In this document: piece by piece, positions 1 through 64,000 of the stretch
Layout of the letters: every line of letters starts with the position of its first letter
Position numbering within the stretch: position 1 is the stretch's first letter
NCBI GenBank assembly: GCA_965649115.1
Contig: CBFGJN010000002.1
Coordinates: 987-64,986, forward strand
Direction: 5' to 3'
DNA length: 64,000 bases
Source of the DNA: a candidate division WOR-3 bacterium
GTDB lineage: Bacteria; Hydrothermota; Hydrothermia; LBFQ01; DSFT01
Notes under the pieces: model-generated
Told to the model about the DNA's origin: nothing
Seen by the model: the letters and a program-made list of their open reading frames with translations, nothing else
The model's database searches: none
Program-made: the position numbers and the translations under genes

Positions 1-846
1 TTACTACTTTATTTTCTTGCGGTTATTTTTGGGTTCATTGGTTATTTTTTTTCTGCTGTTAGATGGTTTGTGTTTATAAAAGCATATAAGTTGAATGTTA
101 GTTTCTTTGAAGCAAATAAATATGTTTTTGTAGGTTTATTTTTAGGTTTAATTCTTCCATCAGGAGCAGGTGTTGATTTGGTTAGATTTTTCTATGCTCA
201 AAGGAATAATTTAGATAGAAGAGCGGAGGTTTTATCATCAATTTTTGTAGATAGATTTGTTGGTGTTATTGCATTAGTTTGTTTAGCATTACTTGGTATT
301 TACTTTGGTGTTGAAAGAATTAGACAAGTTGCCGAAGAGCTAATTTGGATAATGATTGCTTTAATAGGATTCTTTATATTTATGCTAACACCTTTATTTG
401 AAAAAATTATTTTATCATTATTTGGGAATATAAAAAAATTTAGAATAGGTGAAAGAATTCAAAAACTCTTAAATTCGTTTTCTTTATATAAAGAAAATAA
501 ATTTGTTGTAATTTCATCATTTTTTATCTCAATAATTATGCAAATTTTTTTTGGAACATCTGCTTTCTTTATTTCAAAAGCTCTTGGTTTTAATTTAAAT
601 TTGGTTGAAATGATTTTAATAACATCTGCTATAAACTTTATAACGATGATTCCTATTAGTTTTAGTGGTATTGGTATAAGAGAGGGGGGATTTATTTTCT
701 TTTTGTCAGATAAAATTGGATTAGAAGGAGCAGTTGCAATTTCTATATTATATTATTTTAGTGGAATTTTGGCATTTTCTCCATTTGGTTTCTTAGTATT
801 TATTTTAGAACCTGTTAAATGGACATTAAGAAAAGAAGAATTATGA
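1..846 (+). CDS. Membrane protein, flippase-like / lysylphosphatidylglycerol-synthase TM-domain (UPF0104-like). 5' end is truncated by the window edge.
   Basis: The ORF is open to position 1 in the same frame. The protein is multi-pass hydrophobic with a conserved-looking GxGxxExG-type segment (IGIREGGFIFF). Assignment is by general resemblance only. Confidence 0.45.
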   Translation, partial: LLLYFLAVIFGFIGYFFSAVRWFVFIKAYKLNVSFFEANKYVFVGLFLGLILPSGAGVDLVRFFYAQRNNLDRRAEVLSSIFVDRFVGVIALVCLALLGIYFGVERIRQVAEELIWIMIALIGFFIFMLTPLFEKIILSLFGNIKKFRIGERIQKLLNSFSLYKENKFVVISSFFISIIMQIFFGTSAFFISKALGFNLNLVEMILITSAINFITMIPISFSGIGIREGGFIFFLSDKIGLEGAVAISILYYFSGILAFSPFGFLVFILEPVKWTLRKEEL

Positions 847-1982
847 AAAAGATAGGGATTATTGGAGCAACAGGTTCTATTGGTAGTCAAGCAATTGAAG
901 TTATTAGAAAATTTAAAAATTTATATAAAATTGAATTTTTGGTTAGTTATTCTAATTATAGAAGGCTTTTTGAAATTGCAAAGGAATTTAATGTAAAAAA
1001 AATTGGATTAATAAAAGAGGATATTGAAATTAATGATGAGCGTTTTATAATCTACAAGGGTAAAGATGAGATATTAAGCTTAATAGAAGATATTGATTTA
1101 TTATTTGTTTCAACTACTGGCATTTTTTCAATTTTTCCTGTCTTAAAAGCAATTGAAAAAAACATAGATATTGCTCTTGCTAATAAAGAAGTTCTTGTTT
1201 CATTTGGTAAAGTTGTGAATGAAAAATTAAAAACATCAAATTCTAAAATAATTCCTGTTGATTCAGAACATTCAGCGATATTTCAGCTGATAAATCCCTA
1301 TAAAAATGATTTTGTCAGAATAATTCTAACTGCTTCTGGTGGTCCATTTTTGAATTTATCAATTGAAGAGATGGAAAATGTCCCAGTGGAAATGGCATTA
1401 AATCATCCAACTTGGAAAATGGGTAAAAAAATCACAATTGATTCTGCTACACTTTTTAATAAATCTCTTGAAATTATTGAAGCTTATTATTTATTTAAAA
1501 CAAAGAATATAGATGTTGTAATCCATCCACAAAGCATTGTCCATTCATTTGTTCAATTAAAAGATGGTTCATTATTGGCTCATCTTGGTTTTCCCGATAT
1601 GAAAATTCCAATAGCATATGCTTTAAGTTATCCAGATAGACTTGAATTACCATCAGTAATAACTCATCCTTATGATTTTGATAAATTAACATTTCTAAAA
1701 CCTGATTTTGAAAAATTTCCATCTTTAAAAATTGCTTACTTTTGTCTTGAAAAACTTTCTTATTATCCAACTATTATGAATGCTTCAAATGAAGTTGCAG
1801 TTTATAGTTTTCTTGAGGGAAAAATTAAGTTTAGGGATATTTTTAGGGTTGTTGAAGAAACCTTTAATAAGATAGGAAATGAAAATTTAAAAGATGAAAC
1901 ACTTGAAGATTTGTTATATGTTGATAATTTATCTCGTGTTATTGCTGATTCTATCGTGTCAGAAATATCAAAAAGAAGATAA
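843..1982 (+). CDS. dxr: 1-deoxy-D-xylulose 5-phosphate reductoisomerase
   Basis: N-terminal NADPH motif KIGIIGATGSIGSQ and the LANKE and NHPTWKMG motifs are typical of Dxr. The start was moved to the internal Met (MKKIGIIG). Confidence 0.9.
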   Translation: MKKIGIIGATGSIGSQAIEVIRKFKNLYKIEFLVSYSNYRRLFEIAKEFNVKKIGLIKEDIEINDERFIIYKGKDEILSLIEDIDLLFVSTTGIFSIFPVLKAIEKNIDIALANKEVLVSFGKVVNEKLKTSNSKIIPVDSEHSAIFQLINPYKNDFVRIILTASGGPFLNLSIEEMENVPVEMALNHPTWKMGKKITIDSATLFNKSLEIIEAYYLFKTKNIDVVIHPQSIVHSFVQLKDGSLLAHLGFPDMKIPIAYALSYPDRLELPSVITHPYDFDKLTFLKPDFEKFPSLKIAYFCLEKLSYYPTIMNASNEVAVYSFLEGKIKFRDIFRVVEETFNKIGNENLKDETLEDLLYVDNLSRVIADSIVSEISKRR

Positions 1983-2718
1983 AATTGTTGTTAAAAACAA
2001 GGATTTTTGTGATAGTTCATTTATTGATGGTGTTTATTATAAAAGCAAGTTTTTTATTTTAACATTAAGTTGTGGAATTTTTGAATATGATGAAAATTTC
2101 AAAAAATTAAAATTTTATAAATTAAAGGGTTATTTTTCTATTAGTGATGATAGTCTGTTTTTAATTTCTGATAAAATTTATCTATATAATGATAGTTTTC
2201 TGCCTTTTAGAGAAATTAATAATTTAATTGGTTATGTTAATGGATTTTATATTTTTAGAGATAAAATCATTTTTTTAGAAGACACATTTAAAATTGAAGA
2301 TGTTGAAGTATTTAAGTTTTATAAGGATAAGCTTTTTATTGGAACAAATGGATATGGATTATATGTAATTGATAATAGAAAAATAAGGCATTTTATTGTC
2401 GGAAATTTACCATCTAATTTTGTAAAAGCAATTTCCATTTATAAGGATACTATTATTCTTGGATTTTCAGAGCCTTTTTCAAAAAGCAAAATTGGATTTT
2501 TTTATAATGATAAAATTCTAAAAGTTTATGAATTTTCAGATGATTATATTATTGATATTTGTTCAGATAATTCATTGTATGTTGGAACCTCTAATGGATT
2601 ATTTAAGTATGAAAATTCGGAATTTAGAAAAATAGAAGAAGGTTATATATCCAAAATTTTATTTTGTAGTGAAAATAACTTAATTTTCATTTCAAATGGT
2701 AGGCTCAAAAAAATGTGA
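1918..2718 (+). CDS. Hypothetical lipoprotein with beta-propeller-like (two-component-regulator-propeller / Reg_prop-like) repeats
   Basis: Lipoprotein-type signal peptide with a Cys (LLLILSCQ). Repeated G(T/S)xNG(L/Y)xxY motifs follow. The start overlaps the dxr 3' end and is uncertain. Confidence 0.45.
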   Translation: MLIIYLVLLLILSCQKYQKEDKIVVKNKDFCDSSFIDGVYYKSKFFILTLSCGIFEYDENFKKLKFYKLKGYFSISDDSLFLISDKIYLYNDSFLPFREINNLIGYVNGFYIFRDKIIFLEDTFKIEDVEVFKFYKDKLFIGTNGYGLYVIDNRKIRHFIVGNLPSNFVKAISIYKDTIILGFSEPFSKSKIGFFYNDKILKVYEFSDDYIIDICSDNSLYVGTSNGLFKYENSEFRKIEEGYISKILFCSENNLIFISNGRLKKM

Positions 2719-2746
2719 GCTCTGTCCCCCTGATGGCAAAAGAATT

Positions 2747-2801
2747 GCAGAATTTTTGGACACAGCAAAAATAGAAATTCTCTTCCCTTTAAAATTTTAA
2801 T
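2747..2801 (+). promoter_or_regulatory. Predicted sigma70-like promoter for a leaderless transcript: -35-like TGGACA ... TTTAAAATTTTAAT immediately upstream of ATG (TAAAAT at -12..-7 relative to the A of ATG)
   Basis: The same architecture recurs at 9571..9606, 14901..14960(-), 19900..19926, 24718..24760(-), 27924..27966 (bidirectional), 30641..30676, 35901..35949, 41967..41990(-), 43383..43410(-), 43480..43498, 53090..53103 and 59950..59975(-). Confidence 0.55.
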
Positions 2802-3815
2802 ATGCTTTTTTATCTTATTAACTTTACAAGAGAAGATATTTATTTTGTTGATCAAAGTCTAAATTATGTTGTCGTTTTTACAGTAAATAAGAGAGATGAT
2901 AAAGGAGGTGTTGTAAGATATTATAATAAAAATTATAATCCAAATTATGTAATGTACGCAAGACCATTTGGTTATAAATGGAGTGTATGTAAAGATCCAG
3001 ATGGTGTTGAAAGGATGTGTTTAGACTTTCCTGATGCATATTCATTTTCTGTTTTACAAAAAGATACATCTACAATTTATATAAAAAAATTAAAAGATTT
3101 TCCTGACTCAGTTATTCCCGCAAATATAGATAAAAATGATAGTACAATTTATGTCTTTAATGCAAATGCAAGAATTTTTAAAGATAAATATGAAGAACTT
3201 GCGATGGTAATTGTTTTACCTTTAAAATTTCAAATTGTGGGATATTACTCAACGAGTGAGGGTAATTGGAAACAAGTAGGAAATACACTGGCATATTATG
3301 GCTCAAAAGTTCCTTCAAATAGTATATTTGTATTTTTTAAAGCAAAAGAGGACACATTATATAGAGAACTTGTTAAATTAATTCAAGAAGAAAGAGAAAA
3401 GAAAGAAGAAATTACTATTGAAAGAACTGAGAGAGGTTTGTTGGTTAGACTTCCAGAAAGTATATTATTTGAAAGTGGTTCAGCAGAAATTAAGGAAAGT
3501 GGCAAGGAAGTTATTAAAGAAATTTATAAGAAAATAGATTTTTCGAAAATTAAGGAATTGAGAGTAGAAGGACATACTGATAGTATTCCAATAATTGGAA
3601 AATTAACGGAAAAATATCCAACTAATTGGGAATTATCAACTGCTAGATCTTCTGCTGTTGTTAGATATTTAATTGAACTTGGGGCACCTAAGGAGAAATT
3701 AGCAGCTGTTGGTTATGCTGATGCAAGACCAATTGCAAGTAATTCAACACCTGAGGGGAGGGCAAAAAACAGGAGGGTTGAATTTATTATTATAAATGAA
3801 GAGAAACAACAATAA
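2802..3815 (+). CDS. OmpA/MotB C-terminal domain protein with an unknown conserved N-terminal domain (paralogue 1)
   Basis: The C-terminus reads TDSIPIIG...[20 protein letters not shown]...NRRVEFII, an OmpA_C-like peptidoglycan-binding signature. The first ~90 aa are shared with the next gene. The start codon follows a TTTAAAATTTTAAT box. Confidence 0.7.
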   Translation: MLFYLINFTREDIYFVDQSLNYVVVFTVNKRDDKGGVVRYYNKNYNPNYVMYARPFGYKWSVCKDPDGVERMCLDFPDAYSFSVLQKDTSTIYIKKLKDFPDSVIPANIDKNDSTIYVFNANARIFKDKYEELAMVIVLPLKFQIVGYYSTSEGNWKQVGNTLAYYGSKVPSNSIFVFFKAKEDTLYRELVKLIQEEREKKEEITIERTERGLLVRLPESILFESGSAEIKESGKEVIKEIYKKIDFSKIKELRVEGHTDSIPIIGKLTEKYPTNWELSTARSSAVVRYLIELGAPKEKLAAVGYADARPIASNSTPEGRAKNRRVEFIIINEEKQQ

Positions 3816-3830
3816 TAAGGAGGTTAGGGT

Positions 3831-4877
3831 ATGCTAAGTTTAACAATTTATATAATTAGCTATTCAAGGGAAGATGTTTATTATGTTGATCCTTCTCTAA
3901 GGTCAGTGATTGTATTTACTACGACAAAAAGACCTCAAAAGGGCGGTCTCATAAGGTACTATGTAGAGAACTATAATCCAAACTATATTGTTTATGCTAA
4001 ACCTGACAATTATACTGTATCAAAATGTAAAGATCCATTTGGTAATCAAAAATTATGCGTTGAATTTCCTCCCTCATTCTCATTTACAATTCTTCAAAGA
4101 GACTCTGCTTTACTTTATATGGTTCCTGCAAGTCAAGTAAAAGATGAAATTTTGCAAAAATTAAATATAAGTAAAGATAATGCTGATCAGTATTATATTA
4201 TGAAAGCAACAGCACAACTAATAGGTGATCCCGAAAAAAGAAGAAGAGGAATTGTTCTTTATGATTATATATCTCTTTCATTTGTTTTTCCATACGGATT
4301 TGAAATATATAATTATTATTCAACAGCAGAAGGTAAATGGAAACTTGTTGGCTCTACACTAAATTATTATTCAACAAGAATTCCTCAAACTGATATTTAC
4401 ATTGCTTTTAGACCTGTATATGATACGCTTGTTAAAGAATTGGTAAAAACAACAGGTGAAGAGAAAGAGAAGAAAGAGGAAGTTGTTTCAGTTGAAGCAA
4501 AAGCAAAGGGACCTGAAATTACGCTTTTAAAGGAGGAAATTAAATATCCTGTTGGTGTTGCAGAATTGACTGAACAAGATAAAAAATTGATTAGAGATAT
4601 TTACAATAGCATAAACTGGAATGAGGTTAAAGAAGTTATTGTTGAAGGACATGCTGATCCAAGACCAATTAGAGGAGAATTGGCTAAAAAATATCCTTCA
4701 AATTGGGAACTTTCTATATTTAGATCTTTGAATGTTGTTAGATACCTAATTGAACTTGGTGCTCCTCCTGAAAAAATTAGAGTAGCAGCAGCAGGTGAAT
4801 TTAGACCAAAATATCCAAATGATAATGAAGAACACATGGCAGGTAATAGGAGAGTTAATTTTTATGTAGTTAAATGA
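3831..4877 (+). CDS. OmpA/MotB C-terminal domain protein (paralogue 2)
   Basis: Same architecture as 2802..3815: N-terminus [11 protein letters not shown]...[11 protein letters not shown] and C-terminus [20 protein letters not shown]...NRRVNFYV. An AGGAGG RBS precedes the ATG. Confidence 0.7.
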
Positions 4878-6388
4878 AACACCAAAAAATTCTTATTTAT
4901 GATTTTGGTAGTCAATATACCCAACTTATAGCACGAAAAGTTAGGGAGTTAAATGTTTATTGTGAAATTGTTCCTCCTAATTACTTTGGAGATTTTGAAA
5001 ATGTTATTGGAATTATTTTAAGTGGAAGTCCTTATAGTATATATGAAAAAGATGCTCCTGATGTAAATAGGGAAATTTTTAATTTAGGAACACCTATTCT
5101 TGGAATTTGCTATGGATTACAAATAATTGCTAAACATTTTAATGGTGAAGTTTCACCATCTGAAAAAAGAGAATATGGAAAGACGAAATTAGAAATTATT
5201 AATAATTCGCTTTTATTTGATGGTTTAGAAAAGGAATTCTTTGTTTGGATGAGTCATGGGGATAAACTAACGAAATTACCAAATGGTTTTAAAGTAATAG
5301 CAAGAAGTGAAAATTCTGAATTTTGTGCAATTGAAAATAAACACATATTTGGTGTTCAATTTCATCCAGAGGTTCATCATACTCAATATGGGAAGGAAAT
5401 TTTAAGAAATTTTTTATATAAAATATGTAATGCAAAAGGTGATTGGAATTTAAGTGAATTTATAAGTGAAAAAATAAAAGAAATAAGAGAAATTGTAGGA
5501 AAAGAAAATGTTATTTTAGCCCTTTCGGGAGGTGTAGATTCAACTGTTCTTGGAAAACTATTGGAAAATGCTCTTGGAGAAAAGTTATACTTAGTTTTTG
5601 TAGATACTGGATTATTAAAAGATTATGAGAGTGAAAGACTAAAAAAGATATTTAATAAAAACTTATTTATTTTAAATGAAAAAGATGAATTTTTAAATGC
5701 TTTGAAAGGCATTATTGATCCGGAAGAAAAAAGAAAAATTATTGGGAGAAAATTTATAGAAGTTTTTAGGAAATTTATTAAAGATAATAGTTTGAAAATA
5801 AAATTTTTGGCACAAGGAACACTTTATCCCGATGTTATTGAGTCAAAACGAGTTGTAGGACCTTCTGATAAAATTAAAACTCATCATAATGTTGGAGGAC
5901 TTCCGGAAAATTTGGAATTTGAACTTATTGAACCTTTTAAATTTTTATTTAAAGATGAAGTTAGAAAAATTGGCAAATTATTAGATTTGCCTGATGAAGT
6001 AATATATAAGCATCCTTTTCCAGGTCCAGGATATGCTGTTAGAGTAATTGGGGAAGTGAGTGAGGAAAAACTCAAAATTATTAAAAAAGCAGATATTATT
6101 GTTGAAGAAGAAATTAAAAAATTTAATTTATATAATAAATTATGGCAAGCTTTTGCAGTTCTTCTTCCTGTAAAAAGTGTAGGAGTTATGGGAGATAGAA
6201 GAACTTATGAATATGTAATTGCCATAAGAATTGTTGAAAGTGAAGATGGAATGACTGCTGATTGGTCAAGAGTTCCTTATGATTTATTAGAAAAAATTAG
6301 CAATAGAATAACTAATGAAGTTAAGGGTGTTAATAGGGTCGTTTATGATATAACCTCAAAACCACCTGCTACAATTGAATGGGAATAA
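4874..6388 (+). CDS. guaA: GMP synthase (glutamine-hydrolysing)
   Basis: N-terminal GATase region ([21 protein letters not shown]), a SGGVDS PP-loop and the conserved C-terminal dimerisation region. Confidence 0.95.
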
Positions 6389-7959
6389 AAAAACTCTTTA
6401 AACTATCAATAATTATTGTTATTATTATCATATTAGTTGGTTTTATAAAGAATTTTATAAATTCAAGAAAACCTTACTATATTGAACTTGAACTATCTTC
6501 AATAAATGAAGACCTTATTCATTTAAAAGATGTTCCAATTTCTTTATTTTTGGAGCAAGAAGAGATTTTTCCAACCTTAATTCTAAAACTTTATAAAATT
6601 AAAGATGATAATAAATTTAAGCTCCTTATTCTTAATTTAACAAATTATAACTTTAATTGGGAACAAACATATGAGTTAAGAAAAATTATTAAGGAGATTA
6701 AGAAAAAAAGAGAAGTAATATGTTATTCAGATAGTTATAATCAGAAATCTTATTATTTAGCATCCGCTTGCTCAAAAATTTACATGGCAAATGGTTCAAT
6801 TCTCGAAATTCCTGGTATTTATACAGAAATTTTATTCTACAAAGAACTTTTTGATAGTTTAAAAATAGATATATTTCCTATTCAGTTTGAAGAATATAAG
6901 TCAGCATTAGAAGTTTTGACGAGAAAAGAGCCAAGTCCCTTTTATAAGGAGCAGATTGAGAAGGTTTTAAATTTTCATTATAATGAATTAAAAAATGTTT
7001 TAATTGAGAGAGGAATTAAAAATCCTGATAGCTTAATAAATATAGGTTTCTTTTATTCAAGTGATGCTAAAAAATTGAATTTAATAGATGATATTAAATA
7101 TCTTGATGAATTTTCAGAATATAAGAAAAATTTAAGAAAAGGTTCTCTACCAGAAATTAAAGAATTTTCAAATAAAAAAATAGCGATTATTGGTGTAGAG
7201 GGAACAATAACAGATGAAGATTATTATAATCCATTTGATAAGAGTAGAACAATTGGAAAAAACTTTGCAAAATTACTTGAAAAGATAAGAAAGGATAAGA
7301 GTGTAAAAGCGGTTTTAATAAGATTAAATAGTCCTGGTGGTTCTTCACTAATGAGTGATATAATTTCAAGAGAAATAAAATTGTTAAGTAAAGAAAAAGA
7401 AGTTGTAATTTCGATGGGAAGAGTATGTGCAAGTGGTTGTTATTATATAAGTGCTTATTCAAATAAAATTTTTTCTGAACCATTTACAATAACAGGTTCA
7501 ATTGGTGTGATATTTGCCAAAATTTCAACTGATGAATTTTATAGGAAGAAGTTATTTATAAATCCATATATTTTAAAGAAGGGGGAGCATTCTGATGTTT
7601 TTTCTTCAAGAAAATTAAGTGAAATTGAAAAAGAGGGTATGAGAAATTTAGTTTATAAAATTTATGAGGATTTTATAAAAGTTGTTAGTGAAGGTAGGAA
7701 GATGAGTGTAGATAGCGTCAGAAAATTAGCAAAAGGTAAAATTTATCTTGGAGAAGAAGCATATCAATTTGGAATTGTTGATACAATAGGAGGATTTTTA
7801 GATGCTTTAAATTATTTGAAGAAAAAATATAAAGATGCAAGTTTTGAATTTTATAGTAGGGAACTTGATATTGATTTAAATTTGTTTAATTTAGGTTTAA
7901 TTGATAAGTTTTCATTTATTGAGCCACTATTTCTATTTGGTGATTTTGTAAAGCCCTAA
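6379..7959 (+). CDS. sppA: Signal peptide peptidase SppA (protease IV, 67K type)
   Basis: N-terminal TM segment and two ClpP/crotonase-like repeats. The second repeat ([14 protein letters not shown]) carries the catalytic Ser. Confidence 0.8.
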
Positions 7960-8622
7960 TGGACAATCTTCACAATTCATTTTATGTTTTTTACAAAATT
8001 TTTTTCCTGTTATGACAAATAGAGCATGAAATTCTTTATAAATTTCAATATCTTTTGGAATGTTTTTCTCAATAAAGTGCTTATATTCGTAATAATTTTT
8101 AAATTTAATATCATGCCTATTTAAAATTCTTATCGTGTAATTATCAATTACAAAACTAAATCTATTGAAAACATACAACATTATACAATCTGCTGTTTCA
8201 TTACCAATTCCTTTAATTTCTAATAACTTTTTTCTTAATTCAAAATCATTTAAATAACTTAAACTTTCAAATCCACCACTTTCAATTAAAAATTTTAGGA
8301 AATTCTTAATTGTTCTTAATTTTGAATTATAAAAGCCACAAGGTTTTATTATTTCTTTTAATTTTTCATTATCTAAATCATAAATTTTTTTAGCATATTC
8401 AAAATAATTGTTTTCATCTTTTGGAAGCAAATTTAAATTTTTGAATTTTTCTATGGATTTTTCTACATTTTTCCAACTTGTGTTTTGTGTTAATATGGCG
8501 GATATTGCTATTTCAAGCTTACTATCACCTGGCCACCAATTTTGTTTTCCAAAATAATTCAAAAGTATCTTGTAGTATTCATAAATTAAGGAAGTGGGAT
8601 AATGGTCCATGACCATTTCCAA
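7933..8622 (-). CDS. HhH-GPD superfamily base-excision repair glycosylase (endonuclease III-like)
   Basis: QNWWPG...LTQNTSW motif, an HhH region (KGIGNETADCIML) and C-terminal Cys residues (CKKHKMNCEDC). Confidence 0.65.
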   Translation of the reverse strand: MEMVMDHYPTSLIYEYYKILLNYFGKQNWWPGDSKLEIAISAILTQNTSWKNVEKSIEKFKNLNLLPKDENNYFEYAKKIYDLDNEKLKEIIKPCGFYNSKLRTIKNFLKFLIESGGFESLSYLNDFELRKKLLEIKGIGNETADCIMLYVFNRFSFVIDNYTIRILNRHDIKFKNYYEYKHFIEKNIPKDIEIYKEFHALFVITGKKFCKKHKMNCEDCPLGLYKITK

Positions 8623-9367
8623 TATCTAAGCTATTTTCAATAGCAAATTGAAGATAAGCCCTTGCTATTCTTATGGATTTTATTATATCTCTACCTTTTG
8701 CCAAGTTAGCTGTTATAGCGGCAGAATAAGTACAACCTGTTCCATGAGTATTTTTTGTTTGAACAAATGGATAAACTAGCTCAATAAATTCATTATTATA
8801 ATAAATCAAATCTACAACTTTGTTTTCAAATGGTATGTGGCCACCTTTAATGACGACGCATCTAGCACCAAAACTACTTATAATTTTTGCACATTCTTTC
8901 ATATCATTTAAAGATTTTATTTCTAAATTTGTTATAGCCTTTGCCTCATTTACATTTGGTGTTATTATTAGTGCTAATGGTATAATTTCTTTTATTAAAG
9001 CTTCAATAGCGCTATCTTTGAGAAGTTTATCTCCACTCTTTGCTACCATTACGGGATCAACAACAACATTTTTAATTTTAAAATCTTTTATTGCCTTTGA
9101 TACTGAAATAATAATTTCTTCATTTGATAGCATTCCCGTTTTGGCAGCATCTATCCCTATATCTTCTGCTATGACTTTTATTTGATTATAAACGAACTGA
9201 CCAGGTGTATCATAAATATCATAAACGCCAAGTGTATTTTGTGCAGTTAAAGATGTTATAGCACTTAAACCATAGACACCAAATGCGGAAAATGTTTTTA
9301 AATCTGCTTGGACTCCAGCACCTCCTCCACTATCACTTCCAGCTATTGTTAGTGCTTTTGGAATCAT
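8579..9367 (-). CDS. thiD: Hydroxymethylpyrimidine/phosphomethylpyrimidine kinase
   Basis: N-terminus LTIAGSDSGGGAGVQADLKT and the PdxK/ThiD ribokinase-fold C-terminus (HGTGCTYSAAI). Confidence 0.9.
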   Translation of the reverse strand: MIPKALTIAGSDSGGGAGVQADLKTFSAFGVYGLSAITSLTAQNTLGVYDIYDTPGQFVYNQIKVIAEDIGIDAAKTGMLSNEEIIISVSKAIKDFKIKNVVVDPVMVAKSGDKLLKDSAIEALIKEIIPLALIITPNVNEAKAITNLEIKSLNDMKECAKIISSFGARCVVIKGGHIPFENKVVDLIYYNNEFIELVYPFVQTKNTHGTGCTYSAAITANLAKGRDIIKSIRIARAYLQFAIENSLDIGNGHGPLSHFLNL

Positions 9368-9606
9368 TTTAAAATTTTAATGGATAAATTGCTTATGTTT
9401 TTGCCTTGTTTAGTAATTCGGCAAGGGGGCTAAGAATTATTGCTTTGTCCAATAATTATTGTTAAATTCTTGATTATCAATAACTTATAAAAGCTTTGAG
9501 GAAATTATAGATTTAAATGGGTATTTATAAGGCGAAGGCTTAAATATAGAAATAATTATATTTTTAGAATTACTAGACAAACCAAAGAATTATAAGCTTT
9601 AAAATT

Positions 9607-10386
9607 TTGACTATGAATTATCAAAATATCCTTTTGTTTTTTGAAAACGAAATAGCTATTATTAAACTAAATAGACCCAAGTCTTTAAATGCTTTAAATA
9701 AAGAGTTAATGAGAGAACTTGCTGATTGTATAGAGAAACTTGAAAATGATAAAAATGTAAAAGTTATTATTATTACTGGTAATGAAAGAGCTTTTGCAGC
9801 AGGTGCGGATTTAAATGAGTTTTACAATAAAACACCTAATGATATGTTTGAAAATTATAGATTTTTGGAATGGGAAAGAGTTTATAAATGCTTTAAACCT
9901 TTAATAGCGGGAGTAAGTGGTTATGCACTTGGTGGTGGTTTTGAACTTGCCATGATTTGTGATATGATTGTTGCTTCTGATAGTGCTATTTTTGGACAAC
10001 CTGAAATAAATGTAGGTCTTATGCCAGGTGCTGGTGGAACCCAACGATTGACTAAAATTATTCAAAAACAAAGAGCAATGGAATATATTTTAAGTGGTAA
10101 GTACATAGATGTTTGGACAGCTTATAAATTGGGAATTGTAAATAAAATCGTTCCAACAGAAATTTATCTTGAAATGACAATAAAATTTGCAAAGGAATTT
10201 TTAAATAAACCTCCAATATCTTTAAATATAGCAAAGGATAGTATAAAAATGAGTTATGAAACGAATCTTCAAGAAGGTCTTGAATACGAAAGAAGAATGT
10301 TTTACTATTTATTTTCTACAAAAGATTCAATGGAAGGTGTTAAAGCTTTTCTTGAAAAAAGAAAACCAAACTTTAAAGGAGAATGA
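9607..10386 (+). CDS. Enoyl-CoA hydratase/isomerase (crotonase) family protein
   Basis: AFAAGADLNEF oxyanion-hole region, GYALGGGFELAMICD, and an overall length of 259 aa. Confidence 0.85.
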   Translation: MTMNYQNILLFFENEIAIIKLNRPKSLNALNKELMRELADCIEKLENDKNVKVIIITGNERAFAAGADLNEFYNKTPNDMFENYRFLEWERVYKCFKPLIAGVSGYALGGGFELAMICDMIVASDSAIFGQPEINVGLMPGAGGTQRLTKIIQKQRAMEYILSGKYIDVWTAYKLGIVNKIVPTEIYLEMTIKFAKEFLNKPPISLNIAKDSIKMSYETNLQEGLEYERRMFYYLFSTKDSMEGVKAFLEKRKPNFKGE

Positions 10387-10832
10387 AATTATTTATAGAA
10401 GTTGAGGGAGAACTTATAGAAATTGAAAAAATGAAAAATTTTGAAATTATTGAAATGGGGAAAAATTTTTATTTAGTTTTTATAGATAATAAACCTTATT
10501 TTTTCAGTTTAAAAGATTTGGAGAGTGGAAAAATTTTTGACGATGGCAAAAATAAATTCTTTATTAGGATATTACATTCTTCATTTGAAGTTAAAGAAAA
10601 GGTTCATAAAACCTATGAAATTTTATCACCAATACCAGGCTTAATAGTTGATGTTCTAGTATCAGAAAACCAGCCTGTTAAAAAAGGAGAAACATTATTT
10701 ATAGTTGAAGCAATGAAAATGAGAAATCAAATTAAATCTCCTATTGATGGTATTGTTAAATCTATAAAAGTTCAGAAAGGTAAAACTGTTAATATGAAAG
10801 AATTATTAGCTGTTATTGAAAGTCAAACATAA
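10383..10832 (+). CDS. Biotin-requiring (biotinyl/lipoyl-attachment) domain protein, BCCP-like
   Basis: C-terminal EAMKMRNQIKSPIDG with the AMKM biotinylation motif. Overlaps the crotonase gene by 4 nt. Confidence 0.7.
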   Translation: MKLFIEVEGELIEIEKMKNFEIIEMGKNFYLVFIDNKPYFFSLKDLESGKIFDDGKNKFFIRILHSSFEVKEKVHKTYEILSPIPGLIVDVLVSENQPVKKGETLFIVEAMKMRNQIKSPIDGIVKSIKVQKGKTVNMKELLAVIESQT

Positions 10833-13159
10833 CTAACAAAACTCCTGTTGCTTCTTCTTTCAAGGTGAATTCTATAATAGCCCATTTGAGCAATTTCTTC
10901 TTCATGCGTTATTACAATAAGTTGATAGTCGGGATTGTATTTTATGAAATTATAAAATAACTCTCCAAGGCTTTCAATTCTTTCATTATCCATTCCATCT
11001 GTTGGTTCATCAAGAATAAATATCTTAAATTTTATATCAAGCATTTGAGCAATAGCTAATCTCATAGCCAAAGATAATGCAGTTTTTTCACCACCACTTA
11101 ATGAATTTACATTAATATCATATCCACTTTCATTTTTCAAAAATATATCCATCTTTTCTTCTGAAAATTCAATTTCAATTGATTTATAATCTGACAAATT
11201 AAATTTATCAAAGTAGTATTGAACATAAAATTTGAGATTTTCATAACTTCTTTTCCTTTCAAAGGTTATTAAATTAATTAATCTATCATTTAATTCTTCG
11301 TAAATTTGCTTTTGACTTTTTTTATTCTCATATTCATTCAATTCTTTTTTAATATCTTCTTTTCTAATTTTAAGTTCGTTAATCCTTTTTTCGTTCGTTT
11401 TAATTTCACCTTCTAATTTTCCAATTTCATTACTTATTTTTTCAATTTCTTCTTCAACTTTTTGTATTTCAATATCTAAATTTTCAAAATTGATATTTTT
11501 GTAATTTTGAAGTTTTAAAAGAATTTCATTTTTTTTGTTAATTTCAATTTCTAATTGTTTTTTAAAGCTCATTTTTGATAAATAGCTTTCATAAAATTTT
11601 CTATTCTCTTCAACAAAATTTATAACATCTTGAAATCCATAATCATAAATCCATTCTTTTATTTTATTTTCATATTCAACTTTTCTTTTTTCAAGAACAA
11701 CTTTTTGAGAATAAATTTTATAATCTTCTTCATATATTTTGTAATTTTTTATTTCTTTTTCCCATTTATCCCAGTGTTCTTTATCTTTTTTAAAAATTTC
11801 TTTAAGCTTACAAAATTCCTCAATATTAGGCTCAAATTTTAATTTCCTTTCAGTTTCTTTTAGTTCTTTATCTATAATTTCCAATTCTTTTTCTATTTTT
11901 TGTTTTTCTAAGCTTAAATTATTTATTTCTGTTTTTGCTGATTGAATGACAATTTTCCTATGATTTTCATCAAGTGGTCTTTTACATATTGGACAATTTC
12001 CATATGTATTTTCTAATTCTTTTAAAATTTTTTGATTTTGAGATATTTGGTTATCTATTTCTCCTATTCTTTGGATAATTTTCTGTTTTCTTTCCAATAA
12101 TTCTTGTCTCTTTTGTTTTAATTGATTTAATATATTTATGTAGTCTGAACATTCATTTAGATTTCCAAATTCACTTCTTAGTAAGTTTTTAATTTCTCTT
12201 CCTCTTTTTACAATACTGTCAAGTTCTTTGGTTTTTTCGTCATTTAAGTAATCTAAGTATTTTTGATATTTTTCATAACCTTCTTTGTGTTTTTCAATAG
12301 TTTCTAATTCATTTTTAATTTTTATAAAGTTTTCGTAGGCGGATTTCGTTTCAATTGCTTTTTTGTAAATTTCATTATATTTTTCATATTTTTGAAAAAT
12401 TTCTTTATCTTTTTCAAGTTCTTCTTCAATTTCTTTGTACTTTTTCTCATAATTTTCAATTTCTTTAAGTTTTCCATATAATTCCTTTGCATCTTCTAAA
12501 AACTTTTTATTATTTTTAAGTTCATTTAAAGTTTTTTCAAAATTTTCCTTGGTTTTTATTTTTTGATTATTTTCAAATTCAATTTGACTTATCGTTTTTT
12601 CAATTTCCTCTAAATCATTTTTTTTCTTAAAATAATCAAATCCTTTTATGTATCCTTCATATTCCTTAATAATTCTTTTATTAACATCTACGATTTTATT
12701 GAGAATATCAATGCCTATTATTTTTTCAAATTCTTTCATTCTTTTTGTTGGTAGTTCCCTTATAAATTCATCTATGCTTTTTTGTTTTATTAATAGTGTG
12801 CTAATGTACCTTTTATAATTTATATTGAAATTTTTTAATAAGTAAGCTTTTAATAGGTTTGAGCTATTTACTCCATATAAATTTGTTGAAAATGTTGAAC
12901 TTCCTCTTTCAATTATAAAGTCTCTTTGATTATTATTCATAATCATCTTTATTAAGAAATCTCTTTGTCCGTACCTTATTAAATCCTCTTTTTTGTTACG
13001 ATATATTGCTTTTCCAAATAAGCAAAAGCAAATTGCTTCAATTATTGAACTTTTTCCACTTCCATTTTGTCCTGTAATGATATTTATTCCATCTACGAAA
13101 TCTATTAAACTATATTCATGGACTAAAAAGTTTTTAAGTTCTATTGATTTTATCTTCAT
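10823..13159 (-). CDS. sbcC: SbcC/Rad50-family DNA repair ATPase
   Basis: Walker A ITGQNGSGKSS, a long coiled coil with a CPIC zinc hook, and the C-terminal signature LSGGEKTALSLA plus ILDEPTDGMD. Confidence 0.85.
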   Translation of the reverse strand: MKIKSIELKNFLVHEYSLIDFVDGINIITGQNGSGKSSIIEAICFCLFGKAIYRNKKEDLIRYGQRDFLIKMIMNNNQRDFIIERGSSTFSTNLYGVNSSNLLKAYLLKNFNINYKRYISTLLIKQKSIDEFIRELPTKRMKEFEKIIGIDILNKIVDVNKRIIKEYEGYIKGFDYFKKKNDLEEIEKTISQIEFENNQKIKTKENFEKTLNELKNNKKFLEDAKELYGKLKEIENYEKKYKEIEEELEKDKEIFQKYEKYNEIYKKAIETKSAYENFIKIKNELETIEKHKEGYEKYQKYLDYLNDEKTKELDSIVKRGREIKNLLRSEFGNLNECSDYINILNQLKQKRQELLERKQKIIQRIGEIDNQISQNQKILKELENTYGNCPICKRPLDENHRKIVIQSAKTEINNLSLEKQKIEKELEIIDKELKETERKLKFEPNIEEFCKLKEIFKKDKEHWDKWEKEIKNYKIYEEDYKIYSQKVVLEKRKVEYENKIKEWIYDYGFQDVINFVEENRKFYESYLSKMSFKKQLEIEINKKNEILLKLQNYKNINFENLDIEIQKVEEEIEKISNEIGKLEGEIKTNEKRINELKIRKEDIKKELNEYENKKSQKQIYEELNDRLINLITFERKRSYENLKFYVQYYFDKFNLSDYKSIEIEFSEEKMDIFLKNESGYDINVNSLSGGEKTALSLAMRLAIAQMLDIKFKIFILDEPTDGMDNERIESLGELFYNFIKYNPDYQLIVITHEEEIAQMGYYRIHLERRSNRSFVSYV

Positions 13160-14301
13160 TTTGCTAAACTCCTTAAAATGTTTTCTATTTCTTTTTCTTG
13201 TTCTTTCTCGTTTTCTGAATCGTTTATATTTTGGTTTTCAATAATTCTCATTACAACTTCATAATATTTTCCGAGGATTTCTTGCTTATAATTACTTGCA
13301 TTAGTAATTTTTATGTTTTGAATTTGATTTTGTTTAAAGCTTGTTATTGTTTTTTCAATATGATAAAATTTTAATTTATTTAAAAGTGAATTTAATTCAA
13401 TTGTTATGTTGTGATCAGCATTATTGATTTTCAAAATTAAAATTTTTTCACCATCTTCATAATTTTTAAGTTTATTTTCAATTTCCTCAATTGTTGGGTC
13501 ATCAAATTCAATTTTAATATATTCTCTTGGTGTTTTTAATAGAATTTCCTTTCTTTTTATATTTCCTTTGCCTAAAACTTCATAAAGAATTATTCTTTTT
13601 TTTGTTTTCTGTTTAATAAATCCATTTTCATCATATTCATATTCATCATATTTTATTGCTTCGCTTGAACCAACATAAGCAAATTTTTCTTTAATTTTCG
13701 GTGTATGAAAATGTCCAAGAAATATAAAATCAAAATTACTTAAATTTTCAAATGGAATATCAATAATACCAGCTTTTTGTCTTGATGTTTCTTCATCTAT
13801 TATTTGATGTAAAACTAAAAAATTGATTTCTGAACTATTTAAATTTTCTAAAATTTCAAAAATTGTATTTCTTAAAATTTGTCTATTTGAGAAATATGGT
13901 AGTAAATAAAAATTAACTCCATTTGAAGAAAATTTCAATTTTTCAATATTTATTTTTTCATTTTGGAAAATATCTCTCATCTCTACAACTTTTATATTTC
14001 CATTTTCAAAAATACTGATTGTTGATAATCCGATTCTTGTTTTGAAATCATGATTTCCAGGTGTTATAAGAATTTTAAATTTTTTTGAAAGTTCAGAAAA
14101 TTTTTCAAATGCAAATTTCAATGTTATGCTTTCTGGTCTATCTTTATCAAACAAATCTCCACTATGAATTATAATATCAGGATTATATTCAAATGCTAAT
14201 TGAAATATCTCTTCAAATACTTTTATAAAATCATTATAAGTTTCATTTTTTCTGTATTTTATAGCTCCAAGATGATTATCAGAAATATGTAATATCTTCA
14301 T
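13156..14301 (-). CDS. sbcD: SbcD/Mre11-family nuclease
   Basis: MKILHISDNHLG and GNHD phosphoesterase motifs. Overlaps sbcC by 4 nt. Confidence 0.9.
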   Translation of the reverse strand: MKILHISDNHLGAIKYRKNETYNDFIKVFEEIFQLAFEYNPDIIIHSGDLFDKDRPESITLKFAFEKFSELSKKFKILITPGNHDFKTRIGLSTISIFENGNIKVVEMRDIFQNEKINIEKLKFSSNGVNFYLLPYFSNRQILRNTIFEILENLNSSEINFLVLHQIIDEETSRQKAGIIDIPFENLSNFDFIFLGHFHTPKIKEKFAYVGSSEAIKYDEYEYDENGFIKQKTKKRIILYEVLGKGNIKRKEILLKTPREYIKIEFDDPTIEEIENKLKNYEDGEKILILKINNADHNITIELNSLLNKLKFYHIEKTITSFKQNQIQNIKITNASNYKQEILGKYYEVVMRIIENQNINDSENEKEQEKEIENILRSLAK

Positions 14302-14900
14302 TGTAATGTTAATGCATATAGAACGATATTCATACCAAATTTTAAAGCAGTTTCTTGAACTTCTGGTGGGTCGCCATGTCTATCTGTCCATCCATCAGAT
14401 ATATTACTTTCATATGTGTATAATAGAACTAATCTTTCCCCTATGAATATACCATATGCTTTTGGAGGTTTTCCATCGTGCTGATGAATTTTAGGAAGTT
14501 TATCAAATTTCCAATATATATTAAAAATTGGGTGATTTAATGGAACTTCTTCAAGCTCTTTATCAGGAAAAACCTTTTTAATTTCTCTTCTAAAATAACT
14601 ATCAAGCCCATAATCATCATCTACATACAAAAATCCTCCTCTTTCAAGATAATCTCTCAAATTCTTTGCATCTATTTCAGAAAAATAAACATTGCCATGT
14701 CCCGTCATATAGACTATTGGATAATTAAAAATTTCTTTACTACTTGGTTTTACTACTGCTTGTTTTTCATCAAGGTCTATATTTATGTACTTCTTTATGA
14801 ATTTTACAAGATTTGGGATAACTTCTGGATCGTTATACCAATCACCTCCTCCCTCATATTGTAGTCTTGCAATTTGAAATGAAAATAAAAGAAATAACAT
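14298..14900 (-). CDS. Hypothetical protein, DUF4159-like (GGGDWYNDPE ... YALT)
   Basis: Resemblance to DUF4159-type proteins is from memory of that family. Operonic with sbcDC through a 4-nt overlap. The start is preceded by TTTAAAATTTTAATAACTA. Confidence 0.4.
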   Translation of the reverse strand: MLFLLFSFQIARLQYEGGGDWYNDPEVIPNLVKFIKKYINIDLDEKQAVVKPSSKEIFNYPIVYMTGHGNVYFSEIDAKNLRDYLERGGFLYVDDDYGLDSYFRREIKKVFPDKELEEVPLNHPIFNIYWKFDKLPKIHQHDGKPPKAYGIFIGERLVLLYTYESNISDGWTDRHGDPPEVQETALKFGMNIVLYALTLQ

Positions 14901-14940
14901 TAGTTATTAAAATTTTAAAGTAGATTTAGTTCTAATTTTT

Positions 14941-15012
14941 GCTGTGTCTAGTAATTCTGAAATATAGATTATTTCTTATTTTGCCCGCCCACCCTGAAAA
15001 TAAGGCTTTGCC
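14941..15012 (-). repeat. A-type intergenic repeat module, full copy. Terminus GCTGTGTCTAGTAATTC, then an AT-rich palindromic region, then GCCCGCCCACCC and a short hairpin.
   Basis: Near-identical copies occur at 9518..9582(+), 24747..24824(-), 24901..24976(-), 30578..30650(+), 35838..35914(+), 39718..39790(+), 47419..47470(-) and 49463..49547(-). Confidence 0.8.
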
Positions 15013-15143
15013 CCCCTATAATCCCCCATAAAATCAATAATTTCTTTAAAAATTTTATAAGTTATTGACTATCAATCACTTAACACCATTTGCTAGACAA
15101 AGCATAATTATTTGCCTTGTCTAGTAATTAAGCCTTCCGCTTT

Positions 15144-15262
15144 AAAAAAACCCCAACTTTTGCTTTCGGAGGGGCATAGCTCCCCTTATCCCCATTAAAG
15201 CAATAATTTTCTTGAAATTTTAATTGATTATCAAGGACTTAACATTATTTATTGGACAAAGC
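15144..15262 (+). repeat. B-type intergenic repeat module, full copy. Sequence runs CCCCAACTTTTGCTTT, then a GGGG..CCCC hairpin, then TTGATTATCAA palindrome, ending TTATTGGACAAAGC.
   Basis: Copies or variants occur at 15005..15103(+), 24977..25043(+), 25508..25622(+), 47471..47541(+), 24825..24883(+, short) and 9441..9481(-, partial). Confidence 0.8.
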
Positions 15263-15298
15263 AGCAGGAGGACTTTATTTCACTTTAAAATTTCAAAC

Positions 15299-15871
15299 TT
15301 GAAGGAGAATTTAAGAGCTATTTTTTTATTGCCCATTATAAAGCTTTTTGTTAAGTTAAATATAAATCCTAATTTATTGACGATAATGACCCTCATTTTA
15401 AACTTAATTCCATTTTACTTTTATTCAAATAAAAATTTTTTATTGGGTGCTATCAGTTTAATTTTAATAAATTTATTTGATGCTATGGATGGAGAATTAG
15501 CAAGAATAACTAATAAGACTTCAAAATTAGGAGCTTTTTTAGATTCAAATTTTGATAGAATTTCAGAAGCTTTAATTTTTCTATCACTTATCATAGCTTT
15601 TAAAGAAAATTTTTTAATTCAAATACTTTTAATAATCTGTGGTTTTGGTTCATTTTTAATTAGTTATATAAGAGCTAGGGGTGAGTCATTGGGTGTTCTT
15701 ATTAAGGCAGGTCCTATGGAGAGAGCTGAAAGAATTTTTTTTATAGCGTTAATGACAATTTTTGTAAAATTTATTTTTTTGTTTCTTGTTATTTTCTCAA
15801 TTTTAATTTACATAACGATTATTAGGAGGATTTATGAGGGTTATAAAAAAATGAAGTTAAGTAATTTCTGA
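15299..15871 (+). CDS. CDP-alcohol phosphatidyltransferase (PgsA/PssA-like)
   Basis: Signature DAMDGELARITNKTSKLGAFLDSNFDRISE, i.e. D-G-x2-A-R-x8-G-x3-D-x3-D. The annotated ATG at 15224 lies inside a repeat module. A TTG at 15299 follows the TTTAAAATTTCAAAC box, and a downstream ATG at 15386 is an alternative start. Confidence 0.65.
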   Translation: MKENLRAIFLLPIIKLFVKLNINPNLLTIMTLILNLIPFYFYSNKNFLLGAISLILINLFDAMDGELARITNKTSKLGAFLDSNFDRISEALIFLSLIIAFKENFLIQILLIICGFGSFLISYIRARGESLGVLIKAGPMERAERIFFIALMTIFVKFIFLFLVIFSILIYITIIRRIYEGYKKMKLSNF

Positions 15872-16226
15872 ATTTTTCATCAATTTCAATTTTTTGCTTT
15901 TTAATTGGATCAAACATAACTTGGATTGTTGAACCTTTTGCACAAATTTCATTTTTTGAATTATATATTTCATAATCAATTTTAAAACTTGTTTTTCCTA
16001 TATTGCTAATCCAACAAACAATTTTTATTTTTTCAAGATATAGAGGTTTTAAATAGTCAATTTCTGCGTGTGCTACTACAAAATTATAATTAGGATTATC
16101 TTTATATAAATTTTCAAACATTTTAACTCTTGCTTGCTCAAAATAACTTAAATAAACAGCATTATTAACATGACCAAGTGGATCTAAATCACGATATTGA
16201 ACTTCAAACTCTACTTCAACTTTGAT
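15822..16226 (-). CDS. Acyl-CoA thioester hydrolase, YbgC/4HBT hotdog family (about 135 aa)
   Basis: The upstream in-frame extension IKVEVEFEVQYRDLDPLGHVNNAVYLSYFEQAR matches the YbgC N-terminus. There is no ATG, GTG or TTG between the in-frame stop and this segment, so the apparent start is ATC at 16226. Confidence 0.55.
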   Translation of the reverse strand: MKVEVEFEVQYRDLDPLGHVNNAVYLSYFEQARVKMFENLYKDNPNYNFVVAHAEIDYLKPLYLEKIKIVCWISNIGKTSFKIDYEIYNSKNEICAKGSTIQVMFDPIKKQKIEIDEKFRNYLTSFFYNPHKSS

Positions 16227-16270
16227 AGGGCTAAAATTTTATAGGAAGGCATAACCTTGGCATAAGATTG

Positions 16271-16307
16271 GACACAGCAAAAACTTATGCTTTAAAATTT
16301 TAGAACT
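16271..16307 (+). promoter_or_regulatory. Predicted promoter for tRNA-Asn: TGGACA, 16-bp spacer, TTTAAAAT, 9 bp to the mature tRNA 5' end
   Basis: Canonical -35/-10 spacing. The mirror arrangement (TTGGACACAGCA, 16 bp, TTTAAAATTTTCAAACT) precedes tRNA-Lys on the minus strand at 47390..47432. Confidence 0.6.
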
Positions 16308-16380
16308 GCCCCAGTAGCTCAACGGGTAGAGCGGTGGGCTGTTAACCCATAGGTTGCAGGTTCGAGTCCTGCCTGGGGCG
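16308..16380 (+). tRNA. tRNA-Asn (anticodon GTT)
   Basis: Cloverleaf folded by hand. Acceptor GCCCCAG/CTGGGGC, anticodon loop CTGTTAA, T-arm GCAGG-TTCGAGT-CCTGC, discriminator G, no encoded CCA. Confidence 0.9.
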
Positions 16381-16382
16381 TT

Positions 16383-16901
16383 ATGTTAATTTTTTTTCTG
16401 ATAGCTCAAAAAGGCGATACAAACAATATCTTATCAAAAATTATAGAAAATAAGAAACCTATTCTTGGAACTGATAAAGCTGAACTAAAAATAGTAATTT
16501 TTGATGACCCTGATTGTCCATTTTGTAGAAGAAGTATGCCACTTGTAAAGCAATTATATGAAAATAATAAAGATAAAGTCGCGGTTTATATAAGATGGTT
16601 TCCATTAGATATTCATCCAGATGCTAAAAGGAAAGCAAAAATTTTGGCTTGTTCAAATGATTACTTTAAAACAAAAGAAGAGTTAATAAAAGGTAATAAT
16701 GTAAAACCTGATATTCCAAATTGTGATGGAGAAAAAATTGTCCAAGAAGATTTAGATTATGGATATAAAATTGGTGTAAGTGGAACACCCACATTTGTCA
16801 TATTTACTAAAAGTGATACTGCACTAATAAGTGGTGCACCACCAGATTATGAAGTATTAAAAAACACACTTTCAAAGAGGTTCAAAATTGACCTCAAGTG
16901 A
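16383..16901 (+). CDS. Thioredoxin-fold thiol:disulfide oxidoreductase (DsbA-like)
   Basis: CPFC active-site motif (DDPDCPFCRRS). The ATG lies 2 nt after the tRNA-Asn 3' end. Confidence 0.7.
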   Translation: MLIFFLIAQKGDTNNILSKIIENKKPILGTDKAELKIVIFDDPDCPFCRRSMPLVKQLYENNKDKVAVYIRWFPLDIHPDAKRKAKILACSNDYFKTKEELIKGNNVKPDIPNCDGEKIVQEDLDYGYKIGVSGTPTFVIFTKSDTALISGAPPDYEVLKNTLSKRFKIDLK

Positions 16902-17596
16902 GCAAAAAATTTTTCTTATTTTTTCTTTTAACATCTTGTTTAAAACTTGATAATTCAAGTCCAAATGTTCCGAATTACAACGTTATTGCTAATTTAGTTA
17001 GTGGAAATGACACTCAATATGTATTTTTTGATAAAACGTACAAGCCTAATGAAGAACATCATTATGGACTTGAAGGTGCTAAAATTTTTATTTATAACAA
17101 TAATGTAAATTATCAATTCAATTATCCAAAACTAATAGATACAATAAACTACTATTATAGCCTTTTTAATCCAAATCCCAACGATAGTTTTTATCTAAAA
17201 GTTATAACACCAACAAATGAAACATTATTTTCAAAAACTTATATTCCTGGTTCTTTTCAAATAATTCAACCCTCTGACAATGAAACCATAACAATTCCAT
17301 CTAATAAACTTGTTATTTGGACAAGGAGTTCAAATGCTTACATTTATAAAATAAATGTTTATAAGCATTTAAGAGATAGCACGAGATTTGAAATTCCTTA
17401 TCTTTCAAATGATACATTTTCGGACTTGCTTAAATATCCTTATTTCTTTCCTGATAGTGGATTATGGACAATTTCTATTATGGCAATAAATGAACCACTT
17501 TATTATTATCTTAGTTTAGGTAAAGGAAACATAGATAATGCAGTTGGTGTTTTTGGTGCAGTTGTTTTAAGAAAAGTAAGAGTTTATGTTAAATAG
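16898..17596 (+). CDS. Hypothetical lipoprotein
   Basis: Signal peptide with lipobox LLTSC. No recognisable domain. Confidence 0.45.
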   Translation: MSKKFFLFFLLTSCLKLDNSSPNVPNYNVIANLVSGNDTQYVFFDKTYKPNEEHHYGLEGAKIFIYNNNVNYQFNYPKLIDTINYYYSLFNPNPNDSFYLKVITPTNETLFSKTYIPGSFQIIQPSDNETITIPSNKLVIWTRSSNAYIYKINVYKHLRDSTRFEIPYLSNDTFSDLLKYPYFFPDSGLWTISIMAINEPLYYYLSLGKGNIDNAVGVFGAVVLRKVRVYVK

Positions 17597-18374
17597 ATTA
17601 TTTTTTATTTTATTTTTCTTTGGATGTTATAATTATCAAAAAAGTGAAAATTTAAGAGTTGTTTCATTAGTTCCATCAGCAACGGAAATAATTTATCTTT
17701 TGAATGCTGATAGTGTTTTAGTTGGAATAACTAATCAGGATAATTACAATAAATTTAAAGTTGGAGATATGTTAAATCCAGATTATGAAAAAATAATGAA
17801 ATTAAAACCAAATTTAATTATTTTAACTATGCCCTTACAAAAAAAAGTTCTTGAAGAAATCTCAAAGCTTAACATTGATACATTAATCATTAGCCCACAG
17901 AGTATTGATGATATTTTTAAAGATATATTAAGAATTGGTAAAGTTTTAAGAAAAGAAGAGAGGGCATTATTTTTAATTGATAGTTTAAAAAATGTTTTAA
18001 ATGAGATAAAAAATAATTCCAAAAATTTTGAAAATAATAAAGTTTTTTATGAAATATGGGATAATCCACTTTGGACAGCTGGAAATAAAACATTTATAAA
18101 TGATGCTTTAAAAATTTTGAATTTAAAAAATATATTTGAGGATAGGGAAGGTTATTTTATTGTTAGTGAGGAAGAGGTTATCAAAAGAAATCCTGATATT
18201 ATAATAATTGCTCATTCAAATGTTAAAATTAGTGATGTAAAAAATCGTAAATTTTGGCAAAATATAAATGCTGTAAAAAATAATAAAATTATTTTTGTTG
18301 ATGAAAATTCTTTTAATAAACCAAGTCCGAATATAATTAAAGCTATAAAATTTTTGAATTCACAACTTTACTAA
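17586..18374 (+). CDS. ABC transporter periplasmic substrate-binding protein, BtuF/FecB-like (cobalamin/siderophore type)
   Basis: LRVVSLVPSATEIIYLL...VGIT pattern typical of class III binding proteins. Confidence 0.7.
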   Translation: MLNRLFFILFFFGCYNYQKSENLRVVSLVPSATEIIYLLNADSVLVGITNQDNYNKFKVGDMLNPDYEKIMKLKPNLIILTMPLQKKVLEEISKLNIDTLIISPQSIDDIFKDILRIGKVLRKEERALFLIDSLKNVLNEIKNNSKNFENNKVFYEIWDNPLWTAGNKTFINDALKILNLKNIFEDREGYFIVSEEEVIKRNPDIIIIAHSNVKISDVKNRKFWQNINAVKNNKIIFVDENSFNKPSPNIIKAIKFLNSQLY

Positions 18375-18386
18375 AAGGAGGAAAAT

Positions 18387-19811
18387 ATGAAAGAGCTTTT
18401 AAGGGATATTTTTAGAAAAAGGACATATGACCCTGAAAAAACGCAGTTTGTAAGAAAGCTTGGTGTTCTTGATCTTACGGGAATAGGTATAGGTGCTATT
18501 ATAGGTGCTGGTATTTTTGTAATTACAGGGCAAGTTGCTGCTAATTATGCTGGTCCTGCAATTGTTTTATCGTTTATTCTTGCGGGATTAACTGTTCTTG
18601 TAAGTGCTCTTGTTTATGCTGAATTAAGTTCAAGATTTCCAATAACGGGTAGTGCTTATAGTTATACTTATACTTCATTTGGAGAGTTTTTGGCTTGGCT
18701 TGTTGGTTGGAACTTACTTCTTGAATATGGAGTTTCGGTTGCAGCAGTAGCAAGTGGATGGTCTGGCTATTTTCGATCATTATTAGAAAAAAGTTTTGGT
18801 ATTCATTTCCCTGATATTATTAGTGGGAAATCACCTATTTTTTTAAATTTACATTTTGATTTAATAGCATTTCTTGTAGTTATAGCAGTTTTCATTTTGT
18901 TATTTATTGGAATAAAGGAAAGTTCAAGTGTTAATTTATTTATTGTTTTTATAAAATTATTTACACTTGGTTTATTTTTAGCAGTAGGTTTGTTTATTGT
19001 TGGTATTGATTTGAATAATCTTAATCCTTTTATACCTGAACCTTCAAAGAATTTTAAGGGTGAAGATGCTTATGGATGGTTTGGTATTTTAAGAGCTGCA
19101 AGTATTATTATTTTTGCTTATCTTGGATTTGATGCAGTTTCAACAGTTGCAGAAGAGGCTAAAAATCCTACAAAAACTGTTCCTTTGGGTGTTTTATTAT
19201 CACTTTTAATTAGCACATTTTTATATATTAGTGTTAGTTTTACATTAACTGCTATTGCTCCTTATAAGGAACTTAATGTTTCTGATCCTTTGGCGAAAGC
19301 TATGTACATGCATGGACAAGTTCTTGTTGGGAATATCATAGCCATTGGTGCTATAATAACAATTACAAGTGTTATGATTACTATGGGACTTGGATTTACA
19401 AGAATTGCTTATGCATTAGCAAGAGATGGATTACTATTTAGTGCATTTTCAAAAGTTCATCCAAGGTTTAAAACACCTTATATTTCAACAATAGCAGGTG
19501 CAATTTTGCTTAGTATTTTAGCTGGTTTCGTTCCGTTGACTGAACTTGCAGAACTTGTAAATGTAGGAACATTATTTGCCTACTTTGTAGTTGGACTTTC
19601 AGTTTTATATTTAAGAATAAAGAATGAACCAGGTGGAACATATAGAGTTCCATTTCCTTGGGTGCTTATCCCTATAAATTTGGCTTTAATAATTTTTATA
19701 ACTTCTGGCCTTCCACCATTAACTTGGATAAGATTTTTTGTTTGGCTTATTATAGGAATTTTAATTTATGTGTTTTATGGTTATCATAAGTCTAGAAAAG
19801 TTTGGCGTTAA
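18387..19811 (+). CDS. Amino acid permease (APC superfamily)
   Basis: 12-TM topology and a GAGIFV...G motif near the N-terminus. A GGAGG RBS is present. Confidence 0.85.
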   Translation: MKELLRDIFRKRTYDPEKTQFVRKLGVLDLTGIGIGAIIGAGIFVITGQVAANYAGPAIVLSFILAGLTVLVSALVYAELSSRFPITGSAYSYTYTSFGEFLAWLVGWNLLLEYGVSVAAVASGWSGYFRSLLEKSFGIHFPDIISGKSPIFLNLHFDLIAFLVVIAVFILLFIGIKESSSVNLFIVFIKLFTLGLFLAVGLFIVGIDLNNLNPFIPEPSKNFKGEDAYGWFGILRAASIIIFAYLGFDAVSTVAEEAKNPTKTVPLGVLLSLLISTFLYISVSFTLTAIAPYKELNVSDPLAKAMYMHGQVLVGNIIAIGAIITITSVMITMGLGFTRIAYALARDGLLFSAFSKVHPRFKTPYISTIAGAILLSILAGFVPLTELAELVNVGTLFAYFVVGLSVLYLRIKNEPGGTYRVPFPWVLIPINLALIIFITSGLPPLTWIRFFVWLIIGILIYVFYGYHKSRKVWR

Positions 19812-19823
19812 CAAGAATAAGGC

Positions 19824-19895
19824 ACTACAACATTGCTTTGTCCAGTAAATAATGTTAAGTAAAAAGCCCCCCGAAGCCGAAATATGGCACTACAA
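19824..19895. repeat. B-module fragment plus GC hairpin flanked by 12-bp direct repeats GGCACTACAACA
   Basis: GGCACTACAACA occurs at 19822 and again at 19884, bracketing a B-terminus fragment (GCTTTGTCCAGTAAATAATGTTAAGT) and a GC hairpin (GCCCCCCGAAGCCGAAATATGGC). Confidence 0.5.
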
Positions 19896-19926
19896 CATAA
19901 TTTATTTACTTTAAAATTTTGAAACT

Positions 19927-21033
19927 ATGAGATATTTCTCAATAATTTTCATTTTTTCTTTTGCTTATGCAGGTGTTAGTGCGACCTCAACAAAAATATA
20001 TGTTCAACAAGAGAATTGGCAAAAGGCTCTTGAAAATGCCCAAAAATGGAAAGATGAAGAACCGAACAATGCAGAACCTTACTTATGGTTAGGTTATATT
20101 TATACGAGATTAAGCGATTATAAAAATGCAGGCTTATCTTTTCTTGAAGGATATAATAAAAATCCAAAATTATATCAAAGGAAAGAATTTGAAAAAAAAC
20201 TATCTATAAGTGGTCAAAATTTAATAAATTTTGATCAATTTCTTATTGCTATTACGAACTCTGCCATTCAGTTTTACAACGAGGAAAATTATGAGAATGC
20301 TATAAAAATTTCAGAATTTATTATAAATCTTGATCCAAATAATGCTAATGCTTATCAAATTCTATCAAGTTCATATCAAATTTTAGCTCAAAAGGAAAAA
20401 GATGAAAATAAAAAGTTGGAGCTTTTAAACAAATCAAGAAAATTGTTAGAAACATATAATGAAAAAAATCCTAATGACCCAAAGGCAAAGTATTTCTTAT
20501 CGTTGTTCTATTACGATGATGCACAAAGTAGTTTATTGAAAAATGACACGATAAATTATAAAGAAAATCTTAAAAAAGCCAAGCAAATTCTTGAAAGCGC
20601 TATAAAAATTGATAGCACGAAACCTGAAATGTTTTTTCAATTGGCAGAAATTAACTTTGAACTTGGAGATTATAACGGCGCAATTTTAAATTATGAAAAA
20701 TCTTTAAAGTACGATAGCACAAAATTTGAAACATATTACAATTTATCCATATCTTATATGAAAGTTAAAAATTACGATTTAGCTTTGAAAAACCTTTTAA
20801 AGGCAAATGAAATAAAACCAAATGAATATCAAGTTTTATATTTCATAAGCCTTTTAAATTTTGAAAAGAAAAATTACAAAGATGCATTAAATTGGATAGA
20901 AAAGGCAATATCAGTTAAAGAAACATCAGAAGCCTATGAGTTAAAAGCAAATATATTAAAGGAACTAAAAAGGAATGAAGAAGCACTTAAAGCAATTGAA
21001 AAAGCAGAAAGTTTAAAAAAGAAAGGATTATGA
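19927..21033 (+). CDS. TPR-repeat protein with signal peptide
   Basis: Repeated 34-aa TPR-like units (A..Y..LG..Y). Confidence 0.65.
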   Translation: MRYFSIIFIFSFAYAGVSATSTKIYVQQENWQKALENAQKWKDEEPNNAEPYLWLGYIYTRLSDYKNAGLSFLEGYNKNPKLYQRKEFEKKLSISGQNLINFDQFLIAITNSAIQFYNEENYENAIKISEFIINLDPNNANAYQILSSSYQILAQKEKDENKKLELLNKSRKLLETYNEKNPNDPKAKYFLSLFYYDDAQSSLLKNDTINYKENLKKAKQILESAIKIDSTKPEMFFQLAEINFELGDYNGAILNYEKSLKYDSTKFETYYNLSISYMKVKNYDLALKNLLKANEIKPNEYQVLYFISLLNFEKKNYKDALNWIEKAISVKETSEAYELKANILKELKRNEEALKAIEKAESLKKKGL

Positions 21034-21558
21034 ATGAAAAACATTCTTGAAAATATCGTTTATTACTTTTTAGGAATGATATTTGTAGGTATAATTATTT
21101 GGCTACTATTGGATTTTTTAATTATGCCTTTTGTTGTAAGGAAAGGTGATGAAATTATAATGCCTAATGTTATAGGAATGAATGTTGATTCAGCAAGCAA
21201 AATTTTAAAAGAATATAGTCTAAATCCAATTATTGATACGCTTATACCTTCAAGTATTTATCCAAAAGGTTTCATTATAGAACAAAACCCAAGTCCTAAT
21301 TATAAAGTAAAGAAACATAGAAAGGTTTTTTTAGTTGTTAGTGGAGGAATTGAATTTGTTTCTGTTCCTAATGTTATAGGAAAAAGGAGGGATGAGGCGG
21401 AGGATATATTAAAAAGTTATGGTTTTGAAGTTGAAGTTGAATATAGTTTAGTTAAAGGAATGGAAAGTGATATTGTTCTTGATATTTCTCCAAGTGTTAA
21501 TAGTAAAATTCCAAAAGGCTCAAAAGTAAAAATTTTTGTTAGTAAAGAAACATTATGA
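21034..21558 (+). CDS. PASTA-domain membrane protein (two PASTA repeats)
   Basis: N-terminal TM segment, then two copies of VPNVIG...A...L motifs. Confidence 0.7.
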   Translation: MKNILENIVYYFLGMIFVGIIIWLLLDFLIMPFVVRKGDEIIMPNVIGMNVDSASKILKEYSLNPIIDTLIPSSIYPKGFIIEQNPSPNYKVKKHRKVFLVVSGGIEFVSVPNVIGKRRDEAEDILKSYGFEVEVEYSLVKGMESDIVLDISPSVNSKIPKGSKVKIFVSKETL

Positions 21559-22526
21559 TACTGAAAGCTAATGAAGAGAATATAAGAAAAGCAAGTGAGA
21601 TTATAAAAAATGGTGGATTAGTTGCATTTCCAACGGAAACCGTTTATGGTCTTGGTGCAAATGCATTAAATAAAGATGCAGTTATTAAAATTTTTGAAAT
21701 TAAAGAAAGACCTTTATTTGACCCTTTAATTGTTCATATTGACGATATTAAATGGTTAGAAAAATTAACAATTGAAATTAGTGATATTGCCAAAAAATTA
21801 ATTGAAAAATTTTGGCCTGGACCTCTTACAATTGTTTTTAAAAAATCTGAAATTGTTCCTTATATTACAACAGGAGGACTTGAAACAGTAGCTATTAGAA
21901 TGCCAAAAAACGAAATTGCATTAAAGTTAATTAGATATTCAAATGTTCCAATAGCAGCACCAAGTGCTAATAAATTTGGATACTTAAGCCCAACAAATGC
22001 TCAAATGGTTTATGAGCAATTTAAAGATAGTATTGACATTATATTAGATGGAGGTAAAACGGAATTTGGTATAGAGTCAACAATTGTTTATATTGAGAAT
22101 GAAGAAGTTCATATTTTAAGAATTGGGGCTATTGAAATTGAAGAAATAGAAAGTCTTTTAAATAAAAATGTTAAAATTTCCCAAAAAGTTAAAAGTCCTG
22201 GACAATTCAAATATCATTATTCTCCAATTACAAAACTAAAAACATTCAAAGATTTACAAGATATTAAAGATGAAATAAAGAAGTATAATAAAGTTGTTAT
22301 TTTAACAGCAAAGAAGGAAAATGTTAATTTTGATAATGTTATTTATGATTATTTTAGTGAAAGTGGAGATTATAAAGAGATTGCTAAAAACTTATTTGAA
22401 AAATTATATTTTTATGATAAAATAAAAGCTGATATTATCTTTGTTCAACTTGTTGAAGAGAAAGGAATAGGAAGAGCTATCGTTGATAGATTGAAGAAAG
22501 CAGAAAGCAGATATTATGGAAATTAA
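21555..22526 (+). CDS. tsaC: L-threonylcarbamoyladenylate synthase (Sua5/YrdC, long form)
   Basis: VAFPTETVYGLGANA YrdC motif and a C-terminal Sua5 domain. Confidence 0.85.
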   Translation: MILKANEENIRKASEIIKNGGLVAFPTETVYGLGANALNKDAVIKIFEIKERPLFDPLIVHIDDIKWLEKLTIEISDIAKKLIEKFWPGPLTIVFKKSEIVPYITTGGLETVAIRMPKNEIALKLIRYSNVPIAAPSANKFGYLSPTNAQMVYEQFKDSIDIILDGGKTEFGIESTIVYIENEEVHILRIGAIEIEEIESLLNKNVKISQKVKSPGQFKYHYSPITKLKTFKDLQDIKDEIKKYNKVVILTAKKENVNFDNVIYDYFSESGDYKEIAKNLFEKLYFYDKIKADIIFVQLVEEKGIGRAIVDRLKKAESRYYGN

Positions 22527-23406
22527 AAATAATGATTTAATTAAAATAATAAAAAATCATTATGGTGAAGAATTTGAAAAATTTATTGAGTGGGCAAGAT
22601 TTCCATTAAGACCAATTATAAGGATAAATACAATTAAAGCGGATATTAATGATGTTTATGATAGACTAACAAATAAAGGGTTTATACTCTCAAAAATTGA
22701 TTTTATAAATTTTGCTTTTAGAGTAGAGTACTATCCTTATGAAATTGGAAAAACGCTTGAACACTATCTTGGATACATATATGTTCAAGAATTGTCCTCT
22801 ATGATACCTGCTATTTTATTAGAACCAAAAGAAAATGAAATTATCTTAGATTTATGTTCTGCTCCTGGTTCAAAGACAACGTTAATTTCTCAACTTATGA
22901 ATAATAAAGGTGTTATAATTGCTAATGATGTTGATATAGATAGGACATCAGTTTTAGCATTTAATGTTGATAGAATGGGTTGTTTAAATGTTATCATAAC
23001 TCAATATAAAGGTGAAATTTTTCATAATTATTATGAAAATTATTTTGATAAGGTTTTGGTTGATGCACCTTGCTCCGCTGTCGGAACTTTACACAAAAAT
23101 AAAGAAGTTATTAAATGGTTTAATTATAAAAAAGTTAAAGAATTTTCAAAATTACAAAAAAATTTAATTGAAAGTGCTTTTAGGTGTTTGAAAGAAGGCG
23201 GTTATTTAATTTATTCAACTTGTACAATTACCTATGAAGAAAATGAAGAAGTAGTAGATTATTTATTAAAAAAATATCAAAATGCGAAAGTTGAAAAAAT
23301 TTCTTTGAATTTTAATGAATATTATAATGATTATTTGAATTATGGGATTTATTTAAAGTTTGGTGAATTTGAGCCATTTTATATTTGTAAAATAAGAAAA
23401 ATATGA
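22516..23406 (+). CDS. RsmB/NOP2-family rRNA (cytosine-C5) methyltransferase
   Basis: DLCSAPGSKTT SAM motif and DAPCSAVGT catalytic Cys motif. Confidence 0.8.
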   Translation: MEIKNNDLIKIIKNHYGEEFEKFIEWARFPLRPIIRINTIKADINDVYDRLTNKGFILSKIDFINFAFRVEYYPYEIGKTLEHYLGYIYVQELSSMIPAILLEPKENEIILDLCSAPGSKTTLISQLMNNKGVIIANDVDIDRTSVLAFNVDRMGCLNVIITQYKGEIFHNYYENYFDKVLVDAPCSAVGTLHKNKEVIKWFNYKKVKEFSKLQKNLIESAFRCLKEGGYLIYSTCTITYEENEEVVDYLLKKYQNAKVEKISLNFNEYYNDYLNYGIYLKFGEFEPFYICKIRKI

Positions 23407-23780
23407 GGATTTTGGCTATTGATTATGGTAGGAAAAAATGTGGAATAGCTATAACTGATAAAGAAAATAAAATTGTAATTCCTTATGGTATTATCAAAAC
23501 ATCGGAAATTATTCAAAAATTAAAGGAAATTATAAATCAAAAAGAGGTTAAAAAAATTGTAATTGGCCTTCCACTTTCATTAAGTGGCAAGGAACTTGAA
23601 ATTACCAAAGATGTTTATAGTCTTAAAGAAAAAATTGAAAAAGAATTTCATTTAGAAGTGATACTATTTGATGAAAGAATGACAAGTAAGATATTTAAAG
23701 AAAAGAACAACGATGACTTATCAGCTATGATTATATTAGAAAATTATTTAAAATTTTCTAAAATTCAAAAGCTTTCGTAA
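23403..23780 (+). CDS. ruvX: Holliday-junction resolvase-like RuvX/YqgF
   Basis: MRILAIDYGRKKCGIAITD N-terminus. Confidence 0.85.
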   Translation: MRILAIDYGRKKCGIAITDKENKIVIPYGIIKTSEIIQKLKEIINQKEVKKIVIGLPLSLSGKELEITKDVYSLKEKIEKEFHLEVILFDERMTSKIFKEKNNDDLSAMIILENYLKFSKIQKLS

Positions 23781-24717
23781 AACTTGTATTGTCAAAGTAG
23801 ATTTTCAAAATATACAAACCGTTTTTCAATTTTAGTTTTATTTCATGCTCTCCAGGTTTCATAAATCCTATATCTCTTTCTTCTACTTTACTTCCATTTA
23901 TTGAGAAAATCTCGTATCTTAAATACCTTTCATTGATAAGGTTTATTATTAATTTGCCATTTTTTATATCAAACTTATCAAAGGGTAATTTGGCTTTCTC
24001 ATCATTTGAGAGTGGAGTAAATGTTCCACAGGAACCACTTGCTACCCATTTTGTTATTCTTTCAAGGTAGTTGTTCGTTCCAGGATCCACACAATTCCAC
24101 GAAAAACAATGGTCAGTATATACAATTCTGCCGTTTCCATAATTTCCAACCATTAATGTTGGATCATTTGGTCCATTTGTTGGATCTATAATTAGTACGC
24201 TCCACGAGTTACTCCACGAACCTTCAATATCATAATCACCCGAGGTTTCAGCTATATTCAATCCAGATGTTATTGGGTGTAGTGGAGCGAGTGGTGTATA
24301 TTGTTGGCAGCTTGAAGTCCCGCAGTTCCACCAAGCACTTGAAACAGAAATTGAAAAGATAGCTGGTAAAGTGGGAACATTTCCTGCTTGATTTGGTTGA
24401 TTTATCCAATAACCTCCACCCATGAGAACGTAGTTTTGTAAGTTTGTCGATAGGAAGCCTAATGACCATATTGCTTGAATATCTACTAAAACAACATCAT
24501 ATTTACATAGCGAATCTGCACTTATATTTCCAAGGTTATTCACCTGAACTTGATAAACACTAGCACCAAGTGAAGATAACCTACTTGGAGTATCGTAAAG
24601 ATTTGAATAGATATACAGAACCTTTACTCCATTTAGAGCATTTAGGCCAACTTCGGGATTTTTATAATTTCCTTCTGTTCTTCCATCACTATAAAATAAG
24701 AAGTTAAGGATTAGCAT
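23758..24717 (-). CDS. Secreted hypothetical protein with T9SS-type C-terminal sorting domain-like tail
   Basis: The C-terminal ~80 aa beta-rich tail (GKLIINLINERYLRYEIFSINGSKV...LYILKIYF) resembles Por/T9SS C-terminal domains. The start was placed at the Met preceded by TTTAAAATTATTTTT. The track's TTG at 24738 is the alternative. Confidence 0.5.
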   Translation of the reverse strand: MLILNFLFYSDGRTEGNYKNPEVGLNALNGVKVLYIYSNLYDTPSRLSSLGASVYQVQVNNLGNISADSLCKYDVVLVDIQAIWSLGFLSTNLQNYVLMGGGYWINQPNQAGNVPTLPAIFSISVSSAWWNCGTSSCQQYTPLAPLHPITSGLNIAETSGDYDIEGSWSNSWSVLIIDPTNGPNDPTLMVGNYGNGRIVYTDHCFSWNCVDPGTNNYLERITKWVASGSCGTFTPLSNDEKAKLPFDKFDIKNGKLIINLINERYLRYEIFSINGSKVEERDIGFMKPGEHEIKLKLKNGLYILKIYFDNTSFTKAFEF

Positions 24718-24746
24718 AAAAATAATTTTAAAGCACAACTTTTTAC

Positions 24747-25043
24747 TGCTTTGTCTAGTAATTCTAAAAATATGATTATTTCTATATTTTCCCCACCCAC
24801 CCTATATTTAAGCCTTTGGCTTTAAAATACCCATTTTTCGGCAGAGGGGGGCTTTTTACTTAACACTATTTACTAGACAAAGCTACTTTTTACTGATTTT
24901 GCCTTGTCTAAGAATTCTAAAAATATATATTTTACTATATTTTTCCCACCCGCCCTGAAATTAAGCTTTTCCGCTTAAAAATACCCCAACTTTTGCCTAT
25001 AGGGGGCTTTCACCCCCATTAAATCCTATTTATTGGACAAAGC
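24747..25043. repeat. Tandem array of A(-), B(+) short, A(-), B(+) modules filling the spacer between two minus-strand genes
   Basis: Each module was recognised by alignment to the copies listed above. Confidence 0.75.
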
Positions 25044-25095
25044 GGAAAAATAAAACTTTGCTTCATAAATAACCTTTTTTAGGCATTTGGGGGCT

Positions 25096-25485
25096 TTAAT
25101 TTTTGATTTTTTTTCTTATTTCATTCGCTCTTTCTTTTAAACCCATTTTTTCATAAATTTCTGCCATTTTTTTATAAACTTCATTTTCAAGTTTTGAATT
25201 ATAACCATAAGTTTTTTGGATATATTTTATAAGTTCGTTATATACAAGAAGTGTAGTTTCATATTCCTTTTTTTCTTCAAGAGCTTTTGCTAGAAGAAGA
25301 TGGGCATTTATAATCGTATCTGAAATTTCTTTATATCTTGGAACTTTTCTTAAAAAGTTTTTCAAATAGTAAATTGAAGAATCGTAATTTTTTAAGTTAT
25401 AGAAATAAATTGCTTTTTTGTATTCGGAAATATCTATATCCTTTAAATTATTTTGACAGGATAAAAGTAAAATGAAAAAAATCAA
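25096..25485 (-). CDS. TPR-like lipoprotein
   Basis: The annotated N-terminus (to 25584) is translated from a B-type repeat. A TTG at 25485 gives MIFFILLLSCQ with a lipobox. Confidence 0.45.
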   Translation of the reverse strand: MIFFILLLSCQNNLKDIDISEYKKAIYFYNLKNYDSSIYYLKNFLRKVPRYKEISDTIINAHLLLAKALEEKKEYETTLLVYNELIKYIQKTYGYNSKLENEVYKKMAEIYEKMGLKERANEIRKKIKN

Positions 25486-25628
25486 TGTTCTAATGCTGTG
25501 TCCGTATTTCGGCTTTGGGGGGCAAAGCTCCCCATTAAAACCCAGCATAAAATCAAGAATTTCAGAAAATTTTTTATAAATCATTGATTATCAAGCATTT
25601 AACAACATTTATTGGACAAAGCAACATT

Positions 25629-26594
25629 CTAATTAAAAATTCCATTTTCAGTTATATAACCTGTTATAAGATGTTTTGGTGTTATATCAAAAGCATAGTT
25701 TAAAACATTCGCACTTTCAATAGTAATTAAAAAGTTCTTGAATTTTATAACTTCATCTTTTTTTCTCTTTTCTATTATAACTTCTTCTAATTTTGAACTT
25801 TTGTCAATTGTTGATGTTGGGAAAGCTGTCCAAAAAGGAATTTTATAATAATTACATAAAATTGCGATATTTAATGTTCCAATTTTATTTATTAATGTTC
25901 CATCGCTCAAAACTCTATCTGCTCCAACAATTGCTAAATCTATTTCTCCTTTTGACATAATAAAAGCAATAGAATTATCTGTTATTAATTCGTATGGAAT
26001 TTTTAATTTTTCAAGTTCATATATTGTAAGTCTTGAACCTTGTAAATAAGGTCTTGTTTCAGGAACAATAACTTTATTAATTAAATTATTTTCAAATGCT
26101 TTATAGATAATTCCAAGAGCAGTTCCAATTCCCGTTGTTGCTAAAAATCCTGTATTACAATAAGTTAAGACTGAACTTTTCTTTTTGAAAATTTTTAATC
26201 CATTTTGAGCAATTTTAAGGCACCTTTCTTTTTCTTCGTTATCCAAATTTATTACGAATCTGAATAATTCTTCTTGTAAATTTTTAGAATTTAAAATGAT
26301 TTTTTCAATTTCTTTTAAAGTATTAAATAAATTTACAGCTGTTGGTCTTGAATTTTTTAGAATTTCAATAGATTTTAATAATTTTTCTTTATTGTTTTTT
26401 TTCATTGCTTCTATTAAAATAGCATAACTACTTGCAATTGCTATTAATGGTGCCCCTCTTATTGCCATATTTTTTATTAAATTTGACATTTGATAAGCAC
26501 TTTTAACCTCTATGTAAATTTCATTAAATGGAAGTTTTCTTTGGTCTAAAATAAATAATTTGTTATTTTCAAAAATTAATGGTTTTGGTATCAT
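25629..26594 (-). CDS. mtnA: Methylthioribose-1-phosphate isomerase / eIF-2B alpha-beta-delta family
   Basis: Family-typical core (IRGAPLIAIA, GADRV..DG...NKIGT). Confidence 0.75.
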   Translation of the reverse strand: MIPKPLIFENNKLFILDQRKLPFNEIYIEVKSAYQMSNLIKNMAIRGAPLIAIASSYAILIEAMKKNNKEKLLKSIEILKNSRPTAVNLFNTLKEIEKIILNSKNLQEELFRFVINLDNEEKERCLKIAQNGLKIFKKKSSVLTYCNTGFLATTGIGTALGIIYKAFENNLINKVIVPETRPYLQGSRLTIYELEKLKIPYELITDNSIAFIMSKGEIDLAIVGADRVLSDGTLINKIGTLNIAILCNYYKIPFWTAFPTSTIDKSSKLEEVIIEKRKKDEVIKFKNFLITIESANVLNYAFDITPKHLITGYITENGIFN

Positions 26595-27923
26595 TTAGTT
26601 AGTAATTAATTTATCAATTTCATTAGCTTTTTCATGATTTCCTGCTTCAAGATATAGATTTTTTGCTTTCCTTAGATATTCATTAGCTACTTTCCTTTTG
26701 TTCATTTTTAGATAATTTAAACCAATATAATAGTAAATTTCGGGGATTTTTGAAATGAAGTTCTTATCTTTAAGGAGTTTTTCAAGTTGGATTATTGATT
26801 GAGAATATTCACCATTTAAATATAAGTTAATTGCCAAGTTGAATTTGCATTCGTCTAATTTACACTTTTTATAAAATTCAATAGCATTTTTATAATCTTT
26901 TGTTTGATTATAGCAGTTTCCAATTTCTAAATATGCATCATTCAAAAACGCATCTCCAATTGTAGTTTTAAAGAAAAATAAAATTGTTTTTTGTTTTGAA
27001 TTTATAAAAACTCTATAAATTTCAATAGCACTATTACATTTGTTTTCCTTGTAAAGTTTATATGCTTTTAGATAATCGTAATATTCATAAGTTGAATCAA
27101 AAATTTCTGGTCTTAAAATGTAAATTTCTTTAAGTAAATTTTTGGCAAGCTTTGTCTCTTCATCATTTGGATAATTTTTTATTAACATTAAAGCCCATTC
27201 ATAACTTTTTTCATAATTTGAAAGTTTAAAATAACTATAAGCATTTAAGTAAATTGCATTTCTAATATATTTGAAGTTTTGGTAATTTTTGGAAAGAATT
27301 GAAAAGTAATTTACGGCTTTGTCGTAAAATTCTGTTCTATAATATATCATTCCTATTCTATAAATTCCATAAGGTGTAAATGGACTATTTGGATAAGTCT
27401 CGTACAATTCTTGAAAATGTTTTAAAGCAATATCATAACTTTTTAGTAAATAAGCACAAAATCCACTTATAAATAAAAATGTATCACTTTTAAAGTTCTT
27501 TGATATATTATAAGCGGATGAATAATTTTTTAACTTTATATTTGTTAATGCTAATAAAAGGCTATCTTCATTATTACTTTCAAGGACATTATTATACAAT
27601 CCAAGATGATAAAGTATCCATAATTTGGAATTTTTTGAGAACTTAATAATTGAACTATCTTTTGATGTCCTAATAATTTTAGAATAAATTTCATCTGCCT
27701 TTTTATAATTTTTTTGATAATAATAGGCTTCTGCTAGAATGAGTTCTTCTTTTTCATTTTTAGGATTTTTATATTGTCTTAAAATAGTTTCAAATTTTTT
27801 GTTTTTGTATAAGCTGTCATCAATATTATAAAAAGGTTTTTGAATTTTTTCAATTTCAGACAAAAGATCAGTTTCTATTTGTTCTTCTATATCCTGAATT
27901 TGCGTTATTAAAAGAAATATCAT
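26595..27923 (-). CDS. TPR-repeat protein
   Basis: Many TPR units. The start is preceded by TTTAAAATTTTCAGACTT. Confidence 0.6.
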   Translation of the reverse strand: MIFLLITQIQDIEEQIETDLLSEIEKIQKPFYNIDDSLYKNKKFETILRQYKNPKNEKEELILAEAYYYQKNYKKADEIYSKIIRTSKDSSIIKFSKNSKLWILYHLGLYNNVLESNNEDSLLLALTNIKLKNYSSAYNISKNFKSDTFLFISGFCAYLLKSYDIALKHFQELYETYPNSPFTPYGIYRIGMIYYRTEFYDKAVNYFSILSKNYQNFKYIRNAIYLNAYSYFKLSNYEKSYEWALMLIKNYPNDEETKLAKNLLKEIYILRPEIFDSTYEYYDYLKAYKLYKENKCNSAIEIYRVFINSKQKTILFFFKTTIGDAFLNDAYLEIGNCYNQTKDYKNAIEFYKKCKLDECKFNLAINLYLNGEYSQSIIQLEKLLKDKNFISKIPEIYYYIGLNYLKMNKRKVANEYLRKAKNLYLEAGNHEKANEIDKLITN

Positions 27924-27966
27924 AAGTCTGAAAATTTTAAAGTTTGTGCCTTAAAATTTCAAGCTT

Positions 27967-29877
27967 ATGTTAAAGCTTACAGAAAAAGATATCTTCAAAT
28001 TGAAGTTTTTAGGTAGTATAAAAGTTTTTTCAAATTCTGCTATATTTACACTTTCATATATGGATGAAAAAGAAAATACATATATAACTCATCTTTTTAT
28101 GGTAAATAGAAAAACTTATAAACAATTAACTTTTGAAGGAAAAAGAAATTTAAATCCAAAAGTTTCAAAGGATAAGAAACTATTAGCATTTTTATCTGAT
28201 AGACATAAAGAAAAAGAAAAGGGATTACAAATTTATTATTTTAAAGAAGGGCTTTTTGAGCCTATTAAATTAACTGATGAAAAAGAAGGTATTATTGATT
28301 TTCATTGGACAGAGGATAATAAAATTGTTTTTTTAAAGCAAAAGAAAAAGAACATAGATAGTCCTTATAAAAAAAATTCTGATATTCACATTATTGAAAG
28401 TTTAAGTTATAAGTTTGATAATGTCGGTTATTTTGAAGATAAAATTTTTGAAATTTATTTATTGGATTTGAATGGAAAGAAAAAACGCTTATTTAGTTTA
28501 GATAAACCAATTTCAGATTTTAGACTTAAAAATGATAAACTTTATTTGCTTGGAAATTTTGAAGAAAATGGAGATATTGAAAGCTATAATTATATATATG
28601 AATATGACATTAAAAAGAGAAAATTAAAGAAAATTGTTGATGGTAATTGGGATATTTCAGGATTTGAAATTTACGAGAATGATATTATTTTTGTTGGTTC
28701 TAAAAGAAAGGAAACATTTGCAGAAATTAAACATTTTTATAGGTTTTCTAATGGAGAAATTATTGATTTAACACCCAATTTAGATAGAAATCCTTATAAT
28801 AGTTTAAATTCTGATAGTAGATTTTCAAATAATCAAGAATTATTTAAAATTGATAAAAGCGGAAATATATATTTTTTAATGACTGATGGTCCAAGATGCG
28901 TTTTATGTAAATTAAATAAAAATGGTTCAATTGATAGATTAATTGAAGGTAATTTTTCAGTTGAAAGTTTTGATATTGATAATGAAAACAATATCTATTG
29001 GATAAAACAGAGCTTTACAAATCCTTCTGAAATTTATTTTAATGATAAAAAGATTACAAGCTTCAACGATAAATTTCTAAGAAAATTTAAACTTAAAGAA
29101 CCCGAATATATTAAGTTTAAGGCAAGTGATAATGTTGAGGTTGAAGGTTTTGTATTAAAACCTTATAATGATTTAAAGAAAGAAAATGGTAAATATCCTG
29201 CAATTCTTGAAATTCATGGAGGTCCAAGAACAACTTATGGTTATTCATTTATGTTAGAATTTCATTTACTTGCTTATGATGGTCATTTTGTTTTATTTTC
29301 AAATCCAAGAGGTTCAGATGGCTATGGTTTTGAATTTGCTAATAGAATTGTTAAGGATTATGGAAATAGGGATTATTTGGATTTAATGGAATTTGTAGAT
29401 GAAGTTTTAAGAAGGTATAATGAAATTGATAAAAATAGATTAGGTGTTGTTGGTGGAAGTTATGGGGGATTTATGACAAATTGGATTATTACAAAAACTA
29501 ATAGATTTAAATTGGCTTTAACCCAAAGAAGTATATCAAATTGGATAAGTTTTTTTGGAACAAGTGATATTGGTTGGATATTTGGTAATTATGAAATAGG
29601 TAAAACACCATTTGATAATTTTGAAGAATATGTTAAAAGATCTCCAATTTTTCATTTAGAAAATGTAAAGACGCCTCTTTTAATTTTACATACAGATAAA
29701 GATTACAGATGTCCTCTTGAACAAGCTGAACAATTATTTACTGCATTAAGAATTCTAAATAAAGAGGTTAAGCTTATTGTTATTCCTGATGAAAGCCATG
29801 AATTATCAAGAAGTGGGAAACCAAGACATAGGGTTGAGAGGTTATATCATATTTTAAAATGGTTTAGAAACTTATGA
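27967..29877 (+). CDS. S9 family serine peptidase (prolyl oligopeptidase / acylaminoacyl-peptidase-like)
   Basis: N-terminal beta-propeller region and catalytic GGSYGGFMTNW. Confidence 0.85.
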   Translation: MLKLTEKDIFKLKFLGSIKVFSNSAIFTLSYMDEKENTYITHLFMVNRKTYKQLTFEGKRNLNPKVSKDKKLLAFLSDRHKEKEKGLQIYYFKEGLFEPIKLTDEKEGIIDFHWTEDNKIVFLKQKKKNIDSPYKKNSDIHIIESLSYKFDNVGYFEDKIFEIYLLDLNGKKKRLFSLDKPISDFRLKNDKLYLLGNFEENGDIESYNYIYEYDIKKRKLKKIVDGNWDISGFEIYENDIIFVGSKRKETFAEIKHFYRFSNGEIIDLTPNLDRNPYNSLNSDSRFSNNQELFKIDKSGNIYFLMTDGPRCVLCKLNKNGSIDRLIEGNFSVESFDIDNENNIYWIKQSFTNPSEIYFNDKKITSFNDKFLRKFKLKEPEYIKFKASDNVEVEGFVLKPYNDLKKENGKYPAILEIHGGPRTTYGYSFMLEFHLLAYDGHFVLFSNPRGSDGYGFEFANRIVKDYGNRDYLDLMEFVDEVLRRYNEIDKNRLGVVGGSYGGFMTNWIITKTNRFKLALTQRSISNWISFFGTSDIGWIFGNYEIGKTPFDNFEEYVKRSPIFHLENVKTPLLILHTDKDYRCPLEQAEQLFTALRILNKEVKLIVIPDESHELSRSGKPRHRVERLYHILKWFRNL

Positions 29878-30407
29878 AAAAGTTTTTAGTTTTTGTTTTT
29901 CTTTTTGGATGTTTTAGTATTGAAGAGACGATATGGATTAAAGATTTTGATAATTACGATTTATTATATACAATATATGTTCCTTCATTTATTACTCAAA
30001 TTGTTCCAGAAGATAGCATTATTAGAAATATAAACGATGATAAAGTAAAGTGGAAAAAAGTAGAAACTGATACAATTAAAGGAATTAGTAAGATAGAGGT
30101 TTTCTACGAAAACTTAAATTTAAATGAATTAATACAAAAAGATAGCACGATGAAATTCTTTAAATCAAAGGACTATATTGAATTTTATAAATTTTTAATT
30201 TTATCTGATACACTAACAAAAAACTTATTGCCATTTATTACAGATGAAAATTATTATAAAATTACTATCTTTTCAAAAAAAGAAATTTTACAATCAAATG
30301 CTGATAGTATATCAAAAGAGAAAATTATTTGGAAAATTCCTCTAAAAAAACTTTATGAAATGAAAAAAGATGATACAATTAAAATTGTTTTTAGAATTAA
30401 AGTTTAA
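29874..30407 (+). CDS. Hypothetical lipoprotein
   Basis: Signal peptide with LFGC lipobox. Confidence 0.4.
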   Translation: MKKFLVFVFLFGCFSIEETIWIKDFDNYDLLYTIYVPSFITQIVPEDSIIRNINDDKVKWKKVETDTIKGISKIEVFYENLNLNELIQKDSTMKFFKSKDYIEFYKFLILSDTLTKNLLPFITDENYYKITIFSKKEILQSNADSISKEKIIWKIPLKKLYEMKKDDTIKIVFRIKV

Positions 30408-30676
30408 AAACTCTTATGAATTTATTTTATTTGGTGTTTTAAGGTGTAGCCCTAGAAAAAATTATTTATTAGAACCAAAGAATTAAGAAATTGTATTTAT
30501 TTTATAAAGGTTTATAGTGATGGCAAAGAAGTTTTAAGTTTGAAAGCAATTAAAAACTAAGCCGAAAATGAGAAAGTAGAGCCGAAGGCTTAAAAATAGG
30601 GTGGGCAAAATATAATAAAATAAATAGTTTCAGAATTACTGAGCATAGCATTTCTTTATCCTTTAAAATTTTAGAC

Positions 30677-31390
30677 TTGTTAAGAAGAGATTTTTTAAAA
30701 TTCATTTCAATTTTAGGTTTATCTTTTATTTTTAGAGTAAGAGAAGCAAAAGCAGAAAAAGGAGGTAAAGCTATGGCATTTGTTGAATATAAACCAATAA
30801 ATTTCAAAGAGGTAAGACCACAACTTTGGCAAATGGATGGTATATCTCAAAAAACTATGGACGAGCATATAAAACTCTATGAAGGATATGTCGCTAAATA
30901 TAATGAATGTATGAAACTTCTTGAAAATTTACCTGATGAAGAATATAGTAAAGCAAATGCTACTTATTCACTTATAAGAAGCATAAAAGTTGATATTACA
31001 AGAGCAATAGGAGGAATAAAGAACCACGAATTATATTTTGGACATCTTGGTGGAAAAGGTGGAAAACCAGAAGGAAAACTACTTGAACAAATTGAAAAAG
31101 ATTTTGGAAGTTATGATAGATTCCTAAAAGAATTAAGAGCAACAGCAATGGCTGCAAGAGGTTGGGCTTGGGTGGCTTATGATTACAACTTCAAAAGATT
31201 ATTTATTGCTATTGGTGATGAGCAAAATACATTTCCTATTTGGAATGCTACACCTATTCTTGGAATAGATGTCTTTGAGCATGCTTATTTTATTGATTAT
31301 GGAGCAGCAAGAGCAAAGTATCTTGATGCATTCTTTAATAATATTGATTGGAAAGTAATTGAGAAAAACTTTGAAAATCTCAAACTATGA
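30677..31390 (+). CDS. sodA: Fe/Mn superoxide dismutase with twin-arginine (Tat) signal peptide
   Basis: C-terminus DVFEHAYFIDYGAARAKY and internal NHELYF metal-ligand regions. N-terminus LRRDFLKF...AKA. TTG start after a TTTAAAATTTTAGAC box. Confidence 0.85.
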   Translation: MLRRDFLKFISILGLSFIFRVREAKAEKGGKAMAFVEYKPINFKEVRPQLWQMDGISQKTMDEHIKLYEGYVAKYNECMKLLENLPDEEYSKANATYSLIRSIKVDITRAIGGIKNHELYFGHLGGKGGKPEGKLLEQIEKDFGSYDRFLKELRATAMAARGWAWVAYDYNFKRLFIAIGDEQNTFPIWNATPILGIDVFEHAYFIDYGAARAKYLDAFFNNIDWKVIEKNFENLKL

Positions 31391-31737
31391 AAAAATCAGA
31401 AAATCATAAATTTGAAGAAAAGCTTTTGATAAATGAAGTTATAAAAATTGAAGAGGAAAAAGCTTCTAAAATTATTGAAGAAGCTAAAAAGCAAGCAGAA
31501 GAAATAATAAAGAATGCTCATATTCAATCTCAAAATATCGTAGAGGAAGCCCATAAAGATGGACAATTACAAGCCCAATTACTTATAGAAAAATCAATTA
31601 TTGAAATTCAGAAGGAAGCACAAGAATTAAGAGATAAAGGTTTAAGGGAAGTTCAATTGTTTAAAGAAAAAGCAGAAAAGTCAATAGAAGGTATTAGAAA
31701 ATTCGCAATAGAACTAATTTTAGGAATTCGTGATTAG
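31387..31737 (+). CDS. Coiled-coil protein (ATP-synthase b / V-ATPase G-E-like)
   Basis: Highly charged heptad-rich 116 aa sequence. No partner ATPase genes nearby. Confidence 0.35.
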   Translation: MKKSENHKFEEKLLINEVIKIEEEKASKIIEEAKKQAEEIIKNAHIQSQNIVEEAHKDGQLQAQLLIEKSIIEIQKEAQELRDKGLREVQLFKEKAEKSIEGIRKFAIELILGIRD

Positions 31738-33247
31738 AGGAATATATATCATTGGGCTTCCCGGCTCACATAAATATAAAATTGGTGAATATTTAAAGAA
31801 TTGGTTTGATTGGGAAATTATTGATTTACAGGAGGAAGTTGAAAAATCTCTTCATAAAACATTACTTGAAATTATTAATCAAAAGCAACTTAAAAGCTTT
31901 GAAAATGAACAAGAAAAATTTATATTTTCTCATATCAAATCAGGAATAATTTTTATTTCTTCTGATGTTGTTCCAAAACCTGAAATTATTTCAAAGTTAA
32001 AAGAAAATGGTATTGTTTCAATATATTTAAACTATTCAAGAGAAACTTTGGAAAAAGAAATAGAAAGAAACCAAGAATTAAGCACAATTTTAAAAGTTCA
32101 TTCATTTGATGAGTATCAAAAGGAAATAGAAGATATTTCAAATTTATTGATAAATGTTCCAACAGAAGGATTTACAGATAAAGAAATTGCTGTTATGATT
32201 GTTAGAGCACTGAAAAGTGAATACGATTTAATTTTTAGTAATAATGATAAAGTTTATGAAGGAATAAATGCCTTTAATCACATTAATGAAATCCTTGAAT
32301 ATGAAGGTTTTTCAAAAGCATTTTTTATAACTTACAAAAAACTATTTGTTGTAAATTTTAAATGGGTTTTTGATGTTGTTAAAAAATCGGATTTTGAACC
32401 ATATGTCTTTTTTCTTCCTGAAAAGGAAGAAATTAAAGAGCTTGATTGGGTTAAAAAAATATGGTTTGAAATTTTAAATTTAAAAATTAAGAAGGATACC
32501 GCTATTGTTGGTATTGGAGGAGGAAGTTCTCTTGATTTAGTAGGCTTTTGTGCTTCTACTTTTAGAAGAGGTTTTCCTTTTGTTTCTATTCCAACAACAT
32601 TTATATCTCAAATTGATGCAAGCATAGGTGGAAGAAACGCTATCCATTATTTAAACCATAAAAATATTCTTGGAACAATTTACTATCCAAGATTTATTTT
32701 AATTGACCCTGTTTTTGTTTTAACATCTGATGAAGAAAAATTTTTACATTCTATTAGTGATGCTATAAGATATGGCCTTTTATTTGATAGTGAAATTATT
32801 GATTATCTTGAAAATGAAGAGGTAAAAATCAAAAGAAGGTATCTTCCAACAATAGAAAATTTCATTAGAAAATGTGCTTTAATTAAATTGAATGTTTGTC
32901 ATATTGACCCTTATGGTTGGTCTCAAATGAGATATTTTGAATTTGGTAATACAATAGCTTATTTAATTCAAGAAGTTTTACATTTGGATTATCCAAAAGC
33001 CTTAACAAAAAGTATTTACTTGATTTTGAGATTTTTGGAAAAAAATAACATTCTTAAAGAAAAAACGATTTTTAAAAGAATTGAAAAATTATTTGATCTA
33101 TATTCACTTGATTATCGTTTAAATGAAATTGATATTGAAAAGTTAAATAAGAAGTGTCAATTAGATGAATTTGAAATTATAGGTATTGAAACGTACAAAT
33201 CGCCATTAACATTAAAAATAAAAAAGGAAGAGTTCTTTAAATTATGA
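31730..33247 (+). CDS. Shikimate-kinase-like / 3-dehydroquinate-synthase-like fusion protein (AroK-AroB-like, degenerate motifs)
   Basis: The N-terminal ~165 aa align to shikimate kinase. The C-terminal ~340 aa align to DHQ synthase (IGGGSSLDLVGFCASTFRRGFPFVSIPTTFISQIDASIGGRNAI). Confidence 0.6.
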   Translation: MIRGIYIIGLPGSHKYKIGEYLKNWFDWEIIDLQEEVEKSLHKTLLEIINQKQLKSFENEQEKFIFSHIKSGIIFISSDVVPKPEIISKLKENGIVSIYLNYSRETLEKEIERNQELSTILKVHSFDEYQKEIEDISNLLINVPTEGFTDKEIAVMIVRALKSEYDLIFSNNDKVYEGINAFNHINEILEYEGFSKAFFITYKKLFVVNFKWVFDVVKKSDFEPYVFFLPEKEEIKELDWVKKIWFEILNLKIKKDTAIVGIGGGSSLDLVGFCASTFRRGFPFVSIPTTFISQIDASIGGRNAIHYLNHKNILGTIYYPRFILIDPVFVLTSDEEKFLHSISDAIRYGLLFDSEIIDYLENEEVKIKRRYLPTIENFIRKCALIKLNVCHIDPYGWSQMRYFEFGNTIAYLIQEVLHLDYPKALTKSIYLILRFLEKNNILKEKTIFKRIEKLFDLYSLDYRLNEIDIEKLNKKCQLDEFEIIGIETYKSPLTLKIKKEEFFKL

Positions 33248-35673
33248 AAATTTTAAGTATATTTGATGGAAGTTCTATTGCTTATCGTTCATTTTTTGTT
33301 TTTAAGGATAATCCACTATTCAACTCTTATGGAGAGAATACATCAGCAGAATTTGGATTTCTAAATTCAGTTTTGAAAGTTATTAAAGAAACAAGAAGCA
33401 ATTACATTGCCGTTTGTTTTGATAAGGGTAAAAGCAAAAGGGAAAACTATTACATTAAATATAAAATTCAAAGACCAAAAATGCCTGATGAATTAAGTTT
33501 AAGCATTTATAGAATTAAACAAATTGTAAGTGCTCTAAATTATAAAATTTTTGAGGTTGAAGGGTATGAAGCTGATGATATTATTGGAACAATTGTTTAT
33601 AAACTGAAAAATTTTTTTGATAAAATTTATATAATTAGTTCTGATAAGGACTTAATACAACTTGTTGGAGATAATGTTTTTGTTTATGATACAAGGAGTG
33701 GAATTTTATATGATAGGAATAAAGTGATTGAAAAATTTGGAATTGAGCCAAGGTTCTTACCTGATTATTTAACATTAGTTGGAGATGTTTCCGATAACAT
33801 AGAAGGTATTAAAGGAATTGGACCAAAAACAGCTGTTGAACTTATAAATAAATTTGGAAATCTTGAAAATTTAATTGAAAATTTAGATAATTTACCACCA
33901 AGAATTTATGTTGAAATAATAAAATATAAAGATGAAATTATAAGAAGAAGAGATGAGTTATTCAAATTAAAAATTTTGGAGCTTCAATTTGACATAGAAG
34001 AACTTAAAATAAAAGAGCCTAATAGATTAAAATTATTTAGCATTTTAAGATACTTAGAATTTTATAAGTTTATGGAAGAATTTTCTGAGAATGCTGAAAA
34101 TGTTGAAATTATTGAGAATGATTTTGAAATAAAAGATTTTGATATTGTAGAAATTTACAATAATTTCGTTTATAAATTTAAAGATGGAATTGTCTATAAA
34201 AGACCGTTAAAATTGGAGGATTTGGAGAAAAAAATTGTTGCATTTGATAGTAAAAGTTTATTTAAAAATAATGCTAAATTTATTGAATTTGATTTGGTTT
34301 TAGCAGATTATTTAATAGACCCTGAATTTGCATCAAATAAAAGCACAATAGAGCCAATTGAATATATTCTTTTAAAATATCTTGGACAAAAACTGAATTT
34401 TAAAAATAATGAGCAAATTATTGCTCAAAAATTAAAAGCTGTTTATCTACTAAAAGATGAATTAGAAAATGAACTTAAAAATTTAGAAATGGAAAAATTA
34501 CTTAAAGAAATTGAAATTCCTGTTTCAAAGGTTATTTGTGATATTGAAAGGAATGGAATAAAAGTTGATGTTGATTATTTAATAGAAATTAAAAGAGAAT
34601 TTGAAACAAATTTAAAAACTATTGAAAAGGAAATATATGAAATTGCAGGAATTAGATTTAATATAAATTCACCAAAACAATTATCAGAAGTTCTATTTAA
34701 TAGACTAAAGTTAAAACCCATTAAGAAGACAAAAACGGGATATTCAACTGATATTGAAACATTATTAGAACTTTCAAAAGTTCATCCAATTGCTAAAAAG
34801 ATATTAGAATATAGAGAATTATTTAAGCTTAAAACAACTTACATAGATAGCATTTTACAACTTGTTGATCCAAAAACAAGAAGAATTTATCCACAATATA
34901 ACCAGCGAGGAACATCAACAGGTAGGATTTCAGCTTTTAATCCGAATATTCAAACAATTCCTATAAAGTCTGAAATTGGTAGAAAAATTAGAAAGGCTTT
35001 TATTTCTGATGAAAATAAAGTTTTTATAAAAGCTGATTATTCTCAAATTGAGCTTAGAATTTTAGCGCATTTAAGTGAAGATGAAAATTTAGTTTATGCA
35101 TTTTTAAATGATTTTGATGTTCATATAGCAACTTCAAGAATAATTTTTCAAAAAGATGATATTAATGATGAAGAGAGAAGAATAGGCAAAACAGTGAATT
35201 TTGCTATTATTTATGGTATTAGTCCTTATGGATTAAGTAAGCAATTAGATATAGATGAGAATTTGGCAAAACAATTTATTGAAAATTATTTTAATTATTA
35301 TAAAGGTGTTAAAAGGTGGATTGAAGAAACGAAGAAATTTGCAAGAGAAAATGGATTTGTTAAAACAATTTTAAATCGAAGAAGAATTATTCCAAAAATT
35401 GGCATAAATAGTCAAAATAAAATTATTAGAGAGGCATGGGAAAGAATATGTATAAATACACCTGTTCAGGGTTCTGCAAGTGATATTATTAAAATTGCTA
35501 TGATTAAAACGAATAAATATAACATTGTTTTACAAGTCCATGATGAACTTGTTTTTGAAGTTGATGAAGAAAAAGCAGAAACTTATAGTAAAGAGATTAA
35601 GGAAATTATGGAAAATATTTTAAGTTTAAAAGTCCCCTTAAAAGTAGATGTTGAAATAGGAAAGAGTTTATAA
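33244..35673 (+). CDS. polA: DNA polymerase I (Taq-like, 5'-3' exonuclease plus polymerase)
   Basis: Motif A DYSQIELRILAHLS, motif B RRIGKTVNFAIIYG, motif C QVHDELVFE. N-terminal FEN domain. Confidence 0.9.
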   Translation: MKILSIFDGSSIAYRSFFVFKDNPLFNSYGENTSAEFGFLNSVLKVIKETRSNYIAVCFDKGKSKRENYYIKYKIQRPKMPDELSLSIYRIKQIVSALNYKIFEVEGYEADDIIGTIVYKLKNFFDKIYIISSDKDLIQLVGDNVFVYDTRSGILYDRNKVIEKFGIEPRFLPDYLTLVGDVSDNIEGIKGIGPKTAVELINKFGNLENLIENLDNLPPRIYVEIIKYKDEIIRRRDELFKLKILELQFDIEELKIKEPNRLKLFSILRYLEFYKFMEEFSENAENVEIIENDFEIKDFDIVEIYNNFVYKFKDGIVYKRPLKLEDLEKKIVAFDSKSLFKNNAKFIEFDLVLADYLIDPEFASNKSTIEPIEYILLKYLGQKLNFKNNEQIIAQKLKAVYLLKDELENELKNLEMEKLLKEIEIPVSKVICDIERNGIKVDVDYLIEIKREFETNLKTIEKEIYEIAGIRFNINSPKQLSEVLFNRLKLKPIKKTKTGYSTDIETLLELSKVHPIAKKILEYRELFKLKTTYIDSILQLVDPKTRRIYPQYNQRGTSTGRISAFNPNIQTIPIKSEIGRKIRKAFISDENKVFIKADYSQIELRILAHLSEDENLVYAFLNDFDVHIATSRIIFQKDDINDEERRIGKTVNFAIIYGISPYGLSKQLDIDENLAKQFIENYFNYYKGVKRWIEETKKFARENGFVKTILNRRRIIPKIGINSQNKIIREAWERICINTPVQGSASDIIKIAMIKTNKYNIVLQVHDELVFEVDEEKAETYSKEIKEIMENILSLKVPLKVDVEIGKSL

Positions 35674-35949
35674 TATCCGTTAGCCATTAATTTTATTTTT
35701 GCTTATAAATATCTTTCTTTTTTGTATTCTCTCAAAACCCCCCAAAGCAAAAGAATAGAGTATTTTAGGGCAGGTGGGTAAATATAGAAGACAACTGCAA
35801 CGATTGTTTTAATGGGGGGATTATAGGGCGAAGTTTTAAGCCATAGGCTTATTTTCAGGGTGGGCAGGGAAAAATATAGAAAAATATATATTTTTAGAAT
35901 TACTAGACACAGCAGAGGACAAATTCTTAAAGCTTTAAACTTTTCAGAT

Positions 35950-38256
35950 ATGAAAATAAAGAAAGTTGCTGTTCTTGGAGCTGGGACAATGGGTTCTCAA
36001 ATAGCTGCCCATTTAGCAAATAATGGATTAGAAGTTCTTCTTCTTGATTTAAATAAGGAAATAGCTAAAAATGGTTTAAAAAGAGCATTAGAAATAAATC
36101 CACCTGCATTTATGGATAAAGAATTTAAAAATTTTATAAAAATTGGAGGATTTGATAGTGATTTTGAATCAATAAAAGATGCTGATTGGATAATTGAGGC
36201 AGTTGTTGAGAAACTTGAAGTGAAAAGAGAAATTTTTGATAAGGTTGAAAAATATAGAAAAAACAATAGTATTGTTTCTTCAAATACTTCTGGAATTCCG
36301 ATAAAATTACTTGCTGAAAATAGAAGCGATAACTTTAAAGAGTACTTTTTGGGGACACACTTCTTCAATCCTCCAAGATATATGAAACTACTTGAAATTA
36401 TACCAACTGAATGGACAAAAAAAGAAGTTATTGAAGAAATAAAAGAATTTTGTGAAGATGTTCTTGGTAAAGGAATTGTTTTTTCAAAAGATACCCCAAA
36501 TTTTATTGCTAATAGAATAGGGACATTTTCAATAATGATGGTTTTCAAACTTGTAGAAGAAATGGATTTAAAAATTGAAGAAGTAGATTATTTAACTGGT
36601 GAATTAATTGGAAGACCAAGAACAGGAACATTTAGGTTGGCTGATTTGGTTGGTATTGATGTTTTGTATAATGTTGCAAAGAATTTAGAAGTTCTTTTAA
36701 TTAATGATGAATTTAAAGATGTATTTAAAATCCCTCAATTTCTTAATGAGATGGTAAATAGAAATTTAATTGGTGATAAAGTGAAAGCGGGATTCTATAA
36801 GAGAGAAAATAATAAGCGTTTCGTTATTGATTTAAAAACACTTGAATATAGAGAGGTGCTTAATGTTAATATTCCTGAATTTTTCCAAATTCAAAGTATG
36901 GAAAATTTAGAAGATAGGATAAAAGCAATTTTCAGTTTAAATACAAAACATGCTGAATTTCTTAAAAAATTATTAACTTCAATTCTGGTTTATAGTGTAA
37001 ATAGAGTTGGTGAAATTGCTGATGATATTGTTAATATAGACAATGCATTAAAGTGGGGATTTAATTGGAAATTGGGTCCATTTGAAACAATTGATATTAT
37101 TTCAAAAGAAAATTTTGAAAAATTGGTTAATTTTTATAGTTTTCCATTAAATAAAGAAATTCCTACAAAGTTTTATAAAGATAAAATGTTTTACGATTAT
37201 AATTCAAAAACTTATAAACCAATTGAAAGAAGAAAAGAAATTATTGTAATTTCTGAACTAAAAAGGGAAAATAAAGTTATTCTTGAAAATTCAGAAGCAA
37301 GTTTAATTGATTTAAATGATGGTGTTTTATTATTAGAATTTCATTCAAAAGCTAATACTATTGGTATAGGGACAATTCAAATGTTAAATAGTGCTTTGGA
37401 TATTCTTGAAAAAGAAAAAAAATTTATTGGACTTGTAATAACAAATGATGATGAAAGAAACTTTTCGGCAGGTGCAAATTTAGGTCTAATTGCTATGTCA
37501 ATTGGAGAAGGTGCATTTGATGAAATTGAGAGAGCAGTTTTAAACTTCCAAAAAGTTAATATGAGAATGAAGTACTTTAAAAAGCCAATTGTTGCAGGAG
37601 CATTCGGAGTAGCTGTCGGTGGCGGATGCGAATTATTATTACATACTCATAGAATTGTTGCTCATAGTGAATTATATACGGGACTTGTTGAGGTTGGAGT
37701 TGGGCTTATTCCCGCAGGTGGAGGCACTAAGGAATTTACAATTAGAGCATTAAATTATCCTCAAAATGTTGAAAATTATGATGTTTTACCAATTTTTAGA
37801 TTATATCTTGAATATATTGGAACAGCAAAAGTTAGCTCTTCTGCTTATGAAGCAAAGAATATGGGTATTTTAAGAGATGGGGATATTATTATTTCAAATA
37901 GAGATTTTCTAACATGTTATGCTAAGAACTTGGTTATTGGATTATATAATGCTGGATTTAAAGGATTTTATGGTCCTAAAAGAGTTAGAATGCTTGGTTG
38001 GGATGGTTATAGTGCAGTCTTAGCAAGCTTAATAAATTTAAAAAGAGGAAACTTTATAACTGAACATGATGCATTTATTATTGAAAAAATTGCTTATGTT
38101 ATGACAGGAGGACCAGATATTGCTCCTGGTACAATTTTTGATGAATGGCAAATTCTTGAAAATGAAAAGAAGGTTTTTATTGAGCTCGTTAAACATCCCA
38201 AAACCCAAGAAAGAATTTTCTACTTCTTAAAAAATAGGAAACCATTAAGAAATTAA
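35950..38256 (+). CDS. Bifunctional 3-hydroxyacyl-CoA dehydrogenase / enoyl-CoA hydratase (FadN-type order, dehydrogenase N-terminal)
   Basis: N-terminal Rossmann VAVLGAGTMGSQIA and C-terminal crotonase region NFSAGANLG...GGGCELLL. The start was moved to the ATG after a CTTTAAACTTTTCAGAT box because the track start lies in an A-repeat. Confidence 0.85.
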   Translation: MKIKKVAVLGAGTMGSQIAAHLANNGLEVLLLDLNKEIAKNGLKRALEINPPAFMDKEFKNFIKIGGFDSDFESIKDADWIIEAVVEKLEVKREIFDKVEKYRKNNSIVSSNTSGIPIKLLAENRSDNFKEYFLGTHFFNPPRYMKLLEIIPTEWTKKEVIEEIKEFCEDVLGKGIVFSKDTPNFIANRIGTFSIMMVFKLVEEMDLKIEEVDYLTGELIGRPRTGTFRLADLVGIDVLYNVAKNLEVLLINDEFKDVFKIPQFLNEMVNRNLIGDKVKAGFYKRENNKRFVIDLKTLEYREVLNVNIPEFFQIQSMENLEDRIKAIFSLNTKHAEFLKKLLTSILVYSVNRVGEIADDIVNIDNALKWGFNWKLGPFETIDIISKENFEKLVNFYSFPLNKEIPTKFYKDKMFYDYNSKTYKPIERRKEIIVISELKRENKVILENSEASLIDLNDGVLLLEFHSKANTIGIGTIQMLNSALDILEKEKKFIGLVITNDDERNFSAGANLGLIAMSIGEGAFDEIERAVLNFQKVNMRMKYFKKPIVAGAFGVAVGGGCELLLHTHRIVAHSELYTGLVEVGVGLIPAGGGTKEFTIRALNYPQNVENYDVLPIFRLYLEYIGTAKVSSSAYEAKNMGILRDGDIIISNRDFLTCYAKNLVIGLYNAGFKGFYGPKRVRMLGWDGYSAVLASLINLKRGNFITEHDAFIIEKIAYVMTGGPDIAPGTIFDEWQILENEKKVFIELVKHPKTQERIFYFLKNRKPLRN

Positions 38257-38257
38257 A

Positions 38258-39193
38258 ATGATAGAGGTTTTAAAAGCATTTACATTAATTTTTGTGGTTT
38301 TAACAGGTGCCGCTTATATGGTTTGGCTTGAAAGGAGAGTTTCCGCTTGGATTCAAGATAGAATTGGACCAAATAGAGTTGGACCATTTGGTTTATTACA
38401 GCCACTTGTTGATGTCATTAAATTAATGTTTAAAGAAGAAATTGTTCCCATTACTGCTGAAAAATTTATTCATTTTCTTGCACCTGGTATTGTAATTGTT
38501 TGTGTTATAACTGCTACTGCAATAATTCCAATTGACCCTAACTTTATCATTACAAATCCTAAAATAGGGATTTTAATACTAATGGCTTTAAGTTCTTTAT
38601 CCGCTTATTCTGTAATTTTATCAGGTTTTGCTTCACTTACAAAATATCCAATTCTTGGAAGTTTGAGAGCTTCTGCACAAGTTGTTTCCTATGAAATTCC
38701 AATTGCTTTAAGTATATTGTCTATTGCTATAATGGCAAATAGTTTATCACTTGTTGATATTGTTAATGCTCAAAAGAATATCTGGTTTATCTTTATTCAA
38801 CCAATAGCTTTTATCGTTTATTTGATTTCTTCATTTGCTGAAACGAATAGAGCGCCCTTTGATTTACCAGAAGCTGAAAGTGAATTGGTTGGAGGTTATC
38901 ATACTGAATTTTCATCTATGAGATTTGCTTGGTTTTTTGCAGGTGAATATGCTCATATAATAATTTCATCTTCTATTATGACAACTTTATTTTTGGGAGG
39001 TTGGTATGGTCCTATTAAAAGTGGCTTTTGGTGGTTCTTCATAAAAGTTTTTATTCTTTGCTATATTTTTATTTGGGTTAGATGGACATTTCCAAGACTT
39101 AGATATGACCAACTTATGACTTTATCTTGGAAGTTTTTAATTCCAATATCATTAGTAAATCTTTTAATAACCGCTCTAATAAAAAGCTTATGA
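38258..39193 (+). CDS. NuoH/ND1-family membrane subunit (complex I subunit H or hydrogenase HycD/EchB homologue)
   Basis: LERRVSAWIQDRIGPNRVGPFGLLQP and AETNRAPFDLPEAESELVGGYHTEFS signatures. Confidence 0.8.
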   Translation: MIEVLKAFTLIFVVLTGAAYMVWLERRVSAWIQDRIGPNRVGPFGLLQPLVDVIKLMFKEEIVPITAEKFIHFLAPGIVIVCVITATAIIPIDPNFIITNPKIGILILMALSSLSAYSVILSGFASLTKYPILGSLRASAQVVSYEIPIALSILSIAIMANSLSLVDIVNAQKNIWFIFIQPIAFIVYLISSFAETNRAPFDLPEAESELVGGYHTEFSSMRFAWFFAGEYAHIIISSSIMTTLFLGGWYGPIKSGFWWFFIKVFILCYIFIWVRWTFPRLRYDQLMTLSWKFLIPISLVNLLITALIKSL

Positions 39194-39579
39194 TTAAGTT
39201 AAATATAAAGACAACATCAAAGGTTCAAATTATTGATATTACAAATGATGTTAAAAGTGCTATTAGTAATTTAAGTAAAAATGATGGAATTGTTTTAGTC
39301 TATGTTCCACATACAACTGCTGCTATTACAATAAATGAGAGTTATGACCCTATGGTTGGTGTAGATATTTTAGAATTTTTAAGTAAAATAGCTCCAAGTA
39401 ATTTAAAATACAAGCATCTTGAAGGCAATGCTGAAGCTCACATTAAGGCAAGTTTGATTGGTTCATCTGTAATGTTAATTTTGGAAAATGGAGAAATAAA
39501 AATGGGTAAATGGCAAGGTATATTATTTTGCGAATTTGATGGTCCAAGAAGTAGAGAAGTTTGGATAAAAGTTATTTAG
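39190..39579 (+). CDS. YjbQ/UPF0047 family protein (secondary thiamine-phosphate synthase-like)
   Basis: VPHTTAAITINESYDP...EGNAEAHIKASLIG..GKWQGI pattern. The start was moved to the internal ATG to avoid overlap. Confidence 0.75.
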   Translation: MIKLNIKTTSKVQIIDITNDVKSAISNLSKNDGIVLVYVPHTTAAITINESYDPMVGVDILEFLSKIAPSNLKYKHLEGNAEAHIKASLIGSSVMLILENGEIKMGKWQGILFCEFDGPRSREVWIKVI

Positions 39580-39717
39580 TAGCAGAAATAACCAATAACT
39601 TCAAAGCCCTCTCTGCTGAAAAATAGGCATATATTTGTCTAGTAACTTGTGAAAACTTAATGAAATTATTTATTTAATTTAGGGCTTTGCCCCATAGCCT
39701 GAAAATGGGTATTTATA

Positions 39718-39790
39718 AGTGGAAGGCTTAATATCAGGGCGGGGAAAATATAATAAAATAAATAGTTTTAGAATTACTAGACACAGCAAG
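39718..39790 (+). repeat. A-type module copy whose promoter-like end points into the 3' end of the convergent proline dehydrogenase gene
   Basis: GGGCGGGGAAAATATAATAAAATAAATAGTTTTAGAATTACTAGACACAGCA followed by a 17-bp spacer and TAAAAAT. Confidence 0.7.
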
Positions 39791-39816
39791 ACAAAACGGA
39801 TAAAAATCAATAATTT

Positions 39817-40713
39817 CTATTTAGAAAATATATTTTTTATTAAGAATCCAACATTAGCAGGTCTTTCCGCTAATCTTCTCATAAAATAAGGGTACCAGTG
39901 TGTTCCATAAGGAAGGTAAATAGCGGTTTTATAACCTTCATTTTTTAATTGTAAGAGCAAATCAAACTTTATACCATATAGCATTTGAAATTCAAATTTA
40001 TCTTTATTTATATTCATTTTTTTAACAAAGTTTATAATTTTCTCATCATGTGTAGCAATAAGTGTATAGTTTGATTTTTCAAGAAGTAGTTTTAAAATTT
40101 CAATATAATTTTTATCAACATCAATTTTTTTTTCATATGCTATCTCTTTTGGTTCTTTATATGCCCCTTTTACAAGTCTAATAATTGGATTATATTTTAA
40201 TAATTCAATAACATCGTTAAGACTTCTTTTTAAATAAGATTGAATTGCAATAGCTATTTTCTTATTTGGAAATTCAGTTTTTAATTTTTTATAAAAATCA
40301 ATTGTTATTTGTGTATATTTTGAACTCTCCATATCTATTTCTATAAAATTTGAAACTTTAACAAGTTCTTTAAGGTAATTATAAGCCATTTCTTTGTCAA
40401 TATCAAGGCCAATACTTGTTAATTTAACGGATATTGAATTTTCACCTTCTATATTCTTTAATATATTCATATATTCAAAAAACGTCTTTTCAGCTTCCTT
40501 TTTCTCCAAAACACTTTCACCAAGATAATCCAAAGTAACTCTTATATTAAGTTTATTTAATTTGTTTAAGATTTCAAGAGCGGAGCCTAAATCATAACCT
40601 GCCACAAATCTATCTACTAATTTTTTTGTAGTTTTAGAATTAATTAAAAATTTTTCAAAATTCTTATTATTTGAAAGTGATAAAAACAAATTCCTTAACA
40701 AACTATCAAACAC
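39817..40713 (-). CDS. Proline dehydrogenase (monofunctional PutA-like)
   Basis: C-terminal LPYGTHWYPYFMRRLAERPANVGF motif and (beta/alpha)8-compatible length. Confidence 0.7.
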   Translation of the reverse strand: MFDSLLRNLFLSLSNNKNFEKFLINSKTTKKLVDRFVAGYDLGSALEILNKLNKLNIRVTLDYLGESVLEKKEAEKTFFEYMNILKNIEGENSISVKLTSIGLDIDKEMAYNYLKELVKVSNFIEIDMESSKYTQITIDFYKKLKTEFPNKKIAIAIQSYLKRSLNDVIELLKYNPIIRLVKGAYKEPKEIAYEKKIDVDKNYIEILKLLLEKSNYTLIATHDEKIINFVKKMNINKDKFEFQMLYGIKFDLLLQLKNEGYKTAIYLPYGTHWYPYFMRRLAERPANVGFLIKNIFSK

Positions 40714-41966
40714 TAAAACTTTACCTCCTTTTCTATGTTTTCCGTTGGTAGGACTAAAATTGGAATTTCAATTGGGTTTTTTAATAAGTGGTTTGAAGAT
40801 TTATCTTTTATTTGAATTTTTAAGTTAATTACACCATAATAATTTTTGGGGGTTTGAAATTTAATGAAAAATTCATTATTTTTATAACTTGTTTCAAAAT
40901 TTATATTTGGATTGAAATTTATATCAAATAGAAAATCAAAATTGTTATTAAATTTTAGAATAACTTCACCATCACTTCCCGCTGAGACGAAAATCGGAAC
41001 ATAAATTTCAGTTAATTTTACATTAAATGTTTCATTCATTTGAATTTCTCTTTTAATTTTCTTACCATCTCTTATTTCATTTACAAGAAATAAAGAAAAA
41101 CTTTGAATTTCTGAAAATGCTTCATATAATTCTTCAAGCATTTCTTTTGCACTTGTAAATAATTCATCTTCCAATTCAAGCGCTTTTAAGATAAATTTTT
41201 CTAATTTTTTTGGAATATTTGGATTTAAATGACTTGGAAGTTCTATCTTATTAGATAGTTTTTCAGCATGAGTTTTGGCAATATCTTCTTCGTTATAAGG
41301 TGGTTTCCCTGTTAGCATATAATATAATAATGCTCCAACAGAATATAAATCAAGTTCGTATGGCGTAATATCTATTCCTCTTAAAACTCTTGGAGATATC
41401 CAAGTTGGTGCAGATAGAAATCCTGAAAGCTTCAATTTTCTTATTGCTTTTTGTGCAATATATCCAAGTCCAAAATCAGTAATTATTACATTATTATCTT
41501 TAAATCTTATATTTTCAGGTTTTAAGTTTTTATGAGCAATTCCATGGGAATGAACATAAACTAATGCATTTAAAATATCTTCTGTTATATGAAAAGCATC
41601 TTCCAAACTTAATTTTCCCTTTTTATTTATTAATGTTCTTAAATCCTCTGGCAAATAATCAATTACAAAATATAAAATTTTTCCATCCATTTCTTTATCA
41701 ATATCAAGTATCCAATTGATATTTGGATGACCTTCAAGCCCTGCTACTTGTCTTAATTGTTCTAAAACTTCAATAGCTGTTTCTTTTAAAATTTGGACAT
41801 CTTTTTGATCTCTAATAATATCAATCCTAAAAATTTTTATGATAACTTCTTTATTTAAAAATTGATGAATTCCTTTATAAACATGAAATAATGGACTTAC
41901 CGCTATTTCTTCTTTTAATAAATACTTTCCACTGAAAATTTTATTTGAAAATGGACTTTTTGTCAT
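40713..41966 (-). CDS. Hanks-type Ser/Thr protein kinase-like protein, predicted pseudokinase, with unknown C-terminal domain
   Basis: Subdomains VIIK, ITDFGLG and DLYSVG are present. The catalytic loop reads HKNLKPEN in place of HRDLKPEN, and the Gly-rich loop is degenerate. Overlaps the proline dehydrogenase gene by 1 nt. Confidence 0.7.
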   Translation of the reverse strand: MTKSPFSNKIFSGKYLLKEEIAVSPLFHVYKGIHQFLNKEVIIKIFRIDIIRDQKDVQILKETAIEVLEQLRQVAGLEGHPNINWILDIDKEMDGKILYFVIDYLPEDLRTLINKKGKLSLEDAFHITEDILNALVYVHSHGIAHKNLKPENIRFKDNNVIITDFGLGYIAQKAIRKLKLSGFLSAPTWISPRVLRGIDITPYELDLYSVGALLYYMLTGKPPYNEEDIAKTHAEKLSNKIELPSHLNPNIPKKLEKFILKALELEDELFTSAKEMLEELYEAFSEIQSFSLFLVNEIRDGKKIKREIQMNETFNVKLTEIYVPIFVSAGSDGEVILKFNNNFDFLFDINFNPNINFETSYKNNEFFIKFQTPKNYYGVINLKIQIKDKSSNHLLKNPIEIPILVLPTENIEKEVKF

Positions 41967-42032
41967 TTTTAAAATTTTAAAGGCTTTTTGTAAGTTATAT
42001 TTATTTCTATATTTTGCCCACCCGCCCTATAT

Positions 42033-43382
42033 TCAAGGCTTCGCCTTTAAAAAACCCCATCTATTGAAAGCAAACTTTTCCTTTATAAATTTATAAATTA
42101 AAAAGTTAGAAATGAGACCATGTCTTTTAGCTATTTCATATGCTCTTTTTTCCCAGCCTTTTATGATATATTTAGCAACTAAATCTTGTTTTCTGTGCTT
42201 AACAATTAGTTTTAAATCCTTATTTAAAATTGCTAAAAATGTAGGTTTTTTAATTTGTAAAATGAAATTTTTGGCTTCTTTTAATTTCCCTTCAATATAA
42301 AGAGCAAATGCTTTTGCCAACTTATAGTTATCATCATCAAATTCTCTATTTACAATATCAATTTCTATGGTTTTTATTTCCAATATAAATCTCAAGTGAT
42401 TCCCTTTTAAAAAGTAAGACAAAGCTTTTAAAATTTTAAAATAAATACTATCGTCTGAAATTCTTGAAAATTCTTCAAAATTTCCTAAGTGGAATTTTAG
42501 TTTTTCATCTTTAAATAATAAATGTGCTTTTTTAATATGTCCTAAACTTACAAGAATAGAATATATTAGTTTTGAAAGCTCACTATCTTTTAAATTTTTA
42601 TATGATTTAATCCACCTTGAAAAAATTGGAAATAGTTTCTTATAAACTTCACTATCATAATAAAGACTATTTAAAATCAATAATAAAATTGGTTTTTTAA
42701 TTTGCTCTGGGAGTTTTAAAAATTCATTTAAATGCCTTTTAAAAATTTTTTTTATTTCATTATAATTACCAGATGCTCTTAAAAACATAATTTCAGGAAT
42801 AAATAAACTATAATATGTTAAAAGAAATTTTCTTTTTAATGCTAATTCTTTGTATTCCCTTATTTTATAAATCATTTCCTTGGTTGTTATTAAAATTGTT
42901 TTAGAATGGAAAATTTTTGAATAAATATAAGAAAATTTATAAACTACTAGATTGATGGGCAGTAAATTATCAGGAAGTTTCAATAAAATATCATAATCTT
43001 TTTCACTTGAAGGAATAAAGTGTTTTAAAAATTTTTTTAGATTTTTCAAATCATTTTTTTCAAATAAATAATGAACAAGTTGATTTATCTGCTTATTTTC
43101 TTTAAATCCATAAATATCATAAAGTGAAAGTTTAGAATAAATAGTAGAAATTGGCATTTTAAAAATTTTTGACAAATCTTTTAGATTTAAAAATGGGTTT
43201 TTCTCAAAGTAAATATAAATTTTATATGCTTCTTTGTCATATTCAAAAAAATTATTCTTTCTTTTAATTCTTGAAATTGTTGCTGGACTTAAATTTAAAA
43301 TTCTTGATATTTCTCTTATTTTAATCCCCTTTTTTATCATTTCATAAGCTTTAAACTTCTTTATAATATCGGTTTGTTTCAT
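42033..43382 (-). CDS. HTH-domain protein with long helical/TPR-like C-terminal region
   Basis: N-terminal HTH (IREISRILNLSPATISRIKRK). The start was set at the Met preceded by TTTATAATTTTCAATATT. Confidence 0.4.
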   Translation of the reverse strand: MKQTDIIKKFKAYEMIKKGIKIREISRILNLSPATISRIKRKNNFFEYDKEAYKIYIYFEKNPFLNLKDLSKIFKMPISTIYSKLSLYDIYGFKENKQINQLVHYLFEKNDLKNLKKFLKHFIPSSEKDYDILLKLPDNLLPINLVVYKFSYIYSKIFHSKTILITTKEMIYKIREYKELALKRKFLLTYYSLFIPEIMFLRASGNYNEIKKIFKRHLNEFLKLPEQIKKPILLLILNSLYYDSEVYKKLFPIFSRWIKSYKNLKDSELSKLIYSILVSLGHIKKAHLLFKDEKLKFHLGNFEEFSRISDDSIYFKILKALSYFLKGNHLRFILEIKTIEIDIVNREFDDDNYKLAKAFALYIEGKLKEAKNFILQIKKPTFLAILNKDLKLIVKHRKQDLVAKYIIKGWEKRAYEIAKRHGLISNFLIYKFIKEKFAFNRWGFLKAKP

Positions 43383-43498
43383 AATATTGAAAATTATAAA
43401 GTAAAGTGATAATAGCATTTTTAGACTTTTTGAAATAATAATAAATACTAGTGTTTCAATTGCCTAATAAAAATTGATTATTGTCTTAAAATTCTAAT

Positions 43499-45391
43499 AT
43501 GCTTTTGATAACTTTTAGTGCTCTATTTTATAGAGAGTTGAATTTTCAAGGGATTTTTAATTATGTTACAAGCTTAGTCCCTCTTCCAAATGGAAATTAC
43601 ATTCTTGTAATGCATGGACCTTGGCCCAATGGTTGGAATGGGAATTTGGAGTATAATACACTTGTTAAACTTGATAGCCTTGGTAATGTTATAAGTCATA
43701 AAGCTTTCGGTATAAATAGTTCAAGTACAAGATTTCTTGAAATTCTTAAATTGCTTCCAATAAATAATTATCAAAGAATAGTTGGATTTGGTTATGTAAA
43801 TTTTGATAATGCTACTATTTATGGTTCTGATCCTCTTTATATGATATTTGATACAAACTTAAATCCTATTGCTCTATACAATTTACAAAGTACATCAGAT
43901 AGACATGGTTTAGGATTTGATGCCTTTATTCTTTCAGATGGAAAGCTTTTTGGATGGGGATGGGGAACAAGTCCAAGTGGTTCTTTTTATGCTTTTCATG
44001 GTGCTTTCTTTACAAGTATAAATATAGGCTCAGATGTGAATTACTTTTGGACAGGTCCAGCTAATGTTAATAGTAATCTATTGTTTTCAGGAGTAAGAGG
44101 AGAGGTTAGAAATGATACATTTATATTTTACTTAGAACTTAATCAATTTGCCTATGATAGACTCCATCCTTATTTTACTCAAAATAGAGGAAAGTTTAAT
44201 TTGTTTTTCTTTAATACACAAAATCCTTACAATTATTGGGCAAAATCTTATAGGGTTAGTATCTTTTCAGATTATTTAAAAGAGTGGATAGGTGGTTATT
44301 TGCCGGTTAGGACTTCTACTGATCCGGAATGGAACGCTGTTTTAGCAGGTGATATAAATAATAATCTAATTAATGGTTCTAGTGTTGATATTCTTCCTGA
44401 AAGTAATGGTTTTCTTGTTGTTGCAAATGGTGGATTATGGTACGATTCAACTCGGTGTAGGAGCCCGATGATGGGTTGGAGTTATGATTGGGTATTTTAT
44501 AAACAGGATAGGATTTTTATAATTAAATTTGATGCTAATGGGAATTTACTATGGGCTAAAAGATTGGTTTTTCCAGGATTGAACTGGACAAGAGGTGGGG
44601 CTAGAAGGTCAGTATGTCGCACAATTACTGATTCTCTTATCTACACTAATTACTTAAATCATCAAATTAAAATTATTGGTGTTGTGAAGTTTGATGATAG
44701 TTATATTATTGGAGGGATAAGGATTATTGATAGTACTTGTAATACCATAAGATTAGGAAATAATTATTATTGTCAAGGACAACCTAAAAGAATATTTTCA
44801 AAACCATTCTTGATAAAAGTAGATACACTTGGTAATTTTAAATGGGGCTATTATTATGATATTCCGAATCCTTCATATCCATTTTTCTTTATTCATGAAA
44901 ACTTAAATAGAGCTATCGTAAAGGATTTCAATAATAATATTATAATGTTTGGAACAATAAATGATGGTGGTGTTTATGAGGAGGTTTCTGGTGTTGTAAT
45001 AAAGTTTGATAGTGCTGGTAATAGTTGCTTAAATAGAACACCATTTACTTTAAATACTGAACTTGTTGATTGGGCTGCTGATGATCCAAGTGGATATTAT
45101 GGTATAGGTCCTTGGGGTTTTACACATGATGGTTGGGCAGTTTCAGTTATGACAGGACTTTCATTTAGTGGTTTAAGTTGTATTATAACACCCCTTTTAA
45201 ATTCTGAAAATTATAAAAACTGCTTTGAGATTAGAAAAAATAAAATTGTATTCAAAACAAATATTTACTATAAAATATATTCTATTGATGGTAAGCTGAT
45301 TACAAGTGATAATTCAAAAGAAGTTAATCTAAAAGAAGGTGCTTATTTAATTGAAATAAGAAATAGGAGAGTAAAAGTTATTGTTCCCTAA
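43499..45391 (+). CDS. Large secreted hypothetical protein with T9SS-type C-terminal domain-like tail
   Basis: N-terminal signal-like segment and C-terminal beta-rich tail (KIYSIDGKLITSDNSKEVNLKEGAYLIEIRNRRVKVIVP). Preceded by CTTAAAATTCTAAT. Confidence 0.5.
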   Translation: MLLITFSALFYRELNFQGIFNYVTSLVPLPNGNYILVMHGPWPNGWNGNLEYNTLVKLDSLGNVISHKAFGINSSSTRFLEILKLLPINNYQRIVGFGYVNFDNATIYGSDPLYMIFDTNLNPIALYNLQSTSDRHGLGFDAFILSDGKLFGWGWGTSPSGSFYAFHGAFFTSINIGSDVNYFWTGPANVNSNLLFSGVRGEVRNDTFIFYLELNQFAYDRLHPYFTQNRGKFNLFFFNTQNPYNYWAKSYRVSIFSDYLKEWIGGYLPVRTSTDPEWNAVLAGDINNNLINGSSVDILPESNGFLVVANGGLWYDSTRCRSPMMGWSYDWVFYKQDRIFIIKFDANGNLLWAKRLVFPGLNWTRGGARRSVCRTITDSLIYTNYLNHQIKIIGVVKFDDSYIIGGIRIIDSTCNTIRLGNNYYCQGQPKRIFSKPFLIKVDTLGNFKWGYYYDIPNPSYPFFFIHENLNRAIVKDFNNNIIMFGTINDGGVYEEVSGVVIKFDSAGNSCLNRTPFTLNTELVDWAADDPSGYYGIGPWGFTHDGWAVSVMTGLSFSGLSCIITPLLNSENYKNCFEIRKNKIVFKTNIYYKIYSIDGKLITSDNSKEVNLKEGAYLIEIRNRRVKVIVP

Positions 45392-45392
45392 T

Positions 45393-46367
45393 CTAGTTCC
45401 TTGATTTTAAACTATCTTTAATTTTTTCAATTAGCTTTTCTAAATTTATTCTTTCTTTTGCTGAAATTTTAATAACTTCATTTCCTTCAACTTCATTTGG
45501 AATTTCATTTTCATTTACAATATCAATTTTATTTATAACAATTAAAAATGGTTTTTCAAGAATTTTTGGATTATATTTAATTATTTCATTTTTTAACTTA
45601 TGGAATTGCTCTTCAATTGAGGTTTGCGTTGGGTCTAATAAAAATATAATCATTTTAACTCTTTCAATATGTCTTAAAAATTCAATTCCAAGGCCCTTTC
45701 CTTCACTTGCTCCTTCAATAATTCCTGGAATATCTATAATTGTAATTCTGTTATAATAATCATCATAAATAACACCTAAATTTGGAATTATTGTAGTAAA
45801 TGGATAATCACCAATTTTGCTTTTAGCATTTGTTATAGCATTTAAAAGTGTTGATTTGCCTGCGTTAGGAAATCCAACAATTCCAACATCAGCAATTGTT
45901 TTGAGTTCTAATTTTAATTTTAATTTTACTCCCATTTCTCCTTTTTCAGCTATTTGAGGTGTTCTGTTTTCTGGTGTCTTAAAAGCACTGTTCCCTCTTC
46001 CACCTTTTCCGCCTTTCGCAATTAGAATTTTTTGATTGTGATATAAAATTTCACCAATTTTTTCATTTGTTTCTCTATTATAGATAACTGTTCCAATTGG
46101 AACTTTTATGTAAATATCTTTTCCCCTTTTTCCTTTCATATTTTTTGGCTTTCCGTTTTCACCATCACCAGCTTTAAAATAACTTTTCTTTCTAAAATGT
46201 AATAATGATGTTAAGCTCTCATCGCCAACAATATAAACATTTCCTCCATCTCCTCCATCTCCCCCATCAGGGCCTCCTCTTGGGACATATTTTTCTCTTC
46301 TAAAATGAACTATTCCATCTCCACCCTTTCCAGATTCTACAATTATATAAGCAATATCATAACTCAT
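45393..46367 (-). CDS. obg: GTPase Obg/CgtA
   Basis: Obg fold N-terminus with Gly-rich GPDGGDGGDGG and G-domain GFPNAGKST. Confidence 0.9.
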   Translation of the reverse strand: MSYDIAYIIVESGKGGDGIVHFRREKYVPRGGPDGGDGGDGGNVYIVGDESLTSLLHFRKKSYFKAGDGENGKPKNMKGKRGKDIYIKVPIGTVIYNRETNEKIGEILYHNQKILIAKGGKGGRGNSAFKTPENRTPQIAEKGEMGVKLKLKLELKTIADVGIVGFPNAGKSTLLNAITNAKSKIGDYPFTTIIPNLGVIYDDYYNRITIIDIPGIIEGASEGKGLGIEFLRHIERVKMIIFLLDPTQTSIEEQFHKLKNEIIKYNPKILEKPFLIVINKIDIVNENEIPNEVEGNEVIKISAKERINLEKLIEKIKDSLKSRN

Positions 46368-46903
46368 AGAAATAAACTATAAAATTTTTTTGGTTCAATG
46401 ATTTCAATTCCTAAATCCATGGCTAATTTAATCTGTCCTTCATCAGCTGTTGATAATATAGCTTTTTGCTCAATAGCAAGTAAAATCGTATCTACATCTT
46501 CTTTTGAATCAACAATTCCTTCCCTCATAACCCTTCTATAATTTTCTCTCAAATATTTTATTGCTTCATCTTTGTTTTCAAATTCTCTAACAGCTTTTTC
46601 ACTAACTCTTAAACCTCTATTTATTCTATCTCTCATTTCTGATAAAAAATTATATAGAACAATTCCAGGGATTTTTACTTTATATCTATTTGGTGTTTTA
46701 ACTCTGAAAAATTTTTGAAAAAGGTCGGGAATTTTTATAAATGTTGAAATTTCACTTAATGTACTTGGTGTTAAATAAACTTTAATTTCTTTATTATTTT
46801 TAAGCTTTTCAATTAACCAGTTTAATGCGCCTTCTATTGAATTTGAAATTTCCTTAAAGCTATAAGGGTTTGTTATGACACTTGTATCTATTACAATTTT
46901 CAT
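46364..46903 (-). CDS. PIN-like domain protein
   Basis: IVIDTSV N-terminus and a late acidic TADEG region. Weak assignment. Confidence 0.35.
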   Translation of the reverse strand: MKIVIDTSVITNPYSFKEISNSIEGALNWLIEKLKNNKEIKVYLTPSTLSEISTFIKIPDLFQKFFRVKTPNRYKVKIPGIVLYNFLSEMRDRINRGLRVSEKAVREFENKDEAIKYLRENYRRVMREGIVDSKEDVDTILLAIEQKAILSTADEGQIKLAMDLGIEIIEPKKFYSLFL

Positions 46904-47313
46904 TAATTATAAGCACAATTATTTGCATATATTTCAACATTTTGAAATACTTTTAAATTTACTTTAAATGTATCAGGTGTTTGTCCCTGACAGAAGTAGG
47001 ACCTAGTTTCCTTTATTCCATTAACTTTAACTGAAAATTTCACAATTCCATTTTCATGACCACTTGGAATACCTATTTTGATTGTATCAAATGTTATTAC
47101 TTTTGAATTTGAGCTTTTCGTAGGACCACTTATTGTTAGGTTTCCATCATAAGTCGCATATATTGTCCAATTTTGAACAGTTTGCATAGAAGAATCAACA
47201 TATATTTTTCCAGAAACTTTTAAACTATCAACAATAATAATTTCTTCACTTTTTTTTGGACCTGATGAACAAGCAATTAAAATAATAGTAATAATAGGGA
47301 ATAAAAATCTCAT
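46903..47313 (-). CDS. Hypothetical lipoprotein
   Basis: Signal peptide with lipobox LIACSS. The ATG lies 2 nt downstream of the tRNA-Lys 3' end. Confidence 0.45.
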   Translation of the reverse strand: MRFLFPIITIILIACSSGPKKSEEIIIVDSLKVSGKIYVDSSMQTVQNWTIYATYDGNLTISGPTKSSNSKVITFDTIKIGIPSGHENGIVKFSVKVNGIKETRSYFCQGQTPDTFKVNLKVFQNVEIYANNCAYN

Positions 47314-47315
47314 AA

Positions 47316-47389
47316 TGGGCCCGCCGGGATTCGAACCCGGGACCCCTGGATTAAAAATCCAGTGCTCTAACCAACTGAGCTACGGGCCC
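47316..47389 (-). tRNA. tRNA-Lys (anticodon TTT)
   Basis: Hand-folded. Acceptor GGGCCCG/CGGGCCC, D-arm GCTCAGTTGGTTAGAGC, anticodon loop TTTTTAA, T-arm CCGGG-TTCGAAT-CCCGG, discriminator A. Confidence 0.9.
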
Positions 47390-47618
47390 AAGTTTGAAAA
47401 TTTTAAAGGACTAAAAATTGCTGTGTCCAAAAATTCTGGAATTATTTATTTTTCAAAAGCCTTCGGCTTTAAAATACCCATTTTTTGCTTTGGGGGGCAG
47501 AGCCCCCCTTAATAATCCCCCCATAATTATTGGACAAAGCAACTAAAAATTAGTTTTTTGAAAAACCCTGTCTTATGCCTTGCCCCCCTAAACCCCCCGA
47601 TAGATCAATTGATTGTCA

Positions 47619-48302
47619 TTAAATTACTTTACCAAATTTTCTTTTTCTTTTTGAGTAATCTTCTATTGCTTTTAAAAATTCTTCCCTTCTAAATTCTGGC
47701 CATAGTGTTTTTGTAAAATATAATTCTGAATAGCTAATTTGCCATAATAAAAAGTTTGAAATTCTATATTCTCCACTAGTTCTAATAAGAAGGTCAGGAT
47801 CTGGAAGGTTTGGATCATATAAAAAATTCCTAAAAGTTTCTTCATCAATAGATTCTAATTGTGATTTTATAATTTTATTAACTGCATCTAAAATTTCTTG
47901 TCTTCCACCATAGGAAAGTGCTAAGTATAGTTTTAATTTATTGTTATTTTTTGTTTTTTCAATAGCTTTAAATAGTTCATTTTTTACATCATTTGGCAGA
48001 TAATCTAATTTTCCAATTGCTCTAATTGAAACGCCATTTCTATTTAACTCATCTACTTCATTTTTTAATAGAAATTTTAATAATTCCATAAGACCCTTTA
48101 TCTCTTCCTTTGGTCTTTGCCAATTTTCTGTTGAAAACGAATATAATGTTAAATACTCTATTTTAAGTTCTAAGCAAACTCTAATAATTTCTCTAACGGA
48201 CTCGGAACCTACCTTATGACCTATTATTCTTGGAAGATTCCTTTCACTAGCCCATCGCCCATTTCCATCCATTATAATTGCAATATGTTTAGGAATTTTC
48301 AA
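47619..48302 (-). CDS. uppS: Undecaprenyl pyrophosphate synthase
   Basis: HIAIIMDGNGRWA and the cis-prenyltransferase core. Confidence 0.9.
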   Translation of the reverse strand: MKIPKHIAIIMDGNGRWASERNLPRIIGHKVGSESVREIIRVCLELKIEYLTLYSFSTENWQRPKEEIKGLMELLKFLLKNEVDELNRNGVSIRAIGKLDYLPNDVKNELFKAIEKTKNNNKLKLYLALSYGGRQEILDAVNKIIKSQLESIDEETFRNFLYDPNLPDPDLLIRTSGEYRISNFLLWQISYSELYFTKTLWPEFRREEFLKAIEDYSKRKRKFGKVI

Positions 48303-49414
48303 TCTACATCCGAATGTTCTACTTTCTTAATATCTTTTCCCTTTAATTTTGATATAATCATAGGTAATGTTGTGTATTCAAGTTCATCCTCTGGTAATCT
48401 TGATGGTTCAAATATACCTTGTCTCCTCATTAAATTTGCTATTTCATATGCAATTCTTCTTGGTTCATCAAAAGCTGGGTCATCAAATAAATCTCTTGGT
48501 CCAATTAGTTTGCCATTTGAGAGTTGAAATCCAAGAGCAACTACTCTTGGGGGACCATCAAATCTTGAGACATTACTTTGATGCATAGCAACTGGCATTA
48601 GAGGTCCCATATGGGAACCACGCATCCATCCTTCTACAATAAATGGTCTTGCAAATGGTTCTAATATCTCACCAACAGCCGGAAATCCGCTTTGAGCTCT
48701 AACAATCATAACAGGGTCATCTTTGCCTACATATTTTCCTGCTATAAGTGATAATTTTTGGCTTGAGGCAACAGCTGCAATTTCCTTGTCTTTTCTTCTG
48801 AAAACCTTTGTAATTACATATCTTGAAATACTACCTATTAATGCTAATAAATCATATAATCCCTCTGGTGTTGGAATTCTATAAGTTTCACCTTCTTTAA
48901 CATCCAAGACTTCAAATTCAAATCCTTCATGCATTGATGGGTCAATTACTAATCCCGAGGTATTCATAGGATTAGCAAACATTTCATAAAGTGGTATATT
49001 CCAAGCACTTGGAGATGTTTTATCAGCCATAAATACAATTATTGGTTCAGAGGGTCTTTCATTTATTTCCATTTCTGCAACACCAGGACCCATTCCTTTG
49101 ACATTCCCACTAAATGCATCTGATAGTAAATCTTGTCCAGCACCATATAGTTTTAGTTCTTTGGCAACATTAGTTGCTTCTTTGAAGGCTTCCCAAGCAA
49201 GTTTATGAATTTGCTCGTTATCAGGACCATAATTATGTGTCATTATTAAATTTATATCATCACCAACTCTACCTACAAAGTAATCTATAATTAACCCTTT
49301 CTCTTTCGCTGATTGTAGTTTCTCTTCACATGCTTCTATGAGTTTTGGATGTGTTGATGAATGTCCTACATAACCTCCTACATCAGCTTTTATTACACTT
49401 ATTGTAATTTTCAT
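48299..49414 (-). CDS. fbp: Fructose-1,6-bisphosphate aldolase/phosphatase (bifunctional class V FBPase, archaeal type)
   Basis: N-terminus MKITISVIKADVGGYVGHSSTHP and an overall length of about 370 aa. AGGAGG RBS. Confidence 0.85.
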   Translation of the reverse strand: MKITISVIKADVGGYVGHSSTHPKLIEACEEKLQSAKEKGLIIDYFVGRVGDDINLIMTHNYGPDNEQIHKLAWEAFKEATNVAKELKLYGAGQDLLSDAFSGNVKGMGPGVAEMEINERPSEPIIVFMADKTSPSAWNIPLYEMFANPMNTSGLVIDPSMHEGFEFEVLDVKEGETYRIPTPEGLYDLLALIGSISRYVITKVFRRKDKEIAAVASSQKLSLIAGKYVGKDDPVMIVRAQSGFPAVGEILEPFARPFIVEGWMRGSHMGPLMPVAMHQSNVSRFDGPPRVVALGFQLSNGKLIGPRDLFDDPAFDEPRRIAYEIANLMRRQGIFEPSRLPEDELEYTTLPMIISKLKGKDIKKVEHSDVD

Positions 49415-49654
49415 TTTTTAACCTCCTTTTAAAGATTGAAAATTTTAAAGGACTTAAATTTTGCTGTGTCTAAAAATTATGAAAAATATATTTTTCTATA
49501 TTTCTCCGAACCACCCTGAAATCAAGCCTTAGGCTTTAAAATGCCCATATTTTCCGCTTTGGAGGTCAAAGCCACCCTAAAAACTATAATTTCAAAAAAT
49601 TTTTCGGAAATTAAAGCTAACTTTTTTATTTTAAGCTTTAAACTTTTAGCGTTT

Positions 49655-50233
49655 ATGAAGGTTGAAAATTTACTAAAATTTTTAAAAGAAAAAAGAGAGC
49701 AAATTATATTTGCTTTTGGCATTGTTCTCATAGTTATTATAATTTTGATTTATAATAATTTATCAAGTAAAAGGGTAAGTGCTGATAGTCAAGTTGCTTT
49801 CATTCAGGGTTTTTATGGAATTCAGTTTGGTGATACATCAAATGCTCCAAAAATTTTAATGGAACTTTATTCAAGAAATAAAAGTAATTTTATTGGTTTT
49901 TGGTCTGGTCTTGTTCTTGCTGATTATTATTATAAGTTTGAAAAAAAGGATAATTCTTATTCAATTTTAAAGACGATAAAACCATTTGATGAAATTGGTA
50001 AAACCGCATATAAAATTTTAGAAGCAAATTTAAAGTCTTCTCCTTCAAGTTTGAATATAAAAACTGACTTTAAATCCATAAATAATTATGTTGCTTATAG
50101 AAAGGCCAAAATGCTCCTTGCCAAAGGTGATAAAACGGAAGCTATTAGGTTATTTAAAGAAATATCAAAAGGCAATGATATTTTCTCTGAAATGGCAAAG
50201 GAAGAACTAAGGGCATTAGGAGAGAAGTTATGA
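49655..50233 (+). CDS. Membrane-anchored TPR-like protein
   Basis: The track ORF begins inside a repeat. The start was set at the ATG after an AGCTTTAAACTTTTAGCGTTT box. One TM segment, then a helical repeat region. Confidence 0.45.
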   Translation: MKVENLLKFLKEKREQIIFAFGIVLIVIIILIYNNLSSKRVSADSQVAFIQGFYGIQFGDTSNAPKILMELYSRNKSNFIGFWSGLVLADYYYKFEKKDNSYSILKTIKPFDEIGKTAYKILEANLKSSPSSLNIKTDFKSINNYVAYRKAKMLLAKGDKTEAIRLFKEISKGNDIFSEMAKEELRALGEKL

Positions 50234-50580
50234 TTTTTAATACAACAAAAATAAAGTTTATTTCTATGCTTTCTTACATCTTTCCATTTGGATTTATAAA
50301 TGCTTTGTTGTTTCAAGATTTTGAAAATGAATATGTAAAGTTTAATGTTATTCAAGGATTTATTGTGAATTTGCTTTATTTGTGCTTTATAATTTTTTAC
50401 CTTATGATAGCTCTTTTGATAGGACCAATACCTTATGTTGGATATATAAAGAATATAATTGGTTTTGTTTTTCTTTCAATTTCACTTTTTATTACTATAA
50501 GAGTTTTTTTGGCTGTTTTAGATGAGGAGATCTATAAAGTTCCTTTTATAAGTTTTTTAATTGAAAACTTTGAAAAGTGA
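50230..50580 (+). CDS. Small membrane protein, DUF4870-like
   Basis: Two to three TM segments with a YIFPFGFINALLF...FVKFNVIQ pattern. Confidence 0.4.
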   Translation: MIFNTTKIKFISMLSYIFPFGFINALLFQDFENEYVKFNVIQGFIVNLLYLCFIIFYLMIALLIGPIPYVGYIKNIIGFVFLSISLFITIRVFLAVLDEEIYKVPFISFLIENFEK

Positions 50581-50589
50581 GGGAGGACT

Positions 50590-53094
50590 ATGTTCTTAAA
50601 TAATGAGCGATTTACCGATAAAGCAAAAAGAGCGCTTCTCTTAGCAAGAGAGGAAGCTTTAAGATTTGGAAATGAATATATAGGAACTGAACATCTTTTG
50701 CTTGGAATACTTAATGTTGGTGAAAGTATCGCTATTTCTGCTCTTACAAATTTGGGTGTGGATATAGAAGAGCTTAGAATAGCTGTTGAACATTCCATTC
50801 ATAGAGGTGAATTTTCAAGGAGAGATCTTTCTGCTGAACTTCCACTTAATGCTTCATCAAAGAAGGCTATAAATGGTGCTATTGAGGAAGCAAGAAGAAT
50901 GGGTCAAACATTTGTTGGGCCAGAGCATTTGCTTCTTGGATTGCTAAAAGATAGAAGATCACTTGCTGCTCAAATTCTTGAAAGTATGGGTATTGATTAT
51001 GATAGTATAAGACAAGAGATAATTAGATTGATAAATCAAAATAGATATGAAGAATCTATGGGTTATTCATCTGGATATAGTTATTTTCCTTCTTATGAGC
51101 AAAGAAGAACAACTACACCACAAACACCAAGGCAATCAAATACAAGAGTTTTAGATAGTTTTTCAATAGATTTGACGCAATTAGCAAGGGAAGGTAAATT
51201 GGACCCTGTAATTGGTAGGGAGGAGGAGATTGAAAGAGTTATTCAAGTTCTTTCAAGGAGAAAGAAAAATAATCCTGTTTTAATTGGTGAGCCTGGTGTT
51301 GGTAAAACTGCTATTGTTGAAGGTCTTGCACAGAGAATAGCGAATGATGAAGTTCCTCCTGTATTAAGAAATAAGAGAATTGTTGCCCTTGATCTTGCTG
51401 CTATTGTGGCGGGAACAAAGTATAGGGGTCAATTTGAAGAAAGAATAAAAGCTATATTAAATGAAGTTATAAATGCTCCTGATGTTATACTATTTATAGA
51501 TGAGCTTCATACAATGATTGGAGCGGGAGCTGCGGAAGGTGCATTAGATGCTGCTAATATCTTAAAACCTGCACTTGCAAGAGGGCAAATAAGACTTATT
51601 GGTGCTACTACACTTGAAGAATATAAAAAATATATTGAAAGAGATGGAGCACTTGAAAGAAGATTTCAACCAATAATTATTGAACCTCCATCTGTTGAAG
51701 AAACTATTAGAATTCTCGAAGGTTTAAAAAGGGAATATGAAGAATATCATGGAGTAATATATACACAAGAGGCAATTGAAGCTGCTGCCAAACTTTCTGA
51801 TAGATACATTCAAGATAGATATTTGCCTGATAAGGCTATTGATGTTTTAGATGAAGCAGGTGCAATGGTTAAGCTTACTAAGCAGATTGACGATCCAGAA
51901 TTAAACAAACTTCAAAGAGAATTAGAACAAATTAGAAAAAGAAAAGCGTTTGCAGTTAGAAAAGAGGAATATAACTTAGCAGAAAAATTGAAACATAAAG
52001 AGGAAGAAATTCTTGAAAAAATTAGAAAGAGAAAAATGGAGATAAAAAAGGAAACTGCTGAGGTTACTTATGAAGATGTTGCTAAGGTAATATCCAGGTG
52101 GACAGGCATACCACTAACTCAAATAAGTTCAGATGAGGAAACAAAATTATTAAAACTTGAAGAAGAACTTAAAAAATATGTAATAGGTCAAGATTATGCT
52201 ATTAGCTTATTAGCAAAAGCTATTAGAAGGAATAGAGCAGGTATTAAAGATCCTAAAAGACCTATTGGTTCGTTTGTATTTCTTGGTCCAACAGGTGTTG
52301 GTAAAACTGAACTTGCTAAAAGTTTAGCAAGAGTACTATTTGGAAGTGAAGATGCACTTATAAGAATAGATATGAGTGAGTACATGGAAAGACATAATGT
52401 TTCAAGACTTATAGGCTCACCTCCTGGTTATGTTGGATATGAAGAGGGTGGTCAACTAACTGAAAAAGTTAGAAGAAAACCTTATAGTGTTATTCTTTTT
52501 GATGAAATTGAAAAGGCACATCCTGATGTATTTAATATATTGCTTCAAATTCTTGAAGATGGTATATTAACTGATGGACTTGGTAGGACAGTTAGTTTCA
52601 GAAATACAATTATAATAATGACATCAAATATAGGAACAAGACAAATTAGAGAAACAAAACATTTAGGTTTTTCAGTAAAAGAAGAAAAGGAACTTGATTA
52701 TAATGAGCTTGAAAAGTTATTGAAAGATGAATTTAAGAAGGTTGTTTCTCCAGAATTTTTAAATAGAATAGATGAAGTTATTGTTTTTAGACCATTAAAC
52801 AAAGAAGATTTGAAGAAAATTATTGAAGTTATGTTAAGAGATTTAAGAGAAAGATTGAAAGAAAAACATATTACGATAAAAGTTTCAGATAGATTAAAGG
52901 AATTTTTGGTTAATCAAAGCTATGACCCTGAATTTGGAGCAAGACCATTAAGAAGAGCTATAAGAAAATATATAGAGGAGCCAATAAGTGAAGCAATAAT
53001 AAAAGGTGAAGTTAAGGAAAATTCTGATGTTCTAATTGATTTAAATGAGAATAATGAAATTATTTTTAGAACGGATGTTTTAAGTGTGCTTTAA
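50590..53094 (+). CDS. clpC: ATP-dependent Clp protease ATP-binding subunit ClpC (ClpA/B family)
   Basis: Two Clp_N repeats, two AAA+ modules ([18 protein letters not shown]), a short middle domain and an HLGFS ClpP-docking loop. Confidence 0.9.
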
Positions 53095-53103
53095 AATTTC
53101 AAA

Positions 53104-53370
53104 ATGCCAAAAGTAAAATTATCTGTTAAGAAAAGAGAAAGACAAAACCTAAAGAGAAGACTTAGAAATTTATGGTACAAAAAGAGAATTAAAGATGCTA
53201 TAAAGCGTTTTCTAAAAGCAAGTCTTGAAGAAAGAAAGGAAATTATAAGGGAAATATATGAATATGTAGATAAGGCAGTTAAGAAAGGTGTTATTCATAA
53301 AAATAAGGGAGCGAGAATAAAGAGTAAATATGCCAAGTTATGCTTAGAAGGACAAAACAAAGGGAAGTGA
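53104..53370 (+). CDS. rpsT: 30S ribosomal protein S20
   Basis: Basic 88 aa protein, KKRERQNLKRRLRN. Preceded by TTTAAAATTTCAAA. Confidence 0.7.
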   Translation: MPKVKLSVKKRERQNLKRRLRNLWYKKRIKDAIKRFLKASLEERKEIIREIYEYVDKAVKKGVIHKNKGARIKSKYAKLCLEGQNKGK

Positions 53371-53723
53371 TTTTGGATATTTTAAAAGAAAGTAGGAATC
53401 ATCCTACTGCTGAGGAGATTTATATTAAAGCAAGAATGTTCATGCCTAAAATAAGTTTATCTACAATATATAGAGCATTAAAAAGTTTGGTTAATGAAGG
53501 TAAGATATTAGAAATAAAACTACAAGGTGAAAATTATTCAAGATATGATTATCCTTTAAAGGAGCATCAACATTTTTATTGTAAGAAATGTAAAAAAATT
53601 TTTGATATTGATATATCGCTTGATGGTGATTTTGAATTACCTCATAAGGTTGAAGAGTTTAGAGCTTTATTTATAGGTATATGTCAAGATTGTTTAAAAG
53701 GAGGTTATTATGAGAAGGTATGA
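53340..53723 (+). CDS. Fur-family metalloregulator (Fur/Zur/PerR)
   Basis: DNA-binding helix region (TAEEIY...ISLSTIYRAL) and C-terminal HQHFYCKKCKK...CQDC metal sites. Overlaps the rpsT 3' end. Confidence 0.8.
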   Translation: MLRRTKQREVILDILKESRNHPTAEEIYIKARMFMPKISLSTIYRALKSLVNEGKILEIKLQGENYSRYDYPLKEHQHFYCKKCKKIFDIDISLDGDFELPHKVEEFRALFIGICQDCLKGGYYEKV

Positions 53724-53997
53724 AAGTATGGTTATTATAGATACAAAAATTGATGAGAATGAAAGACTAAAAACCATAAATAAAATTAAGGAATTTATTG
53801 AAAAATCAGGTGGAAAAATTATAAGTTTTGAAGAATGGGGTAATAGGAAACTTGCTTATCCCATAAAGAAAAGGAATGAAGGATATTATATTTTGTTAAA
53901 ATTTGAAAGTGATAGTAAGCTTCCTTTAGCTTTAAGAGATTTTTATAGACTTGAAGAAAATATATTAAGGAGTATTATTGTGAGGGAGGATGAATAA
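53710..53997 (+). CDS. rpsF: 30S ribosomal protein S6
   Basis: MRRYESMVIIDTKIDENE N-terminus. GGAGG RBS. Confidence 0.85.
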   Translation: MRRYESMVIIDTKIDENERLKTINKIKEFIEKSGGKIISFEEWGNRKLAYPIKKRNEGYYILLKFESDSKLPLALRDFYRLEENILRSIIVREDE

Positions 53998-54458
53998 TGG
54001 CTCAATTGCGATTCCCATATATAAATTCAATAATTCTTTCTGGAAGACTTGTTAGTGATTCAAGTATTAAAGTTCTTCCTACATCAGGCAAGCAAATTCT
54101 TGAATTTAGAATTGCCACTAACAGAAGATATATTCTAAATGGAGAAAATAGAGAAGAGACATTATATATAAACTGCATTTATATGGGTCAGAGGGTTAAT
54201 GAATATTCTGAAATTTTAAAAACAGGATTTCCAATAATTGTTGAAGGTCGTTTAAGATATAGAGAATGGACTGATCAAAACAATAATAAACGAAATACCT
54301 ATGAAATTATTGTTAATAGAATACATTTATTAGAAAGGAAAGATGTTATTGGGGAAGTTGAGCCTCCTCCTGAACCTGATGAATTAGAAAAAGAAAAGCC
54401 TTCATTTCAGATGAACTTAGATGAGGAAGAAATAAGTGAAGAGGATATACCATTTTAA
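53997..54458 (+). CDS. ssb: Single-stranded DNA-binding protein
   Basis: OB-fold N-terminus and acidic tail ending EEDIPF. Confidence 0.9.
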
Positions 54459-54472
54459 AAGGAGGTTTAAAT

Positions 54473-54664
54473 ATGAAGAAAGCTAAAAGAAAGATAGATT
54501 GGAAAGATGTTGAATTTCTGAGACAATTCATAACGCCAAGAGGTAAAATTATGCCAAGAAGGCAAACTGGGCTTTCTGCTTATGAACAAAGGCAATTAGC
54601 AAGAGCTATAAAAAGAGCTAGAATTATGGCTTTATTACCATTTGTGGAGGATTATTATCTATGA
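54473..54664 (+). CDS. rpsR: 30S ribosomal protein S18 (Cys-free form)
   Basis: [32 protein letters not shown]. Confidence 0.9.
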
Positions 54665-55086
54665 AAAGAGTTAAGGTTATTATGGACGATGGTAAAGTTT
54701 TGGAAGTTAAGTACGGATATGCTAATTATCTTATAAAAATGGGGCTTGCACAAATGTACAGTGAATCTAAAATTAAGGAAATGGAGTATCAAAAGAAAGT
54801 TATATTGGAAAAACAAGAACGACAAAAAAAGAAAGCACTTGAATTGAAAACGAAATTAGAGAAAGAAAAAATAACATTTTTAGTTAAAGTTGGTGAAGAT
54901 GATAGAATGTACGGTTCAATTACAAATAAAGATATTGCTGAAAAATTGAAAGAAAAAGGTTATGATATAGATAGAAAATCTATTCTTCTTGAAGAGCCTA
55001 TAAGAGCTATTGGTAGTTATACTATTCCTATAAAACTTCATCCAGAAGTTATAGCTGAAATTAAAGTTAAGGTTGAAAAAGAATGA
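54661..55086 (+). CDS. rplI: 50S ribosomal protein L9
   Basis: N-domain [12 protein letters not shown] and a conserved position downstream of rpsR. Confidence 0.8.
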
Positions 55087-55529
55087 AGAATTTAATAGAA
55101 GTTGAAGTCAGAAATATTTTGTTTATTAAGAATGATGAAGGAGAAGGTTCTTTTCTTGTAATACTTGGAGAAAAAGAGGGAAAGAGAATTCTACCAATAA
55201 GCATAGGACTATTTGAGGCACAAGCAATAGCAAGAGCAAAAGAAGGGATAAGAGGTGAAAGGCCTTTAACTCATGAATTAATTGTTAAGTTATTTGAAGA
55301 GATTGGTGTTAAACTTGAAAAAGTTATTGTTAATGATTTAATTAATGAAGTTTTTTATGCAAGGTTAATTATAAGAAAAGATGATAAATTATTAAGTATT
55401 GATGCAAGACCATCTGATTCAATAGCAATAGCTGTTCTAGCAAATGTTCCAATTTTTGTCAGTTCAAGTGTTATGGATAGAGCTGGTGAAGAGCCTCCTG
55501 AGGATATTGAAGGTGATATAGAGGCATAG
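55083..55529 (+). CDS. Bifunctional nuclease (BFN/DUF151) family protein
   Basis: LPISIGLFEAQAIA...RPLTHEL pattern. Confidence 0.7.
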   Translation: MKNLIEVEVRNILFIKNDEGEGSFLVILGEKEGKRILPISIGLFEAQAIARAKEGIRGERPLTHELIVKLFEEIGVKLEKVIVNDLINEVFYARLIIRKDDKLLSIDARPSDSIAIAVLANVPIFVSSSVMDRAGEEPPEDIEGDIEA

Positions 55530-55530
55530 A

Positions 55531-56943
55531 TTGAGAAGAACAAAAATTATAGCAACATTTGGACCATCCTGTAAAAATGAAGAAATAATTAGAAAACTTA
55601 TAAAAAGTGGTGTAAATATATTTAGATTTAATTTTAGTCATTCAAATGCTGATGAACATATTAATAATGCTAAAATTGTAAGAAAAATAGCAAATGAAAT
55701 GGGTGTTAGAATAGCTTTTTTACAAGATTTAGCTGGTCCAAAAATTAGAATTGGAAAAGTAAAAAATGGTAAAGCGGTTTTAAAAGATGAACAGATATTT
55801 AAAATTACTATAAGAGATATTGAAGGAAATGAAGAAATTGTATCTGTAAATTTTAAGGAAATTTTAAATTATGTTCAAAAAAATGATATTATACTAATTG
55901 CAGAAGGAACAATTGTTTTAAAAGTCATTGAAGTCAATGAAGATGAAATAATTACAAAAGTTTTAAAGGGTGGTGAAATATCTTCAAATAAAGGTTTAAA
56001 CTTGCCATTTAAGGAAATAGATGTTTCCGCTTTAACGGAAAAGGATTTGGAAGATATAAAAAAAGGTATTGAATTTGGCTTTGACTACGTTGCAGTTTCA
56101 TTTGTTCAGAAACCATCTGATATTGAACTTGTTAGATACTATTTGAGGAAGTTTGGTTCACTTTCAAAAATTATTGCAAAAATTGAAAAGCCTGCAGCAG
56201 TAATGAGAATAGAAGATATTGTAGATGTTAGTGATGGGATAATGATAGCAAGAGGAGATTTAGGGATTGAGTTTCCAATAGAAGAATTACCAATAATTCA
56301 AAAAAAATTTATAAAATTATGTATTCAAAAAGGAAAACCTGTTATTACTGCAACTCAAATGCTTGAATCTATGATAAATAATCCAAGTCCTACAAGAGCA
56401 GAAGTTACTGATGTTGCCAATGCTGTTCTTGATGGTTCAGATGCTTTAATGCTTTCAGGCGAAACTGCAATTGGAAATTATCCCGTTGAGGCAGTTTCAA
56501 TTATGGATAAAATTATTAGAAAAGTTGAAAGTTCTATTGATTATTCAAGACCTCCTTTTAAAGTTTCTCAGGCACAATTAGATATTAATGATGCAGTTGC
56601 TTTTGCTGCTTATGAGCTTTCAAAGTTTTCAAATGCAAAGGCAATTGTTGCCTATACATTTTCAGGTGATACTGCTAGGAGGGTTGCAAAATTTAGACCT
56701 TCTGTTCCAATTGTTGCTATTACACCTAATGAATTTGTAGCAAATCAATTAGTTTTAAGTTGGGGAATTATTCCTATTGTTTCAGAAATGGTAAATTCAT
56801 TTGAAGAAATGGTAAATATAGCAAGAATGAAAGTTAAAGAAATAGGTTTAGTAAAGGAACTTTCAAAAATTGTTATAATAGCGGGATTGCCTCTTAAAGT
56901 TCCAGGAAATACGAATTTAATACATCTTACAGATGTTCATTAA
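55531..56943 (+). CDS. pyk: Pyruvate kinase
   Basis: TKIIATFGPS, MIARGDLGIE and an overall length of 470 aa. TTG start. Confidence 0.9.
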   Translation: MRRTKIIATFGPSCKNEEIIRKLIKSGVNIFRFNFSHSNADEHINNAKIVRKIANEMGVRIAFLQDLAGPKIRIGKVKNGKAVLKDEQIFKITIRDIEGNEEIVSVNFKEILNYVQKNDIILIAEGTIVLKVIEVNEDEIITKVLKGGEISSNKGLNLPFKEIDVSALTEKDLEDIKKGIEFGFDYVAVSFVQKPSDIELVRYYLRKFGSLSKIIAKIEKPAAVMRIEDIVDVSDGIMIARGDLGIEFPIEELPIIQKKFIKLCIQKGKPVITATQMLESMINNPSPTRAEVTDVANAVLDGSDALMLSGETAIGNYPVEAVSIMDKIIRKVESSIDYSRPPFKVSQAQLDINDAVAFAAYELSKFSNAKAIVAYTFSGDTARRVAKFRPSVPIVAITPNEFVANQLVLSWGIIPIVSEMVNSFEEMVNIARMKVKEIGLVKELSKIVIIAGLPLKVPGNTNLIHLTDVH

Positions 56944-57001
56944 ATTTAAAATCATTTATTTTACCACACACCCTGAAAATAAGGCGGAGCCCCCTCATAA
57001 G

Positions 57002-58210
57002 TTAGACAAAATAAAACAAAAAAATTCCTAACATTGCAGAAAATGAACTTGAAATAAAATTTGTTAAGTTATTTGAAATTATTCCTTTCCTTTCAATTGT
57101 TGCTCCAATTATAGAATCAAATAAATTTCCCAAAATTCCCATTAAAAAAATAAAAAACCAATTTTTATGAAATAACGAAATGATTAAACTTCCTAAAATT
57201 CCACCTAAAAAACCAATTAAACTAACTCCACCTGATGTTCCCTTTTCAACCTCTTTAAAATTTGTAATTAAATAGGCTTTTTTTGAGAATTTCATTCCAA
57301 ATTCAGTTGAAAATGTATCACTACACATAGAACTAACAGCACAAAGATGAGCAAAGTAAAATATATCATTAGGGTAAAACATGTTTAAAATACTTAAAAT
57401 AAAACTAATTCCACCATTAGCGATAACTTGAAATAAATTTCTTTTTGTTTTTTTGTCATTTAATTTTGATAATAATGAGCCAAGAACTAAAAATAATAGT
57501 AGTGGAATAACCCATTTAAAACCCCCAGCATATAAAATAAAACTTCCAATAATAAATGTTGTTATTGAAGCACTAAAATCAAGCCAATTAAAAACTAATG
57601 AAATAAAAGCGATTAAGAATGCGAAGAATATAGCACTTATAAAAAATTCTAACTTAACATTCAAAATTAAAATTGAAAAAATAACAATAAGTAAATTATC
57701 TAATCCCCTCTTTGAAATATATTCAACAAGTGTTAAAAAAATTGAGAAAACTATTGAAAACAATAAATTTTTTGAAAAGTAAAACGAAAATAGAAAAGTT
57801 AAAAATAAGAAAACTAAACTACCAATTATTGTTTTTTCATTTTTATTTATTCTACTTCCAATTAAGGCACAAATTGGGTCTGAAAAAAACATAGGAAAAA
57901 GTGTCAAAAAATATAAATTTTTATTATCGTAATAAATTATTGTTGAAATAAGAACAGCTAATGGATATAAAACTGTTCCGAAATTTCCTTCTTGGTCATA
58001 TTTTGTAATTTTTAATTTTAGTCCTAAGAAATTCAAAATTGTAAAAATAAAACACAAAATAATCATTTCTTCTTTACTTAAAAAATAACTTGAAATAACA
58101 ACACCTATTGAAATTAAAATATGTAAAATTTTTCTTGAAATAAAAAGGTCTTTAATAAAAATTTGGACAAAAATAATTGAAGCTAAAATATAAATGAAAA
58201 ATAAAATCAT
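57002..58210 (-). CDS. Integral membrane protein: polyprenol/phytol-kinase-like N-terminal half fused to DUF92 (TIGR00297) C-terminal half
   Basis: N-half FSDPICALIGSRINKNEKT resembles a dolichol/phytol kinase motif. C-half has KGTSGGVSLIGFLGGILGSLI, typical of DUF92. Confidence 0.45.
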   Translation of the reverse strand: MILFFIYILASIIFVQIFIKDLFISRKILHILISIGVVISSYFLSKEEMIILCFIFTILNFLGLKLKITKYDQEGNFGTVLYPLAVLISTIIYYDNKNLYFLTLFPMFFSDPICALIGSRINKNEKTIIGSLVFLFLTFLFSFYFSKNLLFSIVFSIFLTLVEYISKRGLDNLLIVIFSILILNVKLEFFISAIFFAFLIAFISLVFNWLDFSASITTFIIGSFILYAGGFKWVIPLLLFLVLGSLLSKLNDKKTKRNLFQVIANGGISFILSILNMFYPNDIFYFAHLCAVSSMCSDTFSTEFGMKFSKKAYLITNFKEVEKGTSGGVSLIGFLGGILGSLIISLFHKNWFFIFLMGILGNLFDSIIGATIERKGIISNNLTNFISSSFSAMLGIFLFYFV

Positions 58211-58213
58211 TTT

Positions 58214-59089
58214 TTAAATAACTTCTCTTGGTTTTAGATTTAAAATATCCCAAATTTCATTTTCAACACAAGTATTTCCTTCAAGTAGCATTTTAATCTG
58301 TTCATCACTTGCAGGAAACAATTCAAAATATCTAAAAATTCTCGCTATCGGTAAGATAATAAATTTTGGAATATAAATTGGAATTATAAATTTATTTTTT
58401 GATTTTGCTACTGCCTTAACAAAATCAACATATTTCCATTCTTTATTTCCACAAATATGAAAAATTCTTTTATATGTTTTTTCATTATTTATACTCCTTA
58501 CGAAAATTTCTGCAACATCTTCTCTATGAACAGGACTAATTTTATATTTACCATCTGAAAAAATTGGAAAGAAAATAAATTTAGATAAATCAAGGATTAA
58601 TTTTTTAAAATTAAATAACTCATCATCATCTATTATTAAACTTGGTCTAAAAATTGTCCAATTTAAATCAGTTTTTTTGAGATATTCTTCTGCCATATAT
58701 TTTGTTCTTTGATATGTAGTTCCATTTTCTTTAACACCATTTGCACTCATTAAAATAAATCGTTTTATATTTAATTTAATTGCTAAATCAATTGTTTTTT
58801 TAGCCCAATTGTAATGATAATCAATAAATTTCATATTTTTTTGTGGGAATTCTCTTATCAAACCAATTAAATAAATAACACAACTTACATTGTAATTTTT
58901 AATTTCATTTTCATAATCTTGAATATTTTGAACATCTCCAATTATAAATTTTACTTTATCTTTTAAATCTCCAAGTTTTCTTATAGATTTTTCTCTTATT
59001 AGAAGGATTGGATTATAATTATATTCCAAAAGTTTTCTTGTTATAGCTTTTCCTACAAAACCGCTTCCTCCAACAACAAGCACATTCAT
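58214..59089 (-). CDS. NAD(P)-binding epimerase/dehydratase-like SDR (NmrA/NDUFA9-like)
   Basis: VLVVGGSGFVGKAI Rossmann motif. Confidence 0.75.
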   Translation of the reverse strand: MNVLVVGGSGFVGKAITRKLLEYNYNPILLIREKSIRKLGDLKDKVKFIIGDVQNIQDYENEIKNYNVSCVIYLIGLIREFPQKNMKFIDYHYNWAKKTIDLAIKLNIKRFILMSANGVKENGTTYQRTKYMAEEYLKKTDLNWTIFRPSLIIDDDELFNFKKLILDLSKFIFFPIFSDGKYKISPVHREDVAEIFVRSINNEKTYKRIFHICGNKEWKYVDFVKAVAKSKNKFIIPIYIPKFIILPIARIFRYFELFPASDEQIKMLLEGNTCVENEIWDILNLKPREVI

Positions 59090-59949
59090 CTTTTTCTCCT
59101 CCTTTTATAAATTTGCTTTTTTATATCTTTTAAAAGTTCGCCATATGATGTATATATTTTTCTTCTTAAATTTGGTTTTTTCCCGTACATTGGTCCTCCC
59201 AAAAATAATATGCAGTTTATTTTATTACAACTCTTATCTAAAATGTCTATACTTTTTTCAAATTTTTTATTATCAACAACATAAACTGCTGAAATTATTA
59301 AAAATTTAGGTTTTTCTCTTTCAATTGCCTTTATAATATCAGAATAAGGCGTGTTTGAACCTATATATACAACATTATATCCTTCATAATTTAAAATAAA
59401 ATCAATAATTCTCAAAGGTATTTCGTGAATATCACCTTCAAGTGAAGTTATTATAAATTTTATTTTCTTTTTCTTTTTAAATGAAAATAAATTTTTTAAG
59501 TTTATAATTGATTCAATAACTTTTGATGATGCAATGTGTTCTTGATCTACACTAATTTCTCCTTTTTCCCAAAGCAAACCAAGTTCAAACAAACTCTTGC
59601 TTATAATTAAATCAAATGCTTTAACAATTCCAAATGAAAATATGATTACTTTTAATAAGTTTTCAACTTCTTTTTGACTTTTATTTAACATGTAATTTAG
59701 TAATTGTTTTGATAATTCTTCATAATCTTCAAAAATAATATAAGTTAATGTGTTTGTATCAGCATTTGAAAAGCCAGCTAAATCAGTTATTTTATTTTCT
59801 CTTATAAACTTTATAACTTCTTCAATAGGAAATCTTCTATGACCACCAATTGTTTTATGAAATTTTAGTAATCCTTCTCTTGACCAATTTTTTATCGTCG
59901 CTTCACTAACACCTAAAATTTTTGCAATATCTTTGGTTTTTAGAAACAT
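59086..59949 (-). CDS. CarH/LitR-type MerR-family regulator with B12-binding domain (light-responsive)
   Basis: MerR HTH (IAKILGVSEATIKNW), a W-x9-EH motif (WEKGEISVDQEH) and a Rossmann B12-binding motif (EGDIHEIP). The start was set at the Met after a CCTTTAAAATTATCAAA box because the track start at 60021 is over-extended. Confidence 0.7.
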   Translation of the reverse strand: MFLKTKDIAKILGVSEATIKNWSREGLLKFHKTIGGHRRFPIEEVIKFIRENKITDLAGFSNADTNTLTYIIFEDYEELSKQLLNYMLNKSQKEVENLLKVIIFSFGIVKAFDLIISKSLFELGLLWEKGEISVDQEHIASSKVIESIINLKNLFSFKKKKKIKFIITSLEGDIHEIPLRIIDFILNYEGYNVVYIGSNTPYSDIIKAIEREKPKFLIISAVYVVDNKKFEKSIDILDKSCNKINCILFLGGPMYGKKPNLRRKIYTSYGELLKDIKKQIYKRRRKR

Positions 59950-60032
59950 TTTGATAATTTTAAAGGATAAAATCGCTAAAAAAGATAAAAAAGAAAAAAA
60001 AGATAATTTAGGCTTTAACATTTTAAAACTTT
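59950..60032. promoter_or_regulatory. Divergent promoter region between the carH-like operon (-) and crtI operon (+). It contains TTTAAAA boxes for both directions.
   Basis: CCTTTAAAATTATCAAA precedes the corrected carH ATG (read on the minus strand). CATTTTAAAACTTT precedes the crtI ATG. A-rich direct repeats lie between. Confidence 0.45.
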
Positions 60033-61484
60033 ATGAGAGCTATTGTTGTAGGTTCTGGAATAGGTGGATTAGCAAGTGCTATAAGGCTTAAAAAGCTTGG
60101 ATATAAAGTTATTATTCTTGAAAAAAATGATATTATTGGTGGTAGAATGGGTTATATTGAAAATAATGGTTATTTCTTTGATACAGGTCCAACATTACTT
60201 TTAATGTTAAAACCTCTAATTGAACTATTTAAAGAAGTTGAAGAAAATATAAGTGATTATCTTAATCTTATAAAAATTGACCCTCTTTACAGAATATATT
60301 TTAATGATGGGAATTTTCTTGAACCATCAAATGATCTAGCTTATTATGTTAAACAGGTTTCATTAAAGGAATTTAAAAATTTACTTAAATTTTATTCAGA
60401 CATAACTTACATGTATAACGATACAATTTATAATTTTGTAGAAAAAAATTATTATTCAATTTTTGACTTTATAAATTTAAAAAGCTTAAAATTACTTCTA
60501 AAACACAGAATGCTTGATAATCTATATAATAGGGTTTCAAGTTATTTTAATGATTATAGACTTATTTTTGCTAATACATTTCAGAGTATGTACCTTGGAA
60601 TATCTCCTTTTAGTGCTCCATTTGTATATACAGTTGTTAATTATATGGAGGCTATTGAGGGGATATATTATCCAATAGGGGGTATGTATCAAATTGTTAA
60701 AGCTCTTGAAAAAATAATAAATAAAATGAATATAAGAATTTTAAGGGAAGTGGAAGTTAAAGAAATAGATAAAAAAACTAATACAATATACACAAATAAA
60801 GGATTTTTTGATGCTGATGTTATTATAGTGAATGCTGATTTACCATATGCTAAAAGTGAATTGTTAAATGAAAAATTACCAAATTATGAGTACTCTTGCT
60901 CAACGATAATGCTATATATTGGTTATGAAGGTTCAACAAATATGCTCCATCATAATGTATTTTTAACAGACAATTATAAACAATCATTTGATAGTATTTT
61001 TAAGAAAGGAACTATACCAAATGATTTGTCATTTTATGTTAATATATCTTCAAAGACTGATGAAGGTCAAGCTCCTAAAAATTCTGAAAATATATATATT
61101 TTAATTCCTATTCCTAATTTAAAAGTTTTAAGAGAAAATTTAAATGAAAAATTAAATGAGATTATAAATAAGGTTTTTGATAGACTTGAAGGTCAAACGA
61201 ATTTTAGAAGAGAAAGAATAAAATTCATCGTAAAAAGGACACCTTACGATTGGCAAAGTTTATATAATCTTAAATATGGTTCTGCTTTTGGCCTTTCACA
61301 TAAATTTTTACAAAGTGCATATTTTAGACCAAAAAACTACGAAAAGGAAGGTATTTATTATGTGGGAGCTTCAACAATTCCAGGAAGTGGAATTCCTATG
61401 GTTTTAATATCTTCAAAACTTGCTATACAAAGAATTATAAAGGACTTTAATAAAAAGGAGTTAAAATATGAATTATCTCACTAA
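60033..61484 (+). CDS. crtI: Phytoene desaturase family (CrtI-type)
   Basis: N-terminal FAD motif VVGSGIGGLASA and C-terminal GASTIPGSGIPMV. Confidence 0.85.
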   Translation: MRAIVVGSGIGGLASAIRLKKLGYKVIILEKNDIIGGRMGYIENNGYFFDTGPTLLLMLKPLIELFKEVEENISDYLNLIKIDPLYRIYFNDGNFLEPSNDLAYYVKQVSLKEFKNLLKFYSDITYMYNDTIYNFVEKNYYSIFDFINLKSLKLLLKHRMLDNLYNRVSSYFNDYRLIFANTFQSMYLGISPFSAPFVYTVVNYMEAIEGIYYPIGGMYQIVKALEKIINKMNIRILREVEVKEIDKKTNTIYTNKGFFDADVIIVNADLPYAKSELLNEKLPNYEYSCSTIMLYIGYEGSTNMLHHNVFLTDNYKQSFDSIFKKGTIPNDLSFYVNISSKTDEGQAPKNSENIYILIPIPNLKVLRENLNEKLNEIINKVFDRLEGQTNFRRERIKFIVKRTPYDWQSLYNLKYGSAFGLSHKFLQSAYFRPKNYEKEGIYYVGASTIPGSGIPMVLISSKLAIQRIIKDFNKKELKYELSH

Positions 61485-62250
61485 AATAATTTTATTTATA
61501 TCATTATTGATAGGGATTTTTAGTATTCTGGGCTTTTATATACTAAAATTCTTTCCAATTTTAACAAGAGATGTTTCTTATCTTATTCCTTTCTTTATTA
61601 AATTTGGTGCAATTGGATTTACCTTATCAACTATTGTTTGTTCGTTTATTATTAGCATAAGTTGTTTTGGATTTTTTAGGACGCTTTTATTATTTTCAAT
61701 ATCATTTATAACATCTTTAACCATGGAATTATCTTCAACTTATAATGGATTTCCATTTGGTAATTATAAATATACTGATTTTTTGGGTTATAAAATTTTA
61801 AATGAAGTTCCTGTTATTATTCCACTTTCTTGGTTTTCAATTGTTTCATTATCTTATTTAATGGCTAAACGATTACTATTTAATGGATTTAGTTTAGTAA
61901 TTGCTTCAACATTATTTGGATTTTTTTGGGATTTATCTTTGGATTTTGCTATGACTAAAACTTATCCATTTTGGTATTGGATAGATAAAGGTTTTTTATA
62001 TGACATGCCTATAAAAAATTGGGGTGGTTGGTTATTTACATTATTTATAATAAATTTTGTATTTTATGTTTTAAGTGGAAATAGTTCTGAAAGATATTCA
62101 AAATATGTTTTTTATTTGTATCTTTTAATTGTTGGATTTAGTGTTTTAATGTCATTATTAGGGGGTGGTATAGTTCCCTTCGTTTTTGGGGTTTTGGGAA
62201 TTTTGATAATAATTTCAATTTCAATGATAAGAAATGTGAAACTATGGTAG
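61468..62250 (+). CDS. Polytopic membrane protein of the carotenoid cluster (function unknown; possibly a carotenoid-modifying or cyclase-like membrane protein)
   Basis: Six to eight predicted TM segments. Position between crtI and crtB is the only functional hint. Confidence 0.35.
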   Translation: MNYLTKIILFISLLIGIFSILGFYILKFFPILTRDVSYLIPFFIKFGAIGFTLSTIVCSFIISISCFGFFRTLLLFSISFITSLTMELSSTYNGFPFGNYKYTDFLGYKILNEVPVIIPLSWFSIVSLSYLMAKRLLFNGFSLVIASTLFGFFWDLSLDFAMTKTYPFWYWIDKGFLYDMPIKNWGGWLFTLFIINFVFYVLSGNSSERYSKYVFYLYLLIVGFSVLMSLLGGGIVPFVFGVLGILIIISISMIRNVKLW

Positions 62251-63515
62251 ATTATAAGTTTTTTGAAAAAATTATATCTAAGCATGCAAGTACATTCTAT
62301 TTAGCAAGTTTAAGTTTGCCTAAACATTTAAGGTACGATTTTTGGGTAATTTATAGTTATTGTAGATTGGTAGATGAGATTTCAGACCATTTTTTTATAA
62401 TTAATGATAAACAGAAGGCTTTGGATGAAATATATAAAATTAAAGAAAATTTAATTTTAGCCTTTGAAGGAAATTATAAAAAGGATAATAAAATTTTTTT
62501 AGGATTAAAAGAAATTTTTAGAAAGTATAAATTTGATATAAGCCCATTTCTTGAACTCATTGAAGGCGCTATTTGGGATATTGAAGGTATTGAAATTGGA
62601 AATTTAGATGATTTAATGAATTATTCAAAATTGGTTGCTGGATCGGTTGGAGCTATGTTATTTCCAATTATTTCAAATTATAAAGATGAAGATATTTTAA
62701 AATCTGCTTATAATTTTGGAATTTTTATGCAAATTGTAAATATTTTAAGAGATGTTGGAGAGGACTATAAAATAAGGAGGAGAATTTATATCCCTAAAAC
62801 GATTTTAAATGAATTTTCAGTAAAAGAATTTCATATAAAGAATGGCTTAATTACACCAAATTATGTTGATATGTTAGAATTTCTAATGGAGATTGCTGAG
62901 AAATTATTTTATGAAAATGTTGATAAAATAAAATTTTTAAGAGAGGAAATAAGAAAAGCTATTTATAGATCGGGCATTTGGTACCTTGAAATTTTAAATG
63001 CTATAAGATTTAACAATTACGATAATATAAATAAGAGAGCTTATGTGAATAAATTTTTTAAGTTTTTAAGTTTGTTTTTTGATTATAGAATTAAAAAGGA
63101 GATTTTAAAAAGAACTATAAAATTTAAATTTTTGAAATTTGAAGAAAAATTTGATGTTAAAAAAGATGTAATTGTAAGTTTTCATTCTGATTTTTCAAAT
63201 GCTAGTGTAAATTTACCATTTGGAAAAATTATTACTAATGATAGTAAAATAGAAAATGAAAAAATTATAGAATTTATAGTTGATTTTGGAATTTTCAAAA
63301 AGAAATTAAAATTATTTATTATTGAATTTAATGAAGATGAACTTGTGGATTATTTTGAAAATTGGTTTCATATTCACAGATTTTATGATAATAAAGTTAT
63401 TGAGATTATAGCATATAAAATTCCTATTCCAAAATTCATAATGAAACTATTTTTAAATATAAGATATAGGAGGTTGAAAGATGCGATTAGTAAGTATATT
63501 TTCAAGAGATTTTAG
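62244..63515 (+). CDS. crtB: Phytoene synthase (squalene/phytoene synthase family) with ~120 aa C-terminal extension
   Basis: Asp-rich motifs YCRLVDEISD and NILRDVGEDYKIRRRIYIP. The extra C-terminal domain has unknown function. Confidence 0.8.
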   Translation: MVDYKFFEKIISKHASTFYLASLSLPKHLRYDFWVIYSYCRLVDEISDHFFIINDKQKALDEIYKIKENLILAFEGNYKKDNKIFLGLKEIFRKYKFDISPFLELIEGAIWDIEGIEIGNLDDLMNYSKLVAGSVGAMLFPIISNYKDEDILKSAYNFGIFMQIVNILRDVGEDYKIRRRIYIPKTILNEFSVKEFHIKNGLITPNYVDMLEFLMEIAEKLFYENVDKIKFLREEIRKAIYRSGIWYLEILNAIRFNNYDNINKRAYVNKFFKFLSLFFDYRIKKEILKRTIKFKFLKFEEKFDVKKDVIVSFHSDFSNASVNLPFGKIITNDSKIENEKIIEFIVDFGIFKKKLKLFIIEFNEDELVDYFENWFHIHRFYDNKVIEIIAYKIPIPKFIMKLFLNIRYRRLKDAISKYIFKRF

Positions 63516-64000
63516 ACTTTTGGATAACAAATTGTTTGAAGGTTATGAAAATAATGAGATAATTCCATTATTCTTGTTTGATGATTTTAATCAGGCTGAA
63601 CACGGAATTAACTTAAAAAGTTTATTTTTTAAAACGGTTGAAAGTTTTGAAGAAGAGCTAAAAAAATTGAATAGTCATTTATATAAAATTAAACTTGAAG
63701 ATTTTGGAAAATTTTTAGATATTTCAAAGCCTGATGTTGTTAGAGTTTGTTATGATAGTGAGCCAAGGACACTACAAAGAATAAAGTTTGTAGAAAATGA
63801 GTGTTTAAAAAGAAATATAAAACTTGAAAAAATTTATCAATTTTTAATTGAGCCTAAATTTGAAAAATTTAGTTTCATTAGTTTTTCACAATTTTATAAA
63901 AAGTTTAAAGATGAAAATTTTGGGAAAATTATAGAAAAACCCAAATTTTTAATAACTCCTAAAATTAACATTGATGAGATTGAAATCCCAAAAATAAACA
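63481..64000 (+). CDS. Deoxyribodipyrimidine photolyase/cryptochrome family (N-terminal part, truncated by window end)
   Basis: N-terminus LVSIFSRDFRLLDNKLFE matches the photolyase alpha/beta domain start. GGAGG RBS. The ORF runs open to the window end. Confidence 0.65.
   Translation, partial: MRLVSIFSRDFRLLDNKLFEGYENNEIIPLFLFDDFNQAEHGINLKSLFFKTVESFEEELKKLNSHLYKIKLEDFGKFLDISKPDVVRVCYDSEPRTLQRIKFVENECLKRNIKLEKIYQFLIEPKFEKFSFISFSQFYKKFKDENFGKIIEKPKFLITPKINIDEIEIPKIN

What the first reader, a model, noticed from the sequence alone, without database searches (positions are those of the whole stretch)
2741..2804. Conserved TTTAAAATTTT box 6-7 nt upstream of start codons predicts widespread leaderless mRNAs alongside SD-led internal genes
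First genes of transcription units lack a Shine-Dalgarno sequence. They carry a near-palindromic (C)TTTAAAATTTT(A) box ending 6-7 nt before the start codon. This places TAAAAT exactly at -12..-7 relative to the A of ATG, so it acts as a -10 hexamer with transcription starting at or next to the start codon. The track starts affected are 2802, 9607, 14900, 19927, 27923/27967, 30677 (TTG), 35950, 41966, 43382, 43499 and 53104. A -35-like TAGACA/TGGACA, usually supplied by an A or B repeat terminus, lies 16-19 bp upstream, sometimes up to 25 bp. Genes internal to operons have strong GGAGG sites instead (3831, 18387, 49414, 50590, 53710, 53997, 54473). The box also allowed several over-extended ORF starts to be corrected (23758..24738, 35860, 42033..43418, 49541, 59086..60021), which supports its reality.
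Basis: partly seen in the sequence, partly recalled or inferred. Interest (0 to 1): 0.65.

Follow-up and report, generated by a model that had tools for sequence, protein, structure and literature searches.

The report
Promoter box giving near-leaderless mRNAs
In this uncultured low-GC bacterium (candidate division WOR-3), a 13-base promoter box (sCTTTAAAATTTT) precedes nearly every operon, ending only 3-8 bases before the start codon, so most first genes are probably translated from mRNAs with little or no leader; this is a known style of gene expression, here in an extreme form and in a new lineage.

Summary
The exact 11-mer occurs 18 times in the window against 6.2 expected. With its invariant 5' C it occurs 15 times against 2.2 expected. 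In the window, 19 of 20 protein-coding first genes carry the box (at most 2 mismatches) ending 3-8 nt before the start codon. None of about 40 internal genes does, and 15 of those have GGAGG-type sites.

The box also precedes both tRNA genes, a TPP riboswitch in a relative, and SD-containing leaders such as FBP aldolase. It therefore acts on DNA as a promoter -10 element and is not a ribosome site. It is conserved in related metagenome genomes even where the flanks have diverged.

- No conserved -35 exists. The TAGACA/TGGACA repeat terminus sits at variable distance (18-27 nt) and is dispensable.
- TAAAAT lies exactly at -12..-7 of the ATG only in the gap-3 cases. About half the genes probably have a 3-5 nt leader starting at a conserved ACT.
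- 49414 is a leadered first gene, not an internal one.

The pattern matches GeneMarkS-2 "group C" and the Deinococcus "-10 next to ORF" architecture. It is a new member of a known kind, unusually pervasive, with UUG and AUC starts and tRNA-UU-AUG junctions as extras. No transcription start sites were measured.

The parts
2788..2798 (+). Promoter box cc-TTTAAAATTTT. Gap 3 to ATG 2802 (OmpA/MotB-like, first gene of operon 2802-7959).
9371..9381 (-). Box ATTAAAATTTT. Gap 3 to ATG 9367 (ThiD/HMP-P kinase).
   Evidence: Phos_pyr_kin from residue 12
9598..9608 (+). Box TTTAAAATTTT. Gap 4 to ATG 9613 (enoyl-CoA hydratase).
14909..14919 (-). Box. Gap 8 (aataACTa) to ATG 14900, first gene of the Mre11/Rad50 operon.
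15284..15294 (+). Box TTTAAAATTTC. Gap 4 to TTG 15299 (CDP-alcohol phosphatidyltransferase). The TTG start is kept in L055.
16233..16243 (-). Box TATAAAATTTT. Gap 6 to ATC 16226, the only near-cognate start upstream of the 4HBT thioesterase domain.
16291..16301 (+). Box. Gap 6 (agaACT) to G1 of tRNA-Asn (16308-16380).
16381..16385 (+). TT + ATG directly after the tRNA-Asn discriminator. Start of the thioredoxin/DsbA-like ORF 16383-16901.
18344..18354 (+). Box-like gc-TATAAAATTTT, 32 nt upstream of ATG 18387 with GGAGG. Possible internal leadered promoter.
19910..19920 (+). Box. Gap 6 (gaaACT) to ATG 19927 (TPR protein).
24722..24732 (-). Box TTTAAAATTAT. Gap 4 to ATG 24717 (corrected start of ORF 23758..24738).
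27931..27941 (-). Box. Gap 7 (cagACTt) to ATG 27923.
27950..27960 (+). Box CTTAAAATTTC. Gap 6 to ATG 27967 (S9 peptidase). Together with 27931-27941 it fills the 43-nt divergent intergenic region.
30662..30672 (+). Box. Gap 4 to TTG 30677 (superoxide dismutase). The twin-arginine signal M-L-R-R-D-F-L-K fixes this start.
35934..35944 (+). Box TTTAAACTTTT. Gap 5 to ATG 35950 (FadB). The profile aligns from residue 1.
41971..41981 (-). Box. Gap 4 to ATG 41966 (Ser/Thr kinase). Box and gap are conserved in L030, L035, L037 and L040 without the A repeat.
43390..43400 (-). Box TTTATAATTTT. Gap 7 to ATG 43382 (N-terminal HTH protein). Conserved in L038 and L040.
43485..43495 (+). Box CTTAAAATTCT. Gap 3 to ATG 43499.
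47397..47407 (-). Box. Gap 7 (caaACTt) to G1 of tRNA-Lys (47389-47316). Conserved in eight related loci.
47311..47315 (-). TT + ATG directly after the tRNA-Lys discriminator. Start of lipoprotein ORF 46903-47313 (operon with PIN protein and Obg).
49439..49449 (-). Box followed by 24 nt containing GGAGG, then ATG 49414 (FBP aldolase/phosphatase). This is a leadered first gene. The arrangement is conserved in six relatives.
49637..49647 (+). Box TTTAAACTTTT. Gap 7 to ATG 49655 (corrected start; first gene of the clpB operon).
53090..53100 (+). Box TTTAAAATTTC. Gap 3 to ATG 53104 (ribosomal protein S20). The box contains the clpB stop codon 53092-53094.
59954..59964 (-). Box TTTAAAATTAT. Gap 4 to ATG 59949 (MerR-HTH/B12-binding regulator). 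The HTH aligns from residue 2.
60014..60024 (+). Box TTTAACATTTT. Gap 8 (aaaACTtt) to ATG 60033 (CrtI-family desaturase).
3816..3830 (+). Example of an internal-gene SD: taaGGAGGttagggt before ATG 3831. Similar GGAGG sites precede 13159-, 18387, 40713-, 50590, 53710, 53997, 54473, 54661, 59089- and 61468.

Best explanation
The box is the core promoter of this lineage. It is a -35-independent, extended -10 element with consensus s-C-TTTAAAATTT-T/c. TAAAAT serves as the -10 hexamer, an invariant C sits at about -15, and a T-tract occupies -6..-4. It is presumably read by the housekeeping sigma-70-family holoenzyme.

Transcription would start about 4 nt after the box, which is 7 nt after TAAAAT. 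In roughly 40% of operons that nucleotide is the A of the start codon or lies next to it (gap 3-4), giving truly leaderless mRNA. In most of the rest it is the A of a conserved ACT, giving a 3-5 nt leader (5'-ACU(N)AUG). Neither class has room for a Shine-Dalgarno sequence, so the first cistron must be initiated by 5'-end-proximal (leaderless-type) initiation. Downstream cistrons use GGAGG or translational coupling through overlapping stop and start codons.

Shown here: the motif, its enrichment, its restriction to first genes, its fixed spacing to coding and non-coding RNA 5' ends, its conservation in relatives, and the absence of a -35.

Inferred, not shown: the exact transcription start site, the sigma factor involved, and the translation mechanism.
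For: Enrichment over shuffles is clear.

Restriction to first genes: 19/20 first genes against 0/40 internal genes carry the box at gap 3-8.

Narrow spacing across 207 kb of the clade: gap 3: 7, gap 4: 12, gap 5: 4, gap 6: 10, gap 7: 10, gap 8: 2 sites. Control loci of matched GC content give 1/109.

The box precedes RNAs that are not translated, at the same spacing:
- tRNA-Asn, gap 6; tRNA-Lys, gap 7; tRNA-Arg in L035, gap 4.
- The Rfam TPP riboswitch match in L031 starts 2 nt after the box.

The box also lies upstream of SD-containing leaders:
- FBP aldolase in the window and six relatives.
- Two genes in L055.

Two features outside the selected 11-mer are conserved:
- C at -1 in 40/45 start-proximal sites against 59/304 other matches (p = 6e-20).
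- A-C-T at positions 4-6 after the box in the long-gap class (A 10/12, C 7/12, T 10/12). The same ACT precedes the tRNAs.

A 43-nt divergent intergenic region (27924-27966) consists only of two boxes and their gaps.

Conservation in other loci:
- Orthologous promoters keep the box and its spacing while the flanks diverge.
- An independent 20-kb region of a relative (L055) shows the box before all 13 first genes. Ten have gap 3-8, two have SD leaders, and one start is uncertain.
- A 40%-GC relative (L033) has the same type of box at gaps 3-6.

Start codons are anchored by homology or signal peptides (TAT motif at 30677; lipobox at 47313).

The geometry matches published bacterial leaderless architectures: a Pribnow box about 10 nt, or 6-8 nt, from the start of first genes, with SD for the other genes (PMC6028130, PMC3160421, PMC12340547).
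Against: No transcription start site or ribosome data exist for this organism.

About half of the gaps (6-8 nt) are too long for the start codon itself to be +1 with normal -10 geometry. Strict leaderlessness therefore holds for only part of the set. How 3-5 nt leaders are translated is unclear. From my own recollection, not checked here, extra 5' nucleotides lower leaderless translation in E. coli.

Several box-proximal starts are TTG (15299, 30677; L030 10983) and one is ATC (16226). In mycobacteria, leaderless initiation works only with ATG or GTG (PMC4633059).

Five of the window's starts were chosen partly because of the box, which is circular. Of these, 24717 has no independent support.

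The motif logo within the 11-mer is inflated because sites were selected by match to it.

The sample is 64 kb plus about 160 kb from relatives, not a whole genome.
Confidence: 0.78

Rival explanations
1. The box acts in the RNA as a non-SD, A/U-rich translation initiation element, for example an S1-binding enhancer like the non-SD motif of the FCB group. On this view it lies within a longer 5' UTR transcribed from promoters further upstream.
For: The box occupies the position where an RBS would sit, 3-8 nt before the start codon. The organism is affiliated with WOR-3 and its Obg resembles those of Balneolaceae. Most FCB-group genomes use a non-SD motif (PMC6028130).
Against: The box is absent from all of about 40 internal genes, whereas group-B motifs precede all genes (PMC6028130). 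It precedes three kinds of tRNA gene and a riboswitch at the same spacing. It lies 24-32 nt upstream of genes that have their own GGAGG. No other conserved upstream motif exists that could serve as the promoter. A 43-nt divergent intergenic region leaves no room for one.
Confidence: 0.07
2. The box is the binding site of a global DNA-binding protein, or it is simply part of the mobile intergenic A/B repeats. On this view its association with gene starts is a by-product of where those repeats insert.
For: Many window copies lie next to A or B repeat termini. The sequence is a near-palindrome containing A4T4. The A repeat carries a box-like CTTTAAAATAC at its far end (D14).
Against: Orthologous promoters in L030, L037 and L040 keep the box and its spacing without any repeat. 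Some boxes lie inside coding sequence: the rpsT box overlaps the clpB stop codon, and L055 620 is another case. Some repeats occur without a box (39722-39795, 24900-24980). The single-nucleotide precision of spacing to RNA 5' ends fits a promoter better than an operator.
Confidence: 0.05
3. The box is an A/U-rich endonuclease processing site of RNase E/Y type. Cleavage there would trim long primary transcripts to give 5' ends next to start codons and tRNAs.
For: The box is AU-rich. It is found before tRNAs, whose precursors are processed. The rpsT box lies within a possible clpB read-through transcript.
Against: Divergent gene pairs still need promoters, and no other motif is available. The invariant C and the TAnnnT-type core match a -10 element. 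The box is conserved to a degree beyond what known RNase sites require.
Confidence: 0.03
4. The box is a composition artefact. TTTAAAATTTT is just a common word in a 26%-GC genome.
For: About 5 of the 18 exact matches lie inside genes with no feature downstream, close to the shuffle expectation of 6.
Against: 0 of 100 shuffles reach the observed counts. Control loci of matched GC content have 0.75-1.4 sites per 10 kb against 4.7-7 in the clade, and 1/109 of their sites are start-proximal.
Confidence: 0.01

Closest known systems
Bacterial leaderless architecture: GeneMarkS-2 'group C', the 'TA-led' genes of Zheng et al. 2011, and the Deinococcus '-10-motif adjacent to ORF'
   Same: A -10-like TAnnnT hexamer lies a few nt upstream of the start codon of first genes in operons. 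SD sites serve the other genes. The motif is useful for correcting over-extended start annotations (PMC6028130, PMC3160421, PMC12340547).
   Different: The lineage differs: WOR-3, not Actinobacteria or Deinococcus-Thermus. No paper in the library pairs 'leaderless' with 'WOR-3'. The motif is a 13-nt sCTTTAAAATTTT rather than a bare TAnnnT. The share of first genes is about 29/33 in two regions, against 25-50% typical for group C and about 64% in D. deserti (PMC6028130). The hexamer-to-start distance has two modes, 6-7 and 9-10 nt, rather than 6-7 only. UUG and AUC starts occur.
-10-only / extended -10 sigma-70 promoters of low-GC bacteria
   Same: An A/T-rich -10 hexamer carries most of the information and no -35 is conserved. 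Zheng et al. note strengthened -10 signals and missing -35 regions in low-GC genomes (PMC3160421).
   Different: The upstream extension is C at -15 (preceded by G/C), not TG at -15/-14. A T-tract fills -6..-4.
Bacteroidetes sigma-AB promoters (-7 TAnnTTTG, -33 TTTG; cited from my own knowledge, not read here)
   Same: The phylogenetic neighbourhood is related (FCB). Both have a TA...TTT core close to the transcription start.
   Different: The spacing inside the motif differs by one base (TAnnnTTT). There is no terminal G and no -33 TTTG. This organism uses GGAGG sites, unlike most Bacteroidetes.
Archaeal leaderless genes (GeneMarkS-2 group D; TATA box about 22-26 nt upstream of the start)
   Same: An AT-rich TTTAAA-like box lies upstream of leaderless first genes, and a high proportion of operons are leaderless.
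   Different: The distance is 3-8 nt, not 22-26 nt. The gene content is bacterial (Pol I, ClpB, OmpA-like, SSB, lipoprotein and TAT signals), and relatives encode sigma-70.
Mitochondrial tRNA punctuation (comparison for the side observation only)
   Same: tRNA genes abut the next ORF's start codon with 1-2 nt between. Excision of the tRNA would leave an essentially leaderless mRNA.
   Different: This is a free-living-type bacterial chromosome. Only four tRNA loci were seen, and one of them has a 10-nt spacer. No processing data exist.

Membership tests
Bacterial leaderless-gene architecture (GeneMarkS-2 group C) | A Pribnow-like motif localised about 6-10 nt upstream of the start codon of first genes in operons | tested here: met
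   TAAAAT ends 6-11 nt before the start in 19/20 first genes in the window and 10/13 in L055.
Bacterial leaderless-gene architecture (GeneMarkS-2 group C) | The motif is absent from internal genes, which use an SD-type RBS | tested here: met
   0/40 internal genes have the box, and 15/40 have a GGAGG-type site at 3-12 nt.
Bacterial leaderless-gene architecture (GeneMarkS-2 group C) | The transcription start coincides with, or lies within about 5 nt of, the start codon | not testable with these tools
   Only geometric inference is available: positions of tRNA and riboswitch 5' ends and the conserved ACT at the predicted +1.
Bacterial leaderless-gene architecture (GeneMarkS-2 group C) | Translation starts at the 5'-terminal start codon without SD | not testable with these tools
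   Start codons are anchored by homology and signal peptides. No ribosome or proteome data are available.
Canonical two-hexamer sigma-70 promoter | A -10 hexamer resembling TATAAT (TAnnnT) | tested here: met
   TAAAAT matches 5/6 and is invariant at T1, A2 and T6 in 32/32 aligned promoters. The set was selected on the box.
Canonical two-hexamer sigma-70 promoter | A -35 hexamer TTGACA at 16-18 nt | tested here: not met
   No position from -40 to -3 exceeds 0.35 bits. The best -35 match equals that of controls (p = 0.53). The generic two-hexamer scan is at chance level (140 against 128, and 127 against 127).
Extended -10 (TGn) promoter | TG at -15/-14 | tested here: not met
   The positions upstream of TAAAAT read s-C-T-T. 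C is present in 30/32 promoters.
Bacteroidetes sigma-AB promoter | -7 TAnnTTTG and -33 TTTG | tested here: not met
   The consensus TAAAATTTT has one extra base before the T-tract and no G. No upstream TTTG is conserved.
Archaeal TATA/BRE promoter with leaderless start (group D) | A TATA box about 22-26 nt upstream of the start codon | tested here: not met
   The box ends 3-8 nt before the start.
Non-SD RBS of the FCB group (GeneMarkS-2 group B) | The same motif lies upstream of both first and internal genes | tested here: not met
   0/40 internal genes have it, and it precedes tRNAs.

The most novel reading that the evidence does not exclude
This WOR-3 lineage may run almost its whole transcriptome from one stereotyped, -35-independent 13-nt promoter placed about 4 nt from each RNA's functional 5' end, whether mRNA, tRNA or riboswitch. 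On this reading:
- About 85-95% of its operons are translated without a usable leader.
- Start-codon choice at the 5' end is relaxed: AUG, GUG, UUG and a conserved AUC.
- CCA-less tRNA genes abutting ORFs (tRNA-N73-UU-AUG) yield further leaderless mRNAs through 3' tRNA processing, which would be a mitochondria-like punctuation mode in a free-living-type bacterium.
Probability: 0.3. Interest if true: 0.7.

Novelty: new member of a known kind. Interest (0 to 1): 0.45.

Why it matters
The box has a practical use for annotating these uncultured WOR-3 genomes. With one 13-nt motif one can delimit nearly every transcription unit and fix gene starts. It corrected five over-extended ORFs in the window. 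It also recovered a thioesterase whose ATC start had made JGI's annotation of the close relative (L055) call only a truncated 99-aa protein.

Biologically, it extends the leaderless-dominant mode of expression from Actinobacteria and Deinococcus-Thermus to a candidate phylum near the FCB group, whose members mostly use a different, non-SD mode. The extent here approaches that of haloarchaea.

If start sites are confirmed experimentally, the lineage would be a natural system for three questions: how bacterial ribosomes initiate on 0-5 nt leaders, how they do so with non-AUG codons, and whether tRNA processing can create translatable leaderless mRNAs.

Tried and rejected
- A genome-contig scan with the repeat terminus AGAATTWYTRGACACAGCA returned only single chance hits in unrelated genomes. 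Loci L002-L029 are irrelevant.
- The -35 idea was tested and rejected as a general feature. The TWGACA-to-TAAAAT spacers, counted by hand from the contexts, are 18-21 nt or 26-27 nt.
- The generic sigma-70 and intrinsic-terminator scans are at chance level and give no help with transcription-unit boundaries.
- The archaeal-TATA reading was rejected on spacing and on bacterial gene content.
- The non-SD RBS reading was rejected because the box is absent from internal genes and present before tRNAs.
- More distant WOR-3 relatives (L052 and L053, 56% Obg identity, 38% GC) mostly show TATAAT-like boxes with SD leaders. The architecture is therefore not phylum-wide.
- L041-L048 turned out to be another lineage and were used only as controls.
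- A literature search for tRNA-linked leaderless mRNAs in bacteria found nothing directly comparable.
- ORF 25096..25584 runs through intergenic repeats and is probably not a gene. It was left out of the counts.
Full report
**What the window is.**
The 64-kb window is 24-32% GC. It is densely packed with bacterial genes in tight operons, many with overlapping stop and start codons. Examples are Pol I, ClpB, SSB, S20/S6/S18/L9, Obg, OmpA/MotB-like proteins, a FadB-type fatty-acid oxidation enzyme, archaeal-type FBP aldolase/phosphatase and Mre11/Rad50. It holds two tRNA genes. The closest named Obg homologues are from 'candidate division WOR-3 bacterium' MAGs. An identical FBP aldolase is on record in MAG GCA_965648865.1.

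- The exact TTTAAAATTTT occurs 18 times against 6.2 +/- 2.5 in shuffles.
- With its 5' C it occurs 15 times against 2.2 +/- 1.4.
- I re-derived gene starts. Of the 20 protein-coding first genes in the window, 19 have the box (at most 2 mismatches) ending 3-8 nt before the start codon.
- The one exception, FBP aldolase at 49414, has the box 24 nt upstream followed by GGAGG.
- None of about 40 internal genes has the box. Fifteen have GGAGG-type sites, and most of the others overlap the preceding gene. Fisher p = 1e-14 for the box and 0.011 for SD.

**Start codons are not arbitrary.**
- The FadB, enoyl-CoA hydratase and CrtI profiles align from the first residues.
- ThiD, S20 and CDP-alcohol phosphatidyltransferase domains begin within the first 5-23 residues. 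The MerR HTH of the corrected 59949 start aligns from residue 2.
- The TTG at 30677 encodes M-L-R-R-D-F-L-K, a twin-arginine signal.
- The ORF at 47313 begins with a lipoprotein signal peptide.

**Related genomes.**
I fetched loci from close relatives with Obg identity of 80-95%: L030, L031, L032 and L035-L040.
- Over 207 kb, 45 of 349 de-duplicated box matches (at most 1 mismatch) have an ORF-opening start codon 3-8 nt downstream. The counts by gap are 7, 12, 4, 10, 10 and 2. One match falls at gaps 0-2 and one at 9-11.
- Loci of equal GC content from another lineage give 1 of 109. Their box density is 3-6 times lower.
- Orthologous promoters (kinase, rpsT, FadB, clpB operon, FBP aldolase, tRNA-Lys) keep the box and its spacing while the flanks differ.
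- An independent region of a relative, L055, has the box before all 13 first genes. Ten have gap 3-8, two have SD leaders, and one start is uncertain.
- A 40%-GC relative (L033, 63% Obg identity) has the same kind of box at gaps 3-6. More distant WOR-3 loci (L052, L053) mostly have TATAAT-like boxes with SD leaders. The trait is therefore clade-level, not phylum-wide.

**Why the box is a promoter and not a ribosome site.** It precedes RNAs that are not translated, at the same spacing.
- tRNA-Asn has gap 6 and tRNA-Lys gap 7, the latter in eight related loci. tRNA-Arg in L035 has gap 4, and a tRNA-fMet/Met pair in L055 has gap 12.
- The full-length Rfam TPP riboswitch match in L031 begins 2 nt after the box.
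- The box lies upstream of SD-containing leaders.
- The 43-nt divergent region 27924-27966 consists of two boxes and their gaps.
- The logic matches that of GeneMarkS-2: a motif confined to first genes is a promoter, and one before all genes is an RBS (PMC6028130).

**Anatomy of the motif (n = 32).**
The consensus is s-C-TTTAAAATTT-T/c, followed by [a/c]-A-n-A-c-T.
- The C was not part of the search pattern. It is present in 30/32 promoters and in 40/45 start-proximal sites, against 59/304 other matches.
- TAAAAT fits TAnnnT. With TAAAAT at -12..-7, the predicted +1 is the fourth base after the box.
- For gap 3 that base is the A of ATG.
- In the long-gap class it is an A in 10/12 cases, followed by C (7/12) and T (10/12). 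The same ACT precedes tRNA-Lys and tRNA-Asn.
- I therefore infer two classes: start codon at +1/+2 (gap 3-4) and 5'-ACU(N0-2)AUG (gap 6-8).

**The -35 claim fails.**
- No upstream column exceeds 0.35 bits.
- The best TTGACA match at 15-20 nt spacing is no better than upstream of non-promoter matches (3.38 against 3.33, p = 0.53).
- The TWGACACAGCA terminus belongs to an intergenic repeat of about 80 nt (A; B is a second family). It lies 18-27 nt from TAAAAT by hand count from the contexts.
- The repeat sometimes has no box beside it (39722-39795). It is absent from orthologous promoters in relatives.
- Generic two-hexamer promoter scans and terminator scans are at chance level.

**Comparison with known systems.**
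- The pattern is the bacterial leaderless architecture described computationally by Zheng et al. 2011 (TA-like signal about 10 bp upstream; PMC3160421).
- It also matches GeneMarkS-2 group C, with a Pribnow box at 6-8 nt and SD for the other genes. Group C is common in Actinobacteria and Deinococcus-Thermus, whereas 90% of FCB genomes are group B (PMC6028130).
- It was shown experimentally in Deinococcus, where the -10 motif lies 6-7 bp upstream of ORFs and is used to correct starts (PMC12340547).
- I found no paper linking 'leaderless' with 'WOR-3'.
- The differences are the lineage, the long and stereotyped -35-less motif, and the very high share of first genes (29/33 in two regions). The spacing is two-peaked, and non-AUG starts occur. 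Shell et al. found that only ATG and GTG work at the leaderless position in mycobacteria (PMC4633059).

**Side findings.**
- In three of four tRNA transcription units the tRNA is CCA-less and followed by T or TT and then the ATG of a conserved ORF. No SD is possible there. tRNA 3' processing would leave a 1-2 nt leader.
- The thioesterase at 15822-16226(-) has no canonical start upstream of its 4HBT domain. An ATC lies 6 nt after a box, and the same ATC at the same spacing is present in L055 despite neighbouring substitutions.

**Verdict.**
It is a new member of a known kind and an unusually extreme one. Experimental mapping of transcription start sites is the missing step.

Noticed in passing
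window 16308-16385 (+), 47311-47389 (-); L035 2815-2889 (-); L030, L031, L037-L040, L050: CCA-less tRNA genes (Asn, Lys, Arg) are followed by the discriminator base, then T or TT, then the ATG of a conserved ORF (thioredoxin/DsbA-like protein; lipoprotein-PIN-Obg operon). No SD is possible there. This suggests that tRNA 3' processing releases an essentially leaderless mRNA. In L055 a tRNA-fMet/Met pair is instead followed by 10 nt and then a TTG.
   Followed up: partly
window 15822-16243 (-); L055 9881-10300 (+): A 4HBT thioesterase has no ATG, GTG or TTG upstream of its domain. An ATC codon sits 6 nt after a TATAAAATTTT box. The same ATC is conserved at the same spacing in an independent relative. 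JGI's annotation of that relative (L055) called only a truncated 99-aa product (P0123). More distant orthologues begin with Met at the equivalent residue.
   Followed up: partly
window 15299 and 30677 (+); L030 10983; L055 10823 (-) and 620 (+): Several box-proximal starts are TTG or GTG. They include a superoxide dismutase whose TTG is fixed by a twin-arginine signal peptide. In mycobacteria TTG does not support leaderless initiation.
   Followed up: partly
window 9441-9587, 14940-15110, 15223-15266, 24740-24990, 25530-25628, 30584-30650, 35848-35917, 39722-39795, 41972-42054, 49461-49552: Two families of intergenic repeats are present. A is about 80 nt: AAGCC-TTNG-GGCTT hairpin, GGGTGGGCGGG, AAATATAGAAATAAT, TAGAATTACTAGACACAGCA. 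B reads TTATAAGTTATTGATAATCAAG...TTGGACAAAGCA. There are also GC-rich hairpin units. They cluster between operons and were not identified as any known element. The far end of A holds a box-like CTTTAAAATAC.
   Followed up: partly
window 59086-59949 (-) and 60033-63515 (+): A MerR-HTH plus B12-binding regulator (CarH/LitR-like) is transcribed divergently from a crtI-family carotenoid operon, with a box on each side. This may be a light-controlled pigment module.
   Followed up: no
window 53090-53104 (+): The rpsT (S20) promoter box overlaps the last codons and the TAA stop of clpB. The ribosomal-protein operon therefore starts 10 nt after clpB ends.
   Followed up: no
window 25096-25584 (-): This ORF runs through intergenic repeat units (GGGGAGCTTTGCCCCCC and others) and is probably not a gene.
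   Followed up: no
L050 1-1594: The promoter box plus tRNA-Lys is tandemly duplicated in one metagenome contig. Only the second copy abuts the lipoprotein ATG.
   Followed up: no
L031 19199-19326 (-): A TPP riboswitch for the thiC operon starts 2 nt after a promoter box. The aptamer therefore begins essentially at the predicted 5' end of the transcript.
   Followed up: partly

What the first reader, a model, noticed from the sequence alone, without database searches (positions are those of the whole stretch)
14901..15298. Pervasive family of two related intergenic repeat modules (A and B) with inverted terminal motifs, present in nearly every intergenic region
Virtually every intergenic region of this 64 kb window carries copies of two module types, including spacers between convergent genes. 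About 25 copies or fragments lie in 64 kb, pointing to hundreds or thousands genome-wide. This exemplar locus holds A(-), B(+), a truncated A(-) and B(+) back to back. Module A (~70 bp) reads GGGTGGGCAAAATATA(A/G)AAAATAA-TAGTTTCAGAATTACTAGACACAGCA and is preceded by a 4-5 bp GC hairpin of the form AAGCCnnnGGCTT. Module B (~110 bp) contains CCCCAACTTTTGCTTT, a GGGG(n6-9)CCCC hairpin, ATAAAATCAATAATTTC, the perfect palindrome TTGATTATCAA and the terminus TTATTGGACAAAGC. The two termini are inverted versions of one another, so a joined A(-)+B(+) pair looks like a MITE with 14-bp terminal inverted repeats. Copies vary by internal deletions, as degenerating mobile elements do. The gene-proximal terminus almost always lies 16-25 bp upstream of a TTTAAAATTTT box next to a start codon. 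The modules therefore look like promoter-bearing elements. They could be a mobile element that donates -35/UP sequences, or an unusually conserved modular promoter and terminator system. Neither is a standard annotated feature class.
Basis: seen in the sequence. Interest (0 to 1): 0.85.

Follow-up and report, generated by a model that had tools for sequence, protein, structure and literature searches.

The report
Small mobile DNA repeats beside promoters
The repeats that fill almost every gap between genes here are copies of one roughly 200-bp non-autonomous transposon (a MITE) with IS903-like ends and 9-bp target duplications, which has spread through one lineage of uncultivated hot-spring bacteria and sits, in a preferred orientation, just upstream of gene promoters.

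Summary
Modules A and B are the two halves of a single ~200-bp element, and the shorter copies are internal-deletion derivatives. It has imperfect 17-18-bp terminal inverted repeats (TGCTTTGTCYARTAA...) with 5'-TGC...GCA-3' ends. Ten of 21 two-ended copies are flanked by 9-bp direct repeats, nine of them perfect, and permuted flanks reach that length in about 1% of pairs. The ends match the IS903B inverted repeat at 14 of 18 positions, and IS903 also makes 9-bp duplications. This is therefore a MITE, probably derived from an IS5-family, IS903-group element. No transposase was found in the roughly 370 kb examined.

The window holds 15 profile hits (2.6% of its bases), in 14 of 16 true spacers. 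The family occurs in Candidatus Hydrothermia relatives at about 90% identity and is absent from relatives at 74-77%. It differs between strains that are 98.5% identical.

The TTTAAAATTTT box is a host -10 element for leaderless genes and tRNAs. It is not part of the repeat. The A end faces the box in 17 of 25 cases and the B end in 2 of 22. The A end lies 11-15 bp from the box, where its TAGACA/TGGACA reads as a -35 hexamer, or exactly 21 bp away. This is a new member of a known kind. The orientation and spacing bias is the interesting residue.

The parts
14909..14919 (-). Host -10 box (CTTTAAAATTTT) of the leftward DUF4159 operon. It is not part of the repeat.
   Evidence: The box lies 9 nt before the ATG at 14900. 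The box motif has 15 matches against 2.2 expected.
14940..15105 (+). MITE unit 1 of the exemplar. The A end is on the left, 21 nt from the box, and the B end is on the right. The middle of the B half is deleted.
   Evidence: nhmmer E=1e-40 over profile positions 4-206; alignment.
15113..15264 (+). MITE unit 2 of the exemplar. The A body is deleted and the B half is complete. Its B end lies 21 nt from the box of the CDP-alcohol phosphatidyltransferase gene.
   Evidence: In L060, the orthologous promoter has an A end at 13 nt instead.
15284..15293 (+). Host -10 box, 5 nt before the TTG start at 15299.
   Evidence: (gene call of 190 aa).
2740..2767 (-). A-end fragment, 21 nt upstream of the box at 2788.
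9402..9431 (+). A-end fragment facing the leftward PfkB-family gene promoter.
9441..9584 (-). MITE unit flanked by the perfect 9-bp duplication AAGAATTAT (9432-9440 and 9585-9593). Its A end lies 14 nt from the box at 9598.
16265..16280 (-). A-end remnant (TTGGACACAGCA). Its TGGACA lies 18 nt from the TAAAAT of the tRNA-Asn promoter.
   Evidence: Strain L002 has a different MITE remnant at this spot.
19834..19886 (-). One-ended B fragment flanked by the 13-bp direct repeat GGCACTACAACAT.
   Evidence: The flanking repeat is unexplained.
24747..24884 (+). MITE unit flanked by the perfect 9-bp duplication ACTTTTTAC (24738-24746 and 24885-24893). Its A end lies 15 nt from the box.
24900..25045 (+). 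MITE unit lying in tandem with the preceding one.
25495..25624 (+). MITE unit with the A body deleted. Its B end abuts the stop codon of gene 25629-26594.
30578..30653 (-). A half with a degenerate A end, upstream of the box at 30662.
35798..35915 (-). MITE copy without a B end. Its A end lies 20 nt from the variant box at 35934.
39632..39788 (-). MITE unit between convergent genes, with no promoter on either side.
41994..42064 (+). A-body fragment that overlaps and encodes the last ~10 codons of ORF 42033-43418.
47419..47541 (+). MITE unit flanked by the perfect 9-bp duplication ACTAAAAAT (47410-47418 and 47542-47550). Its A end lies 12 nt from the tRNA-Lys box.
   Evidence: It is identical in strain L067.
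49462..49613 (+). MITE copy whose A end lies 13 nt from the box of the FBPase gene. Strain L067 has a different pair of copies here.
56935..56986 (+). Weak A-body fragment between convergent genes.
   Evidence: nhmmer E=0.0014; family D3.

Best explanation
The repeats are copies and decayed fragments of one miniature inverted-repeat transposable element (MITE) of about 200 bp. They are mobilised in trans by a DDE transposase that makes 9-bp staggered cuts, most probably from an IS5-family, IS903-group insertion sequence located elsewhere in the genome or now lost. Modules A and B are the two halves of this element. New copies land in the very short AT-rich spacers upstream of host promoters, and often exactly 9 bp from the end of a resident copy, which builds tandem arrays such as the exemplar. 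Copies then decay by internal deletion. Copies survive mainly with the A end next to the host -10 box (CTTTAAAATTT, the promoter of leaderless mRNAs and tRNAs). That end lies either 11-15 bp away, where the terminal TAGACA/TGGACA can serve as a -35 hexamer, or exactly 21 bp away. Shown here: the repeat family, the inverted repeats, the duplications, the differences between strains, the lineage restriction, and the orientation and spacing bias. Inferred: the transposase family, the role of the box as a -10 element, and any effect of the element on transcription. The confidence of 0.85 is for the MITE reading; the IS903-group assignment alone is about 0.55.
For: Twenty full-length copies align end to end, and the short copies differ from them by internal deletions. 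The ends are TGCTTTGTCTAGTAATTC and TGCTTTGTCCAATAAATA, which match each other at 14 of 18 positions. Ten of 21 two-ended units have a 9-bp direct repeat abutting the TGC...GCA ends, nine perfect and one with a mismatch. Three of these are in the window. Permuted flanks reach 9 bp or more in about 1% of pairs. The IS903B inverted repeat is GGCTTTGTTGAATAAATC with a 9-bp direct repeat (PMC10569121; the Rts1 copy; PMC2577343 table 1). The B end matches it at 14 of 18 positions, against about 5e-6 of random window 18-mers. The genome-collection scan found the family only in the Candidatus Hydrothermia MAG PSS.bin.3, often at contig ends. It occurs in relatives at ~90% identity and was not detected in the 74-77% relatives: none among the profile hits across all held loci, with no other intergenic repeat family in two of them (L048, L057). 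Spacer contents differ between close strains. Three or four of the ten duplicated targets lie 9 bp from another copy's end. The A end is next to the box in 17 of 25 cases and the B end in 2 of 22. Among the ten copies flanked by the 9-bp direct repeat the counts are 7 and 0. The box precedes both tRNAs and many start codons by 4-9 nt. The tRNA-Asn promoter in L058 is TTGACA-N18-TAAAAT.
Against: No transposase with these ends was found. There was no IS903-like hit in about 370 kb of Hydrothermia DNA, and Pfam scans of the window ORFs not already annotated gave none. The outermost base is T, where the IS903 group has G. The IS903 target motif WTTYA-N9-TRAAW is not visible at the ten intact sites. 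About half of the two-ended copies have no recognisable duplication. One one-ended fragment has a 13-bp flanking repeat. A purely parasitic model does not by itself explain the exact 21-bp spacing or the orientation bias. The modal 13-bp class gives a rather long -35 to -10 spacer of 19 nt.
Confidence: 0.85

Rival explanations
1. The element is a MITE that has been co-opted by the host. It would act as a portable promoter-upstream module, supplying a -35 hexamer and AT-rich upstream DNA on the A side and insulation from the upstream gene on the B side. Selection, or promoter-directed integration, would then fix its orientation and spacing. This extends the best explanation and does not replace it.
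For: There is a strong orientation bias, which is also present among copies with intact duplications. The spacing is discrete: 11-15 or exactly 21 nt, with 11 independent promoters at 21. Two orthologous promoters switch between the 13 and 21 states in close relatives. In the first class TAGACA/TGGACA lies 17-21 nt from TAAAAT, like the native TTGACA-N18-TAAAAT. Terminator-like hairpins occur only when the element is read from B to A.
Against: There are no transcription data. Both ends carry the same -35-like hexamer, so the hexamer cannot explain the orientation. The 21-nt class has no -35-like hexamer at a usable distance. Promoters work without the element. Hairpin 2 is deleted in about a third of the copies, and only 5 of 20 copies have a terminator-like site. 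Spacers in this genome are so short that any tolerated insertion must lie next to a promoter.
Confidence: 0.3
2. The repeats are REP/BIME-like palindromic units, which would be spread by a RAYT (IS200/IS605-type) enzyme or by recombination and would act as structured RNA or DNA elements.
For: The element contains G+C-rich hairpins in a 26% G+C genome. Units occur in tandem. The location is strictly intergenic.
Against: REP/RAYT systems do not produce 9-bp duplications or 17-18-bp terminal inverted repeats (established knowledge), and both are present here. There is no conserved GTAG-type head. The hairpins are often deleted. No Rfam family matches.
Confidence: 0.03
3. The repeats are native, vertically inherited regulatory DNA (conserved promoter and terminator cassettes) and are not mobile.
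For: Most copies lie next to promoters at fixed distances.
Against: The family is absent from relatives at 74-77% identity, at least one of which (L048) keeps the same -10 box. Copies occur between convergent genes (39632-39788). Copies are flanked by target duplications. Orthologous spacers in strains 98.5% identical carry different copies. The copies in the orthologous spacer of L060, about 91% identical, are in the opposite orientation.
Confidence: 0.02

Closest known systems
IS903 / IS903B (IS5 family, IS903 group) and the MITEs derived from such elements
   Same: Both make a 9-bp target duplication. The terminal inverted repeat has a similar length and sequence: GGCTTTGTTGAATAAATC against TGCTTTGTCCAATAAATA, 14 of 18 positions. 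Both insert into AT-rich targets.
   Different: This element is ~200 bp with no coding capacity. Its outermost base is T, not G. The IS903 target motif WTTYA-N9-TRAAW is not seen. No cognate transposase was found. The host is a deep-branching uncultivated thermophile, not an enterobacterium.
Correia elements of Neisseria (own knowledge)
   Same: Both are short (100-155 bp) elements with terminal inverted repeats, present in hundreds of intergenic copies that make up a few percent of the genome. Both have internal-deletion size variants. The ends of both create or carry promoter elements for adjacent genes, and both are associated with rearrangement breakpoints.
   Different: Correia elements duplicate a TA dinucleotide and have 26-bp inverted repeats of unrelated sequence. 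Their promoter activity has been shown experimentally, whereas here it is only inferred.
IS5 insertions that activate E. coli promoters from upstream (glpFK, flhDC, bgl; own knowledge)
   Same: The element family is related (IS5). Insertion is orientation-specific and lies upstream of a promoter, and AT-rich, bent terminal DNA is proposed to stimulate transcription.
   Different: Those cases involve full-length IS5 with a 4-bp duplication, at single loci, under selection in the laboratory. Here hundreds of MITE copies are fixed in nature and no functional test has been done.
Pneumococcal BOX elements and enterobacterial REP/BIME (own knowledge)
   Same: These are modular intergenic repeats (boxA/B/C; Y/Z REPs) that form hairpins, occur in tandem, and sometimes modulate neighbouring genes.
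   Different: They lack 9-bp duplications and do not have IS-like terminal inverted repeats.

Membership tests
MITE (non-autonomous DNA transposon) | Terminal inverted repeats | tested here: met
   The A-end and B-end consensus sequences match at 14 of 18 positions, with TGC...GCA termini.
MITE (non-autonomous DNA transposon) | Target-site duplication of fixed length | tested here: met
   A 9-bp direct repeat flanks 10 of 21 two-ended units. Permuted flanks reach 9 bp or more in about 1% of pairs.
MITE (non-autonomous DNA transposon) | Small size, no coding capacity, many copies | tested here: met
   Copies are 104-203 bp. There are 15 profile hits in 64 kb and 42 in the 152 kb of the 13 non-redundant sources that carry hits.
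MITE (non-autonomous DNA transposon) | Presence/absence or content differences between close relatives | tested here: met
   L043 is empty where L058 is filled. L067 differs from the window at 49415-49655. L002 differs from the window at 16258-16279. No perfectly clean empty site with a single target copy was recovered.
MITE (non-autonomous DNA transposon) | Autonomous partner with the same ends | tested here: inconclusive
   None was found in the ~370 kb held or among the window ORFs. Whole genomes could not be scanned.
IS5 family, IS903 group | 9-bp direct repeat | tested here: met
   compared with IS903B.
IS5 family, IS903 group | Inverted repeat of about 18 bp starting with GGC and resembling GGCTTTGTTGAATAAATC | tested here: inconclusive
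   Identity is 14 of 18 (B end) and 13 of 18 (A end), but the first base is T, not G. The comparison was chosen after the fact.
IS5 family, IS903 group | DDE_Tnp_1 transposase that acts on these ends | not testable with these tools
IS5 family, IS903 group | Palindromic target motif WTTYA-N9-TRAAW | tested here: not met
   Ten reconstructed target sites show only AT-richness.
REP/BIME (RAYT-mobilised) | No target duplication, and short palindromes with a conserved GTAG-type head | tested here: not met
   9-bp duplications and 17-18-bp inverted repeats are present.
Correia element | TA duplication and 26-bp inverted repeats of the Neisseria type | tested here: not met
   The duplication is 9 bp and the inverted-repeat sequence is unrelated.
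Any Rfam RNA family | A match at the gathering score | tested here: not met
   Only the two tRNAs match in the window. Permissive scans of two repeat spacers gave only chance-level hits.

The most novel reading that the evidence does not exclude
The transposase that moves this MITE may integrate it in a directed way: at fixed distances (about 13 or exactly 21 bp) and in one orientation upstream of the sigma-70-type -10 box. Alternatively, the host may have fixed only such insertions. Either way, the element would have rewritten the -35 and upstream regions of a large share of the operons in a genome that uses leaderless mRNAs. It may also provide the breakpoints at which operons are shuffled between relatives about 90% identical.
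Probability: 0.2. Interest if true: 0.65.

Novelty: new member of a known kind. Interest (0 to 1): 0.38.

Why it matters
The family appears undescribed: no paper in the searched library holds its terminal sequences and no Rfam family matches. It makes up about 2.6% of this stretch of a candidate-phylum thermophile genome. It explains why assemblies of these organisms fragment, because contigs end in the repeat. It explains why gene callers place false starts and ends in spacers. It may explain why gene order breaks at these spacers between close relatives. If the orientation and spacing bias reflects function or targeted integration, this would be a natural system in which a mobile element has remodelled most promoters of a compact genome.

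Tried and rejected
- **Rfam.** A scan at the gathering score and two permissive scans found only tRNAs and chance-level hits.
- **Literature.** Full-text search for the four terminal 14-mers found no paper. Searches for Hydrothermae/EM3 found nothing on repeats.
- **Viral contigs.** A scan with the 26-nt B end found no hit.
- **IS903B transposase.** tblastn against all Hydrothermia DNA held found nothing.
- **ORF 42033-43418 as the transposase.** This ORF has an HTH_28 match and abuts a MITE fragment. It has only a generic N-terminal helix-turn-helix, no DDE domain, no NCBIfam or PDB relative, and repeat ends in the wrong orientation, so it was rejected.
- **Intrinsic terminators.** None were predicted in 24600-25700. 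Only 5 of 20 full copies have a terminator-like site, all when read from B to A.
- **Structure.** Folding shows mainly pairing of the terminal repeats plus local hairpins. Covariation was not pursued, because hairpin 2 consists of homopolymer runs and is often deleted.
- **IS903 target motif.** It was not found at the intact sites.
- **Native -35 hexamer in the 21-nt class.** None was seen.
- **Other classes.** CRISPR was rejected on anatomy because the spacing is irregular, the units are not identical and they carry target duplications. Integron attC sites were considered only in passing, and no core-site search was run.
- **Clean empty site.** Four further exact-protein look-ups in near-identical strains (one found no record) gave one replaced spacer, two identical ones and one junction with an IS110-like element, but no clean empty site.

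Full report
**What the window is.** The window is about 26% G+C and is tightly packed with bacterial housekeeping genes, including ClpB, PolA, DnaB, rpsT, rpsF-ssb-rpsR-rplI and two tRNAs. Locus L001 from MAG GCA_039803085.1 is 99.85% identical to 20 kb of the window. GCA_965648865.1 is a strain at 98.5-100% identity. A scan of one genome per species with an 18-nt piece of the repeat gave multiple hits only in a Candidatus Hydrothermia MAG, PSS.bin.3. That MAG is about 90% identical to the window where the two overlap. Several of its hits lie at contig ends, as expected for a high-copy repeat.

The terminus motif TTAYTRGACAMAGC occurs 17 times against 0.23 expected. A profile built from full-length copies finds 15 copies or fragments in the window, covering 1,662 nt or 2.6%, and none in shuffled sequence. 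Fourteen of the 16 genuine spacers carry at least a fragment.

**A and B are one element.**
- Full-length copies in PSS.bin.3 and in metagenome relatives are about 200 bp long and contain A and B in a fixed order.
- The order is: TGCTTTGTCYARTAATTC, AT-rich DNA, CCCCACCCACCC, the AAGCC-N3-GGCTT hairpin, ACCCATTTTTCGGCA, the G6-N4-C6 hairpin, CCCCCATAAAATCAATAATTTCC, ATTGATTATCAA, and finally CACTTAACACTATTTATTGGACAAAGCA.
- The copies in the window are the same element with different internal deletions.
- The two ends are imperfect inverted repeats, matching at 14 of 18 positions.

**It transposed.**
- Ten of 21 units bounded by both ends carry a 9-bp direct repeat that abuts the 5'-TGC...GCA-3' termini; nine of these repeats are perfect and one has a mismatch.
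- Three of these units are in the window: AAGAATTAT around 9441-9584, ACTTTTTAC around 24747-24884, and ACTAAAAAT around 47419-47541.
- When left and right flanks are paired at random, repeats of 9 bp or more appear in about 1% of pairs.
- A fixed-length duplication next to terminal inverted repeats is the signature of a DDE transposase making staggered cuts (established knowledge).
- Three or four of the ten duplicated targets lie exactly 9 bp from the end of another copy. New copies therefore tend to land beside resident ones. This accounts for back-to-back arrays such as the exemplar.

**Which transposon family.**
- IS903B has the inverted repeat GGCTTTGTTGAATAAATC and a 9-bp direct repeat. 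This was confirmed in PMC10569121, in the Rts1 plasmid copy, which is 1,057 bp with the duplication GACACAACG, and in PMC2577343 table 1.
- The B-end consensus TGCTTTGTCCAATAAATA matches this repeat at 14 of 18 positions. About 5e-6 of random window 18-mers do as well.
- Together with the 9-bp duplication, this points to an IS5-family, IS903-group parent.
- The assignment is only probable. The first base differs, the IS903 target motif is not seen, the comparison was chosen after the fact, and no transposase was found.
- There was no IS903-like hit in about 370 kb of related DNA and none among the window ORFs scanned.
- ORF 42033-43418 has a transposase-type helix-turn-helix, but it looks like a helical regulator and was rejected.

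**Lineage restriction and turnover.**
- A metagenome scan with the permease at 18387-19811 returned orthologous regions at about 91%, 90%, 77% and 74% nucleotide identity.
- The element is present in the ~90% group and was not detected in any of the 77% or 74% relatives. Two of them, L048 and L057, were also checked for other repeats and show no comparable intergenic family; L048 keeps the same -10 box.
- The spacer downstream of the permease exists in at least four states. In L043 there is no element, and the stop codon is followed directly by the box of the next gene. In L058 there is a ~280-nt insert that includes a copy. L045 holds two fragments and has lost the box. The window has a different downstream gene and a one-ended fragment.
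- Between the window and a strain about 98.5% identical, the spacer at 49415-49655 holds different copies, whereas the tRNA-Lys copy is identical.
- The tRNA-Asn promoter carries different remnants in two strains that are 98.7% identical.

**Relation to promoters.**
- CTTTAAAATTT occurs 15 times against 2.2 expected.
- It lies 4-9 nt before the start codons of many first genes, 6-7 nt before the mature 5' ends of both tRNAs, and 25 nt before a gene that has a Shine-Dalgarno sequence.
- In L058 the tRNA-Asn promoter reads TTGACA-N18-TAAAAT.
- I therefore infer that the box is the host -10 element and that most of these mRNAs are leaderless.
- The box is not part of the element, because it occurs without the element in L043, in L048 and before rpsT.
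- The element sits immediately upstream of the box, and its placement is not random. The A end faces a box in 17 of 25 cases and the B end in 2 of 22. Among the copies flanked by the 9-bp direct repeat the counts are 7 and 0.
- The distance from the terminal ...AGC to the box is 11-15 nt at 12 promoters. There the terminal TAGACA/TGGACA lies 17-21 nt from TAAAAT, like a -35 hexamer.
- At 11 independent promoters the distance is exactly 21 nt, the spacer sequence is not conserved, and no -35-like hexamer is present.
- Two orthologous promoters switch between the two states in close relatives.
- Orientation follows the direction of the local gene, not the chromosome strand, so a replication-linked bias is unlikely.
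- I cannot tell whether this pattern reflects selection, through donation of a -35 or upstream element or through insulation, or directed integration. It is the one feature that goes beyond an ordinary MITE.

**Terminator idea.** The hairpins are real. However, only 5 of 20 full copies have a hairpin followed by a T-run, always when read from B to A, and none of these copies is in the window. Hairpin 2 is deleted in about a third of the copies. A terminator role is therefore weakly supported at best.

**Verdict.** The repeats are a new family of a well-known class, comparable to the Correia elements of Neisseria and to other IS-derived MITEs. No paper or RNA family covers them. Interest is moderate. 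The finding is useful for annotating and assembling these genomes, and the orientation and spacing bias upstream of leaderless promoters is a testable lead.

Noticed in passing
window, e.g. 2787-2797, 9597-9607, 16290-16300, 19909-19919, 27932-27942(-), 47398-47408(-), 53089-53099: The near-palindromic box CTTTAAAATTT(TAAA) lies 4-9 nt before start codons and 6-7 nt before both tRNAs. It looks like the -10 element of a genome that largely uses leaderless mRNAs. One gene (FBPase, 49414) has the box followed by a 25-nt leader with AGGAGG.
   Followed up: partly
window 15249/16268 and 19811; loci L058, L046, L060, L045: Homology between the window and relatives ~90% identical stops exactly at MITE-bearing spacers, and different genes lie beyond. 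Operon-sized blocks appear to be shuffled at these spacers.
   Followed up: partly
L070:1-1770 (GCA_965648865.1), junction at window 9607: A strain identical to the window through the MITE spacer diverges immediately after the box CTTTAAAATTT. There it has a segment with two small genes and a truncated IS110-family (DEDD) transposase in place of the enoyl-CoA hydratase gene.
   Followed up: partly
L046:6789-7869 versus L058:7319-7869: A ~530-bp cassette is duplicated in tandem, and the junction falls in the promoter box GCTTTAAAATTTAAA. From its sequence the gene looks like a Uma2/DUF820-type nuclease, which is an unverified impression. The two copies are about 92% identical.
   Followed up: partly
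window 19821-19899: A 51-nt one-ended B fragment is flanked by a perfect 13-bp direct repeat, GGCACTACAACAT. This does not fit the 9-bp duplication rule.
   Followed up: no
window 15224, 25584, 35860, 49541 (ORF starts) and 42033-42064 (ORF end): Mechanical ORF starts fall inside MITE copies, so the true starts lie downstream of the box. The last ~10 codons of ORF 42033-43418 are encoded by a MITE fragment.
   Followed up: partly
L043:2140-2230, also L058:11700-11790: A G+C-rich leader that looks structured (GGGGAATGGCGTCTCCCC...ACCAGAGGTGGGATGATGACGCC) lies between a promoter box and a downstream membrane-protein gene that I read as a cation/H+ antiporter (not checked against any family library). 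It may be a cis-regulatory RNA. It was not scanned.
   Followed up: no
MITE A half, e.g. window 24787-24801(-), 30598-30606: The strand read from B to A carries GGGTGGGTGGGG next to the G6 hairpin arm, giving four or more G-runs in a 26% G+C genome. It might form a G-quadruplex upstream of promoters. This is pure speculation.
   Followed up: no
L048:9556-12133: A long array of ~156-nt tandem repeats lies in a relative at about 77% identity. By eye it looks like coding sequence for a repeat protein (not checked). It is unrelated to the MITE.
   Followed up: no

Follow-up and report, generated by a model that had tools for sequence, protein, structure and literature searches.

Our analysis points to a bacterium in which tRNA processing may create the 5' ends of mRNAs. 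In the 64,000-nucleotide stretch of candidate division WOR-3 DNA that we analysed (the window), a tRNA-Asn gene without an encoded CCA stands behind a promoter box of its own and ends 2 nt ahead of the start codon of a gene for a thioredoxin-fold protein. The reading we favour, and regard as rather likely, is that promoter, tRNA and open reading frame (ORF) form one unit, from which RNase P and an RNase Z-type enzyme would release the tRNA together with a near-leaderless mRNA that would be translated by the leaderless pathway. The window has a G+C content of 27%, and identical proteins are carried by the assemblies GCA_039803085.1 and GCA_965648865.1, both designated 'candidate division WOR-3 bacterium'. 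The features of the Asn locus are as follows.

16268 to 16280, + strand: TTGGACACAGCAA, end of a dispersed intergenic repeat, non-essential to the unit
16290 to 16298, + strand: CTTTAAAAT promoter box, with the -10-like TAAAAT at 16293-16298, recognized by its recurrence before tRNAs and start codons
16308 to 16380, + strand: tRNA-Asn(GTT), 73 nt, discriminator G, CCA not encoded (Rfam RF00005, ARAGORN, 7/7 acceptor pairs)
16381 to 16382, + strand: UU spacer from discriminator to AUG, read directly from the sequence and kept in a second species (L014)
16383 to 16901, + strand: thioredoxin-fold, DsbA/DsbC-like gene (CPFC), 172 aa, first ORF of the unit (Pfam, single possible start)
16898 to 19811, + strand: tightly packed downstream genes for a DUF4249 lipoprotein, Peripla_BP_2 and an amino-acid permease (overlapping or abutting ORFs, Pfam)

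The tRNA-Asn gene scored 76 bits against Rfam RF00005, for which the gathering threshold is 29. ARAGORN placed the bounds of tRNA-Asn(GTT) at 16307-16381, wider than the Rfam bounds of 16308-16380, and the latter are supported by an acceptor stem of 7/7 bp and by discriminator G73 (G16380), with the T-loop serving as a ruler. Immediately after this discriminator the sequence reads TTATG, with TT at 16381-16382 and the ATG at 16383-16385, which bears out the first-pass annotation in placing a CCA-less tRNA 2 nt before an ATG.

The ORF at 16383-16901 matched the Pfam families Thioredoxin_2 (2.7e-11, 44 bits), Thioredoxin_4 (43 bits) and DSBA (26.6 bits), and its CPFC active site (residues 45-48) is invariant across the aligned orthologues. 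Since the frame is closed by a TAG 33 nt upstream, within the tRNA, and the next in-frame ATG, GTG or TTG is codon 52, past CPFC, the gene has no usable start other than ATG 16383. Alignment also showed that the short hydrophobic N-terminus is common to all WOR-3 orthologues, and the second species, which keeps the tRNA-Asn-TT-ATG junction (L014), differs at three sites in the first 13 codons, all of them synonymous third-position changes. A mis-called start codon, which the first-pass annotation had named among the ways in which its reading could fail, is thereby excluded. We found no GGAGG-type Shine-Dalgarno (SD) match in the 20 nt before ATG 16383, which are tRNA sequence (cgagtcctgcctggggcgtt). 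We also rejected the idea that the 3' strand of the acceptor stem mimics an SD: tRNA-Asn carries GGGG there, and nothing comparable is present in the tRNAs for Asp, Pro and Met.

The window contains a second junction of the same form, on the opposite strand at tRNA-Lys, and the claim that the arrangement recurs identically there proved correct.

47400 to 47408, - strand: CTTTAAAAT promoter box of the tRNA-Lys unit, kept at orthologous loci (L131, L133-L136) while the DNA further upstream diverges
47316 to 47389, - strand: tRNA-Lys(TTT), discriminator A, CCA not encoded (Rfam 79.4 bits, ARAGORN)
47314 to 47315, - strand: UU spacer after tRNA-Lys, identical at five orthologous loci
46903 to 47313, - strand: lipoprotein gene (MRFLFPIITIILIAC...), start 2 nt past tRNA-Lys, lipobox signal peptide from the first codon

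Discriminator A is again followed by TTATG, with the ATG at 47313. The next in-frame start of the lipoprotein gene is codon 43, and PIN_5 and Obg genes come after it. The junction from tRNA-Lys through TT and ATG into the lipoprotein gene is identical in L131, L133/L134, L135 and L136, where the proteins are 70-100% identical to that of the window. Upstream of the promoter box, the DNA at the orthologous loci has diverged and TTGGACACAGCAA has been lost.

These comparisons bear on whether the junctions are real, or whether they reflect a tRNA pseudogene, a chimeric junction or a true start that lies elsewhere. Such an artefact could be suspected because the sequences are metagenome-assembled genomes and because the hydrophobic segment at the N-terminus, MLIFFLIAQK, is unusually short. 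However, the two tRNAs score 76 and 79 bits and have perfect acceptor stems, the same junctions are found in independent NCBI, ENA and JGI assemblies, and there is no alternative start, the short N-terminus being kept in all orthologues. An artefact is essentially refuted.

Nearly all tRNAs of the lineage are preceded by CTTTAAAAT at a distance of 7-18 nt, and the tRNA-Asn and tRNA-Lys genes of the window have CTTTAAAAT(TTT) 9-10 nt ahead of where the tRNA begins. At the Asn locus TTTAAAAT occupies 16291-16298 and is separated from the tRNA by 9 nt, the distance originally noted, and we predict that transcription starts at about 16304-16305. The 16-bp spacer assigned earlier to the two upstream motifs could not be reproduced, since the gap between TTGGACACAGCAA and TTTAAAAT is 10 nt, or 18-19 nt if it is measured from the -35 hexamer to TAAAAT. 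In addition, we rejected TTGGACACAGCAA as a required -35 element or, in the wording of the first-pass annotation, an 'element terminus'. It belongs to a dispersed repeat and has 11 copies in the window (at most 2 mismatches) vs 1.2 expected, its distances to the -10 box fall into two classes (9-10 or 17-18 nt), and it is missing where box and tRNA are kept, with no copy before the orthologous tRNA-Lys in L135 and L136; it is thus dispensable.

An independent promoter for the DsbA-like gene is not supported. The gap between tRNA and gene is 2 nt, the -12 to -7 region before ATG 16383 is GCCTGGGG-like and not TAnnnT, and the final bases of tRNA-Asn, GCCTGGGGCGTT, are unlike the stereotyped CTTTAAAAT box. 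Because 2 nt leave no room for a terminator or promoter, and because the tRNA end is not box-like, co-transcription of tRNA-Asn and the thioredoxin-fold ORF is near-certain from the geometry. The genes for the DUF4249 lipoprotein, Peripla_BP_2 and the amino-acid permease presumably share this transcript.

To cover further tRNA loci, metagenome contigs were scanned with a promoter-tRNA-architecture pattern, which yielded 120 loci, 91 of them below 32% G+C; a promoter-pattern scan of genome contigs returned only three chance matches (Tychonema, Chryseobacterium and Rhodohalobacter). ARAGORN runs on all fetched loci, with the discriminator set by the T-loop ruler, defined 15 distinct 3' ends of tRNA clusters in the AT-rich lineage. 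The tRNA survey proposed in the first-pass annotation had a positive outcome, with an ATG or TTG opening a long ORF 0-4 nt past the discriminator at 11/15 of these loci. At random positions in the same DNA, the rate of a start codon within 0-4 nt that opens an ORF of at least 50 codons is 2.2%, and our own binomial estimate for 11/15 at this rate is about 1e-15. In contigs of AT-rich candidate division WOR-3, the abutment of tRNA and start codon is thus a rule of the lineage and does not arise by chance. The eleven junctions, with spacer, start codon and ORF, are listed here.

tRNA-Asn: spacer TT, ATG, thioredoxin-fold protein
tRNA-Lys: spacer TT, ATG, lipoprotein
tRNA-Arg(CCT): spacer TT, ATG, 922-aa Peptidase_S8
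tRNA-Val: spacer CT, ATG, PLP enzyme
tRNA-Asp: spacer T, ATG, Ldh/Mdh
tRNA-Met: spacer T, ATG, 85-aa ORF with no family assigned
tRNA-Pro: spacer T, ATG, aconitase
tRNA-Phe: spacer T, TTG, 221-aa ORF with no Pfam match
tRNA-Cys: spacer CTA, TTG, HMGL-like
tRNA-Ala: spacer TTCT, TTG, membrane protein
tRNA-Glu: no spacer, TTG, ankyrin-repeat lipoprotein

Four of the 15 loci depart from the rule, namely Gln (9 nt), a Met-Met tandem (10 nt), Arg(ACG) and a Ser-Ser tandem. Several of the tRNA-adjacent starts cannot be moved downstream because domain boundaries, signal peptides or coding-type substitutions hold them in place. Domain edges fix the starts of the Ldh/Mdh ORF, in which residue 4 corresponds to position 2 of the Ldh_1_N profile, of the HMGL-like ORF, in which residue 2 corresponds to profile position 1, and of the PLP enzyme ORF, in which residue 12 corresponds to position 2 of the PALP domain. 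Further starts are fixed by lipobox signal peptides, and the Ala-linked ORF shows coding-type substitutions between two species from its first codons onward. Genes in this lineage are very tightly packed, with tRNA-tRNA spacers of 4-9 nt and ORF overlaps of 4 nt. At two loci (L094 and L134), upstream ORFs extend into the tRNA.

The 3' flanks of the tRNAs share two further properties. CCA is encoded after none of the 16 lineage tRNAs whose flanks were compared, and a U occurs at +1 or +2 after the discriminator in 16/16, as T at +1 in 12 and as C then T in 4. From base composition, a U within 2 nt would be expected at about 59% of sites, and we estimate the probability of 16/16 at about 2e-4. 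In PMC10100781 (citing Pellegrini 2012), B. subtilis RNase Z is described as stimulated about 200-fold on CCA-less precursors by a U within 2 nt of the discriminator, and as trimming back to the discriminator.

A search for HxHxDH ORFs in about 1 Mb of sampled lineage loci, which is less than a whole genome, recovered no RNase Z and two unrelated metallo-beta-lactamase-fold proteins, and a search of the same incomplete sample for the GGAAAGTCC core of RNase P RNA gave coding-like chance matches only. Within the scope of that sample, both results count against the reading we favour. The first of these results, together with P. acnes, which has no obvious RNase Z and still matures CCA-less tRNAs (PMC3848588), speaks for a scheme without a precise RNase Z cut. 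A downstream endonuclease and exonucleolytic trimming would then mature the tRNA, and each transcript would yield either a tRNA or an mRNA, thereby balancing or regulating both. Such processing would cost the first ORF its start codon at 11/15 loci, including those of Ldh/Mdh, aconitase and the PLP enzyme, and it accords poorly with the conservation of the junctions across species and with the universal U at +1 or +2. We consider it decidedly improbable.

The box that precedes the tRNAs also lies directly before many protein-coding genes. Of the 397 occurrences of CTTTAAAAT in the scanned loci, 172 have the start of an ORF of at least 80 codons 6-10 nt downstream, vs 2/397 in the reverse-orientation control. 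Among non-redundant sites the figure is 173/390 (44%) with a start 5-11 nt downstream, comprising 137 ATG, 29 TTG and 7 GTG codons. A start codon about 7 nt past a -10 hexamer is a signature of leaderless mRNA. Since CTTTAAAAT is found before tRNAs, which are not translated, and before the long, SD-containing leader of the FBP aldolase/phosphatase gene, we rejected it as an RNA-level ribosome-binding signal and read it as a promoter signal of the -10 type. Judged by this promoter geometry, the organism would use leaderless initiation, and transcripts with no leader or nearly none appear to predominate among the lineage's promoter-proximal genes. Strong SD sites coexist with them, such as the perfect AAGGAGG before the FBP aldolase/phosphatase gene, and leaderless initiation is not the sole initiation mode of the genome. 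The 3' end of a 16S rRNA (L008) has the anti-SD sequence CCTCC; the taxon of that contig is uncertain and it was left out of the argument.

Orthologues of the thioredoxin-fold gene that have no tRNA in front of them carry CTTTAAAAT, 7 nt and then the ATG (L125, 71% identical; L129/L130, 75% identical). In a relative with 53% G+C (L126, 60% identical), a tRNA-Val is followed by the gene's own CCTTAAAAT, 6 nt and the ATG. These arrangements suggest two modes of expression for the gene, one from a promoter-leaderless mRNA and the other with a tRNA placed between transcription start and ATG. Orthologues with the box 7 nt from the ATG are what would be expected if removal of the tRNA regenerates a leaderless mRNA.

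The same data can be set against the view that the arrangement is a by-product of compaction, in which the intact tRNA-mRNA precursor is translated by an SD-independent route of the Bacteroidetes type and excision of the tRNA is irrelevant or even harmful. Tight packing, with its 4-nt overlaps and 4-9-nt tRNA-tRNA spacers, would agree with this view, as would the A/U-rich, unstructured coding starts; in the predicted fold of the precursor, the acceptor helix stops 3 nt short of the AUG and leaves the coding start without structure, a result that serves our own reading as well. Among crude ORF starts in the window, only some 20% show a clear SD, and WOR-3 has FCB-like features, both of which we count on the same side. 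However, a folded tRNA 1-5 nt before the start would be expected to take up room that a 30S subunit requires on the upstream side of its P site, and the tRNA-less orthologues, with the box 7 nt from the ATG, need no upstream RNA. Promoter geometry (a start 7 nt past the box) implies leaders of 0-5 nt, and the 0-4-nt spacers after the tRNAs match this range. The U found after all 16 discriminators compared also suggests that an endonuclease cuts at a precise site. We therefore judge it unlikely that the precursor is translated intact. Both this view and the scheme in which each transcript yields one product or the other are disfavoured because of the tRNA-less orthologues, the housekeeping functions of tRNA-linked ORFs and the universal U.

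Release of a near-leaderless mRNA by tRNA processing, the reading we prefer, would proceed as follows. RNA polymerase would start about 7 nt past CTTTAAAAT, and its transcript would open with a leader of 3-4 nt and run through the CCA-less tRNA-Asn and the UU into the thioredoxin-fold gene and those that follow. RNase P would trim the short 5' leader, and an RNase Z-type endonuclease would cut at the discriminator or 1-2 nt beyond it, favoured by the U residues there. The tRNA would thereby be freed for CCA addition, and the remaining mRNA, with a monophosphate at its 5' end and a leader of 0-2 nt, would be translated by the leaderless pathway that about 40% of the lineage's promoter-proximal genes seem to use already. 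We infer the identity of the nuclease, the exact cut site and the leaderless mode of initiation at the tRNA-linked ORFs from sequence patterns.

An RNase Z cut leaves a 5'-monophosphate on the trailer. In E. coli, 1-4-nt leaders and UUG starts are poor substrates for leaderless initiation; a tolerance of both in this lineage is suggested by its promoter geometry. According to PMC9031893 (citing Giliberti 2012 and Krishnan 2010), leaderless initiation in E. coli benefits from a 5'-phosphate and from an AUG near the 5' end. The 5'-monophosphate end may, at the same time, destabilise the mRNA.

The tRNA punctuation model of mitochondria, in which RNase P and RNase Z/ELAC2 act, is said to go back to Ojala, Montoya and Attardi in 1981. 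As in mitochondria, CCA-less tRNAs abut ORFs in the WOR-3 lineage and their excision would set the mRNA 5' end, the predicted mRNAs have 0-3-nt leaders and no SD, and some upstream ORFs run into the tRNA. The mitochondrial logic invoked by the first-pass annotation holds in this respect, that the tRNA abuts the ORF, but fails in another, as the tRNA heads an operon and does not separate every gene. Whereas mitochondria make a genome-length transcript, WOR-3 has a bacterial chromosome in which nearly every tRNA heads an operon behind its own promoter. Moreover, unlike in mitochondria, the downstream genes would remain polycistronic, stop codons are complete and SD-led genes coexist. A further proposal, whose truth we hold to be evenly poised, is that a mitochondrion-like rule evolved independently in this lineage. 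Most tRNA genes would then act as the 5' processing signal of an operon, and an obligatory RNase Z cut, possibly after the U or UU, would turn an untranslatable precursor into an mRNA with an exact 5'-pAUG leaderless end.

Among bacteria, CCA-less tRNA precursors of B. subtilis are reportedly processed by RNase Z, a finding attributed to Pellegrini and colleagues in 2003, and we know of no case in which their trailers are mRNA start codons. As described in PMC10100781, B. subtilis RNase Z substrates share with the WOR-3 tRNAs the lack of CCA and the presence of a uracil no more than 2 nt past the discriminator. The E. coli operons thrU-tyrU-glyT-thrT-tufB and secG-leuU likewise place tRNA and protein genes under one promoter and separate them endonucleolytically (PMC2241853). 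Unlike in WOR-3, CCA is encoded in these mixed operons and the spacers measure tens to hundreds of nt; the ORF has a normal SD leader or the tRNA lies 3' of it, and separation is not needed for translatability.

The leaderless mRNAs of Actinobacteria and Deinococcus (PMC4633059, PMC4007540, PMC9031893) resemble the predicted WOR-3 mRNAs in that the start codon is at the 5' end or a few nt from it and an SD is lacking. Their 5' ends arise by transcription initiation and carry a triphosphate, whereas the WOR-3 end would arise by tRNA 3' processing and carry a monophosphate. In Nanoarchaeum equitans, RNase Z has been proposed to make the 5' end of the adjacent RNA in a dicistron of tRNA-Val and C/D-box sRNA8 (PMC3491384). 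This organism is an archaeon, the RNA concerned is a small non-coding RNA and not an mRNA, and single cases are described, vs most tRNA loci in WOR-3. Our literature search, which was not exhaustive, found no bacterial tRNA-punctuated leaderless mRNA and no leaderless genes in WOR-3, but only mitochondrial, plant and archaeal cases, and the nearest prokaryotic precedent it found is the Nanoarchaeum dicistron of tRNA-Val and C/D-box sRNA (PMC3491384). The components of the proposed unit, namely tRNA-mRNA co-transcription, CCA-less RNase Z substrates and leaderless mRNAs, are ordinary. What sets the WOR-3 case apart is that they come together on a bacterial chromosome, as the rule at most tRNA loci and with the tRNA heading an operon behind its own promoter.

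To our knowledge, tRNA punctuation combined with leaderless translation has been regarded as a peculiarity of organelles. Bacterial leaderless mRNAs are thought to come from transcription initiation or, more controversially, from toxin cleavage. The thioredoxin-fold gene is promoter-leaderless in relatives, and in the window a tRNA appears to sit between its promoter and its ATG, which would bear on how such an arrangement evolves. For WOR-3 and related uncultured phyla, gene callers and models of promoters or ribosome-binding sites need to accept start codons that directly follow a tRNA or CTTTAAAAT. If our reading is true, it would bear on how leaderless initiation works with 5'-monophosphate ends, 1-4-nt leaders and UUG starts, on the co-regulation of tRNA and mRNA output, and on a possible origin of mitochondrial gene expression. 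WOR-3 would then offer a natural bacterial system in which tRNA 3' processing makes translatable mRNA 5' ends, and dozens of its operons would be tied to tRNA promoters and to the cell's tRNA-processing capacity.

The start codons of two genes upstream of tRNA-Asn can be read against the stereotyped -10-like promoter box of this lineage. For the CDP-alcohol phosphatidyltransferase gene (15224-15871, + strand), a mechanical ORF list takes TTG 15224 as the start; an ORF beginning there would contain its own promoter. The promoter box (15283-15291) points instead to TTG 15299, 7 nt past the box, and so does the NCBI call. In the 4HBT thioesterase gene (15822-16226, - strand), which is divergent from tRNA-Asn, no canonical start codon would preserve the domain. 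The NCBI call starts at ATC 16226 with a TAAAAT box 9 nt upstream; possibly a leaderless transcript is translated here from a non-canonical start codon.

More generally, CTTTAAAAT boxes lie 6-7 nt ahead of ATG or TTG both at lineage loci in general and at the following box-start sites in the window:

2787-2804, + strand
9352-9369, - strand
15283-15301, + strand
53089-53105, + strand

This spacing implies that leaderless mRNAs would be widespread in WOR-3, including ones with UUG starts, which account for 17% of such sites. Full-text literature searches found no report of leaderless genes in WOR-3. Ahead of the FBP aldolase/phosphatase gene (region 49414-49473, - strand) lies the same promoter box, but the leader that follows is 27 nt long and carries a perfect AAGGAGG, and a single genome is therefore predicted to combine SD-led and leaderless initiation.

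In two related metagenome loci, L094 (tRNA-Val) and L134 (tRNA-Arg-CCT, 3755-3829), upstream ORFs extend into the tRNA and terminate at its conserved U8-A9-G10 (TAG), with the tRNA promoter box sitting within the final codons of the preceding gene, which in L134 is rpe. If read-through transcripts at these loci were cut by RNase P, non-stop mRNAs of the upstream ORFs would result. Tandem tRNAs elsewhere are separated by spacers of only 4 nt (Ser-Ser, L096 10175-10357) and 9 nt (Met-Met, L051 5627-5782), and thus, like the tRNA-ORF junctions, would need precise endonucleolytic separation.

A dispersed, modular intergenic repeat of ~80-150 nt, which often adjoins promoter boxes, lies in the following stretches of the window:

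9440-9590
14940-15110
24740-25030
25500-25630
35810-35920
39690-39800
41970-42055
47418-47545
49461-49590

Its modules are inverted TTGCT(T/G)TGTC(C/T)A(A/G) ends, GGGTGGGC/GCCCACCC, and two hairpins, AAGCCTTnGGCTT and GGGGGGCAGAGCCCCCC. Since its presence or absence varies between related species at orthologous sites, the repeat resembles a mobile element of the MITE or REP type.

Finally, a WOR-3 relative with 53% G+C (L126/L127, ~100-275) retains the AT-rich boxes GCTTTAAAAT and CCTTAAAAT, which precede tRNA-Val and a thioredoxin-fold gene that is leaderless by geometry. This retention indicates that the promoter consensus is probably kept across members of the phylum that differ widely in base composition.

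What the first reader, a model, noticed from the sequence alone, without database searches (positions are those of the whole stretch)
24739..25095. Tandem A-B-A-B repeat array between two co-directional genes, with the next gene's annotated N-terminus translated from a repeat
This 357-bp spacer holds A(-) at 24747..24824, a shortened B(+) at 24825..24883, a second A(-) at 24901..24976 and a full B(+) at 24977..25043. The two A copies differ by substitutions such as TAGACAAAGC versus TAGACAAGGC and CCCACCCACCC versus CCCACCCGCCC. This suggests old duplications rather than recent assembly artefacts. The nearby ORF 25096..25584 has its first 33 codons inside a B module at 25508..25622 (the peptide LGFNGELCPPKPKYG comes from the hairpin). 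This shows that repeat copies inflate ORF predictions. A TTG at 25485 gives a clean lipoprotein signal MIFFILLLSCQ.
Basis: seen in the sequence. Interest (0 to 1): 0.6.

Follow-up and report, generated by a model that had tools for sequence, protein, structure and literature searches.

The report
Stacked miniature transposons upstream of a promoter
The "A-B-A-B array" is two separately inserted copies of a small non-coding transposon (a MITE derived from an IS903-like insertion sequence) in a hot-spring WOR-3/Hydrothermia bacterium, and a third copy landed inside the start of the neighbouring lipoprotein gene and cut off its original start codon.

Summary
The repeats are real and at the stated coordinates. 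They are not a tandem duplication, and "A(-)" and "B(+)" are not separate modules. Each A+B pair is one element bounded by about 15-nt terminal inverted repeats (TGCTKTGTCYARTAA).

- **E1** (24747-24884) is flanked by a perfect 9-bp target-site duplication, ACTTTTTAC.
- **E2** (24900-25044) is an older copy. A decayed fragment sits at 25051-25097.
- **E1 and E2 are not close relatives.** They share 74% identity, and each ranks only 75th or 44th among the other's relatives.
- **The array is not an assembly artefact.** It is base-identical in two other assemblies.

In about 0.95 Mb of related DNA, 41 of 159 scorable complete copies have perfect 9/9 flanks (chance 6e-5 each).

The autonomous parent was found. 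It is 1039-1055 bp, has the same ends and perfect 9-bp duplications, and encodes a 300-aa IS5-family transposase matching the same NCBIfam model as IS903B.

The third copy, E13 (25494-25623), sits inside the 5' end of the lipoprotein gene. A syntenic relative has the empty site and the native start MELSIRKLVLLILLLSC, which overlaps the end of mtnA. So the 162-aa N-terminus is transposon-derived, but TTG 25485 is not proven to be the start.

Family-wide, new copies stack head-to-tail exactly 9 nt from resident ends. One end sits 12-13 or 19-20 nt upstream of a promoter-like motif, CTTTAAAATTTT.

The parts
24715..24717 (-). Probable true start codon (ATG) of the downstream gene 23758..24717. The product has a weak match to a T9SS C-terminal sorting domain.
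   Evidence: It lies 7 nt after the TTTAAAAT motif. The L002 gene call starts here. Pfam Por_Secre_tail, E = 0.004.
24725..24733 (-). Promoter-like motif C-TTTAAAAT, a -10-like element, for gene 23758..24717.
   Evidence: The same motif lies 6-11 nt before many start codons and before both tRNA genes of the window. Function is inferred, not shown.
24738..24746 (.). Target-site duplication of E1, copy 1 (ACTTTTTAC).
   Evidence: 9/9 identical to 24885-24893. The chance of a 9/9 match is 6e-5.
24747..24884 (-). MITE copy E1 (138 bp), the younger insertion. Its IRR-type ('A') end is at 24747 and its IRL-type ('B') end at 24884. It is an internal-deletion derivative of the 204-nt consensus.
   Evidence: 14-nt perfect terminal inverted repeat (I5). 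Perfect TSD. Its best relatives are elsewhere, at 85-89% identity.
24885..24893 (.). Target-site duplication of E1, copy 2 (ACTTTTTAC).
24900..25044 (-). MITE copy E2 (145 bp), the older insertion, head-to-tail with E1. No target-site duplication is recognisable.
   Evidence: Termini were found; flanks match 3/9. Before E1 arrived, its IRR end lay exactly 20 nt from TTTAAAAT. This is read from the sequence and matches the family rule.
25051..25097 (-). Decayed fragment of a third, oldest copy (hairpin modules only). It runs up to the stop codon of the lipoprotein gene.
   Evidence: 72% identical to 24809-24855 (D3).
25096..25584 (-). TPR lipoprotein gene as the maximal ORF. Candidate starts are ATG 25584, ATG 25548 and TTG 25485. 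The lipobox LLSC follows.
   Evidence: weak TPR hits. The L042 ortholog begins MELSIRKLVLLILLLSCQ. dN/dS is 0.08.
25485..25493 (.). Target-site duplication of E13, copy 1 (ATGTTCTAA).
   Evidence: 7/9 match with 25624-25632. L042 has a single copy, ATTAGAAAAT on the gene strand.
25494..25623 (-). MITE copy E13 (130 bp), inserted inside the 5' end of the lipoprotein coding sequence, within the mtnA-lipoprotein operon.
   Evidence: Both termini are present. It is absent, precisely, from the syntenic contig L042. It is present in L001 and L002.
25624..25632 (.). Target-site duplication of E13, copy 2 (ACATTCTAA). It overlaps the mtnA stop codon.
25643..25645 (-). Ancestral start codon of the lipoprotein gene. 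It now heads a 23-codon ORF that runs into E13 and stops at 25576-25574.
   Evidence: Comparison with L042; frame 2 of E13.
24657..24665 (.). Site (GATTTTTAT) where assembly L001 carries an additional element end inside the 5' part of gene 23758..24717. This is a polymorphic insertion, or possibly a contig-end chimera.
   Evidence: The last 88 nt of L001 are an IRL-type element end abutting this 9-mer.

Best explanation
The spacer holds stacked copies of a miniature inverted-repeat transposable element (MITE). The host is an AT-rich (27% GC) bacterium of the WOR-3 / Candidatus Hydrothermia lineage.

**The element.** It is non-coding. The consensus is 204 nt and many copies are internal-deletion derivatives of 120-180 nt. 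It ends in about 15-nt inverted repeats and makes a 9-bp target duplication. It is moved in trans by the DDE transposase of a 1039-1055-bp insertion sequence of the IS5 family, of the IS903 type. The 'B' end of the MITE is that insertion sequence's left end (IRL). The 'A' end is its right end (IRR).

**History of the array (inferred from the sequence).**
1. An old copy decayed to the fragment at 25051-25097.
2. E2 inserted with its IRR end 20 nt upstream of the promoter-like motif of gene 23758..24717.
3. E1 later inserted into that 20-nt gap, duplicating ACTTTTTAC.

**E13.** A further copy inserted into the first codons of the lipoprotein gene, which had been translationally coupled to mtnA. 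The gene must now be translated from a start inside or just past the element.

**Shown:** inverted repeats, target duplications, an empty site, an autonomous partner, and independence of E1 and E2.

**Inferred:** that the motif is a promoter, the order of insertions, and which start codon is used.
For: **Inverted repeats.** 14-15 nt at the element ends (I5).

**Target duplications.**
- 8 of 14 complete copies in the window and in a related MAG have perfect 9/9 flanks; one more has 7/9. The null probability is 6e-5 for 9/9.
- In 0.95 Mb of related DNA there are 533 termini and 162 complete copies. 159 of these have scorable flanks: 41 match 9/9, 12 match 8/9 and 13 match 7/9.

**Mobility.**
- The syntenic contig L042 (~91% nt identity) lacks E13 exactly and has one copy of the target.
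- L001 has an extra copy end at 24657.

**Parent insertion sequence.**
- L168 5933-6987: 1055 bp, TSD GTAAGGCAA 9/9, 300-aa transposase P0124.
- L169 5944-6982: 1039 bp, TSD AAGCTTTAT 9/9.
- L143: a decayed copy.
- The first ~27 nt (IRL) and last ~19 nt (IRR) match the MITE's B and A ends.

**Transposase classification.**
- Pfam PF13737 + PF01609.
- NCBIfam NF033579, 238 bits against a cut-off of 140. IS903B transposase hits the same model at 352 bits.
- BLASTP against IS903B: 27% identity, E = 6e-33, with the DDE and Y-2-R-3-E-6-K residues aligned.
- The IS903B inverted repeat GGCTTTGTTGAATAAATC (1057-bp element) matches TGCTTTGTCCAATAAATG at 14 of 18 positions.

**Independence of E1 and E2.** 73.6% identity. 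E2 ranks 75th of 229 hits for E1, and E1 ranks 44th of 210 for E2.

**Not an artefact.** The array is identical in L001 and L002.
Against: - No transposase gene of this type lies in the 64-kb window or in the ~60 kb fetched from the closest MAG (tblastn). Whether the window's own genome still has an active parent is therefore unknown.
- E2 has no recognisable target duplication (3/9).
- The gap between E1 and E2 is 15 nt, not the family-typical 9 nt.
- The terminal base is T, where IS903-group elements have G.
- L042 also lacks window 24699-25094. That includes the promoter and the first six codons of the next gene. It is therefore not a clean empty site for E1 and E2, and could be a deletion or an assembly collapse.
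Confidence: 0.93

Rival explanations
1. Local tandem duplication of an A-B unit. One ancestral unit was duplicated in place and the copies then diverged.
For: The two units lie head-to-tail in the same orientation. They share ACTTTTTACTG just upstream of each A part (D9).
Against: - The shared 9-mer flanks E1 on both sides, as a target duplication does.
- E1 and E2 are only 73.6% identical, while each has dozens of closer relatives elsewhere, up to 89%.
- Across the family, the 9-nt spacer between abutting copies matches the far flank of only one neighbour in 17 of 26 evaluable cases and of both in 2. Unequal crossing-over would predict both.
Confidence: 0.03
2. Assembly artefact: a collapsed or mis-joined repeat.
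For: Repeats of this family often end contigs in related MAGs. Both L001 and L002 end within about 150 nt of the array.
Against: The whole interval 24657-25640 is base-identical in three assemblies apart from an N-run in L001. The two units differ enough (26%) not to collapse.
Confidence: 0.01
3. The elements are domesticated promoter modules, not merely selfish insertions. The IRR ('A') half would supply an AT-rich upstream element, a -35-like TAGACA/TGGACA, or read-out transcription from an internal promoter-like site. Orientation and spacing would then be kept by selection.
For: - IRR-type ends face the CTTTAAAATTTT motif at 12-13 or 19-20 nt in 116 of 238 non-abutting non-IRL-type ends (mostly IRR-type). 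IRL-type ends show the motif in only 23 of 158, with a flat offset distribution.
- The 204-nt consensus carries cTTATaAAAATTT 43-58 nt from the IRL end. That is the position of the transposase promoter in the parent element.
- In the published analogue MITEAba12, outward promoters give transcripts (PMC6382973).
Against: - With a 12-nt offset, TGGACA sits 19 nt from TAAAAT. With a 20-nt offset it sits 27 nt away, which is too far for a -35 (read).
- Half of the copies with intact target duplications, presumably recent, are already at exactly 20 nt. That points to target choice rather than slow selection.
- No expression data exist.
Confidence: 0.3
4. REP/BIME-like or BOX-like structured intergenic repeats, or a small-RNA gene family, that are not transposase-mobilised.
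For: - GC-rich hairpins stand out in an AT-rich genome.
- The small hairpin AAGCC-TTC-GGCTT has a compensated variant, AAGGC-TTC-GCCTT, in several copies.
- The modular make-up recalls BOX elements.
Against: - The elements have 9-bp target duplications, terminal inverted repeats and a transposase-encoding parent with the same ends.
- There is no Rfam family at gathering score.
- No terminator-like sites were found.
Confidence: 0.02

Closest known systems
MITEAba12 and its parent ISAba12 (Acinetobacter; PMC6382973)
   Same: - A non-coding MITE mobilised by an IS5-family element of about 1040 bp.
- 9-bp target duplications, seen on about 40% of copies.
- AT-rich targets.
- Similar termini: GGCTTTGTTGCAyAAA there, TGCTTTGTCCAATAAA here.
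- Outward-facing promoter sequences.
- Occasional fusion to the 5' end of neighbouring genes.
   Different: - The host phylum is WOR-3/Hydrothermia.
- The consensus is 204 nt with many deletion derivatives, against a uniform 113 bp.
- The interior carries GC-rich hairpins.
- Density is far higher, at about 17 sites in 64 kb.
- Copies stack strictly head-to-tail, and one end sits at fixed distances from a promoter-like motif. The passages read describe neither for MITEAba12.
IS903 / IS903B (IS5 family)
   Same: - The parent element is 1039-1055 bp; IS903B is 1057 bp.
- It has a single transposase ORF.
- It makes a 9-bp target duplication.
- Its transposase hits the same NCBIfam model, NF033579.
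- The terminal repeat matches at 14 of 18 positions.
   Different: - The transposases share only 27% identity.
- The terminal base is T, not G.
- The transposase gene follows the host's CTTTAAAATTTT motif with almost no leader.
Correia elements (Neisseria) and pneumococcal BOX/RUP elements
   Same: - Abundant small intergenic repeats that sit next to genes.
- They can create promoters or alter transcripts.
- BOX elements are modular. (From general knowledge.)
   Different: - Correia elements duplicate TA.
- BOX elements have no terminal inverted repeats or target duplication.
- Neither has IS903-type ends.
Insertion next to an element's own ends, as described for IS30 and IS911 (from general knowledge; not checked in a paper here)
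   Same: New copies land immediately beside a resident terminal repeat and give head-to-tail arrangements.
   Different: - Those are IS30- and IS3-family elements that use circular or dimer intermediates with 2-3-bp junctions.
- Here the spacer is the 9-bp (sometimes 8-bp) target duplication of an IS5-family element.

Membership tests
Bacterial MITE (IS-derived non-autonomous transposon) | Short (<300 bp) and without a transposase gene | tested here: met
   Copies are 63-256 bp with a median of 201 bp; the consensus is 204 nt. E13 has stop codons in all three frames of the gene strand, though the lipoprotein frame stays open over the last 31 codons.
Bacterial MITE (IS-derived non-autonomous transposon) | Terminal inverted repeats | tested here: met
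   14-15 nt repeats, TGCTKTGTCYARTAA (I5). The predicted fold is dominated by pairing of the two ends.
Bacterial MITE (IS-derived non-autonomous transposon) | Target-site duplication of fixed length | tested here: met
   The duplication is 9 bp. It is perfect in 8 of 14 copies and in 41 of 159. The null probability is 6e-5.
Bacterial MITE (IS-derived non-autonomous transposon) | Ends shared with an autonomous element that encodes a transposase | tested here: met
   IS copies in L168, L169, L170 and L143 share ~27 nt (IRL) and ~19 nt (IRR) with the MITE ends.
Bacterial MITE (IS-derived non-autonomous transposon) | Presence/absence polymorphism with an empty site | tested here: met
   E13 is absent from syntenic L042, which has a single copy of the target. 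L001 has an extra end at 24657. For E1 and E2 themselves no clean empty site was found.
IS5 family, IS903-type (applies to the parent element) | DDE transposase of the IS5/IS903 type | tested here: met
   PF13737 + PF01609. NF033579 at 238 bits, and IS903B hits the same model at 352 bits. The DDE and YREK residues align.
IS5 family, IS903-type (applies to the parent element) | About 1.05 kb with one ORF and a 9-bp target duplication | tested here: met
   1055 bp and 1039 bp, each with a perfect 9-bp duplication.
IS5 family, IS903-type (applies to the parent element) | Terminal repeat beginning GGC, as in IS903 and the ISAba12 relatives | tested here: not met
   The ends begin TGC. Otherwise 14 of 18 positions match the IS903B repeat; the ISAba12-type ends are listed. 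That GGC is a defining feature is my recollection, not a tested rule.
IS5 family, IS903-type (applies to the parent element) | An active parent in the same genome as the window | not testable with these tools
   None was found in the window or in the fetched loci of the related MAG. The rest of the genome could not be read.
REP/BIME (RAYT-mobilised palindromes) | 20-40-nt imperfect palindromes without target duplication, associated with a RAYT gene | tested here: not met
   The elements are 120-204 nt with 9-bp duplications and a DDE parent.
Correia / CREE elements | TA target duplication and 26-nt terminal repeats | tested here: not met
   The duplication is 9 bp of varied sequence.

The most novel reading that the evidence does not exclude
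The IS/MITE family chooses its targets by position and orientation. It does so in two linked ways.

**Stacking on resident ends.** New copies insert so that their 9-bp target abuts the end of a resident copy, and the arrangement is always head-to-tail.
- All 40 classifiable junctions with 8-9-nt spacing are IRR-IRL. None is IRR-IRR or IRL-IRL.

**Fixed distance from a promoter-like motif.** The IRR end comes to lie 19-20 nt (or 12-13 nt) upstream of a leaderless-type promoter motif, CTTTAAAATTTT.
- Half of the copies with intact target duplications are at exactly 20 nt.

If this reading is right, an IS903-type transposase is guided by its own ends, and perhaps by promoter DNA or promoter-bound proteins. 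It would build promoter-proximal arrays such as the one in this finding and could feed transcription into the downstream gene.
Probability: 0.45. Interest if true: 0.75.

Novelty: new variant of a known kind. Interest (0 to 1): 0.55.

Why it matters
**For annotation.** At least four ORF starts in this window are mis-predicted because open frames run into these elements (25584, 15224, 35860, 49541). The elements also break MAG assemblies of this lineage.

**For biology.**
- This is the first description I could find of a mobile-element family in the WOR-3/Hydrothermia lineage. No mention turned up in the papers searched.
- One copy removed a gene's start codon, yet the gene is still under purifying selection. 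That makes it a natural test case for how a start is re-acquired from transposon sequence.

**If the targeting pattern is real.** It would be a bacterial example of insertion at a fixed position and orientation next to promoters and next to the element's own ends. That bears on how compact genomes tolerate dense transposon loads.

Tried and rejected
- **Rfam, whole window, gathering thresholds.** Only two tRNAs were found, and no RNA family covers the repeats.
- **Promoter and terminator scan of 24500-25800.** No terminator-like sites. Sigma-70-like hits were no more frequent than in shuffles. The hairpins are therefore not classical terminators.
- **tblastn with IS903B transposase** against the window and the first 46 loci found nothing. 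A hit came only after the metagenome scan.
- **Genome-collection scan** with AGAATTACTAGACAMAGC. 10 of 39 loci were from one related MAG, and the rest looked like chance matches in unrelated taxa. That is about the number I expected.
- **P0003 orthologs of mtnA** (L043-L046) are not syntenic and carry no elements, so they gave no empty sites. P0007 could not be looked up.
- **A regex search for the small hairpin** failed. It was replaced by an nhmmer profile.
- **The idea that the IRR end donates a -35 box** fits poorly. The spacer would be 19 nt for the 12-nt class and 27 nt for the 20-nt class.
- **G-quadruplex (GGGTGGGTGGGG) and IHF-site (WATCAANNNNTTR) readings** of internal modules were considered. 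They were not tested, and both motifs are absent from many copies.
- **The classic IS903 target-choice paper** could not be retrieved.

Full report
**1. What is in the sequence**

The window is very AT-rich (26.8% GC). The interval 24739-25095 lies between two genes on the minus strand:
- the stop of a small TPR lipoprotein gene at 25096;
- the start of gene 23758..24717/24738, whose product has a weak T9SS sorting-domain hit.

- 24747-24827 against 24900-24980 is 78% identical over 81 nt.
- The second repeat family is 24857-24883, 25017-25043 and 25596-25622.

The same search also found a perfect 14-nt inverted repeat joining the outer ends of the first 'A' and 'B' (24748-24761 with 24870-24883, I5). 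So each A+B pair is one element with terminal inverted repeats. A window-wide search found the family at about 17 intergenic sites.

**2. It is a transposon: target duplications, empty site, parent element**

I located termini with the pattern TGCTKTGTCYA and compared the 9 nt on either side of each complete copy.

| Set | Result |
|---|---|
| Window plus a related MAG, 14 complete copies | 8 perfect 9/9, one 7/9 |
| Randomly placed 9-mer pairs in the window (null) | 9/9 with probability 6e-5 |
| About 0.95 Mb of related DNA: 533 termini, 162 complete copies, 159 with scorable flanks | 41 at 9/9, 12 at 8/9, 13 at 7/9 |

E1 (24747-24884) is flanked by ACTTTTTAC on both sides.

*Sources of related DNA.* A genome-collection scan named the lineage: 10 of 39 loci came from one 'Candidatus Hydrothermia' MAG, PSS.bin.3. 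I judged the rest to be chance matches. Protein names say 'candidate division WOR-3'. A metagenome scan with the B-end pattern hit its 120-locus limit. These contigs have 24-38% GC, with a median of 27%.

*Parent element.* One metagenome locus (L143) held a decayed DDE transposase between the same termini. Its intact relatives were then fetched with their contigs.
- L168 5933-6987 is a 1055-bp element with the perfect duplication GTAAGGCAA and a 300-aa transposase (P0124).
- L169 5944-6982 is 1039 bp with AAGCTTTAT on both sides.
- The first ~27 nt match the MITE's B end and the last ~19 nt match its A end. Hence B = IRL and A = IRR.

*Transposase classification.*
- It carries PF13737 and PF01609.
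- It hits NCBIfam NF033579 at 238 bits. IS903B transposase hits the same model at 352 bits.
- It aligns with IS903B over 293 residues (27% identity, E = 6e-33), including the DDE and Y-2-R-3-E-6-K residues.
- I had recalled the IS903 terminal repeat from memory and checked it. It is present 100% in IS903B-bearing plasmids. The element there is 1057 bp with GGCTTTGTTGAATAAATC at both ends. That matches the MITE's TGCTTTGTCCAATAAATG at 14 of 18 positions.

*Closest published analogue.* MITEAba12/ISAba12 has 9-bp duplications on about 40% of copies, ends GGCTTTGTTGCAyAAA, AT-rich targets and outward promoters (PMC6382973).

**3. The array is not a duplication and not an artefact**

- E1 and E2 share 73.6% identity.
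- Among all related sequences, E2 ranks only 75th of 229 hits for E1, and E1 ranks 44th of 210 for E2. The best relatives of E1, at 85-89%, lie in other contigs.
- The whole stretch 24657-25640 is identical in two other assemblies of the same species, apart from an N-run in L001. These are L001 (GCA_039803085.1) and L002 (GCA_965648865.1).
- Both array copies lack a ~55-nt internal module of the 204-nt consensus. So neither 'B' is full-length.
- A third, decayed fragment (25051-25097) abuts the stop codon (D3).

Reading the sequence gives the insertion order.
- Before E1 arrived, E2's IRR end was followed by AAATCA-GTAAAAAGT-TGTGC and then TTTAAAAT. That is 20 nt.
- E1 inserted into this gap and duplicated the middle 9 nt.

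**4. The lipoprotein gene**

E13 (25494-25623) keeps both termini. Its flanks are ATGTTCTAA and ACATTCTAA (7/9).

The syntenic metagenome contig L042 (~91% identity) lacks exactly this element and has a single ATTAGAAAAT.
- In L042 the gene begins at an ATG that overlaps the end of mtnA. It encodes MELSIRKLVLLILLLSCQ, a textbook lipoprotein signal.
- In the window that ATG (25645-25643) now opens a 23-codon frame that runs into E13 and stops at 25576-25574.

The lipoprotein frame is open backwards through E13 only as far as ATG 25584, with a second ATG at 25548. The three possible starts are:

| Start | Note |
|---|---|
| ATG 25584 | The old short ORF stops 8 nt past it, so termination-reinitiation is conceivable. 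This is an inference. |
| ATG 25548 | Downstream of the element's internal promoter-like site. |
| TTG 25485 | Used by one public annotation. It leaves no charged n-region. |

The gene is under purifying selection between the window and L042 (dS 0.44, dN 0.035, ratio 0.08). It is therefore probably still expressed. Which start is used cannot be decided from sequence.

**5. Patterns across the family, which explain why arrays form**

*Abutting insertion.*
- Of 130 cases where a right terminus is followed by a left terminus, 44 are exactly 9 nt apart and 7 are 8 nt apart.
- In 19 of 26 evaluable cases the 9-mer recurs on the far side of one or both neighbours. It matches one neighbour only in 17 cases and both in 2. 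So it is usually the target duplication of one neighbour.
- All 40 junctions that could be classified are IRR-IRL, that is, head-to-tail.
- New copies therefore land right beside a resident end, in the same orientation.
- The window's pairs follow the orientation rule, with gaps of 15 nt (E1-E2) and 8 nt (14940-15104 / 15113-15263).

*Distance to a promoter-like motif.*
- C-TTTAAAAT-TTT lies 6-11 nt before many start codons and before both tRNA genes. This suggests a -10-like element and leaderless or near-leaderless transcripts. It is an inference.
- Termini not classed as IRL-type (mostly IRR-type) face this motif at sharply preferred distances: 12 nt (26 cases), 13 (10), 19 (21) and 20 (59). 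All other offsets from 0 to 35 together give about 22 cases.
- IRL-type ends show the motif in only 23 of 158 cases, and their offsets are flat.
- Among the 46 orientable unique copies with intact duplications, 23 sit at exactly 20 nt.
- Reconstructed pre-insertion sites show that at least 15 of those 23 inserted beside a resident IRR end that was already at that distance. So stacking perpetuates the position.
- The IS copies obey the same rule.

*Caveat.* The metagenome loci were selected for containing an IRL end, and some may be near-duplicates.

**6. Verdict**

- The 'duplication' reading is wrong.
- The 'ORF inflated by a repeat' reading is half the story.

The object is a new MITE/IS family of a well-known kind (IS5 family, IS903-type). 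Its host is an uncultured thermophilic lineage, and its target behaviour looks unusual.

Noticed in passing
window 2788, 9598, 14919(-), 15284, 16291, 19910, 24732(-), 27941(-), 30662, 41981(-), 47407(-), 49449(-), 53090: The motif C-TTTAAAAT-TTT lies 6-11 nt upstream of start codons and about 8-10 nt upstream of both tRNA genes. This suggests a -10-like promoter element with leaderless or near-leaderless mRNAs. A few genes have a GGAGG leader instead. TTTAAAATTTT occurs 18 times against 6.2 expected.
   Followed up: partly
window 15224 (ORF 15224..15871), 35860 (ORF 35860..38256), 49541 (ORF 49541..50233): Three further 'first start after a stop' ORFs begin inside element copies. Their real starts are probably just after the promoter-like motif, for example TTG 15299 and ATG ~35950.
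   Followed up: partly
window 19821-19898: A 13-bp direct repeat, GGCACTACAACAT, flanks a short copy (about 19834-19890). It resolves into a 9-bp target duplication (CTACAACAT) plus the last 4 nt (GGCA) of two IRR-type termini. The copy inserted beside an older decayed end and sits 19 nt from the promoter-like motif at 19910.
   Followed up: yes
L042 7606/7607 and 8499/8500 (window 26127-26276 and 24699-25094): The syntenic metagenome contig lacks 150 nt in frame within mtnA. It also lacks the whole array, together with the promoter and first six codons of the next gene. These are real deletions or assembly collapses. No element of the family was detected anywhere on this 13.7-kb contig.
   Followed up: partly
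L001 11034-11121 (window 24657): One assembly of the same species ends in an IRL-type element end abutting GATTTTTAT, inside the first ~20 codons of gene 23758..24717. This looks like a strain-level polymorphic insertion. A contig-end chimera is not excluded.
   Followed up: partly
window 24804-24816, 24961-24974, 42034-42046 and copies in L016, L018, L025, L038: The small internal hairpin AAGCC-TTC-GGCTT has a doubly compensated variant, AAGGC-TTC-GCCTT, in at least three copies, plus G-T wobble versions. This may be a single inherited event, so it is weak evidence for a structural constraint.
   Followed up: partly
consensus positions 43-58 from the IRL end; window 25560-25575 (minus strand) in E13: Full-length copies carry cTTATaAAAATTT at the position where the parent IS has its transposase promoter (C-TTTAAAAT-TTTGGGATG). 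It points towards the IRR end and hence towards the downstream gene.
   Followed up: no
window 24789-24800, 24944-24954 and the IRR-proximal ~100 nt of the IS (L168 6880-6975): G-rich tracts (GGGTGGGTGGGG on the element's IRL-to-IRR strand) stand out in a 27% GC genome. A match to the IHF consensus WATCAANNNNTTR occurs in the internal module of several copies. Neither was tested.
   Followed up: no
L169 1296-2023 and 2024-3643: On a related contig, an IS1-type element (InsA-like zinc ribbon plus DDE_Tnp_IS1) sits beside two copies and one fragment of the IS903-type element. This looks like a small transposon cluster.
   Followed up: no
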